Part shown: one piece after another, positions 1-29,482 of the stretch
Layout: each line of letters begins with the position of its first letter
Position numbering within the stretch: the first letter of the stretch is position 1
The notes under the pieces: generated by a model
The model's database searches: none
Seen by the model: only the letters and a program-made list of their open reading frames with translations
What the model was told of the DNA's origin: nothing
Virus record (IMG/VR): IMGVR_UViG_3300040985_000384
Location: 1-29,482 of that record
DNA: 29,482 nucleotides
Source: a virus
Lineage: Duplodnaviria; Caudoviricetes
Direction: 5' to 3' (one strand)
Program-made: the position numbers and the translations under genes

Positions 1-2
1 AG

Positions 3-97
3 AGCTTGGACGAGTTGGATATGGACAAATTGGACGTAGACAAATACCCGCTGTTGTATGGTCAATGCTCTAATGCGGAACTGGATGCCAGCGTTAC
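3..97. repeat. Terminal direct repeat, left copy (circular assembly overlap)
   Basis: 95 bp identical to 29387-29481; falls inside a gene that reads through the join. Confidence 0.95.
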
Positions 98-386
98 AGT
101 ATTCACCTACGAAATCATTGTGGCTGACTTGGCTATTGAAAAGCAAGAAGAGTTGCTCACGCAGATTTACTCTGAAACCTTTCTCATCCTCCAAGACGTA
201 GCGGCCAAATTTCGTTTCGCAGTATATGGTGGCAACACCACAGTGGACGGAAACTGGAACTTTGAACTCCCCCTATCCTGTGACCCATTCACTGCTCGCT
301 TCGACAATTTGCTTACGGGGTGGTCAACCTCTTTTGACATCAGGTTGCCCAACGTCATAGACCTGTGCGATGCGCCTTACTCGTAA
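6..386 (+). CDS. 3' part of putative tail completion/terminator protein (gene starts at ATG 29306 and wraps the origin)
   Basis: Frame continuous with MQTVVDINN...FSLDELDMDK from 29306; size and position between chaperone and neck/tail genes. Confidence 0.6.
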   Translation: MDELDMDKLDVDKYPLLYGQCSNAELDASVTVFTYEIIVADLAIEKQEELLTQIYSETFLILQDVAAKFRFAVYGGNTTVDGNWNFELPLSCDPFTARFDNLLTGWSTSFDIRLPNVIDLCDAPYS

Positions 387-987
387 GCTTGTTCTACACC
401 TCAATATCGAAGGAACTCTTGAGCCTTTGTTCTTTACGCACCTGCAAAAAGCATTAAACAAATTAGGCAAGCGAGTAGTTTCAGGTGCGCGAAAGGTTCT
501 TGCGAGTCAAAATAAAGTAGTCTCAGGCAACCTGAGCAGGTCACTATATTACACCATCGAAGGCACGAAGGATACCATAGAGGTAACCTTTGCTGGTGGT
601 GTCCCATACTGGGACTTTGTGGAGCAAGGGGTGAAGGGGAAAATCTCAGACAAGAAAGCACCGCATAGCCCATTTCAGTTTGGGTCGGGGAAACCACAGG
701 CCAGCAGTGGAACGCTGCGCGGGGGGATAGATAGGTGGGTCATCCAAAAACCAGTAGGCCAAATCCGCGACAAGGCAGGAAGATTCGTCACACGTAAGTC
801 AATGGTCAGTGCTATAAGTTGGAGCGTATATAACTATGGCATCGCCCCATCTAACTATTACAGCATCGCCCTAGACCGTGGATTTAAGAAAGCGAAGAAG
901 ATGATAGCTCAAGCGGTCGGCGAAGATGTCTTCGTGTTTTTGCGAGAAAAGTCACAAGCTATATATAGTATTACAATCATCATCTAA
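370..987 (+). CDS. Putative neck/virion morphogenesis protein (HK97 gp10-like)
   Basis: Basic 205 aa protein with SGNLSRSL and YWDFVEQG motifs typical of gp10-like proteins; TAATG coupling to next gene. Confidence 0.55.
   Translation: MRLTRKLVLHLNIEGTLEPLFFTHLQKALNKLGKRVVSGARKVLASQNKVVSGNLSRSLYYTIEGTKDTIEVTFAGGVPYWDFVEQGVKGKISDKKAPHSPFQFGSGKPQASSGTLRGGIDRWVIQKPVGQIRDKAGRFVTRKSMVSAISWSVYNYGIAPSNYYSIALDRGFKKAKKMIAQAVGEDVFVFLREKSQAIYSITIII
960..970 (+). promoter_or_regulatory. Putative late promoter motif TATATATAGTA
   Basis: Same TATATA motif as at 7454, 8820, 11830 and 14100; 16 nt upstream of ATG 987. Confidence 0.4.
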
Positions 988-2384
988 TGGCATTCACAGT
1001 TACTCAAGACACCACAGGCGTACAGGGTGTAGCCGACGACCTCATTTACGTTGTCAAAGACGACCCCTTGACAGGAACTATCAACTTTAGGTATATCTGC
1101 TCCGTTCGTCTCGACGGCGCGGAAGTGGTACAGCTAAAGCAACTACCCAACAATAGTAACTGTGCAGTTTTCAATACGCGCAGCATCGCGGCAAACTATG
1201 TGCGGCAAGACGATATGCCCTACTCTCTTGGGGCAACGGGCATAGACGGCTCACTAGATACGGCGAAGATTTTCTCTACTAACACCGAGGCATTGAAGAC
1301 TTTCACCTTTCGCTTCGGGTACGAGTTTTCTGCAACCGCCGCAGATGCCCCTGCTGAAACGCTCAAGCCCTCCACCGATATAGAAGTAACGTGCTTAAAC
1401 GCAACCTTCGTTTCTCCTACCGCTTCCCTTCCCTCCAGCACAGCTGCAACTGACTATAAATTAACATCCTCTTCTCGGTTATTTCTGTCCGACATTACGG
1501 CAGAAAGAAAGGGAGGAGCGTACCCAACCTCTATTTTATACACCGCTGGCGGGGACACGCAACGTGCAGCACTAGCATTTCTAAATGGGGATGACGTAGG
1601 CTCTACAGGTTCGGACTACCTCCACGTTTCTTATTACAACGGAGCGTCAGCCTTGAATACGGGGTACTTTACAAACGATACGGCGCAGGGAGGCAAAGCT
1701 CCAGCAGCGGGTTTAACTGATGCCCAAAGTTTACTCTATGTAGGCGTTGGCACTTACAACTTGGAAGAGCAGGGGATAGATGTTGACATGAGGCCGTCAG
1801 CCGCTGGGAATGCCGATTGGACACACTACGATATTCGCATGGCAAGCTCCACCACTTTGTCGGGGAATGAAACCTCGGCATTGTACAGATTCGAGCGCGT
1901 AACCTGCGGGAAGTACGTACTGGACAATCAGCAGTATTCTCTTCACTGGTGGAACTCCAAAGGAGGCGTGGATAATCTACCTGTACTTGGAAAGGTGAAC
2001 GAGTCGCAGCAAATTGCCAAACAGAGCTACCGAACATCAGGTGGCAATAGTCTTGACGCTGATGGCTCATCTACGGTATTCGTTAAGCAGCCGTGGCAAG
2101 GCGGCAAGAGAAGCACCAAAGTTCAAACGACAACTACCTATGAGCTGTCTACCATTGGGGGAAGCCCCGACCAGTTGACACCTTTAATTCGCTCACTACT
2201 CAATTCCGAGAGGGTTTTCCTTTCAGGAACTGGAGTGTGGGGAGGAAACCTCAACGACGATGAGTCCGGTATTGTGCAGGCGTATGTTACGGACACGCAG
2301 GTTACGTACCTGTCTTCCGTTAATGACAAAGCGATTAGCTACAAAGTGAAAGTAGAAATTAGCCGTAGAAGAGCGAACCCATAA
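987..2384 (+). CDS. Tail/baseplate structural protein
   Basis: 465 aa, T/S/G-rich, WWNSKGGVD motif, directly upstream of the large tail protein. Confidence 0.6.
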   Translation: MAFTVTQDTTGVQGVADDLIYVVKDDPLTGTINFRYICSVRLDGAEVVQLKQLPNNSNCAVFNTRSIAANYVRQDDMPYSLGATGIDGSLDTAKIFSTNTEALKTFTFRFGYEFSATAADAPAETLKPSTDIEVTCLNATFVSPTASLPSSTAATDYKLTSSSRLFLSDITAERKGGAYPTSILYTAGGDTQRAALAFLNGDDVGSTGSDYLHVSYYNGASALNTGYFTNDTAQGGKAPAAGLTDAQSLLYVGVGTYNLEEQGIDVDMRPSAAGNADWTHYDIRMASSTTLSGNETSALYRFERVTCGKYVLDNQQYSLHWWNSKGGVDNLPVLGKVNESQQIAKQSYRTSGGNSLDADGSSTVFVKQPWQGGKRSTKVQTTTTYELSTIGGSPDQLTPLIRSLLNSERVFLSGTGVWGGNLNDDESGIVQAYVTDTQVTYLSSVNDKAISYKVKVEISRRRANP

Positions 2385-5300
2385 TGGTACAAATAGTAGC
2401 ATACGAACAAACGGGAACTACGCAATACGAGCTAGACGTTCCGGGTACACCTATCGAGCTGAACTACCAGTTCATAGACCTCAACGACCCTATGTCTCGG
2501 AGGAGTCCTTACTCGTTTAGGTTTACTCTCCCCCTGTCGAAAGAAAACAATAAGTTCTTCTCGTTCTATTACGACGCGAATATTTCTTCGGGGACTTTCG
2601 ATGCGATGAAGAAGACCGAATGCCGATTGCTAAATGACGGGGCTCTGCTTATGCAAGGGTCGTTGCAGATGTACTCGGTCAATGAGAGTGGATACGAGGT
2701 AAGCATCCTTGAGCAAATTTCCCAAGTCTTTGATGCGGTAAAAGGCTTGACATGGGAAGAGCTATTTACTACGGACGCAGGCACGTTGGACACCGACTTA
2801 GACCACGCGCTTACATGGGACAACGTAAAGGACTCGTGGGTTACGACAAACGACATAACTACGGGAGCTGTCGGAGATGGAACGATTGTCTATCCCCTTT
2901 CCGATAGCGCACAGGGCTTAGGGGTGAACACTCAGAGCATTGGCGCAGACGTAGGCTTTTGGTTCAATTCTACGGGCGGAATGCAGGACTCTAACCTGTC
3001 AGTTTTGAATCTCAAGCCCGCTATTCGTGTGGCGTACCTGATAGATTACATTTTCCAAAAGTCCGGGTTTACGGTGTCCAGCACCTTCCTTAATAGCGCA
3101 GACATTCAAAAGGTTTATATGTTCCTAGCTACTGAAGTGGTGAGGACACAAGGAAGGCCAACCTATGGCTGCAAGGCGGGCATGGATGCGGAAATGGTTT
3201 TGGACTCCTCGCAGCCCAGCACTTGGCATAACATCCTATTTCCCGATGAAAGCACCTCACCATTTTATGACCCTGATGGGCTGATGAGTGGAGGAATATT
3301 TGTTGCTCCCTACGATGGTGTTTTCGAGTTCAAAACCAATATCGTTGTTACCTCTGCAACGGTGGCAGTCACGGGATATAACATTCAGATTCGCCTGACA
3401 GTAGACGGGGATTCCAATGAAAGCGACATCTCACAAACGGGGGTCGTCGATGGTGTCACAACGATAGTTAGCGACCAGCGTTCTTTGCAGCTAACAAGTG
3501 GGCAGACGGTTTCCGTTTGGGTAGCGTCATCGAATGACAACTATAACGTAACGGTAAATCTTACGGGGGCAGACTCGGCAACGTACTTTGAGTTGGTGCA
3601 GTATAGCACCACCAGTCAGTTTGTGGATGTGTCACAAAACTTTCCCGACGTATCCGTAGGGGGATGGCTCAAGGCCATAGTTCAGAGGTTCAACTTGGTA
3701 ATAATTAGCGACCCCGCACAACCTACCGTTATTCAAATCGAACCGTGGGAAGATTGGTGGGATGATGGAACAGACAACAAAGACTGGACAGAAATTGTAG
3801 ACCAAGACTCCGTAAAGATTGAGCCTACGCTTGCTATGCAAAAGAAGTCCTACGAGTTTACAGACGCGGAGGGCGAAAACTTTCAGAATCTGTGGTGGCA
3901 GCATCACTTTGGCTGGATAAAAGGGAAGTATTCTTTTCTTAACGAGAATGACTTTGTAACAGACGAGGCGACAACGGAGCAGGTTTTCCAGCCATATCGG
4001 AATAGGAAACTTCATACGAACATCCAAAATACAGGGGAGTCTATTGTACCCAATGTTCTTCTCCCTACGTTTTGGGATTGGCTAGAATCCGGCGCACAGT
4101 TTAGCCTAAACATGAAGGAGTTTGTCGCGTGTAAGCCTGTGATAGCATATTACAACGGCCTACAAGACATCGGCAACGGATACACCTTTCAGTTCGGAGG
4201 TACAGACTACACCACCTACCCCTACTTCGCCGAGTTCAATACGGTAGGAGTGACAACAACAACCAAGAGTTTGGCATGGGGATATGATTATCCCGACAAC
4301 TTCTACTCCCCATTTATTAGCGGAGGGACTACGGGAGGAACGACTTTGAAATACGCCTTTCACCAGTATTGGTCAAAGATGTTCAATGAGATTTACAGCG
4401 AGGACTCCCGCGTGATGACCTGTAAAGCGAACCTGAGCTACACGGATTTATACAACCTCAAGTTCAACGACAACATTTATTTGGATGGGTGCTTTTGGCG
4501 CGTCTTGAGCGTTGACAATTTTGCGGTAGGCGGCAACACCTTAGCCAATGTCAAGCTCATTAAAGTTATAGACAAGCCACCCGGAAGAAAGTCGGGGTCA
4601 TGTTCTGCCCGTCCTTCGAGCTTTAACACTGACGGAACGGTGAATTTTGTAGACACCGTAACGGGTGCTGCGGTCAGTCCCACTGAGCCGTGTTGCACGT
4701 TGGGTGGGTACGTGTGGGACGAAAGCTCCAGCCAATGCTTTAGCCGCAACGGAGGCGGCGGTGGCGGCGGTGGAGGCACAGGCGGTGGTGGTGGAAATGG
4801 TGGGGGTGGTGTAGGACACGACAAGCCAGTTCTCACTGTGGCTCAAACGCCAAACTCCTACACAGATTTTGCGCGGGACGACGTTAAGTCATTTTTTCAG
4901 GCTGGCGTAATAGGCACAAATATTTCCACGAGGTTGTTTGCAAAAAGCACCAGCACCACACCGCATAATGCAACAACCGATACTGGACTGGGGGCTTGGC
5001 AAATTCCGATAGATAGCGTGGTATATGTTCGCCTGCAAGCACTCGTAGTTGAGGTCGGAGGGTCAGCGGGAACAGTTGGAAATACCGTCTCCCAATCTGT
5101 GCAGGCAACGGTGGCGAATACCCGTACCACGCCAGCAGCCAAGTCTACGGCTAGAGATGTTGGGTCAACCACGGTGATAGCAGAAAATAAAGACACGGCT
5201 TCGGCGGCAACGATAGCCATTTCTTCGACGCAAGCGTCAGCGGGTGCAGCGGCTACATTCAGCGTTTCGTGTACAGGGCAAACGAATGTGAACGCCGTAT

Positions 5301-5452
5301 GGTTTATAGATATGGAGCTGACCACCTTGCAAATCAGCGGAAGCACAAAAACACTTGCCCGACAGATTATATATAACCTTGACCCCAACATCGTAGAGTA
5401 CGCTGACTTGACACCTGATACTGCTATGTACTACAACTTGCCGCTATTATGA
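2384..5452 (+). CDS. Large tail tip/hub protein
   Basis: 1022 aa; N-terminal SPYSFRFTLP..NNKFF tail-hub-like motif, beta-rich insert, Cys cluster, poly-Gly linker and C-terminal beta domain. Confidence 0.65.
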   Translation: MVQIVAYEQTGTTQYELDVPGTPIELNYQFIDLNDPMSRRSPYSFRFTLPLSKENNKFFSFYYDANISSGTFDAMKKTECRLLNDGALLMQGSLQMYSVNESGYEVSILEQISQVFDAVKGLTWEELFTTDAGTLDTDLDHALTWDNVKDSWVTTNDITTGAVGDGTIVYPLSDSAQGLGVNTQSIGADVGFWFNSTGGMQDSNLSVLNLKPAIRVAYLIDYIFQKSGFTVSSTFLNSADIQKVYMFLATEVVRTQGRPTYGCKAGMDAEMVLDSSQPSTWHNILFPDESTSPFYDPDGLMSGGIFVAPYDGVFEFKTNIVVTSATVAVTGYNIQIRLTVDGDSNESDISQTGVVDGVTTIVSDQRSLQLTSGQTVSVWVASSNDNYNVTVNLTGADSATYFELVQYSTTSQFVDVSQNFPDVSVGGWLKAIVQRFNLVIISDPAQPTVIQIEPWEDWWDDGTDNKDWTEIVDQDSVKIEPTLAMQKKSYEFTDAEGENFQNLWWQHHFGWIKGKYSFLNENDFVTDEATTEQVFQPYRNRKLHTNIQNTGESIVPNVLLPTFWDWLESGAQFSLNMKEFVACKPVIAYYNGLQDIGNGYTFQFGGTDYTTYPYFAEFNTVGVTTTTKSLAWGYDYPDNFYSPFISGGTTGGTTLKYAFHQYWSKMFNEIYSEDSRVMTCKANLSYTDLYNLKFNDNIYLDGCFWRVLSVDNFAVGGNTLANVKLIKVIDKPPGRKSGSCSARPSSFNTDGTVNFVDTVTGAAVSPTEPCCTLGGYVWDESSSQCFSRNGGGGGGGGGTGGGGGNGGGGVGHDKPVLTVAQTPNSYTDFARDDVKSFFQAGVIGTNISTRLFAKSTSTTPHNATTDTGLGAWQIPIDSVVYVRLQALVVEVGGSAGTVGNTVSQSVQATVANTRTTPAAKSTARDVGSTTVIAENKDTASAATIAISSTQASAGAAATFSVSCTGQTNVNAVWFIDMELTTLQISGSTKTLARQIIYNLDPNIVEYADLTPDTAMYYNLPLL

Positions 5453-5616
5453 AATATTGGATTAACGCCGTGGGATATAGCATACCGCAACTGGTGAGGA
5501 CGTTGAGGTCGAATAGGTTTAAGGGTAACCGCCTGTATTCACAATGGTATGGTAGGTACGCACTCAACAAGGGATTGTTTAAGGCAATTAAACTAGTATG
5601 GCAAAATGGCAAGTGA
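5449..5616 (+). CDS. Small basic hypothetical protein (55 aa, not in ORF track)
   Basis: ATGA overlap with upstream stop; MKYWINAVGYSIPQLV...VWQNGK fills the gap before the 5606 gene. Confidence 0.6.
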   Translation: MKYWINAVGYSIPQLVRTLRSNRFKGNRLYSQWYGRYALNKGLFKAIKLVWQNGK

Positions 5617-7447
5617 AAGCAAGATAAAGATAATAATGGAGGCCGACGACAAGGCCACCGAACCCATCAACAGAGCTACCGAGGCCGTGCAGGAACTGGG
5701 CAAGGAAACTGAAAAATTAACTAGGGAGTCAAAAAAGAACTGGAGTGGGTTGGCTGACCTATTTGGAACGGTTCTTCCGCGCGACCTGAAAAGGCTAACG
5801 CGAGGATTTAAGGGAACTCAGCGTCAGGTGGGCAGGCTTGCCAAAGGGTTTAAGGTATTAAGAACGGCGTGGGCTTCTATTGGAATTGGTCTGATTATAG
5901 TTGCACTAGAGCAAATCGTTTCTAACTGGGATAAAATCTCTGAGTCACTAGGCTTATACAATAAGGAAGCTGAGGAAACAGCAAAGATTAACACGGACAT
6001 CAAAGTGTCCACTGACGAACTGATACGGCAGACCCAAGCGTATAGGGCAGAGTTGCGCTATGCAACATACGGAAGTGAAGAGCATAAAATTGCCGTTGAA
6101 GGTCTGAACCGCATATTGGGTAATGGGATAGATATTGAGGCCGACAGACAGACGCAAAATAGGCAGTCCAATGCTTTACTGGAGGCAAATACAAAGCTCA
6201 TCAAGGCGAAGAAAAAGGCTGAAGCGTTAGAGCTGAAGGCCCATGTTGAAGGCGAAGAAATCCGTTCACGGAAGGCTAAAGACAGGTCTATGTGGGACCA
6301 GTTAAGTCAGGGTGTTGCTGAGTGGCGGAACGAAAATGAAAAGGAAATAACGGCCCTCACAAATGCTGCGGCTAAAGCCAAAGCTGCGGAGGTAGAAGCA
6401 GAGGCCGCGCTGAACGCTATCATAACCAAAACGAATAAAACTATTGACGAGAGAACGGAGGCAGAGCGCGAAGCAGAACTGGAACGTAAGAAGTCGATAG
6501 CCGATAAGAAGGCAGACGCTAAGTGGCTGGCAGGTCAGCGGGTGCAGATGGCTCAAGAGACAGAGCTGAGGCTAATTAAGGACGAGGAGCAGAGAGATTT
6601 GCGCCGCCTAGAGATGCAGCATGAAGCGGCAAAGACAGAGCTAAAGGCACGGGGAGGAACAAAAGAAGACTTGGAAGCCCTTGAGAAGAAGCATGGGTTG
6701 GACATGGCTGAGATAGTAAAGGACTACCAAGACAAAGCCGACGAAGCTCAAAACATTTTAGACGAAGAGGCCGCAGCGAATAGAGAGATGGTGCGAGCAG
6801 CCCTAGCCACCGAAGAAGAGAACGAGCTAAAAAGACTCAAAGACAAATATGTTGAAGAGCAGCTTGCAGCGGCAGGCAACTTTGAGGCACTCTTTAAGCT
6901 GGATGAGAAGTACAGAGACGACGAAAAGGCGGTACGGGATAAATATGACAAAGAAGAGCTAGAAGCAGAGCAGAAGTTGCAGGACGCAAAGCTCGCGGCA
7001 AAAAAGAAACTCGTCGGTTCGGTGTCGGGCTTACTCCGAGAACTGGGGGACGCAGCCGAGGAGGGTTCAGAGCAGCAGAAGCGTTTAGCGATTGCTGATG
7101 TATTGGTCAATCAAGCTATGGCTATGGCTAACGCCGTGGCAGCGGCAGCGAAAGCATCTAAGGAGGGAGGCCCAGCAGCCCCGTTCTTATTTGCTGCTTA
7201 TGTGGCAACCATGCTAGGAACAATAGCTTCGACTTTCACGAGCATCAAGAGTATTATGAGCGATGCCGATGCTCCAACCCCGTCCGGGGGAGGCATGGGA
7301 AGCAGGGGTGGATTTGCTCCTACAGCCCAAGTTCCTCTCCCCGCGCGGATAGACTCTCCTGATTCCCTTCAGGCGTATGTGGTGCAGTCACAGTTGCAGG
7401 GGCAAATGAATGCACAAGGTAAACTGCACGGACAGATAGTTTTGTAA
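5606..7447 (+). CDS. Tape-measure-like coiled-coil tail protein
   Basis: 613 aa A/E/K-rich helical protein with hydrophobic segments (GIGLIIVAL; APFLFAAYVATMLG) and C-terminal QAYVV. Confidence 0.65.
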   Translation: MASESKIKIIMEADDKATEPINRATEAVQELGKETEKLTRESKKNWSGLADLFGTVLPRDLKRLTRGFKGTQRQVGRLAKGFKVLRTAWASIGIGLIIVALEQIVSNWDKISESLGLYNKEAEETAKINTDIKVSTDELIRQTQAYRAELRYATYGSEEHKIAVEGLNRILGNGIDIEADRQTQNRQSNALLEANTKLIKAKKKAEALELKAHVEGEEIRSRKAKDRSMWDQLSQGVAEWRNENEKEITALTNAAAKAKAAEVEAEAALNAIITKTNKTIDERTEAEREAELERKKSIADKKADAKWLAGQRVQMAQETELRLIKDEEQRDLRRLEMQHEAAKTELKARGGTKEDLEALEKKHGLDMAEIVKDYQDKADEAQNILDEEAAANREMVRAALATEEENELKRLKDKYVEEQLAAAGNFEALFKLDEKYRDDEKAVRDKYDKEELEAEQKLQDAKLAAKKKLVGSVSGLLRELGDAAEEGSEQQKRLAIADVLVNQAMAMANAVAAAAKASKEGGPAAPFLFAAYVATMLGTIASTFTSIKSIMSDADAPTPSGGGMGSRGGFAPTAQVPLPARIDSPDSLQAYVVQSQLQGQMNAQGKLHGQIVL

Positions 7448-7453
7448 ACACCC

Positions 7454-7468
7454 TATATAGGATAATAG
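7454..7468 (+). promoter_or_regulatory. Putative late promoter (ACACCC-TATATAGGATAATAG)
   Basis: Occupies the intergenic gap before the protease; shared motif. Confidence 0.5.
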
Positions 7469-7477
7469 ACAGACAAG

Positions 7478-8566
7478 ATGGCTGAAAGAAAATTAGTTGA
7501 ACTCCTGATTGGAGATGAAGAAACTGGGCTACCAGTTGAGGCTATCTCGTTGGTCAAGTTCCCAGCGATAGAAGAGAACTTCCTTTTCTTCTCTAAAGGA
7601 AAAAACACCAAAGCCCTTTCCCTCGCCCAAGTGGAAGAGGATAAGCGCACCCTAATTGGTGCTGCCCTCATCCCCGACAAGCACATACCTCGCTACGATG
7701 AGATGACCGACGAGGAATACGATGTGTATTTTTCTAAGGACACCGTGAAGTTGGCGAGCGAGATATACATGAAGCACTCACGCACCAACGAGCATACCCT
7801 TGAGCATGAGTCGGTGGTGGAAGACGTTCACGTTGTCGAGTCGTGGCTCGTGGAGAATCCTGAGATGGATAAATCCAAGCACTACGGAATGGCAATGCCC
7901 GAAGGGACATGGATGGTGCGGGTGAGGGTAGACAACGACGAGATGTGGCAACAGGTGAAGGACGGCTCGATTCGTGGCTTCTCCATCGAGGGATACTTTA
8001 TAGACAAGGTAGAAGAGATGTCAACGAAAGTAAAACCAACCCACATGAAGAAGAGACTAAAGAAAATTTGGTTCAGCATCAAGCGGAAGTTCTATTCAGA
8101 AATCACTCTAGACACTGGCGTAGTAATTGCCACGGAGGATGATAGCTTCGGTTTGGGTACAACTGTAATAGCCATTGATGACGAGGGACTGCCTACCGAC
8201 CTCAAGAACGGAAAGTACACCACCGAGGCCGGAGTAATATTAGAGGCGTTTGATGGGGTTCTAATAGAGTGGGACGGGGAGAGAGAGGAAGCAGAAGAAA
8301 CCCAGCCTGAAGCGGAGAACGACGAGGAAGTAGAGATGGATAAGGTGGAGCTAGACCAAGAGAAAGTAAAGTTTTGGCGCACGTACCTCGATGTCAAAAT
8401 GCAAAAAGAATTTGGAATTAACACCAAAAAGGATGTATATTCACAGAAGTTAAACCTTGAGGCTTATCCGTGGGACGAGTGCATCGCCGACCAAATGGCA
8501 ACTTACGGGGATATGGAGACGGCAGAAAAGATTTGCGGTAGCATAAAAGCAAAATATGGAAGTTAA
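7478..8566 (+). CDS. Prohead maturation protease (XkdF-like) with C-terminal acidic extension
   Basis: AISLVxxPAIEENF, GAALIPD, EH, VESW, GTW and GFSIEG motifs of XkdF-type phage serine proteases. Confidence 0.85.
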   Translation: MAERKLVELLIGDEETGLPVEAISLVKFPAIEENFLFFSKGKNTKALSLAQVEEDKRTLIGAALIPDKHIPRYDEMTDEEYDVYFSKDTVKLASEIYMKHSRTNEHTLEHESVVEDVHVVESWLVENPEMDKSKHYGMAMPEGTWMVRVRVDNDEMWQQVKDGSIRGFSIEGYFIDKVEEMSTKVKPTHMKKRLKKIWFSIKRKFYSEITLDTGVVIATEDDSFGLGTTVIAIDDEGLPTDLKNGKYTTEAGVILEAFDGVLIEWDGEREEAEETQPEAENDEEVEMDKVELDQEKVKFWRTYLDVKMQKEFGINTKKDVYSQKLNLEAYPWDECIADQMATYGDMETAEKICGSIKAKYGS

Positions 8567-8567
8567 A

Positions 8568-8807
8568 ATGAGCAGCATTGACAGAGCGCACAGACTCCTC
8601 GACTTTTTTGAGGAGTGGGAAGTAGAAACGATTAACCAGCCTGAGATGGGTTGGTCGTCCTACGAAGTCATAATTTACGATGACGCAACAGGTGACGAGA
8701 AGCGGTTTGAAGTGTGGGCAGAAAGCGAAGATTTGCTGCGCCAAGACATAGTGTTTTATTTGCCTGACAGCATGGTAATTGATTACATCAGTCAAACTTG
8801 GGGATAA
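8568..8807 (+). CDS. Small acidic hypothetical protein (first gene of acidic island; alternative start 8556)
   Basis: 79 aa, D/E- and aromatic-rich, starts 1 nt after protease stop. Confidence 0.7.
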   Translation: MSSIDRAHRLLDFFEEWEVETINQPEMGWSSYEVIIYDDATGDEKRFEVWAESEDLLRQDIVFYLPDSMVIDYISQTWG

Positions 8808-8819
8808 GCACCCTTTAGA

Positions 8820-8832
8820 TTATATAGAATAG
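8820..8832 (+). promoter_or_regulatory. Putative late-type promoter TTATATAGAATAG upstream of ArdA-like gene
   Basis: TATATA motif preceded by GCACCCT, resembling the 7447-7468 and 11824-11843 elements. Confidence 0.45.
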
Positions 8833-8848
8833 AAGAAAAGCATTTATC

Positions 8849-9541
8849 ATGAAGCTAGAGAAGATTTATATTTTCATGGAACCCTACGATTTTAACTTTC
8901 GTGGGAAAGGATTTTATATCTATCCTTTTTCTTTTCGCTCTTGGGATGACTTCCAAGACGGCATGAAAGATTCATACGCCAACTACCCGATGGGGGTCGA
9001 GGAGTGGGAGTTTGTAGATTCAGATGGAATCAATGCTTATGGGGAAGACAGCGTAGGAATCACCGAGGACAACTGGGACATGATTAAAGAGTTTGGTGAG
9101 TTTGGTGAGGAAATCGGGCTAAACATTCTTGAAATCTTAGACGTAGCGTCACAGTTAGGTGGAGACAAGGACTACTTGGAAGAGGCGTATATGGGTATGC
9201 ACGACTCTATTAAGGATTATGCCTATGAGCTTTTGGACGACATAGGGATAAGTGAGGACATGGCAGAAACCTATTTCGATTGGGAACATTTCGGTCGGGA
9301 GTTGAAGTGGGACTTTAATGAGGATATGTTAGTAGAGGAGTACGGGTATTCAGTATCGGAGGCACAAGAGCTAATGGACTCAAGAGACTCAGATTTTGCT
9401 GAGTGGTATGTTGAGATGTTAGGGAGCGTAGCAGAGCTAGGGAAAGAAACCCTGAAGAGCTACTTTGACTACGATAAGTTCGCAAGAGATTTAAGCTATG
9501 AATACTCTCTCATCGAGGGAAGAGTATGGATGCAGCACTAA
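8849..9541 (+). CDS. ardA: ArdA-like antirestriction (DNA-mimic) protein
   Basis: Extremely acidic 230 aa; EEWEFVD, YxG..S..DYAYEL, YFDWEHFGREL and YFDYDKFARDL match ArdA family signatures. Confidence 0.7.
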   Translation: MKLEKIYIFMEPYDFNFRGKGFYIYPFSFRSWDDFQDGMKDSYANYPMGVEEWEFVDSDGINAYGEDSVGITEDNWDMIKEFGEFGEEIGLNILEILDVASQLGGDKDYLEEAYMGMHDSIKDYAYELLDDIGISEDMAETYFDWEHFGRELKWDFNEDMLVEEYGYSVSEAQELMDSRDSDFAEWYVEMLGSVAELGKETLKSYFDYDKFARDLSYEYSLIEGRVWMQH

Positions 9542-9552
9542 CCAACAGAGAT

Positions 9553-9795
9553 ATGTATTTTGGAATAAAAGTTTTTGACGCAGACGAAGACCAAGTCTAT
9601 CGTGATTTGATTGGTCTAAACAGAGATATGGGCAACCCTTACGCAAAAATTGAAGGGGATGCACATAGTATGACGAGTCTTGTAGCACAACAAGGCAATG
9701 ACGTTTTTATTGAAATGCTTGGGCGTAATGGTGGTGAGCATGAAATTATTGAGTGGCTCGAAGATTTAGGTTATAGCACATCTATCGAATACTAA
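9553..9795 (+). CDS. Cassette 1, small acidic protein (80 aa)
   Basis: Starts at the repeat ATG and ends at the next repeat TAA. Confidence 0.8.
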   Translation: MYFGIKVFDADEDQVYRDLIGLNRDMGNPYAKIEGDAHSMTSLVAQQGNDVFIEMLGRNGGEHEIIEWLEDLGYSTSIEY

Positions 9796-9806
9796 CCAAC
9801 AGAGAC

Positions 9807-10028
9807 ATGGATGTATATATAGATGGGATGACCCAAAGAGATGCGATGGAGGCCCAGCATGAACTGCAACTTCTTGACTTCACCGTCAGTTGGTTTTACG
9901 AAGATGATGCCAGTTGGCTCACAATGGTTGTTGAGGATATAGACAATGTTCCGTTCCATCTTGATGGCGTAATCGACATCTTTATAGACGACTGGGAGGC
10001 AAGGGGATTTGAAGTAACTTACTCATAA
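9807..10028 (+). CDS. Cassette 2, small acidic protein (73 aa)
   Basis: Repeat-bounded; 18 D/E, 2 R, 0 K. Confidence 0.85.
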   Translation: MDVYIDGMTQRDAMEAQHELQLLDFTVSWFYEDDASWLTMVVEDIDNVPFHLDGVIDIFIDDWEARGFEVTYS

Positions 10029-10039
10029 CCAACAGAGAT

Positions 10040-10315
10040 ATGAATGAACACGAGCTAATAGATTTGATTGTCGAGTGGCTAGTTGACAACACGCAACACA
10101 TCGTACACAATCAGGCGGTTGGAAATTGGGAGCTGATAGAATTTGATGATTCTTACTTAGAAATTTTAGTTTACGATTTGTCATACGACGAAGAAAACGC
10201 CGTCTATGATTTTGAAAGAAAATTCAATCGAGATTACGCAGGTGAGTGGGAGATGGAAATAAGCCCCGAATCAAACTATACGCGTCACACGATTGTTTGT
10301 CGGAGGGCATACTAA
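10040..10315 (+). CDS. Cassette 3, small acidic protein (91 aa)
   Basis: Repeat-bounded ORF. Confidence 0.85.
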   Translation: MNEHELIDLIVEWLVDNTQHIVHNQAVGNWELIEFDDSYLEILVYDLSYDEENAVYDFERKFNRDYAGEWEMEISPESNYTRHTIVCRRAY

Positions 10316-10326
10316 CCAACAGAGAT

Positions 10327-10569
10327 ATGGTACAGATTAACGATATGATTCACGACCTTGAAAGCGAGGGGTATGAAGTTCTTGATTACGGACAAACATT
10401 GCACGTTTATGTTTATGATACGGTGAGTCCCGGCCCGGGTGGAATTTACTATATGATGCCTAACGAAAATATGGCAGACGACATTTACGATATTGCTTCA
10501 ATGTATGCTTCAGTCCATGTGGAAATTGACCGTCAAAGCAGAGTCGTTTTAGTAGAGGTGTTAAGCTAA
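10327..10569 (+). CDS. Cassette 4, small acidic protein (80 aa, MVQINDMIHD...)
   Basis: Repeat ATG at 10327 preferred over the ORF-track start at 10246. Confidence 0.8.
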   Translation: MVQINDMIHDLESEGYEVLDYGQTLHVYVYDTVSPGPGGIYYMMPNENMADDIYDIASMYASVHVEIDRQSRVVLVEVLS

Positions 10570-10580
10570 CCAACAGAGAT

Positions 10581-10790
10581 ATGGAATTTAGATACTATTT
10601 AGAATACGCCGAAGCTGATGAGCAGCGCGTTATGGATTTTATGAGCAGGGTGTACGATTACCCAAGCGAATACGAATACGATTATGAAATGGGTACGTTA
10701 ATCATTTACACTAACGTAGAGCCTGTTTCACTCGAAGAAGACATTTTTGCTTCTACTTCGCTGTATGCTGTTAATTACGGCAGAGCCTAA
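10581..10790 (+). CDS. Cassette 5, small acidic Tyr-rich protein (69 aa)
   Basis: Repeat-bounded; 15 D/E, 11 Y, 0 K. Confidence 0.85.
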   Translation: MEFRYYLEYAEADEQRVMDFMSRVYDYPSEYEYDYEMGTLIIYTNVEPVSLEEDIFASTSLYAVNYGRA

Positions 10791-10801
10791 ACAACAGAGA
10801 T

Positions 10802-11038
10802 ATGAGTTTTATTGACGAATTAGTTTACGAGTACGAGAGAGGGGGAGGAGTAATTGTCGGTCGGATTGAAGAGTCGTCTCGTGGAACTGTCATTGAAATT
10901 TTAGACCCCAACGGGATGAGCGTTTCATATTTTGAGGATATGGCATACGACGCTGCTGAGTTTCTTGGGGTAGATTTAAGACCTCATATTAAATGGGATG
11001 TTTTGTCAGGAGAAGTGTTAGAGGTAGTAATTAGATAA
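10802..11038 (+). CDS. Cassette 6, small acidic protein (78 aa)
   Basis: Repeat-bounded ORF. Confidence 0.85.
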   Translation: MSFIDELVYEYERGGGVIVGRIEESSRGTVIEILDPNGMSVSYFEDMAYDAAEFLGVDLRPHIKWDVLSGEVLEVVIR

Positions 11039-11049
11039 CCAACAGAGAT

Positions 11050-11331
11050 ATGAGAGGATATAGTTTAAGTCGGGCTTCAGATGAACTTCATGCTTTGGTG
11101 GAGGAATGGTATGGTAAAATTAGTATTACAGAATACGGTGATGTTTATGACCCGTCAGGGATTTGGGAGTCCTTTATGAACTGGGACGAGCGCATAAACG
11201 ACCCTAGCTTCACCCGTCAATTATATGACCGTGACTTGTTGTGCGACCCTGAGTGGATGAGCTGGTTCGTTGATAACGGTGGAGACGTAGATGAGTTTGA
11301 GCGTAAGCACGGGGATTTGAATTGTTACTAA
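11050..11331 (+). CDS. Cassette 7, small acidic Trp-rich protein (93 aa)
   Basis: Repeat-bounded ORF. Confidence 0.85.
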   Translation: MRGYSLSRASDELHALVEEWYGKISITEYGDVYDPSGIWESFMNWDERINDPSFTRQLYDRDLLCDPEWMSWFVDNGGDVDEFERKHGDLNCY

Positions 11332-11343
11332 CCCTCAGAGAAC

Positions 11344-11556
11344 GTGAAGCAAGTTGACATCTATATACCTATGCGGGATTCTGACCGCTTCGATGAGTTC
11401 ATATCGGACAACGGAATCGAGTGGTATTATGAGTCAGGCCACGTTGATGCGTCTATGCGAAAGTGGCGAACCATCCCGTTGAGCGAGTCTGAGATTGCCG
11501 AACTTTTTGACAGTCTCGATTACGAGTTTGAGGACTTTGAATTTCACCCCTTCTAA
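11344..11556 (+). CDS. Cassette 8, small acidic protein (70 aa, GTG start)
   Basis: Follows the degenerate repeat; TAATG-coupled to next gene. Confidence 0.75.
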   Translation: MKQVDIYIPMRDSDRFDEFISDNGIEWYYESGHVDASMRKWRTIPLSESEIAELFDSLDYEFEDFEFHPF

Positions 11557-11819
11557 TGAATCCACTAATCAGTAGAATTTGGGATGTGTGGACGAACACT
11601 CCACAGACCGAGCTTTTCAATATCATTGACGAGTTCAGGCTAGACTATGCGCTGGACGACACATGGAATCACGCTCTAGACATCATCGAGGAGGCAATCC
11701 TCAAGGAAGAGTACGACCGTGCTGAGGTGATTTTCCACGAGATGCGCCCACCCTACCTACGGCAACTAGACTACGATGTGTTCATGGAAACGCTAGATAC
11801 GGCCCGCTGGGACTATTAA
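11556..11819 (+). CDS. Small acidic helical protein (last gene of island, 87 aa)
   Basis: Same composition bias; not preceded by a repeat. Confidence 0.75.
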   Translation: MNPLISRIWDVWTNTPQTELFNIIDEFRLDYALDDTWNHALDIIEEAILKEEYDRAEVIFHEMRPPYLRQLDYDVFMETLDTARWDY

Positions 11820-11829
11820 AGGAAACACC

Positions 11830-11843
11830 TTATATATATTAGT
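11830..11843 (+). promoter_or_regulatory. Putative late promoter TTATATATATTAGT abutting the scaffold ATG
   Basis: Shared motif, preceded by AAACACC. Confidence 0.5.
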
Positions 11844-12374
11844 ATGGCAAACAGAAAGTTTGAAGAAGAGGTTGTTGAGGAAGAGACAACCGTAACCGAA
11901 GAAACCGTGGAAGAAGCCCCCGACTCCCACGAAGCATTTGTAACAATTTTAGTTGACATGGGGTTGTCAGCAGAACAAGCTGAGGCAGTGCATTCAATGG
12001 CAATGGACTTGATAGATGCAGGCAGCAGCGAAGAAACCACTACTGAAGTGAAAGAAGAAGTAAAAGTAGAAGCGAGCCGTCAACGCGGTCGTCGCTCACG
12101 CCCTACTCGCGGTCGTCGTTCTGAGTTTGCTCGTTCTGAGCGTTCAGGTCGTCGTGAGATGAGTCAGGAAGAATTAGACGCTCGCAGAATGCGCCGTCTA
12201 CGTCGTCAAAATGTAGAGATGCGTAAGCAACTACAAGAGCTGGGAGCATCACCTGCTGCTGGCCCATTGCGTAATGCTCCAAACGTGAAGCAAGAGAACT
12301 TCTCTGCGCCGAATAAGAACCTCTCTAAAGGCACATCGGCTGCTTTAGAAATGATTAACAACTACGGGAAATAA
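11844..12374 (+). CDS. Capsid scaffolding protein
   Basis: E-rich N-terminal half, Arg-rich segment, coiled coil and PAAGPL tail; immediately upstream of MCP. Confidence 0.65.
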   Translation: MANRKFEEEVVEEETTVTEETVEEAPDSHEAFVTILVDMGLSAEQAEAVHSMAMDLIDAGSSEETTTEVKEEVKVEASRQRGRRSRPTRGRRSEFARSERSGRREMSQEELDARRMRRLRRQNVEMRKQLQELGASPAAGPLRNAPNVKQENFSAPNKNLSKGTSAALEMINNYGK

Positions 12375-13432
12375 TGAGTTTTCAATTAGAACAAACATCT
12401 CGCGGCCTACGTCGTCGCAAATTCTATGATGCTGGTGAAGGGCCGGGTGTCAGCGCAAATAGTTATGCGGGTGTCCAAGCTCTGCCTTATGTAACTCCAG
12501 CCCTCAAGCTGGCCGACACCTTGAATAAGGGTTTCGTCCGTCAAATCGACGGCATCCAAAACAAGGCTGTTATTTCCAACTTTAGCTCAACGGCTAACAT
12601 CCAAGACGCGAACTGCGATTGGGCAGATGGTACTAATGTAACTCTCGGCGAGCGCGTTCTTACGCTTACTGACCTAGCAGTTATGGAGGCTCTCTGTCGT
12701 GGCACTCTCCTCCCAACGTGGGCAGGCATGACTGGTGCGCGGGAGACTATGACTGCTGGCTCACCTGAGTTTGTAAACTTCGCTATGGCTACCATTGCTG
12801 GTACTTGCGCTCAGGGTGTAGAAGTGGGCATTTGGCAGGGGATTGATTTAACGGCCAATGTTGTTGGATTCCTTTCTGATGTTGGTTCTTTAACTGCCGC
12901 AGGATACGCGGCTTCAGTGCTTGGTACAGCTACTGGGGTTAATGAAATTGATGTCGTTTCGACTGGTTTCGATGCTGCTGCTAGTGCTATTGTAGGAGCA
13001 ACAGGTGCGTTTAATGCCGTGTATGAAGGCGCATTAACTAACTGCCCTGCTGTTCTCAACCGCACAGACATTGCTTACTACTGCTCTCCAAAGACAGCAG
13101 GAGCATATATGCTCGGACTTGCAATTTCAGGAGCACATCAAGGTGTCAATATGCAGTCAACCGACCAAGCATTCGACACCTTGCAGTACCTCGGTATTCC
13201 TATCCATGTATGCCCCGGTATGCCGGACAATGCCTTGATTCTGACATACGAGGAAAATCTCGTTGTTGGTTCTAACCTCAACACGGACTACACCTCGGCT
13301 CAGTATATTGACAGTTGGGCTTATGATGGTTCTGACCAAGTTAAAATTGCTTTGCGGTTTGGACTCGGAATGCAGGTTGGCGTTCCAAATGACGTTGTTG
13401 TTGGTTGCTTTGAGGACATCTTCCCCGTCTAA
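12374..13432 (+). CDS. Major capsid protein
   Basis: 352 aa following protease and scaffold; IWQG and YLGIPI..PGM..N motifs typical of HK97-fold MCPs. Confidence 0.85.
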   Translation: MSFQLEQTSRGLRRRKFYDAGEGPGVSANSYAGVQALPYVTPALKLADTLNKGFVRQIDGIQNKAVISNFSSTANIQDANCDWADGTNVTLGERVLTLTDLAVMEALCRGTLLPTWAGMTGARETMTAGSPEFVNFAMATIAGTCAQGVEVGIWQGIDLTANVVGFLSDVGSLTAAGYAASVLGTATGVNEIDVVSTGFDAAASAIVGATGAFNAVYEGALTNCPAVLNRTDIAYYCSPKTAGAYMLGLAISGAHQGVNMQSTDQAFDTLQYLGIPIHVCPGMPDNALILTYEENLVVGSNLNTDYTSAQYIDSWAYDGSDQVKIALRFGLGMQVGVPNDVVVGCFEDIFPV

Positions 13433-13455
13433 TTTTAACCCCTAATCTCTAATAG

Positions 13456-14025
13456 ATGTCTAATTGCGATATTTCTTCAGGACGGCTCGTTGACTGCAAA
13501 GACTCCCTCGGAGGAATCAAAGCCGTCTACATTGGCAACTATGAGGATATGCTTGTTCAGGCAGGTTGGGTAGTGGCGGCTGACATAGTTACAGCTATTG
13601 CTACGGCAGGTCAGACTTTTTTCGAGTTTGAGCTTCGGCCTGAGTTGTCGAGCATGACGGTTAACTACATGGCTGACGCGGCGAGTGGTACTACATTTTT
13701 TGAGCAAACGTGTTCTTTGACGTTTCAGAAATTGGAGTCTACGGACATCGCTGATATTCGTGAGTTGTGTGAGGGTCGCCCCAACATTTGGATTCTCGAC
13801 CGCAACGACAATGTTTGGTTGCTAGGCGCAGAAAACGGATGTCACGTTACAGGCGGAAGCATAGTAACTGGAGTCGGGTACGCTGATATGAATGGTTACA
13901 CCATTGACTTCACAGCCCGCGAGCAGAACCCGCTATTCATGGGGTCTGCGCCGGGTGGTACTCCTTCTGCTGCTAACTGGCCGCTGGACAATGTTACCAA
14001 CGCTGTGGTTACAGTCGCTTCGTAA
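13456..14025 (+). CDS. Major tail (tube) protein
   Basis: CKDSLGGIKAVY, GTTFFEQ and G...DMNGYT motifs of tail-tube type; followed by a terminator. Confidence 0.7.
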   Translation: MSNCDISSGRLVDCKDSLGGIKAVYIGNYEDMLVQAGWVVAADIVTAIATAGQTFFEFELRPELSSMTVNYMADAASGTTFFEQTCSLTFQKLESTDIADIRELCEGRPNIWILDRNDNVWLLGAENGCHVTGGSIVTGVGYADMNGYTIDFTAREQNPLFMGSAPGGTPSAANWPLDNVTNAVVTVAS

Positions 14026-14046
14026 CGGCTCTATATATATTTTTGG

Positions 14047-14076
14047 AAAGGGGATGGCTGTGGCTGTCCCCTTTTT
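14047..14076 (+). terminator. Rho-independent terminator
   Basis: AAAGGGGATGGC-tgtg-GCTGTCCCCTTTTT hairpin plus U tract. Confidence 0.8.
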
Positions 14077-14099
14077 GCTTAGAGCCATTTAGGGATTAC

Positions 14100-14113
14100 T
14101 TATATATAGTAGT
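14100..14113 (+). promoter_or_regulatory. Putative late promoter TTATATATAGTAGT
   Basis: Directly after the terminator and abutting GTG 14114. Confidence 0.55.
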
Positions 14114-14497
14114 GTGATACAGATATTCAACACCAACACGGCGCAGAACTTGTACCTAAAGCTAGATGGGTATAGCTCCACATCTACTACTGTGCAGCTC
14201 GATATTACTTTCACGAATCAGCTAACTAATAAGGCCACGGAATTTGAGGATGTCGCGGTAACTTCAACAAACGGACGCTACCAAAAGATGTCAATAACTC
14301 CACCAGCAGAAAGTGTTCCACTCGATACCTCGGCAATGGTAGAGGGGCTTTATCTTGTGACCTTTAAGAGTACAGACGGAACGGTCACCTATGCCACTCG
14401 CTTGGCTTTTGTTTCCAACGCTACTCCATTCAGTGAATCCACATACACTCCATACACGGCTGGTGACACCACTCCCTACAACGTCTTTACGCCATGA
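14114..14497 (+). CDS. Small virion structural protein (possible head closure)
   Basis: 127 aa T-rich beta protein upstream of portal. Confidence 0.5.
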   Translation: MIQIFNTNTAQNLYLKLDGYSSTSTTVQLDITFTNQLTNKATEFEDVAVTSTNGRYQKMSITPPAESVPLDTSAMVEGLYLVTFKSTDGTVTYATRLAFVSNATPFSESTYTPYTAGDTTPYNVFTP

Positions 14498-16584
14498 ATA
14501 AGAAATTCTTAAACGTGCTGAACTACAACAGCAGCGTTACACCCCAGTTTAAGGAAAGTCAGAACCACGAGTGGATTGACATGGGCGTAGACAATATGTA
14601 CCCGCACTACCTAGAGGAACTCTTTTCCAGCTCCAGTATTCATAGCGCGGTCATCAACGGCGTAGCCCAAATGATTTACGGGGAGGGGCTGGATGCTCCC
14701 AACAAAGACGACAACGTAGAGCAGTGGCTCAAGGTCAACGAAATCTTTAGCGACAAGGACGCGCTGAAGCGTTGTGCGCTCGACCTCAAGCTCTATGGTA
14801 ATTGCTACTTCAATATTATTTGGAGTCAGGACAGGGCCACCATTAGCAAAGTCCACCATGTTCCTGCGGCCACCGTTCGGTGTGGCGTGGCTGACGACGA
14901 AGACAAAGTTCCCATCTTCTACCACAAATCCAACTGGACAGACAACAACAAGCCCCAAGCTATTCCCGCCTTCAGCACATCGGACAGGACGGCGGCTAGT
15001 CAGCTCTTGCACATCAAGATGTACAACCCGCTGAGTTTTTACTACGGGTTGCCTGATTACATCGGAAGCCAAAACTATGTTGAGGTAGACGCGGCTCTAG
15101 GAGAATACCACTTGAACTCCATCAATAACGGTTTTTTCCCATCGACTATCCTTTCGTTTAACGACGGAGTGCCAACACAGGAGGAACGTGCAGAATTGGA
15201 AAGACTCATTTACAACAAGTTCGGGTCAGCGTCAAACGCAGGGAAAATCCTGATGACGTTCAACGACTCTACGGAGAACGCACCGACGGTTGAGAGTTTC
15301 AATATCAGCGATGCCCACCAAGTTTTTGACTACCTCAGTCGAGAGGTGGTGGTGAAAATATTGTCGGGACACAGGGTCACTTCTCCCCTGCTTTTTGGCA
15401 TACGAAACGAGGGTGGCGGCTTCGGCTCGAATGCAGACGAAATGAAGGACGCTTACGACCTTTTCTACAACACTGTGGTACTCCCTATGCAGAGTCTCAT
15501 TTTAGACGGCTTAAGGCCCGTCTTTGCGGCTTCAGGGGTAACTCTAGATTTGTTCTTCAACCCGCTAAAGCCTGCATCCTTTATTTCGGTGGATAATCTG
15601 TTTGGCCCAGCGCGGGGAGCTGACACTTCTTCAAAGGATGCTTCGTACAACGGCTCGCAAATTTCGTCGGCTATTGATGTGCTGGCGAAGGTCACCGAGG
15701 GAATTTTAACAGAAGAGCAGGCCAAAGTTTTCTTGGTTCAAATGTTGCAGTTTACGCCTGAAGTGGCTGATGCCCTATTTACTCAGGGGGTCGATGCAAT
15801 CGCACAGGTAAAGGAAGAAGAGATAGACAAAGAGGCTATTGCTGAGACTCAGTTGAGCAAAGCCCCGGAGCGAATCAGCAAGGAGCAGGGCGCGGCGTGG
15901 CTCGCTCACCTGTCCGAGCGCAACTCACCACCACCTGAAGGGTATCGCCTTTGGAAAGTCGAGGATGTAAACGACACTGGAGAGGACAAGATTCTACACT
16001 CCTACAAGAAGATGCACCGCGCATTTGACAAGGTTGGAAATCCGGGGGACTACGCAGACTATGATAAGTCAACCTCCGAGACAATCGGCTATGGAGACAG
16101 CAACGACATGGGCTTCGATGTGATAAGCCCAAAGGGGTACTTATTCGCCGTTCGTTATTCTTACGCTGAGACAGCTAAGACACCTCCCGAAGACCCGAAC
16201 TACAAGAGCCGAGAGTTCTGTGACATTATGATGGACTTGTCCGATAGCGGCGCGATGTATCGTTACGAGGATATTATGTTCATGTCAGAGAATGGAGTCA
16301 ATGAAAGTTTCGCCCCAGCGGGGGAGAACGAGTACGACATCTTGAAGTGGAAAGGCGGGTGCTTTTGCCGTCACGGATTCAAGCGGAACATATTCATATA
16401 CGCCCCTGAAGGGGAGGTCTTCGAGTTTAGCGAAGAGGAGAACGTGCAGATTGACGGAGACTTCGATGCGGTCATGCGCCGCGTAGGGGATAACCCGTAT
16501 GTAGTGGATGAGGGATATGAAGATGTTGCACCCATCGATACGCCCAGTCGCGGCTCACTAAAATATCCTAACCCAGTAAACTGA
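14494..16584 (+). CDS. Portal protein with C-terminal extension (MuF/minor-head-like Cys/His domain)
   Basis: SSIHSAVI, YYGLPDY, NGFFPS and ILSGHRVTSPLLFGI portal motifs; C-terminal SREFC...KGGCFCRH. Confidence 0.85.
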   Translation: MNKKFLNVLNYNSSVTPQFKESQNHEWIDMGVDNMYPHYLEELFSSSSIHSAVINGVAQMIYGEGLDAPNKDDNVEQWLKVNEIFSDKDALKRCALDLKLYGNCYFNIIWSQDRATISKVHHVPAATVRCGVADDEDKVPIFYHKSNWTDNNKPQAIPAFSTSDRTAASQLLHIKMYNPLSFYYGLPDYIGSQNYVEVDAALGEYHLNSINNGFFPSTILSFNDGVPTQEERAELERLIYNKFGSASNAGKILMTFNDSTENAPTVESFNISDAHQVFDYLSREVVVKILSGHRVTSPLLFGIRNEGGGFGSNADEMKDAYDLFYNTVVLPMQSLILDGLRPVFAASGVTLDLFFNPLKPASFISVDNLFGPARGADTSSKDASYNGSQISSAIDVLAKVTEGILTEEQAKVFLVQMLQFTPEVADALFTQGVDAIAQVKEEEIDKEAIAETQLSKAPERISKEQGAAWLAHLSERNSPPPEGYRLWKVEDVNDTGEDKILHSYKKMHRAFDKVGNPGDYADYDKSTSETIGYGDSNDMGFDVISPKGYLFAVRYSYAETAKTPPEDPNYKSREFCDIMMDLSDSGAMYRYEDIMFMSENGVNESFAPAGENEYDILKWKGGCFCRHGFKRNIFIYAPEGEVFEFSEEENVQIDGDFDAVMRRVGDNPYVVDEGYEDVAPIDTPSRGSLKYPNPVN

Positions 16585-17153
16585 TGGCAACTCTATATAT
16601 CTCAAGCTCCCTATTGAAGAGGGATACAGCACTCGGAAGCACAGTAGACGACAACTTGCTTCAGCCATACATCCGTATAGCTCAAGACAGGTGGATTCTT
16701 CCTGCTCTTGGAACTAATCTAGACACCTATCTCAAGGGGCAGATAGATGCCGACACGGTGACAGGCGCATACCTCACTCTCCTGACTGATTACATCCAGC
16801 CTGCATTGGTTCAACTTGCTTTTGCTGAGGTTGCCTACGTGGTGCGCTTACGATTTGCGAACAACTCTGTGGTGGTAAATTCCTCTGAGCAGGGAGGCGC
16901 AGCAAGCATGGCCGATATACGCAAAGTGGTTGAGCAATCCACGGAAATCGGGATGTTCTACCGCGAGCGTTTGATTGATTATCTTACTTTTAACTCGTCC
17001 GACTTCTCTCAATACACAACAAACACTGGTGCAGACCTCTCTCCCTCAAAACGTAACTACTTCGGAGGACTCAACGTCTATCCAAGAATCACCACCGACA
17101 ACCAGCTCAAGGCGTTCGCGTCAGCCATCGGAGTCAAATACTTCAACGCCTAA
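16584..17153 (+). CDS. Head-tail adaptor (connector)
   Basis: Helical 189 aa after portal; PYIRIAQD..I.PALGT.L motif. Confidence 0.65.
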   Translation: MATLYISSSLLKRDTALGSTVDDNLLQPYIRIAQDRWILPALGTNLDTYLKGQIDADTVTGAYLTLLTDYIQPALVQLAFAEVAYVVRLRFANNSVVVNSSEQGGAASMADIRKVVEQSTEIGMFYRERLIDYLTFNSSDFSQYTTNTGADLSPSKRNYFGGLNVYPRITTDNQLKAFASAIGVKYFNA

Positions 17154-17183
17154 CGCCTTGAAGCTACAAATCTATTTAGAGAA

Positions 17184-18032
17184 ATGGCAACAAAAATTAC
17201 CGACCTAACAGAGCTGGCCGTAACTGCTGCGAGTGGTGACTTCTTGCACATCATTGATGTAGACGACACCACAGGAGGTGCAGCGGGGACATCGAAGAAA
17301 ATTCAGGTTACTAACCTGCCAAGTGGTGGTGGTTCAGGCACGGTTACTTCCGTTGCCATGACTGTGCCTGCTGCACTTTCTGTAAGTGGTTCACCAATTA
17401 CAACATCGGGAACTCTCGCTATTACAGGCGCGGGAACTTCGTCTCAATACATTGATGGTACGGGCGCACTTCAGACCACGCCAACTGATGACGTGAGCGT
17501 GACCAACCAAGCGGATAATAGAATCATCACCGCAACAGCGGTAACCGATACGCTTAACGGAGAGGCAAACCTAACTTTTGACGGAACGACCTTAGAGGTC
17601 ACGGGCGAAGTAAAAGCAGATAGTATCCACGCGAGTTATAGTGGATTAACTACGGCGGGTGAATATGGCACGGGCGCGGAGTTGTTGTTCGGCATAACTG
17701 GAACGGGAGTAGCGGGAGATTGTATGTATCTCAGAACTACGGGAGTATTTGCCCAAGCCACCGCGTCAACCCTCGGAGAAAATAGTACATCTCTCCTTGC
17801 TATTGGTATATCTACAGATGTTGCCGATGGTGTAGTAACGCGGGGACTCGTTTATCTCGATGTAGACCCCGGAGGCTCTCCCGGAGAACCTGTGTACCTC
17901 TCCACTACGAATGGGCATATAACCAGCACCGCCGTATCTACTACGGGAAATGTTAGTAGGGTGGTTGGATACCAATTGGCGACGAATATAATTTTCTTCA
18001 ATCCGTCACAGGACTGGATAGAACTGGCGTAA
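17184..18032 (+). CDS. Fibre/decoration structural protein
   Basis: KITDLTEL N-terminus, GGGSGTVTSV, GEANLTFDG, C-terminal PVYLS..G..SRVVGY; T/G-rich. Confidence 0.6.
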   Translation: MATKITDLTELAVTAASGDFLHIIDVDDTTGGAAGTSKKIQVTNLPSGGGSGTVTSVAMTVPAALSVSGSPITTSGTLAITGAGTSSQYIDGTGALQTTPTDDVSVTNQADNRIITATAVTDTLNGEANLTFDGTTLEVTGEVKADSIHASYSGLTTAGEYGTGAELLFGITGTGVAGDCMYLRTTGVFAQATASTLGENSTSLLAIGISTDVADGVVTRGLVYLDVDPGGSPGEPVYLSTTNGHITSTAVSTTGNVSRVVGYQLATNIIFFNPSQDWIELA

Positions 18033-18806
18033 ATGGGAACGATTAGCACCATCAGCGGTCATGCTTTCACGGCGGCAGATTCTATTAGCGGCATCGCGAA
18101 AGCATCGGTCGCTTCAATGTCTTCTCAGACAGCTCCCGCTAGTGGCTCGAATTGGGTAAGCACTATCTACGATTTCAACACCCAAACGACCCAAACTAGC
18201 GCATCTTTAGACTGGTCACCATCGGCCGCATACACTACGGACGGATGGGTAAATGGGAGCTCGTCCGTAGACGGAACACAATTCCGCACGGGAACTCCCT
18301 CAAAGGGTTTGAATTGCGACTACGGAACAACTCCCTCTTCAAGCACCGGAGCGAACGGAGGAATGACTTCGTACACGGACGGAACGATAGACTCTGCAAC
18401 AGACCAACGCTATCTTTATAAGGAGTGTTCGGGTTCTCGAAATCTTTACGACCACGTAGCCCGTACACCGGGGTACAACTTTAGCACCCTAATGAATAGC
18501 ACCGCCAACAATCTACGGATGCGGTTCGGGTATCAAGCGTATGGGTCGAATATCACGCCTACGATTTATAATATATACGTTGCAACGACGACGACGACCA
18601 ACGTAGCATCGGCGACCCTTGTAGCTACATTAGCTTCAAGCGGTAACACTATGGCAGATGGTACGATAGCCTATACGATAGTGGATATTGATTTAGACGC
18701 ATACCGCACGGTGGACGCTACCCACTACTTTTGGATTAACCTACCCGCAGCTACGGGATACCGAGGCGATACGTGTATAGATTCAGTTTACTTTGAAGAG
18801 TATTAA
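18033..18806 (+). CDS. MAM-like domain virion protein (putative adhesin)
   Basis: TPSSSTG...YLYKECS...F.Y..YG...GDTCIDSV resembles the MAM domain consensus. Confidence 0.55.
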   Translation: MGTISTISGHAFTAADSISGIAKASVASMSSQTAPASGSNWVSTIYDFNTQTTQTSASLDWSPSAAYTTDGWVNGSSSVDGTQFRTGTPSKGLNCDYGTTPSSSTGANGGMTSYTDGTIDSATDQRYLYKECSGSRNLYDHVARTPGYNFSTLMNSTANNLRMRFGYQAYGSNITPTIYNIYVATTTTTNVASATLVATLASSGNTMADGTIAYTIVDIDLDAYRTVDATHYFWINLPAATGYRGDTCIDSVYFEEY

Positions 18807-18807
18807 G

Positions 18808-19011
18808 ATGGCTAATATCACTTGCACATGGAAAGTAGAACTCGACGGAGTAAATCTATACGACGACCGAAGTACATTACTTGTAAATTTTATCCCAATG
18901 GTTCTCGATGTTGGCGACCCTGAGTTAGAGACTTCAGAACCCTGCGAGTGGGATGGAGAGAATATAGCCTACCGTTGGTACGGGGGAGTTATGAGTATAA
19001 CCTATCGATAA
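18808..19011 (+). CDS. Hypothetical protein (67 aa)
   Basis: ATG 1 nt after upstream stop; TAATG-coupled to next gene. Confidence 0.6.
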   Translation: MANITCTWKVELDGVNLYDDRSTLLVNFIPMVLDVGDPELETSEPCEWDGENIAYRWYGGVMSITYR

Positions 19012-19217
19012 TGACTTACGAACTAATCTCGGTGGGGCTAGGAGCAGCTTCGGGAATTATTGGAACTTATATCAAAATGCAGAACGAAATAGTAAAGGTC
19101 AAAAGCCGTGTTTACTCTTTGGAAAAGCAAGAGACTAAGGTGCAGGCTACTCTCGATGTATTGGTAGAAGGGGTGAATGAGATTAAAATCTTACTAGCGA
19201 AGAAAGGAATTGAGTAG
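19011..19217 (+). CDS. Membrane-anchored coiled-coil protein, possible lysis accessory/holin-like
   Basis: N-terminal hydrophobic helix followed by coiled coil; start of lysis module. Confidence 0.5.
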   Translation: MTYELISVGLGAASGIIGTYIKMQNEIVKVKSRVYSLEKQETKVQATLDVLVEGVNEIKILLAKKGIE

Positions 19218-20055
19218 TCTAGTAACAAAAGACAAAGACATTCACATTCTCCCGCTAGACTTCACAGGCGCAGGAGATACGAAGACTATCTACTTGTTGT
19301 CGGACGTTCACTTCGATTCAGTGAAGTGCGACCGCAAGTTATTCTTCAAGCACTTGGACATGGCAAAGGAGGAGGGCGCGTCTGTCTTTATTTTGGGCGA
19401 CCTCTACGACCTTATGCAGATGCGGTTCGACCCACGCGGGGATTACGGCTCGCTGCGCCCTGAGCTAAAAGCTACGGCCTACATTGACGAGGTAATTAAG
19501 GACTGCACGGATAAGCTCTTGCCGTACAAGGATGTCATCAAGCTCATCTCTTTGGGCAACCATGAGACGAACATTATGAAGCGTCATGGTGTCGATGTCA
19601 TTCAGCGCACGGTAGGGGTATTAAATAACGAGGGCGCAGAAATAGTAGCTGGATACTATGCTGGCTGGGTAGTTCTCAAGTGTTCACAGAAAGGAGGGGG
19701 TCGCGGCAGCATCCCACTACATTACCATCACGGGTACGGAGGAAATGCGAAGCGGTCGAAGGGAGTTCTCAACGTAGATATTGACATGAAAGACTACCCG
19801 CAGGCGCGAATCATAGCGCGTGGACATACGCACCAAAAGTGGTACGTGCCAGTCATGCGGGATGTATTGACCTCGAACTTTGCCCACTCGCAGGAAACGG
19901 TTCATGTGGTTCAGACCGGGAGCTACAAAAAGAAAGACCGTTCAATTGGATGGGAGGTGGAGAAGGGATTCTCTACTCCGAGGCTGGGGGGCTGGAAGTT
20001 TGACATCAAGTTCATTGACAAAAAATACACCGTCTCGTGTGTCGAATTAAATTGA
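19210..20055 (+). CDS. Calcineurin-like metallophosphoesterase
   Basis: SDVH, GDLYD, GNHE, HHG and GHTH motifs. Confidence 0.85.
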   Translation: MSSLVTKDKDIHILPLDFTGAGDTKTIYLLSDVHFDSVKCDRKLFFKHLDMAKEEGASVFILGDLYDLMQMRFDPRGDYGSLRPELKATAYIDEVIKDCTDKLLPYKDVIKLISLGNHETNIMKRHGVDVIQRTVGVLNNEGAEIVAGYYAGWVVLKCSQKGGGRGSIPLHYHHGYGGNAKRSKGVLNVDIDMKDYPQARIIARGHTHQKWYVPVMRDVLTSNFAHSQETVHVVQTGSYKKKDRSIGWEVEKGFSTPRLGGWKFDIKFIDKKYTVSCVELN

Positions 20056-20468
20056 TGAGAGACGTTAAGCGCATAATTCTGCACTGCACTGCAACGGCAG
20101 CAAGCTCGCATATTGATGTAGCCACTGTTCGTAAGTGGCACAAGAAGAGGGGTTTTTCAGATTGCGGGTATCACTATCTTCTGCATCTTGACGGGACAAT
20201 AGAAATAGGTCGTCCAGTTTCCATCAAGGGGGCGCACACGAAGGGGGCGAATTTCGACTCCATCGGCGTGGCATACGCAGGGGGCTTAGATGACGAAACA
20301 CGCGAACCAAAGGACACCATGACCGTGAGGCAAGAGGCCGCTTTTATGAGCTTAGTCGATTCGCTACGCACGGTTTTTGGTTACCTAACGCTACACGGGC
20401 ATAACGAATTTTCAACTAAGGCTTGCCCATCCTTTATAGTACAAGAGAAATTTTCATTCTTAATTTAA
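20055..20468 (+). CDS. Endolysin, N-acetylmuramoyl-L-alanine amidase (T7 lysozyme-like)
   Basis: IILHCTAT, GYHY, GAHTKG.N..SIG, GHNE and KACPSF motifs. Confidence 0.9.
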   Translation: MRDVKRIILHCTATAASSHIDVATVRKWHKKRGFSDCGYHYLLHLDGTIEIGRPVSIKGAHTKGANFDSIGVAYAGGLDDETREPKDTMTVRQEAAFMSLVDSLRTVFGYLTLHGHNEFSTKACPSFIVQEKFSFLI

Positions 20469-20472
20469 CATC

Positions 20473-20637
20473 ATGGAATTTATTACAACACATTGGGCCG
20501 AGATTGCCCTAGCTCTAATCACCGCAGCGAGTACGCTGACGGCCCTTACAGAGACGACTAAGGACGACAAAATCGTCAACATCCTCTCACGTATCCTTCA
20601 GGCCATCATCTTCGGCAAGAACAGAAAAAAAGACTAA
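20473..20637 (+). CDS. Putative holin (54 aa, not in ORF track)
   Basis: MEFITTHWAEIALALITAASTLTALTETTKDDKIVNIL...KNRKKD: hydrophobic helix, T..KDD motif, basic tail, next to the endolysin. Confidence 0.65.
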   Translation: MEFITTHWAEIALALITAASTLTALTETTKDDKIVNILSRILQAIIFGKNRKKD

Positions 20638-20725
20638 GCCCTTGTTTGCTGGGTAATTTGACCTACCTTAGCAGGGTGTGAGGCTTCTCCTTTTGCCTTA
20701 TTCGTATTTGGATTTTCATCTTTTT

Positions 20726-20758
20726 GACCCCTGACCTATAAACGGTTGGGGGTTTTTT
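20726..20758 (+). terminator. Rho-independent terminator ending the late/lysis operon
   Basis: ACCCCTGACC-tataaac-GGTTGGGGGT plus T tract. Confidence 0.75.
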
Positions 20759-20835
20759 ATACAACATTATCCCAACTAGTGTTAAATAAACACGAAGGAT
20801 TAGGTTTTCTCCCTACTTATTAGTATATTGAGGGG

Positions 20836-20896
20836 AGTTCTTTGACATAACGGATGCTATCCTAGACCCGACCGAAAGGGGAGGCGACGAGGCATC
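20836..20896 (+). promoter_or_regulatory. boxA-like antitermination element followed by a stem-loop
   Basis: AGTTCTTTGACATAA resembles rrn boxA; GATGC/GCATC-closed structure with CC-GAAA-GG apex. Confidence 0.5.
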
Positions 20897-20922
20897 AAGT
20901 GAAAATCCAAAAAAGAGAAAAC

Positions 20923-21222
20923 ATGAGTAATTTCAAAAGAAGAGATAACGGAGATGACCTGACTGGGGTCATTACGAGATTCAGCCTAACGGCTGATGAA
21001 GCAAAGCAGTTGACCTTTTACAAGACTGGTATCTGCTACGACCGCATAGGTTTTTCCATGCAAGTTCCTGATACTGGCGAGGACATCTCGAAAGAGATGG
21101 CTAAGTCAATTCAGGACAAGGTGTCCCAGCACGGTGCAGATGCTAATGGTGGCTGGCATCACGGACGACCCGCTGGCAGCGTATTCACCCTGTCCGAAAC
21201 GGCAGTTGAGTTTAGCTGCTAA
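20923..21222 (+). CDS. Hypothetical early protein (99 aa)
   Basis: ATG after an A-rich leader; flanked by the boxA-like site and a terminator. Confidence 0.65.
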   Translation: MSNFKRRDNGDDLTGVITRFSLTADEAKQLTFYKTGICYDRIGFSMQVPDTGEDISKEMAKSIQDKVSQHGADANGGWHHGRPAGSVFTLSETAVEFSC

Positions 21223-21237
21223 TAACAGATGGAAATT

Positions 21238-21262
21238 GGGGAGCGAAAGCTCCCCTTTTTTT
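21238..21262 (+). terminator. Rho-independent terminator
   Basis: GGGGAGC-GAAA-GCTCCCC-TTTTTTT. Confidence 0.9.
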
Positions 21263-21294
21263 ATGCACCATGTAATCGGTTAGAGTTTTTACCC

Positions 21295-21302
21295 TACCTT
21301 TG
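21295..21302 (+). promoter_or_regulatory. Bacteroidota-type -7 promoter element TACCTTTG
   Basis: Perfect TAnnTTTG just after the terminator, 4 nt before ATG 21307. Confidence 0.6.
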
Positions 21303-21306
21303 GGGT

Positions 21307-21633
21307 ATGATGAAAGACAAAAAGACAAGGAGCTTCACCCGAAATTTTGAATGCAGGACTCCACGTATTTCTATGGAAACCTCAGCGGGAACTTTATATG
21401 AGGACAAGGGAGTGGTAATGCAAAACACCATTGGATACTGTGACGACCGCAAGCACGGGTGGTTTGAAACCTACGACGAGGCGACAGGGGGTGATAGATA
21501 TTACGCCGAAGGGGTGCTAGAGATTGTAGAGATTGATTCCAAGCTAACCCTAACGGGATACGACGGGTGCTTCTCGCTGCCCGACTACATCGAGGATGCC
21601 GTCCAAGCCGAGGGAATTGTTATCTCACTATGA
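21307..21633 (+). CDS. Hypothetical early protein
   Basis: Start moved from 21229 (which overlaps the terminator) to ATG 21307/21310. Confidence 0.65.
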   Translation: MMKDKKTRSFTRNFECRTPRISMETSAGTLYEDKGVVMQNTIGYCDDRKHGWFETYDEATGGDRYYAEGVLEIVEIDSKLTLTGYDGCFSLPDYIEDAVQAEGIVISL

Positions 21634-21800
21634 AAACTAAGAAAACAGTTTACCCGTCCGGGGGTGCTTCGTCTTACAACGACTGGATGGAGTCGTTAAC
21701 CAATTCCAACTTGACTGCCGAAGAAAGGTTTGAGGCAGAGTTCATGCGGATTTGGTCTGAATATAAACAGTCAATCATTGACGCTAGAACAAAAAAATGA
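21630..21800 (+). CDS. Hypothetical protein (56 aa)
   Basis: ATGA-coupled on both sides. Confidence 0.6.
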   Translation: MKTKKTVYPSGGASSYNDWMESLTNSNLTAEERFEAEFMRIWSEYKQSIIDARTKK

Positions 21801-22048
21801 AGACAGAGAAGAAAACCTGTGTGGTCTACTTAGACGACACGCAATATATTGAAGTCGAATATGAGCATTGGCCTGAAGGCCCGCGCATGGATTATGATTC
21901 ACAACCCAACCCAGCGGGTCACGAGATTGTGAAAATCGAACTCTACGCAGGTGGAGAGGTGATTGACATCACCGACATAGCTGACAGCTTATCCAGTGAG
22001 TTGTGTTACACAACTATGGAAAGAACTATTGAAACCGATATACTATGA
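21797..22048 (+). CDS. Hypothetical acidic protein
   Basis: ATGA-coupled. Confidence 0.65.
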   Translation: MKTEKKTCVVYLDDTQYIEVEYEHWPEGPRMDYDSQPNPAGHEIVKIELYAGGEVIDITDIADSLSSELCYTTMERTIETDIL

Positions 22049-22530
22049 TAGCAAAAATCACACACATCAGCCCGAACGGGCATTACGACTCTCCGCACGG
22101 AAGGTTGTTCAAACAGCAGTACGTCTTTGAAGACGGAGCAGAACTTTCTGCGAATCACAAAACCGAGAACTCACCTTTCAAGGTGGGCGACGAGGTAGAG
22201 TACGAGGTGAACGGAACAAACAGCTATGGAGCGTGGGGAAAGGTTCGCCGACCCGACACCGATGGCAAGTTCACTAAATCTAATTCCGCAGGAGGAGACG
22301 ACCGCAGCGTAATAATTGAACGCTCTTGGGCAATGGGTCACGCTATACAAATGCTTGGCCCAGTCCCCACTCGCAGCCATGATGCGGTATTAGAATACAT
22401 GAACGATGCCTGCGTATTAGCTCAGGTCATATTAACCTCCCGCGACACCTTCCCTAAGTTTGATGCCCAAGACGCTGTTCGCGCTCGGTGGGATTCTAGG
22501 ATGGCGAAGGATGGAGAAATGCCTTTCTAA
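22045..22530 (+). CDS. Putative single-stranded DNA-binding (OB-fold) protein
   Basis: Beta-rich N-terminus (FKVGDEVEYE) and C-terminal acidic ..EMPF tail like SSBs. Confidence 0.5.
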   Translation: MIAKITHISPNGHYDSPHGRLFKQQYVFEDGAELSANHKTENSPFKVGDEVEYEVNGTNSYGAWGKVRRPDTDGKFTKSNSAGGDDRSVIIERSWAMGHAIQMLGPVPTRSHDAVLEYMNDACVLAQVILTSRDTFPKFDAQDAVRARWDSRMAKDGEMPF

Positions 22531-22760
22531 TGGGTAAGATGAAAGCAACTCTCCCCGACTACCCCACGGTGGTTGAGTATAAGTACGATGTCCCGCCTTC
22601 GAGCGTGGACAACAAGTGGGCAATGGAAATAGCCGTGCGCGTTTGTGGGCCGTTAGACTCTGAACCAAGAAGTGCGTACTTTGCGCGGCTCAAGGAATAC
22701 GCAAAAGAAATCATTAACACATTAAATAGTCTGAATTATGACGATGGGAACATGGATTAA
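22530..22760 (+). CDS. Hypothetical protein
   Basis: TAATG-coupled ORF. Confidence 0.55.
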   Translation: MGKMKATLPDYPTVVEYKYDVPPSSVDNKWAMEIAVRVCGPLDSEPRSAYFARLKEYAKEIINTLNSLNYDDGNMD

Positions 22761-22968
22761 AATTAAGTTTGGAACACACGCCAAATTGAACGACGCTCTA
22801 GGGCTTGGAAAAAACACAGTGAACAGGTGGTACAACCACGACCCTAAGAGGTTCTTGATGTACTTGCCTGAGCTTGCTCAACAATCGGAGACAGATACTT
22901 CTGAGCTGCTACACATTATCGAAGGCCGGGTGGAAGATGTTAAGAGTCTCAAAGGCTCGAACCGATGA
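22738..22968 (+). CDS. Cro-like HTH regulator
   Basis: HAKLNDALGLGKNTVNRW helix-turn-helix pattern. Confidence 0.6.
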   Translation: MTMGTWIKIKFGTHAKLNDALGLGKNTVNRWYNHDPKRFLMYLPELAQQSETDTSELLHIIEGRVEDVKSLKGSNR

Positions 22969-23113
22969 GCTTAAACGCCTGCGGAAATATTTCTTATTCC
23001 TCTACGTTGGCACTACACGTTACGACCCCAAGAAAGAGAAGTACGGGAAGTGGCTTAAAGCTATCGGGGAGGAGTTGAATGAAAGGACAGGCGAGAAAAA
23101 GTACAAGAGATGA
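22937..23113 (+). CDS. Small basic hypothetical protein
   Basis: Probable ATG at 22937; ATGA-coupled to the initiator. Confidence 0.45.
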   Translation: MLRVSKARTDELKRLRKYFLFLYVGTTRYDPKKEKYGKWLKAIGEELNERTGEKKYKR

Positions 23114-23742
23114 AAAGGAATTTTAAGGGAGTATGGATACCCGCGCAGCTTTATCTCAACGAGAACATCTCGTGGACGCAGAAGCTGATGTTGGTAGAGA
23201 TTGATTCATTCAGCAAAAGCGGGCTTCCGTGTTTTGTGTCCAATGAGCATTTGGCCCAGCACTTACAAATCTCGGAGAGTGGCGTAGAGAAAGCTCTCCG
23301 AGGGCTGGTGCGATTGAACCTAGTTCATCGCGGCAGGGAGAATTTCCTGAACGGAACACGGCGGATTTTACGGCTGACTACCTCACTAGAGTACGGGGAG
23401 CAACCTCACTCAACTGAGGTTAGTGACCTCACTCAGTTGAGGCATACTAATACAAGGACTAGTACAACTACTAATACAACTAATAAGGGGAAACCCGCAA
23501 CTGAGGGAGAGTGCTTAGAATACTTTGTGGAACTTGGTTTAGATTCGCTGGAGGCCGCAAAGTTCTATGACTGGTATGAGCAAACGGGCTGGAAGTTGAA
23601 AGGGGGCAACGTAATAAAAGACTGGAGGGCTACGGCCCGAAATTGGAAAAGAAGAAATCTCACAAGGAAAAATGAAAACCGAGGATTTAACAAAGAGAAC
23701 TTCAGCACTAACGCCCTTGAGCGTTTCGTTACTGAAGGGTAA
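23110..23742 (+). CDS. Replication initiator (lambda O-like: N-terminal wHTH, C-terminal DnaD-like domain)
   Basis: CFVSNEHLA..L..S...V...L..L wHTH; KFYDWY...GW...KDWRATARNW; internal iterons. Confidence 0.8.
   Translation: MKRNFKGVWIPAQLYLNENISWTQKLMLVEIDSFSKSGLPCFVSNEHLAQHLQISESGVEKALRGLVRLNLVHRGRENFLNGTRRILRLTTSLEYGEQPHSTEVSDLTQLRHTNTRTSTTTNTTNKGKPATEGECLEYFVELGLDSLEAAKFYDWYEQTGWKLKGGNVIKDWRATARNWKRRNLTRKNENRGFNKENFSTNALERFVTEG
23380..23485. repeat. Putative replication origin: three ACCTCACT iterons at 23-bp period plus ACTA(A/G)TACA repeats
   Basis: ACCTCACT at 23380, 23403 and 23426; ACTAATACA-type repeats at 23446, 23458, 23470 and 23479 (partial). Confidence 0.7.
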
Positions 23743-24244
23743 GAGCCTATCACTTTCTCCTGCCCAAGCGTGGCATGAGGGAACGAACATTTTATCGGCA
23801 CTGAAAAACCATCCCGCCGAAGTTCGGGGTTGGGTCATGGCTGAGGTGGGGAAGCTGATAAAAGAGATTGACGCAAAGACCACCATCAACTCAGACGAAG
23901 AACTCATCTTCTGCTGCAACTCGATAGTGGAGGAACACCCTACCTTAAAACTGGAGGAGCTACGTTCGTGCTTCACTATGATTCGCAAAGGGAAATTTGG
24001 GAAGCTGTACGAGCGTCTCAAGACCCCTGAGATTTTAGACTTTTTGCGACGCTATGAAGGTGAGGTGCGCGTTGAGATTATGGAGCGCAGGGTTCACTCG
24101 GACAAAATCGAGAAGCAAGCCGAGACAGAGTTTAGCATCGGCGAGTCGGGACTAAAAGAGGTGGTAGACCAAATGGTATTTGAGCCAATAGTTTCCAAAG
24201 GTGAGGGATTAGGAACTCGACTACGCAAGAAGATGGACACGTAA
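23672..24244 (+). CDS. Replication accessory protein (possible helicase loader, P-like position)
   Basis: Directly follows the initiator; LKLEEL..F....GKFG.LY motif. Confidence 0.5.
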   Translation: MKTEDLTKRTSALTPLSVSLLKGKSLSLSPAQAWHEGTNILSALKNHPAEVRGWVMAEVGKLIKEIDAKTTINSDEELIFCCNSIVEEHPTLKLEELRSCFTMIRKGKFGKLYERLKTPEILDFLRRYEGEVRVEIMERRVHSDKIEKQAETEFSIGESGLKEVVDQMVFEPIVSKGEGLGTRLRKKMDT

Positions 24245-24266
24245 ATTTACTTCGTATAATTGTTGA

Positions 24267-24665
24267 GTGAAGCGGTCAACAGAAGTAAAGAAGCTAGACG
24301 CGGCTCTTAGCAAATTTGTAAGGAGCAGCCTAGCAGATGAATCAGGATATGTAGCCTGCATCACTTGTGGTCAATCCAAGAATTGGAAGTACGAGATGGA
24401 CTGCGGCCACTTCCAGTCAAGGGCAAAGTATAGCACGAGGTGGTTGTTCGACCCCGACAACGGAATGGTCAACGTAATGCCCCAGTGCAAGAGATGTAAT
24501 ATGTCCAACGGAGGACACCAGTATCTTTTCGGTCAACGCTTGGACTATTTCTTTGGGAAGGGAACGGCTCAGAAAATGGTAGACATAGGAAACACTATTC
24601 GCAAATTCTCGACGGATGAAATAGTGGAGATGAGAAAAGACCTAGAGGCGCGACTTAAGACATGA
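24267..24665 (+). CDS. ninG: NinG/Rap-like HNH-type nuclease
   Basis: LDAALSKFVR, CITCG, DCGHF.SR...TRW and QCKRCN motifs. Confidence 0.8.
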   Translation: MKRSTEVKKLDAALSKFVRSSLADESGYVACITCGQSKNWKYEMDCGHFQSRAKYSTRWLFDPDNGMVNVMPQCKRCNMSNGGHQYLFGQRLDYFFGKGTAQKMVDIGNTIRKFSTDEIVEMRKDLEARLKT

Positions 24666-25225
24666 GCTGCGTAAACGGATTCTTCGCCGAGAACTATGAC
24701 TACCTACTGGATATGTCAAACAGGTATGTGGGGCGAGAATACGGGGCTGACCTCTTGAACGATTTAGCCGTGACGTACATTCAGGATTCTGAAAAGTACG
24801 AGCCTATCTGCGAGCGCGGCGAGCTAATGAAATACGCAGCCCGGACAATGGCAATATGTGGATTTAGTAAGACCTCTCCCTTTTACTACAAGTACAAGAA
24901 GCACACAGAAAAAATAGCTCGACGCTATCCGCTAGAGATTCTCACCACCGATGAAGACAACAATGCTCATAACTCGACACCACAGGTGAGTAAGGATGAG
25001 CAAATTCAGGATACATTGCGTATATTAGAGGAAATAAAATGGTTTGATGCTGAGGTGTTCAAGTCATATTACCTACACGACCACAGCCTAAAAACTTTAA
25101 GCGATGCCACAGGAATCCCCAAAAACTCCCTCCACAAAGCCATCCAAGCGGCGAAAGAGTACCTCCAAAAAAACAGCCAAAGGATTAGGGGACACCATCG
25201 AAAACGCGATACCCCAAGCCCTTAA
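24662..25225 (+). CDS. ECF-like RNA polymerase sigma factor / late transcription regulator
   Basis: Region-2-like N-terminus (ADLLNDL) and region-4 HTH SLKTLSDATGIPKNSLHKAI. Confidence 0.65.
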   Translation: MSCVNGFFAENYDYLLDMSNRYVGREYGADLLNDLAVTYIQDSEKYEPICERGELMKYAARTMAICGFSKTSPFYYKYKKHTEKIARRYPLEILTTDEDNNAHNSTPQVSKDEQIQDTLRILEEIKWFDAEVFKSYYLHDHSLKTLSDATGIPKNSLHKAIQAAKEYLQKNSQRIRGHHRKRDTPSP

Positions 25226-25520
25226 AGATGTGGTGGAGAAAATCGCAGGTGAAGACTGCGGGTGCAAGGAGAGGAAGAACTGGTTGAATAAGAAGTTCCC
25301 GTACTTCAAGCCAATGTCCGACGGAGACAAAAAGCTATGGGAAGACATTCTAGCCCCAGCCCTAAAGCGTGGGAAGCTAGGGAGGGGAGAACAGGAACAC
25401 GTAAGGAACGTGTACCACCGAACATTTGGAAAGATGCACAAGACGACGCGATGCGGTTCGTGCGTAGAGGCGTGGATGATTGAACTGGAAAAAGCATACG
25501 AGGCATCATGCGATTCCTAA
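25104..25520 (+). CDS. Hypothetical Cys-containing protein
   Basis: GLGDTIE, DCGCKERK.WLN and CGSC motifs; overlaps the sigma gene by 122 nt. Confidence 0.65.
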   Translation: MPQESPKTPSTKPSKRRKSTSKKTAKGLGDTIENAIPQALKDVVEKIAGEDCGCKERKNWLNKKFPYFKPMSDGDKKLWEDILAPALKRGKLGRGEQEHVRNVYHRTFGKMHKTTRCGSCVEAWMIELEKAYEASCDS

Positions 25521-25870
25521 TGCCTGCACAGCTTGATGGATACTCTAGGCGCAAAGACAGAACGGTGAGCCTTAGATTCATATCACAGGAGAAGACAAGC
25601 TCCGAGGTGATGGAGATAGACGAAGCCCTGCACCAGTTCGGCATCCTATACTTCCGGGGAGAGGAAGAGATGAACCCCGACGAGATAGAAGAGCTAGACA
25701 ATATCGAGATTGACCTATACGATGAACCCAAGACTCAGAGCCAAAGGATGCGGAATGTACTTTTCGTATTATGGAAGCAGGATGGAGAGAAGGGGGACTT
25801 TAAGAAATTCTATAAACAGAAGACAGAGGAGATAATCCAACACTTCAAAAATAAAATCGAAGATGAATGA
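25508..25870 (+). CDS. Hypothetical protein
   Basis: 120 aa; KTQSQRMRNVLF..W motif. Confidence 0.65.
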   Translation: MRFLMPAQLDGYSRRKDRTVSLRFISQEKTSSEVMEIDEALHQFGILYFRGEEEMNPDEIEELDNIEIDLYDEPKTQSQRMRNVLFVLWKQDGEKGDFKKFYKQKTEEIIQHFKNKIEDE

Positions 25871-25973
25871 AGAGGAACTACCAATGAGCGATTGCTGCGG
25901 CGCAGAAACTGCTGAAACTGACATGGGGATTTGCCCATCATGCGGAGAACATTGTGAATTTAATGACGACTAA
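25863..25973 (+). CDS. Zn-ribbon microprotein (36 aa, not in ORF track)
   Basis: MNEEELPMSDCCGA...GICPSCGEHC. Confidence 0.6.
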   Translation: MNEEELPMSDCCGAETAETDMGICPSCGEHCEFNDD

Positions 25974-25974
25974 T

Positions 25975-26253
25975 ATGAGAGATACCCACGAAACACGACT
26001 GCTGCGATACCTCGCACAGCACAAAAGCATAACCTCACTGGAAGCAATCCGAGACTTAGGTAACACAAGACTCGCGGCTACCATTTGCACACTACGCAAG
26101 AAAGGAAACGACATAGCATCGTCCAGCGTAGATGTAGACACAAGGTGGGGGACAAAAACTCAGGTAGCAAAGTACACCCTACACCATGAGCCGCCACACC
26201 AAAGCAAGATGTCGCTATTTAATAAGCTCGCAAAAGGCTATGCAGGATTCTGA
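25975..26253 (+). CDS. Winged-HTH protein
   Basis: SITSLEA...G.TRLAA.I..LR..G.DI pattern. Confidence 0.7.
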   Translation: MRDTHETRLLRYLAQHKSITSLEAIRDLGNTRLAATICTLRKKGNDIASSSVDVDTRWGTKTQVAKYTLHHEPPHQSKMSLFNKLAKGYAGF

Positions 26254-26437
26254 CCTCAAGAGCAACTGCTGCGGCGCACCATCACGACACGACAGGGTGT
26301 GCGGCTTCTGTTGGGAAGAGTGTAGGAACGTCCCGCTGTGGGAATACGAGATGGATAAGACCGACCCCATATATAGTTATGCCCCCTCACAGAAAGACAT
26401 AACGAGATGGGTCAAGAAAGTCGCAGGGCTGGATTGA
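26240..26437 (+). CDS. Zn-ribbon small protein (65 aa)
   Basis: SNCCGA...VCGFCWEEC. Confidence 0.55.
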   Translation: MQDSDLKSNCCGAPSRHDRVCGFCWEECRNVPLWEYEMDKTDPIYSYAPSQKDITRWVKKVAGLD

Positions 26438-26445
26438 AAAAAACA

Positions 26446-26640
26446 ATGAATACAATGAGACTGCCTAGACTACCTGACAAGGTATATACAGAACTAGTTG
26501 TAACCGCTGCTTGGTGGGCTATGCAACCTGAGCCAAGCGAAGATGAACATGGAGGGTGGCCCTTTTTTGTTTATCACTTTTACAAAGCGAACTTCCCTCT
26601 CTATTTTGAAAAAGAGGAAGAGGTAGTTAAAGAAACATAG
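26446..26640 (+). CDS. Hypothetical protein
   Basis: ATG after an A-rich leader. Confidence 0.5.
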   Translation: MNTMRLPRLPDKVYTELVVTAAWWAMQPEPSEDEHGGWPFFVYHFYKANFPLYFEKEEEVVKET

Positions 26641-26646
26641 AATACC

Positions 26647-26964
26647 ATGCCATTTCAAAAAGGAAATACACACGGTCAAGGACGGCCTAAGGGGTCATCT
26701 AACAAGGTGACAGCAGCAAGTAGGGAACTCTTTGTTACTGTCATGGAAGGTGAGATGCAATTCATCCAAGAGGAACTTGCCCTGCTCAGGGAGTCAAGCG
26801 GCGAGAAATACCTCAAAGCCCTAAGTGGATTGCTACCCTATTTTATGCCTAAGCAATCGGAGACGGAGCTAACCATCAACGAACCCGTTACTACCCCATC
26901 ATGGTTTGATGATGTACTGGAGAACGAGGACACACCCGACCCCAACCCGCTAACAGGGAGCTAA
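26647..26964 (+). CDS. terS: Terminase small subunit
   Basis: MPFQKGN..GRPKGS.N N-terminus; upstream of TerL. Confidence 0.7.
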   Translation: MPFQKGNTHGQGRPKGSSNKVTAASRELFVTVMEGEMQFIQEELALLRESSGEKYLKALSGLLPYFMPKQSETELTINEPVTTPSWFDDVLENEDTPDPNPLTGS

Positions 26965-27101
26965 TGGTTTACGTTCTGCTCACTGGAATCATATTGCTCA
27001 AGCTGGCTGACCTGCTATACAAGTACAACTACTACATGGAAATAGACACGAACGACTTGATGGTGATAGTGGCTGCTATTATGGTTTGCTGTCTTGTCTA
27101 A
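26964..27101 (+). CDS. Small two-helix membrane protein (45 aa, not in ORF track)
   Basis: TAATG-coupled; MVYVLLTGIILLKL...LMVIVAAIMVCCLV. Confidence 0.5.
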   Translation: MVYVLLTGIILLKLADLLYKYNYYMEIDTNDLMVIVAAIMVCCLV

Positions 27102-27104
27102 GGT

Positions 27105-27377
27105 TTACGAGTCGTGCGCCCACCCATTGTCATCACTAAACCCCGACATCAAGACCTCGGCACTGGGCCACTTGTGGTGCTTAGGATGGTGCTTGCTCCA
27201 TTGCTCGTGCAATGCAACTATGGCTACACGGAACTGAAGAATCTTATGGTAATCCTTCATGCTCCTACGAACAATTGGTTCGGGGTAGAAATAGGAGTCG
27301 TATGTGATGGGCCGCAACGATTCGATGCCGTGGCGCAAGGTATTCTTGATGCGGGATGTTTTCCTTTTGTCTCTCAT
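27105..27377 (-). CDS. Hypothetical protein, only credible minus-strand gene
   Basis: Fills the gap tail-to-tail with the 45-aa gene; perfect TACATTTG element 4 nt upstream of its ATG. Confidence 0.6.
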   Translation of the reverse strand: MRDKRKTSRIKNTLRHGIESLRPITYDSYFYPEPIVRRSMKDYHKILQFRVAIVALHEQWSKHHPKHHKWPSAEVLMSGFSDDNGWAHDS

Positions 27378-27381
27378 AATT

Positions 27382-27402
27382 CAAATGTAGAATTTACTTT
27401 CG
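27382..27402. promoter_or_regulatory. Back-to-back -7-type elements (TACATTTG on minus, TACTTTCG on plus)
   Basis: Reverse complement of CAAATGTA at 27382-27389; near-consensus at 27395-27402 before terL. Confidence 0.5.
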
Positions 27403-27418
27403 CATCCCATTTTCGCAA

Positions 27419-28570
27419 GTGAGGCAACCAAAAACATATTATGACCTGAAGGGATGCAAGACGCGGGTGGCCGTATTTCAGGGTGGCACACGTAGCGGAA
27501 AGACGCGAAGCATAATCAACGTGCTAATTGAATGGTGCTTCAAGTATAGGAATAGCGACTATGTGATTACGGTAGTACGTAAGAGCTTCCCCTCCCTGCG
27601 GGCATCGGTGTACCGAGACTTTATGACCGTGCTACACGAAGAGGGATGGTACGACGAGATTGACCACAACAAGACCGAGAACACGTACAACCTATTTGGG
27701 AATCGATGGGAATTTGTTTCAACCTCAGAGCCACAAAAATTACGTGGGGCTAAGAGAAATTATGTTTTTCTTAACGAGGCCAACGAGCTAGACCTAGAAA
27801 CGTATAGGCAAATCAGCTTGCGTACCACAGACAAAATCATTTTAGACTACAACCCCTCTGACGAGTTCCACTGGATATACGACGAGGTGATACCGAGGGA
27901 CGACTGCACCTTCTTTCAGTCCACATATCTAGACAACCCATTTCTTAACGCCGACACCATTCGAGAAATCGAGATGCTTAAGGACACGGACGAAGACTAT
28001 TGGAGGGTCTACGGCTTGGGCGAAAGAGGAAAGAGTCGGGCTACCATATTTGCCACACACATCTACGACGAGTTGCCGGAGAATTGTAAGGCGGTGGCAT
28101 GGGGCATTGACTGGGGATTCAGTGCTGACCCCACTGCACTGGTCAAGGTTTGGCGCAGGGGCAACGAGCTATACATCGAAGAGTTCCTGTACGTGGGTGG
28201 GATGACCAACGCCGACATCATGGCACACATGAAGGAGTGCGGGATTCAGAGGAACGAAGAAATCATAGCTGACTCAGCCGAGCCAAAGGCTATACACGAA
28301 ATCCACAGAGGGGGGTTCAATATCAAGCCCGCGAAGAAAGGGCCGGACTCCATTCGCATAGGCATTGACCTAATGCGTAGGCACAAGATTTTCATCAAGG
28401 ATACAAGCCTAAACGTGCAGAAGGAGTTTAGAAACTACAAGTGGAAGACCGATAAAAATAACCGAACTTTACCCATCCCCGAAGACTCGTGGAATCATGC
28501 CGTTGACGCAGTTAGGTATGTCTGCCTAAACAAGCTGCTGCGTAAGCGAGGAAGCTATACCATCCAATGA
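27419..28570 (+). CDS. terL: Terminase large subunit (PBSX-type)
   Basis: QGGTRSGKT Walker A, FLNEANE Walker B, DYNP, GIDWGFSADP, ADSAEP and NHAVDAVRY. Confidence 0.95.
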   Translation: MRQPKTYYDLKGCKTRVAVFQGGTRSGKTRSIINVLIEWCFKYRNSDYVITVVRKSFPSLRASVYRDFMTVLHEEGWYDEIDHNKTENTYNLFGNRWEFVSTSEPQKLRGAKRNYVFLNEANELDLETYRQISLRTTDKIILDYNPSDEFHWIYDEVIPRDDCTFFQSTYLDNPFLNADTIREIEMLKDTDEDYWRVYGLGERGKSRATIFATHIYDELPENCKAVAWGIDWGFSADPTALVKVWRRGNELYIEEFLYVGGMTNADIMAHMKECGIQRNEEIIADSAEPKAIHEIHRGGFNIKPAKKGPDSIRIGIDLMRRHKIFIKDTSLNVQKEFRNYKWKTDKNNRTLPIPEDSWNHAVDAVRYVCLNKLLRKRGSYTIQ

Positions 28571-29217
28571 AGATTACCCTACCCGATAATTACAGCGAAG
28601 TCACCGTTGGTCAGTACATGGATTTGTGGAAGATGTACGAGGAGGAGGAAGACGCATACCTAGCTCAGAGGAAGTGCATAGAGCTATTGGCGGGCCTAGA
28701 GGAAGGAACGCTGAAGAATGCCACATGGGAAAGCATAGAGGAGGCTTCCGCAAAACTCAACTGGTTGATTAGTGAGCCTGACCCCTTCGAGATGAAGCAC
28801 CCACTCATCCGTAGGTTTGAACTCAAAGGAAAGCAGTATGGATTCATCCCGGATATGACCAAGCTCACGGTGGGCGAGTATGCCGACCTAGAGACATACT
28901 GCAAGGGTGGGGTGTTTAACGTCCTAGAAAAGCTATGCGCTATTCTATTTCGGGAGGTCAAAGTGGAGAAGGGAGACAGGTACGAAATAGCTCTATACTC
29001 CCCTGATGAGGAGAGCAAGAAGACCATGCTCGACTTGCCCATGAACATAGCAGTTGCTGCGGTGGTTTTTTTTTGCAATACCGCCGAGGAATTGGTTTCC
29101 GCTTCGGAACGCTATTTCAATCAGCAGAAGGAGAAGAAGGAGGAGACGCGATACACTCCAAGTGGGGATGGTTCGGTATTATCTATCAAATGGCTTCGGG
29201 GAATATTCTTCACATGA
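28567..29217 (+). CDS. Putative tail assembly chaperone, 0-frame product
   Basis: Twin TVGQY/TVGEY.DL motifs; T9 slippery run at 29066-29074. Confidence 0.6.
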   Translation: MKITLPDNYSEVTVGQYMDLWKMYEEEEDAYLAQRKCIELLAGLEEGTLKNATWESIEEASAKLNWLISEPDPFEMKHPLIRRFELKGKQYGFIPDMTKLTVGEYADLETYCKGGVFNVLEKLCAILFREVKVEKGDRYEIALYSPDEESKKTMLDLPMNIAVAAVVFFCNTAEELVSASERYFNQQKEKKEETRYTPSGDGSVLSIKWLRGIFFT

Positions 29218-29306
29218 ACGATGTACAAGACATATATATAGAAGAGGCTCTAACCTTTATGGCTTATGAGAAAGACCTAAACCTAGCTGACAAAATCAAA
29301 ATGTAA
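29073..29306 (+). CDS. -1 frame extension of the chaperone (frameshift product C-terminus)
   Basis: Frame is entered at the T-run, looks protein-like (KWGWF..IY..A.G) and is TAATG-coupled to the next gene. Confidence 0.55.
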   Translation: MQYRRGIGFRFGTLFQSAEGEEGGDAIHSKWGWFGIIYQMASGNILHMNDVQDIYIEEALTFMAYEKDLNLADKIKM

Positions 29307-29481
29307 TGCAGACAGTAGTAGACATCAACAACACGCTCAAGAATATCGTTGCTTCTCACGACCAGCTAAAGAGCTTCCATACCTTTAGCTTGGACGAGTT
29401 GGATATGGACAAATTGGACGTAGACAAATACCCGCTGTTGTATGGTCAATGCTCTAATGCGGAACTGGATGCCAGCGTTAC
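29306..29481 (+). CDS. 5' part of wrapped tail completion protein (continues at window start to 386)
   Basis: ATG 29306; open frame into the terminal overlap. Confidence 0.7.
   Translation, partial: MQTVVDINNTLKNIVASHDQLKSFHTFSLDELDMDKLDVDKYPLLYGQCSNAELDASV
29387..29481. repeat. Terminal direct repeat, right copy
   Basis: Identical to 3-97. Confidence 0.95.
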
Positions 29482-29482
29482 C

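Follow-up and report, generated by a model that had tools for sequence, protein, structure and literature searches.

It has been previously reported, in the sections of the papers drawn on here, that T4-type phages RB49 and phi1 carry PeSL cassettes, in which repeated intergenic elements lie on either side of orphan ORFs and have been put forward as the places where crossover adds or removes genes; mini-circles produced by crossover between elements are a further trait of the system, and these sections show no dedicated recombinase (PMC2839356). The T-even internal proteins Ip1-3 are described as products of small, variable, non-essential genes; they are packaged and then injected, and each of them blocks a restriction system (PMC12373910). 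Conflict domains, ArdA among them, are described on head components, as in MuF and portal fusions and in DarA and DdrB of P1, which are predicted or known to be injected (PMC5512222). Finally, the SAS of cluster K mycobacteriophages are described as short, non-palindromic repeats lying in one orientation at the start codons of unrelated genes (PMC3203893).

We analyzed a 29,482-nt stretch of DNA (the window), a complete phage of 29.4 kb, in whose head operon small genes are joined by a 17-bp unit. This array works like the PeSL cassettes of T4-type phages and recalls the T4 internal proteins, yet it is not itself a PeSL system, an integron or a CRISPR array. As in PeSL, the element runs from an upstream stop to a downstream start and flanks orphan ORFs that vary between relatives. 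PeSL elements, as described, are ~100 bp long with a sigma-70 promoter, stem-loop and Shine-Dalgarno sequence, and are scattered over the hyperplastic regions of a large genome, whereas the unit here is 17 bp, lacks a promoter or hairpin, and belongs to one contiguous head-operon array of a 29-kb phage with uniformly small and acidic cargo, unlike that of PeSL (PMC2839356). The unit is like SAS in being a repeat in one orientation only at the start codons of unrelated genes, but SAS are described as dispersed in the non-structural half of the genome, with an AGGAG core and a proposed role in translation initiation rather than shuffling (PMC3203893). The array unit contains no AGGAG and is confined to a single array in the head operon.

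An integron has a leader promoter and tandem single-ORF cassettes that are reordered and exchanged, with palindromic attC sites of 55-140 bp. The array has the same plan of one leader promoter and tandem single-ORF cassettes subject to reordering and exchange, but no integrase was recognized, and the stop and start codons are part of the linker itself, a short direct repeat. The original prediction had set aside both attC integrons and CRISPR, and we agree: no IntI match was found in the scanned ORFs of the complete genome, and ORF-to-ORF spacers in the array are 11-12 nt. CRISPR arrays have repeats with 25-45-nt non-coding spacers, whereas here the intervals of 221-293 nt each hold one ORF. 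The array has no Rfam match, and a structured RNA is not supported. No description of this array was found in the literature searched, a coverage without most subscription papers.

Structure of the array

A motif scan, which the original prediction had proposed, recovered the 17-bp stop-spacer-start unit (stop + 11 nt + start) at seven junctions with no or one mismatch: 9539..9555, 9793..9809, 10026..10042, 10313..10329, 10567..10583, 10788..10804 and 11036..11052. As predicted, the unit was absent elsewhere in the window on either strand at up to three mismatches; shuffled windows gave a mean of 0.02 matches, and seven were reached in 0/100 shuffles. The copy at 10788, with one mismatch, is the commonest form of the unit in the clade. 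A degenerate eighth copy (11329..11346) was confirmed as 18 nt (TAA + 12 + GTG), and the GTG start is also found in the L197 homologue. The predicted intervals of 254, 233, 287, 254, 221, 248 and 293 bp proved correct, with one ORF in each, and every unit forms the end of one ORF and the start of the next.

All features described here lie on the + strand. A candidate late promoter, identified from counts of a TATATA[G/T] motif (7448..7462), heads the protease-array unit and is followed by the prohead (head maturation) protease (7478..8566; PF14550, E 1.8e-17; PHROG head maturation protease). Cassette 0 (8568..8807), encoding an acidic 79-aa protein of family F21, lies between the protease and a 41-nt leader (8808..8848), which bears a second TATATAG motif at 8821 and is common to close relatives ahead of ArdA or DUF7249. 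The ORF closed by the first unit (8849..9541) encodes a 230-aa ArdA antirestriction homologue with a net charge of -40 (PF07275, E 2.1e-13, 51.6 bits against a gathering cut-off of 27; phrog_2059, E 5e-16). The eight linked ORFs are cassette 1 (9553..9795, 80 aa), cassette 2 (9807..10028, 73 aa), cassette 3 (10040..10315, 91 aa), cassette 4 (10327..10569, 80 aa, superfamily F22/F9/F43/F68), cassette 5 (10581..10790, 69 aa), cassette 6 (10802..11038, 78 aa), cassette 7 (11050..11331, 93 aa, family F16) and cassette 8 (11344..11556, 70 aa, family F104). They are followed by an acidic 87-aa gene, F1 (11556..11819), which has no family match and is near-core (54/61 complete arrays). The downstream boundary is a TATATAT motif (11825..11840) before a putative scaffold protein (11844..12374), assigned by position and composition with no family match, and a putative major capsid protein (12374..13432; phrog_1623 virion structural protein, E 8e-8). 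The array also takes in the ORFs at 8568-8807 and 11556-11819, the latter conserved, which the original prediction had overlooked.

The unit has no inverted repeat. Promoter-like sites were absent from the linkers (11 sites overall, 11.2 expected), and no terminator-like site was found on the + strand from 7300 to 13247. Judged by its position, the unit would serve as an expression signal, as had been proposed. A shortened copy, overlooked earlier, lies in frame inside cassette 1 (~9617-9630).

Relatedness of the cassettes

The cassettes had been described as unrelated. This holds at the level of BLASTP, where the best match among the eight ORFs and those at 8568-8807 and 11556-11819 had E 0.38, but not entirely for two of them: for cassette 1 there are links to F13/F14/F38/F62, and cassette 8 shows a weak one to F14 (E 1.3e-4). 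Because both link to the group containing F14, cassettes 1 and 8 may be remote relatives. The array proteins of the window are strongly acidic (pI 4.05-4.26); this acidity and the identity of ArdA had been overlooked, and no cargo function had been offered. Pfam, PHROGs and NCBIfam gave no informative match for the eight cassettes, profiles of F1, the cassette 1 group and F4 (DUF7249) found nothing significant among solved-structure sequences, and cassette 4 had no usable match in the ESM Atlas. The model of cassette 1 predicts a ferredoxin-like fold with generic matches in PDB (best Z 7.6) and had no Foldseek match among viral structures at E 0.001.

We regard it as very improbable that the array arose by recent tandem amplification of a single gene or is read as a frameshift polyprotein across the linker. 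Remote links do connect some families (56 pairs with E no higher than 1e-3), and no stop interrupts the -1 frame of the linker (LTNRDM), whose shortened copy is read in frame within cassette 1, yet 185 superfamilies remain at E 1e-4 and the window's cassettes lack mutual similarity. Recent tandem duplication was rejected on this dissimilarity. A frameshift polyprotein was rejected since the three linkers found across the clade place the start 14 nt (AGAG), 13 nt and 15 nt (two AT-rich linkers) after the stop begins; these are three different frames, so no frameshift is conserved.

Sharing of cassettes between phages

To our comparison, which covered genomes of small marine phages and eight sequence runs set against the window as assembled contigs, the clade contributed 111 distinct arrays, 61 of them complete and holding 2-15 genes each. 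They encode 216 protein families, nearly all without a database match. Exact matches to the 17-mer numbered nine: three in arrays (L002, L003, L006) and six within genes or in unrelated contexts. Gene order is fluid: 111/537 co-occurring family pairs were seen in both orders, and 55/131 families were encountered both upstream and downstream of the protease. When cassettes at least 88% identical had a different neighbor, identity ran 14-16 nt beyond the gene upstream in 76/127 comparisons and downstream in 63/133, with a mode of 14 nt, which is the linker, and ended within 24 nt in 125/127 and 131/133, respectively. Furthermore, of five examined pairs of near-identical genomes, four were distinguished by whole cassettes with borders at linkers.

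Independent contigs likewise enter or leave the window at linkers. Contig X3-16 departs from it exactly after 9555 (junction 1) and X4-23 exactly after 10804 (junction 6); contig X3-15 joins 8550 to 8820 and is without cassette 0. Two window cassettes recur elsewhere in marine contigs, ~99% identical from one linker to the next and followed or flanked by other sequence. Junction-to-junction copies were found of cassette 3 in X8-6 and of cassette 6 in X7-3, the latter with 1 difference in 266 nt and other sequences on both sides. Cassette 3 also has a 98% nucleotide-identical copy in L197 with different neighbors, cassette 5 a 91% amino acid-identical copy in L233, where the protease is 64% identical, and cassette 4 a 67% homologue upstream of the protease in L016/L145. 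Cassette 2 had no relative among the fetched loci.

The original prediction of a plug-and-play array is thus supported: relatives differ in cassettes and in order, junctions persist as the cargo turns over, and DNA identity does not run past the junction. The outcomes it had named as contrary, relatives with the same cassettes in the same order or cassettes that are tandem paralogues, were not what we found. Linker-directed, apparently integrase-free shuffling of cassettes is strongly supported, and single-cassette circles may be excised; in the assembled contigs compared, no such circle and no crossover was caught directly. No recombinase, integrase or annealing protein was recognized among the scanned ORFs of the complete genome, and two early ORFs checked as possible recombination proteins had no match; we therefore assume a host, helper or replication-slippage route. 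Seventeen base pairs is short for homologous recombination.

Linker dialects

Three linker dialects, AGAG and two AT-rich, were distinguished, and none of 72 classifiable arrays mixes them. Near-identical cassettes were shared by 31/87 pairs of backbone clusters with the same dialect and by 0/103 pairs with different dialects (0/20,000 permutations). Dialect follows G+C (medians 0.39, 0.42 and 0.47, with overlapping ranges), changed four times on the tree, and may be a mere marker of shared host. A scan of bacterial genomes returned two contigs, in Pseudomonadales and Parvibaculum bins, which are taken as binned viral contigs and not as host evidence.

These data bear on whether the unit is a translational coupling signal only, with mosaicism produced by untargeted recombination and selection for whole expressed genes. 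The unit coincides precisely with the stop-start, selection alone likewise places boundaries at gene ends, and the families that cross dialects (F52, F8, F79, F41) carry the resident linker, which is therefore maintained by the genome. We nevertheless consider this explanation improbable, given that the window's other gene junctions lack the unit and that near-identical cassettes were not shared across dialects even between backbones 75-85% alike (0/20 pairs), whereas 9/53 same-dialect pairs less than 55% alike did share. In addition, the AT-dialect phages L121 and L119, although placed with AGAG phages by the tree, share cassettes with a distant AT clade.

Linker-bounded cassettes move as units and are shared only among phages with the same dialect. 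In the shuffling mechanism that we propose instead, recombination of linker with linker, within a genome or between co-infecting phages, would swap cassettes. Since stop and start codons both come from the linker, any product would be expressible and no neighbor damaged. Because natural dialects predict exchange partners, whether phage mosaicism is linker-targeted or selection-filtered is now directly testable.

Possible functions of the cargo

We found that 209/216 cassette families have a pI below 4.6, compared with 10/91 early ORFs. Among 148 array proteins scanned, representing the larger of the 216 families plus four singletons, matches were limited to ArdA, DUF7249, DUF3846, one sub-threshold Pfam match and a few unknown PHROGs, and ArdA was the only named function. 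ArdA and DUF7249 exclude each other: of the 61 complete arrays, 32 have ArdA only, 19 DUF7249 only, 10 neither and none both (Fisher p 7e-9), with 11 switches on the protease tree. When the DUF7249 model was compared with 48,161 chains, T7 Ocr, a DNA mimic with an all-helical fold and acidic surface, ranked 7, a weak match (Z 4.8, rmsd 3.7, 80 aligned) with six unrelated chains above or level; Foldseek did not report the Ocr match and there was no sequence match.

ArdA homology, together with acidity and the protease fusions described below, suggests a function for the cargo, and we infer that the array is a counter-defence arsenal. Its products would be inhibitors of host defences, many of them DNA mimics, with ArdA assigned by homology and DUF7249 as its stand-in, which suggests a function for DUF7249. 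The arrays would then provide about 200 uncharacterised candidates for counter-defence, a library whose gene boundaries are already known exactly and which could go straight into expression screens.

The cassettes could instead be shuffled and packaged for another role, as internal head or decoration proteins, in host enzyme takeover or in competitor exclusion. Almost no cassette has a functional match, F1 is near-core, unlike an arms-race gene, and F5, a protein of about 260 aa that is not acidic and occurs in 16/61 arrays, resembles a virion protein in composition (its ESM Atlas matches were unnamed viral clusters only). We give such a role a low probability: the sole named member is an antirestriction protein, and the turnover of more than 200 families and the mutual exclusion of ArdA and DUF7249 would fit diversifying selection by host defences better.

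Protease fusions and timing of expression

Among relatives, 18/101 distinct protease ORFs end, in frame, in an array family; 10 families are involved, including ArdA. The protease-ArdA fusion was confirmed by Pfam in L164 and L156, while in L174 and L193 ArdA was not called by Pfam and was found with our own F2 profile (E about 1e-40). Five database proteins join the protease to DUF7249-like cargo; no longer ArdA relatives were found in a database search, a weak test. A basic-x-F/L motif is found at the start of the scaffold (MANRKF) and capsid (RRRKF) proteins. At the N-terminus of array proteins it occurs in 15/216 families (4.4 expected), a rate similar to that in early ORFs (5/91), and it is absent from the window's cassettes.

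The strict TATATA[G/T] motif is present in 24/59 leaders after the tape-measure gene and 18/53 before the scaffold gene, compared with 13/524 inner junctions. The motif stands ahead of the protease, scaffold and tail genes, and none lies in the early region of the window (20640-26300). Where the array lies upstream of the protease, the two are often joined by the linker itself. Array products are probably made late and packed into heads. In this step, the weakest of our scheme, the protease promoter would drive the array, and the encoded proteins would enter the prohead and be injected with the DNA. Entry would be either as protease fusions, later released by cleavage at [R/K][R/K]x[F/L], or in unfused form by another route.

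The same linker-directed counter-defence shuffling might instead yield proteins made early and acting only in the producing cell, with the head operon as a tolerated insertion site. A TAnnTTTG element, which we take to be a host-type promoter element, heads 9/59 array leaders and suggests that expression could be early in some lineages. The missing packaging motif on the window's cassettes and the promoter-like motif at 8821, in ArdA's own leader, point the same way, and the anti-CRISPR locus beside the head genes of Mu-like Pseudomonas phages is a parallel case. We consider this rather unlikely, because the repeated in-frame fusion of 10 families to the protease ties the cargo to a head protein, the window's early region lacks the TATATA motif that precedes the protease, scaffold and tail genes, and upstream arrays often share a linker with the protease.

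Our preferred reading, evenly poised in our judgment between right and wrong, is that the linker is a crossover site for small acidic genes that form a counter-defence kit, made late and carried in the virion. A bolder version, which we advance only tentatively, would be an integrase-free, integron-like armoury in which the 16-18-bp linker is the sole mobility device, dialects are separate gene pools, most of the >200 small acidic proteins are novel inhibitors of defence that enter the head via the maturation protease and are injected with the genome, and DUF7249 is a new Ocr-like antirestriction family. The T-even internal proteins are the model for both the counter-defence and head-loading steps proposed here. 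They are described as sharing an N-terminal packaging signal, with at least 10 reported, whereas the array has more than 200 acidic families mostly without a shared signal (PMC12373910). Loading of array cargo, where visible, is by protease fusion, unlike that of the T-even proteins. The conflict-domain fusions are described on MuF, portal and polyvalent carriers, with ArdA mainly in polyvalent proteins of Firmicutes (PMC5512222). Here it is a prohead protease that acts as carrier, for cargo drawn from an array linked by repeats, which suggests a head-loading route via the prohead protease. The window's own protease carries no array-family fusion; KRKFY is found within it, and it ends in a 'YPWD' tail where relatives have fused cassettes.

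The linker-joined array in the window

Scanning the window for the 17-bp stop-spacer-start linker recovered all seven predicted copies, the first at 9539, each with at most one mismatch; 0.02 matches were expected in shuffled sequence. As had also been claimed, the unit is absent elsewhere in the genome (no other copy at three mismatches or fewer), the copy at 11329 is degenerate (18 nt, with a GTG start), and each interval holds one ORF of 69-93 aa. The linker-joined array is a real feature. Ends that are identical over 95 nt (3-97 and 29387-29481) mark the window as the complete genome of a phage, from a circular assembly. The array is flanked by a prohead protease gene (PF14550) on one side and by putative scaffold and major capsid genes on the other. 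Besides the eight linker-joined ORFs (cassettes 1-8, 9553..11556) it takes in a 79-aa ORF (cassette 0, 8568..8807), an ArdA homologue (8849..9541; E 2e-13) and a conserved 87-aa ORF (family F1, 11556..11819), and all eleven proteins have a pI of 4.05-4.26.

Two details of the array concern its history. Inside cassette 1, a shortened linker (9617-9630) is translated in frame and falls at an insertion relative to homologues, where model confidence is low; cassette 1 could be chimeric, with a linker as the point of joining. The 3' end of cassette 0 resembles the protease end of close relatives (window 8550-8820), and one contig runs directly from 8550 to 8820 with cassette 0 missing, so that this cassette looks inserted into the last codons of the protease.

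Array content and order differ among relatives

To gather relatives, we used the protease, the linker and the capsid protein as search queries. The 161 protease loci in the analysis comprise the window, three loci found by the first scans, and what the 80 top-ranked of 264 viral matches and the 80 top-ranked of 187 metagenome matches returned; 140 contain the protease stop. We tiled the ORFs ourselves and grouped the resulting 990 genes by BLASTP into 218 families; two of these, made of mis-called scaffold and tape-measure pieces, were set aside, which left 216. Among isolated phages, the Nonlabens phages P12024L and S come nearest (41% across 176 protease residues), and we therefore infer a marine flavobacterial host.

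These loci hold 111 different arrays, of which 61 are complete; the complete arrays have 2-15 genes each, placed downstream of the protease, upstream of it, or both. Even the closest relatives (protease 87-88% identical) have few array genes in common with the window; locus L197 shares ArdA, F1 and homologues of cassettes 3, 4 and 8 in a different order, and locus L196 shares F1 alone. Acidity is general, with a pI below 4.6 in 209 of 216 array families versus 10 of 91 early-region ORFs. C-terminal tyrosine is found in 49 of 207 array families versus 16 of 273 control genes, and TAC is favoured there (35:14), not at internal tyrosines; this residue may serve as a signal in the protein or, at the DNA level, extend the linker. 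In high-G+C lineages (L131, L156, L166-L170, L174, L193), small acidic genes stand in arrays that use none of the three linker sequence types, or dialects, described below.

Cassettes are very probably exchanged at the linker

The original prediction of cassette exchange delimited by junctions was supported when we compared cassettes whose DNA is at least 88% identical and whose neighbour differs. Counted as family-neighbour combinations, which are not independent events, identity extends 14-16 nt upstream in 76 of 127 comparisons and downstream in 63 of 133; the mode, 14 nt, is the linker length, and identity is gone within 24 nt in all but two comparisons per side. In assembled contigs from other runs, one tracks the window through ArdA up to 9555 and then diverges, another tracks cassette 5 up to 10804 and then diverges, one carries cassette 6 (10787 to 11052) with one difference and other sequences around it, and one carries cassette 3 (10026 to 10330) with three differences. 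Among five near-identical genome pairs, four show differences of whole cassettes that begin and end at linkers; the fifth pair comes from a lineage that has no clear repeat. Both orders were seen for 111 of 537 family pairs found together in at least two arrays, and 55 of 131 families have members both upstream and downstream of the protease. Of 298 pairs with protease genes less than 80% identical, 33 have cassettes in common at 95% identity or more (3 of the 30 pairs listed involve the truncated L152 protease and are unreliable). Linker-bounded shuffling of cassettes is very probable.

None of the 72 classified arrays (41 AGAG-type, 25 AT-rich, 6 of the ACAACG type; a further 18 were unclassifiable) mixes dialects. 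Counting cassettes at least 85% identical, with F1 excluded and proteases less than 85% alike, sharing was seen in 100 of 937 same-dialect pairs versus 0 of 1,374 different-dialect pairs. After collapse to 20 backbone clusters the counts were 31 of 87 versus 0 of 103, a result matched by 0 of 20,000 label permutations. Two AT-dialect loci, L121 and L119, are placed among AGAG phages on the protease tree but have cassettes in common with the distant AT clade. Such sharing is what homology-dependent exchange at the linker would predict. Dialect may instead mark a shared host, because G+C differs between dialects and only four dialect changes occur on the tree. Older cross-dialect cassette homologues have the resident linker.

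As had been claimed, no dedicated recombinase was recognised: scans of window ORFs found a NinG/Rap junction nuclease, a weak sigma-factor match and a replication initiator, and no integrase or annealing protein. The closest mechanism is that of the PeSL elements flanking cassettes in phages RB49 and phi1, whose promoter, hairpin and length the window's linker lacks (PMC2839356), and the closest function that of the T4 internal proteins Ip1-3, whose shared signal is absent here (PMC12373910); virion effector fusions to head proteins (PMC5512222) and mycobacteriophage start-associated sequences (PMC3203893) each have one trait in common with the array. We found no account of such an array in the literature searched, which had most subscription journals outside its scope.

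Array cargo is probably counter-defence

ArdA is the only named function among 148 scanned array proteins. It alternates with family F4 (for example L196:2096-2392): with fused copies counted, 32 complete arrays have ArdA only, 19 F4 only, none both and 10 neither. The two switch 11 times on the protease tree, some at weak nodes, and the first slot after the leader is often one or the other. F4 matches DUF7249 in Pfam at 27.4 (cut-off 27) in a free copy and under the cut-off in a fused copy. Its model (pLDDT 80) weakly aligns to T7 Ocr along its length (Z 4.8, rank 7; Foldseek missed Ocr). Together with its replacement of ArdA and its fusion to the protease, this makes DUF7249 a candidate antirestriction family. 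The cassette 1 model (pLDDT 78) shows a ferredoxin-like fold of a generic kind. In their small size, acidity and aromatic content, array proteins resemble DNA-mimic inhibitors. With ArdA as the one member of named function, its exclusion of F4, and the composition and turnover of the families, a counter-defence role for the cargo appears probable.

In three arrays the first cassette is a DUF3846-like gene (L336:4521-4781; L178:9953-10213). Another relative has a look-alike, judged by eye, in its early region, from which new cassettes might come. Family F5 (L209:10842-11636; 260 aa, non-acidic, rich in glycine and threonine) sits among acidic cassettes in 16 of 61 complete arrays and could encode a fibre protein or a decoration protein of the head.

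Protease fusions and virion delivery

An array family is fused in frame to the end of 18 of 101 distinct protease ORFs: ArdA in five, F3 in four, F80 in two and seven others once each. The other ends are five long tails without a family match, one variant tail, 28 short YPWD tails, the window's among them, and 49 short ends. The window's tail, 'YPWD..CI.DQM' (8460-8566), stands at the cargo position, also without a family match. Fusions with C-terminal cargo (ArdA, DUF7249, F3 and others) include L164:9001-10635, L156:9001-10677 and L170:279-1478; Pfam confirmed protease plus ArdA in L164 and L156, not in L174 or L193. Five database proteins (P0001-P0005) fuse the protease to F4-like cargo, and a similar search for ArdA relatives of greater length found none.

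A basic-basic-x-F/L motif occurs at the start of capsid and scaffold proteins, inside the protease and before some fused cargo. It stands at the start of 15 of 216 free families, where shuffling predicts 4.4, but also of 5 of 91 early ORFs; no cassette in the window has it there. The best indication that cargo is meant for the prohead is its fusion to a head protein, and we put virion delivery of cassette proteins at a little better than even. That shuffling, counter-defence and delivery all hold together is evenly balanced.

Timing of expression

The motif TATATA[G/T] is found in 24 of 59 leaders ahead of the gene that follows the tape-measure gene and in 18 of 53 cases ahead of the scaffold gene, versus 13 of 524 inner junctions. 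Close relatives have it at the same places among the structural genes. In the window it lies before structural and packaging genes (960, 7454, 8821, 11831, 14101, 26370, 29233) and is absent from the early region. We read it as a candidate late promoter. A host-type TAnnTTTG element is present in 9 of 59 leaders and argues for early expression in some lineages. The weak sigma-factor-like ORF of the window is at 24662-25225.

Outside the array, a metallophosphoesterase gene (19210-20055) lies between a holin-like gene and the amidase gene; its position holds an acidic 129-aa ORF in L277 (L277:2010-2399) and nothing in L291, which suggests that the lysis region may hold a second variable slot.
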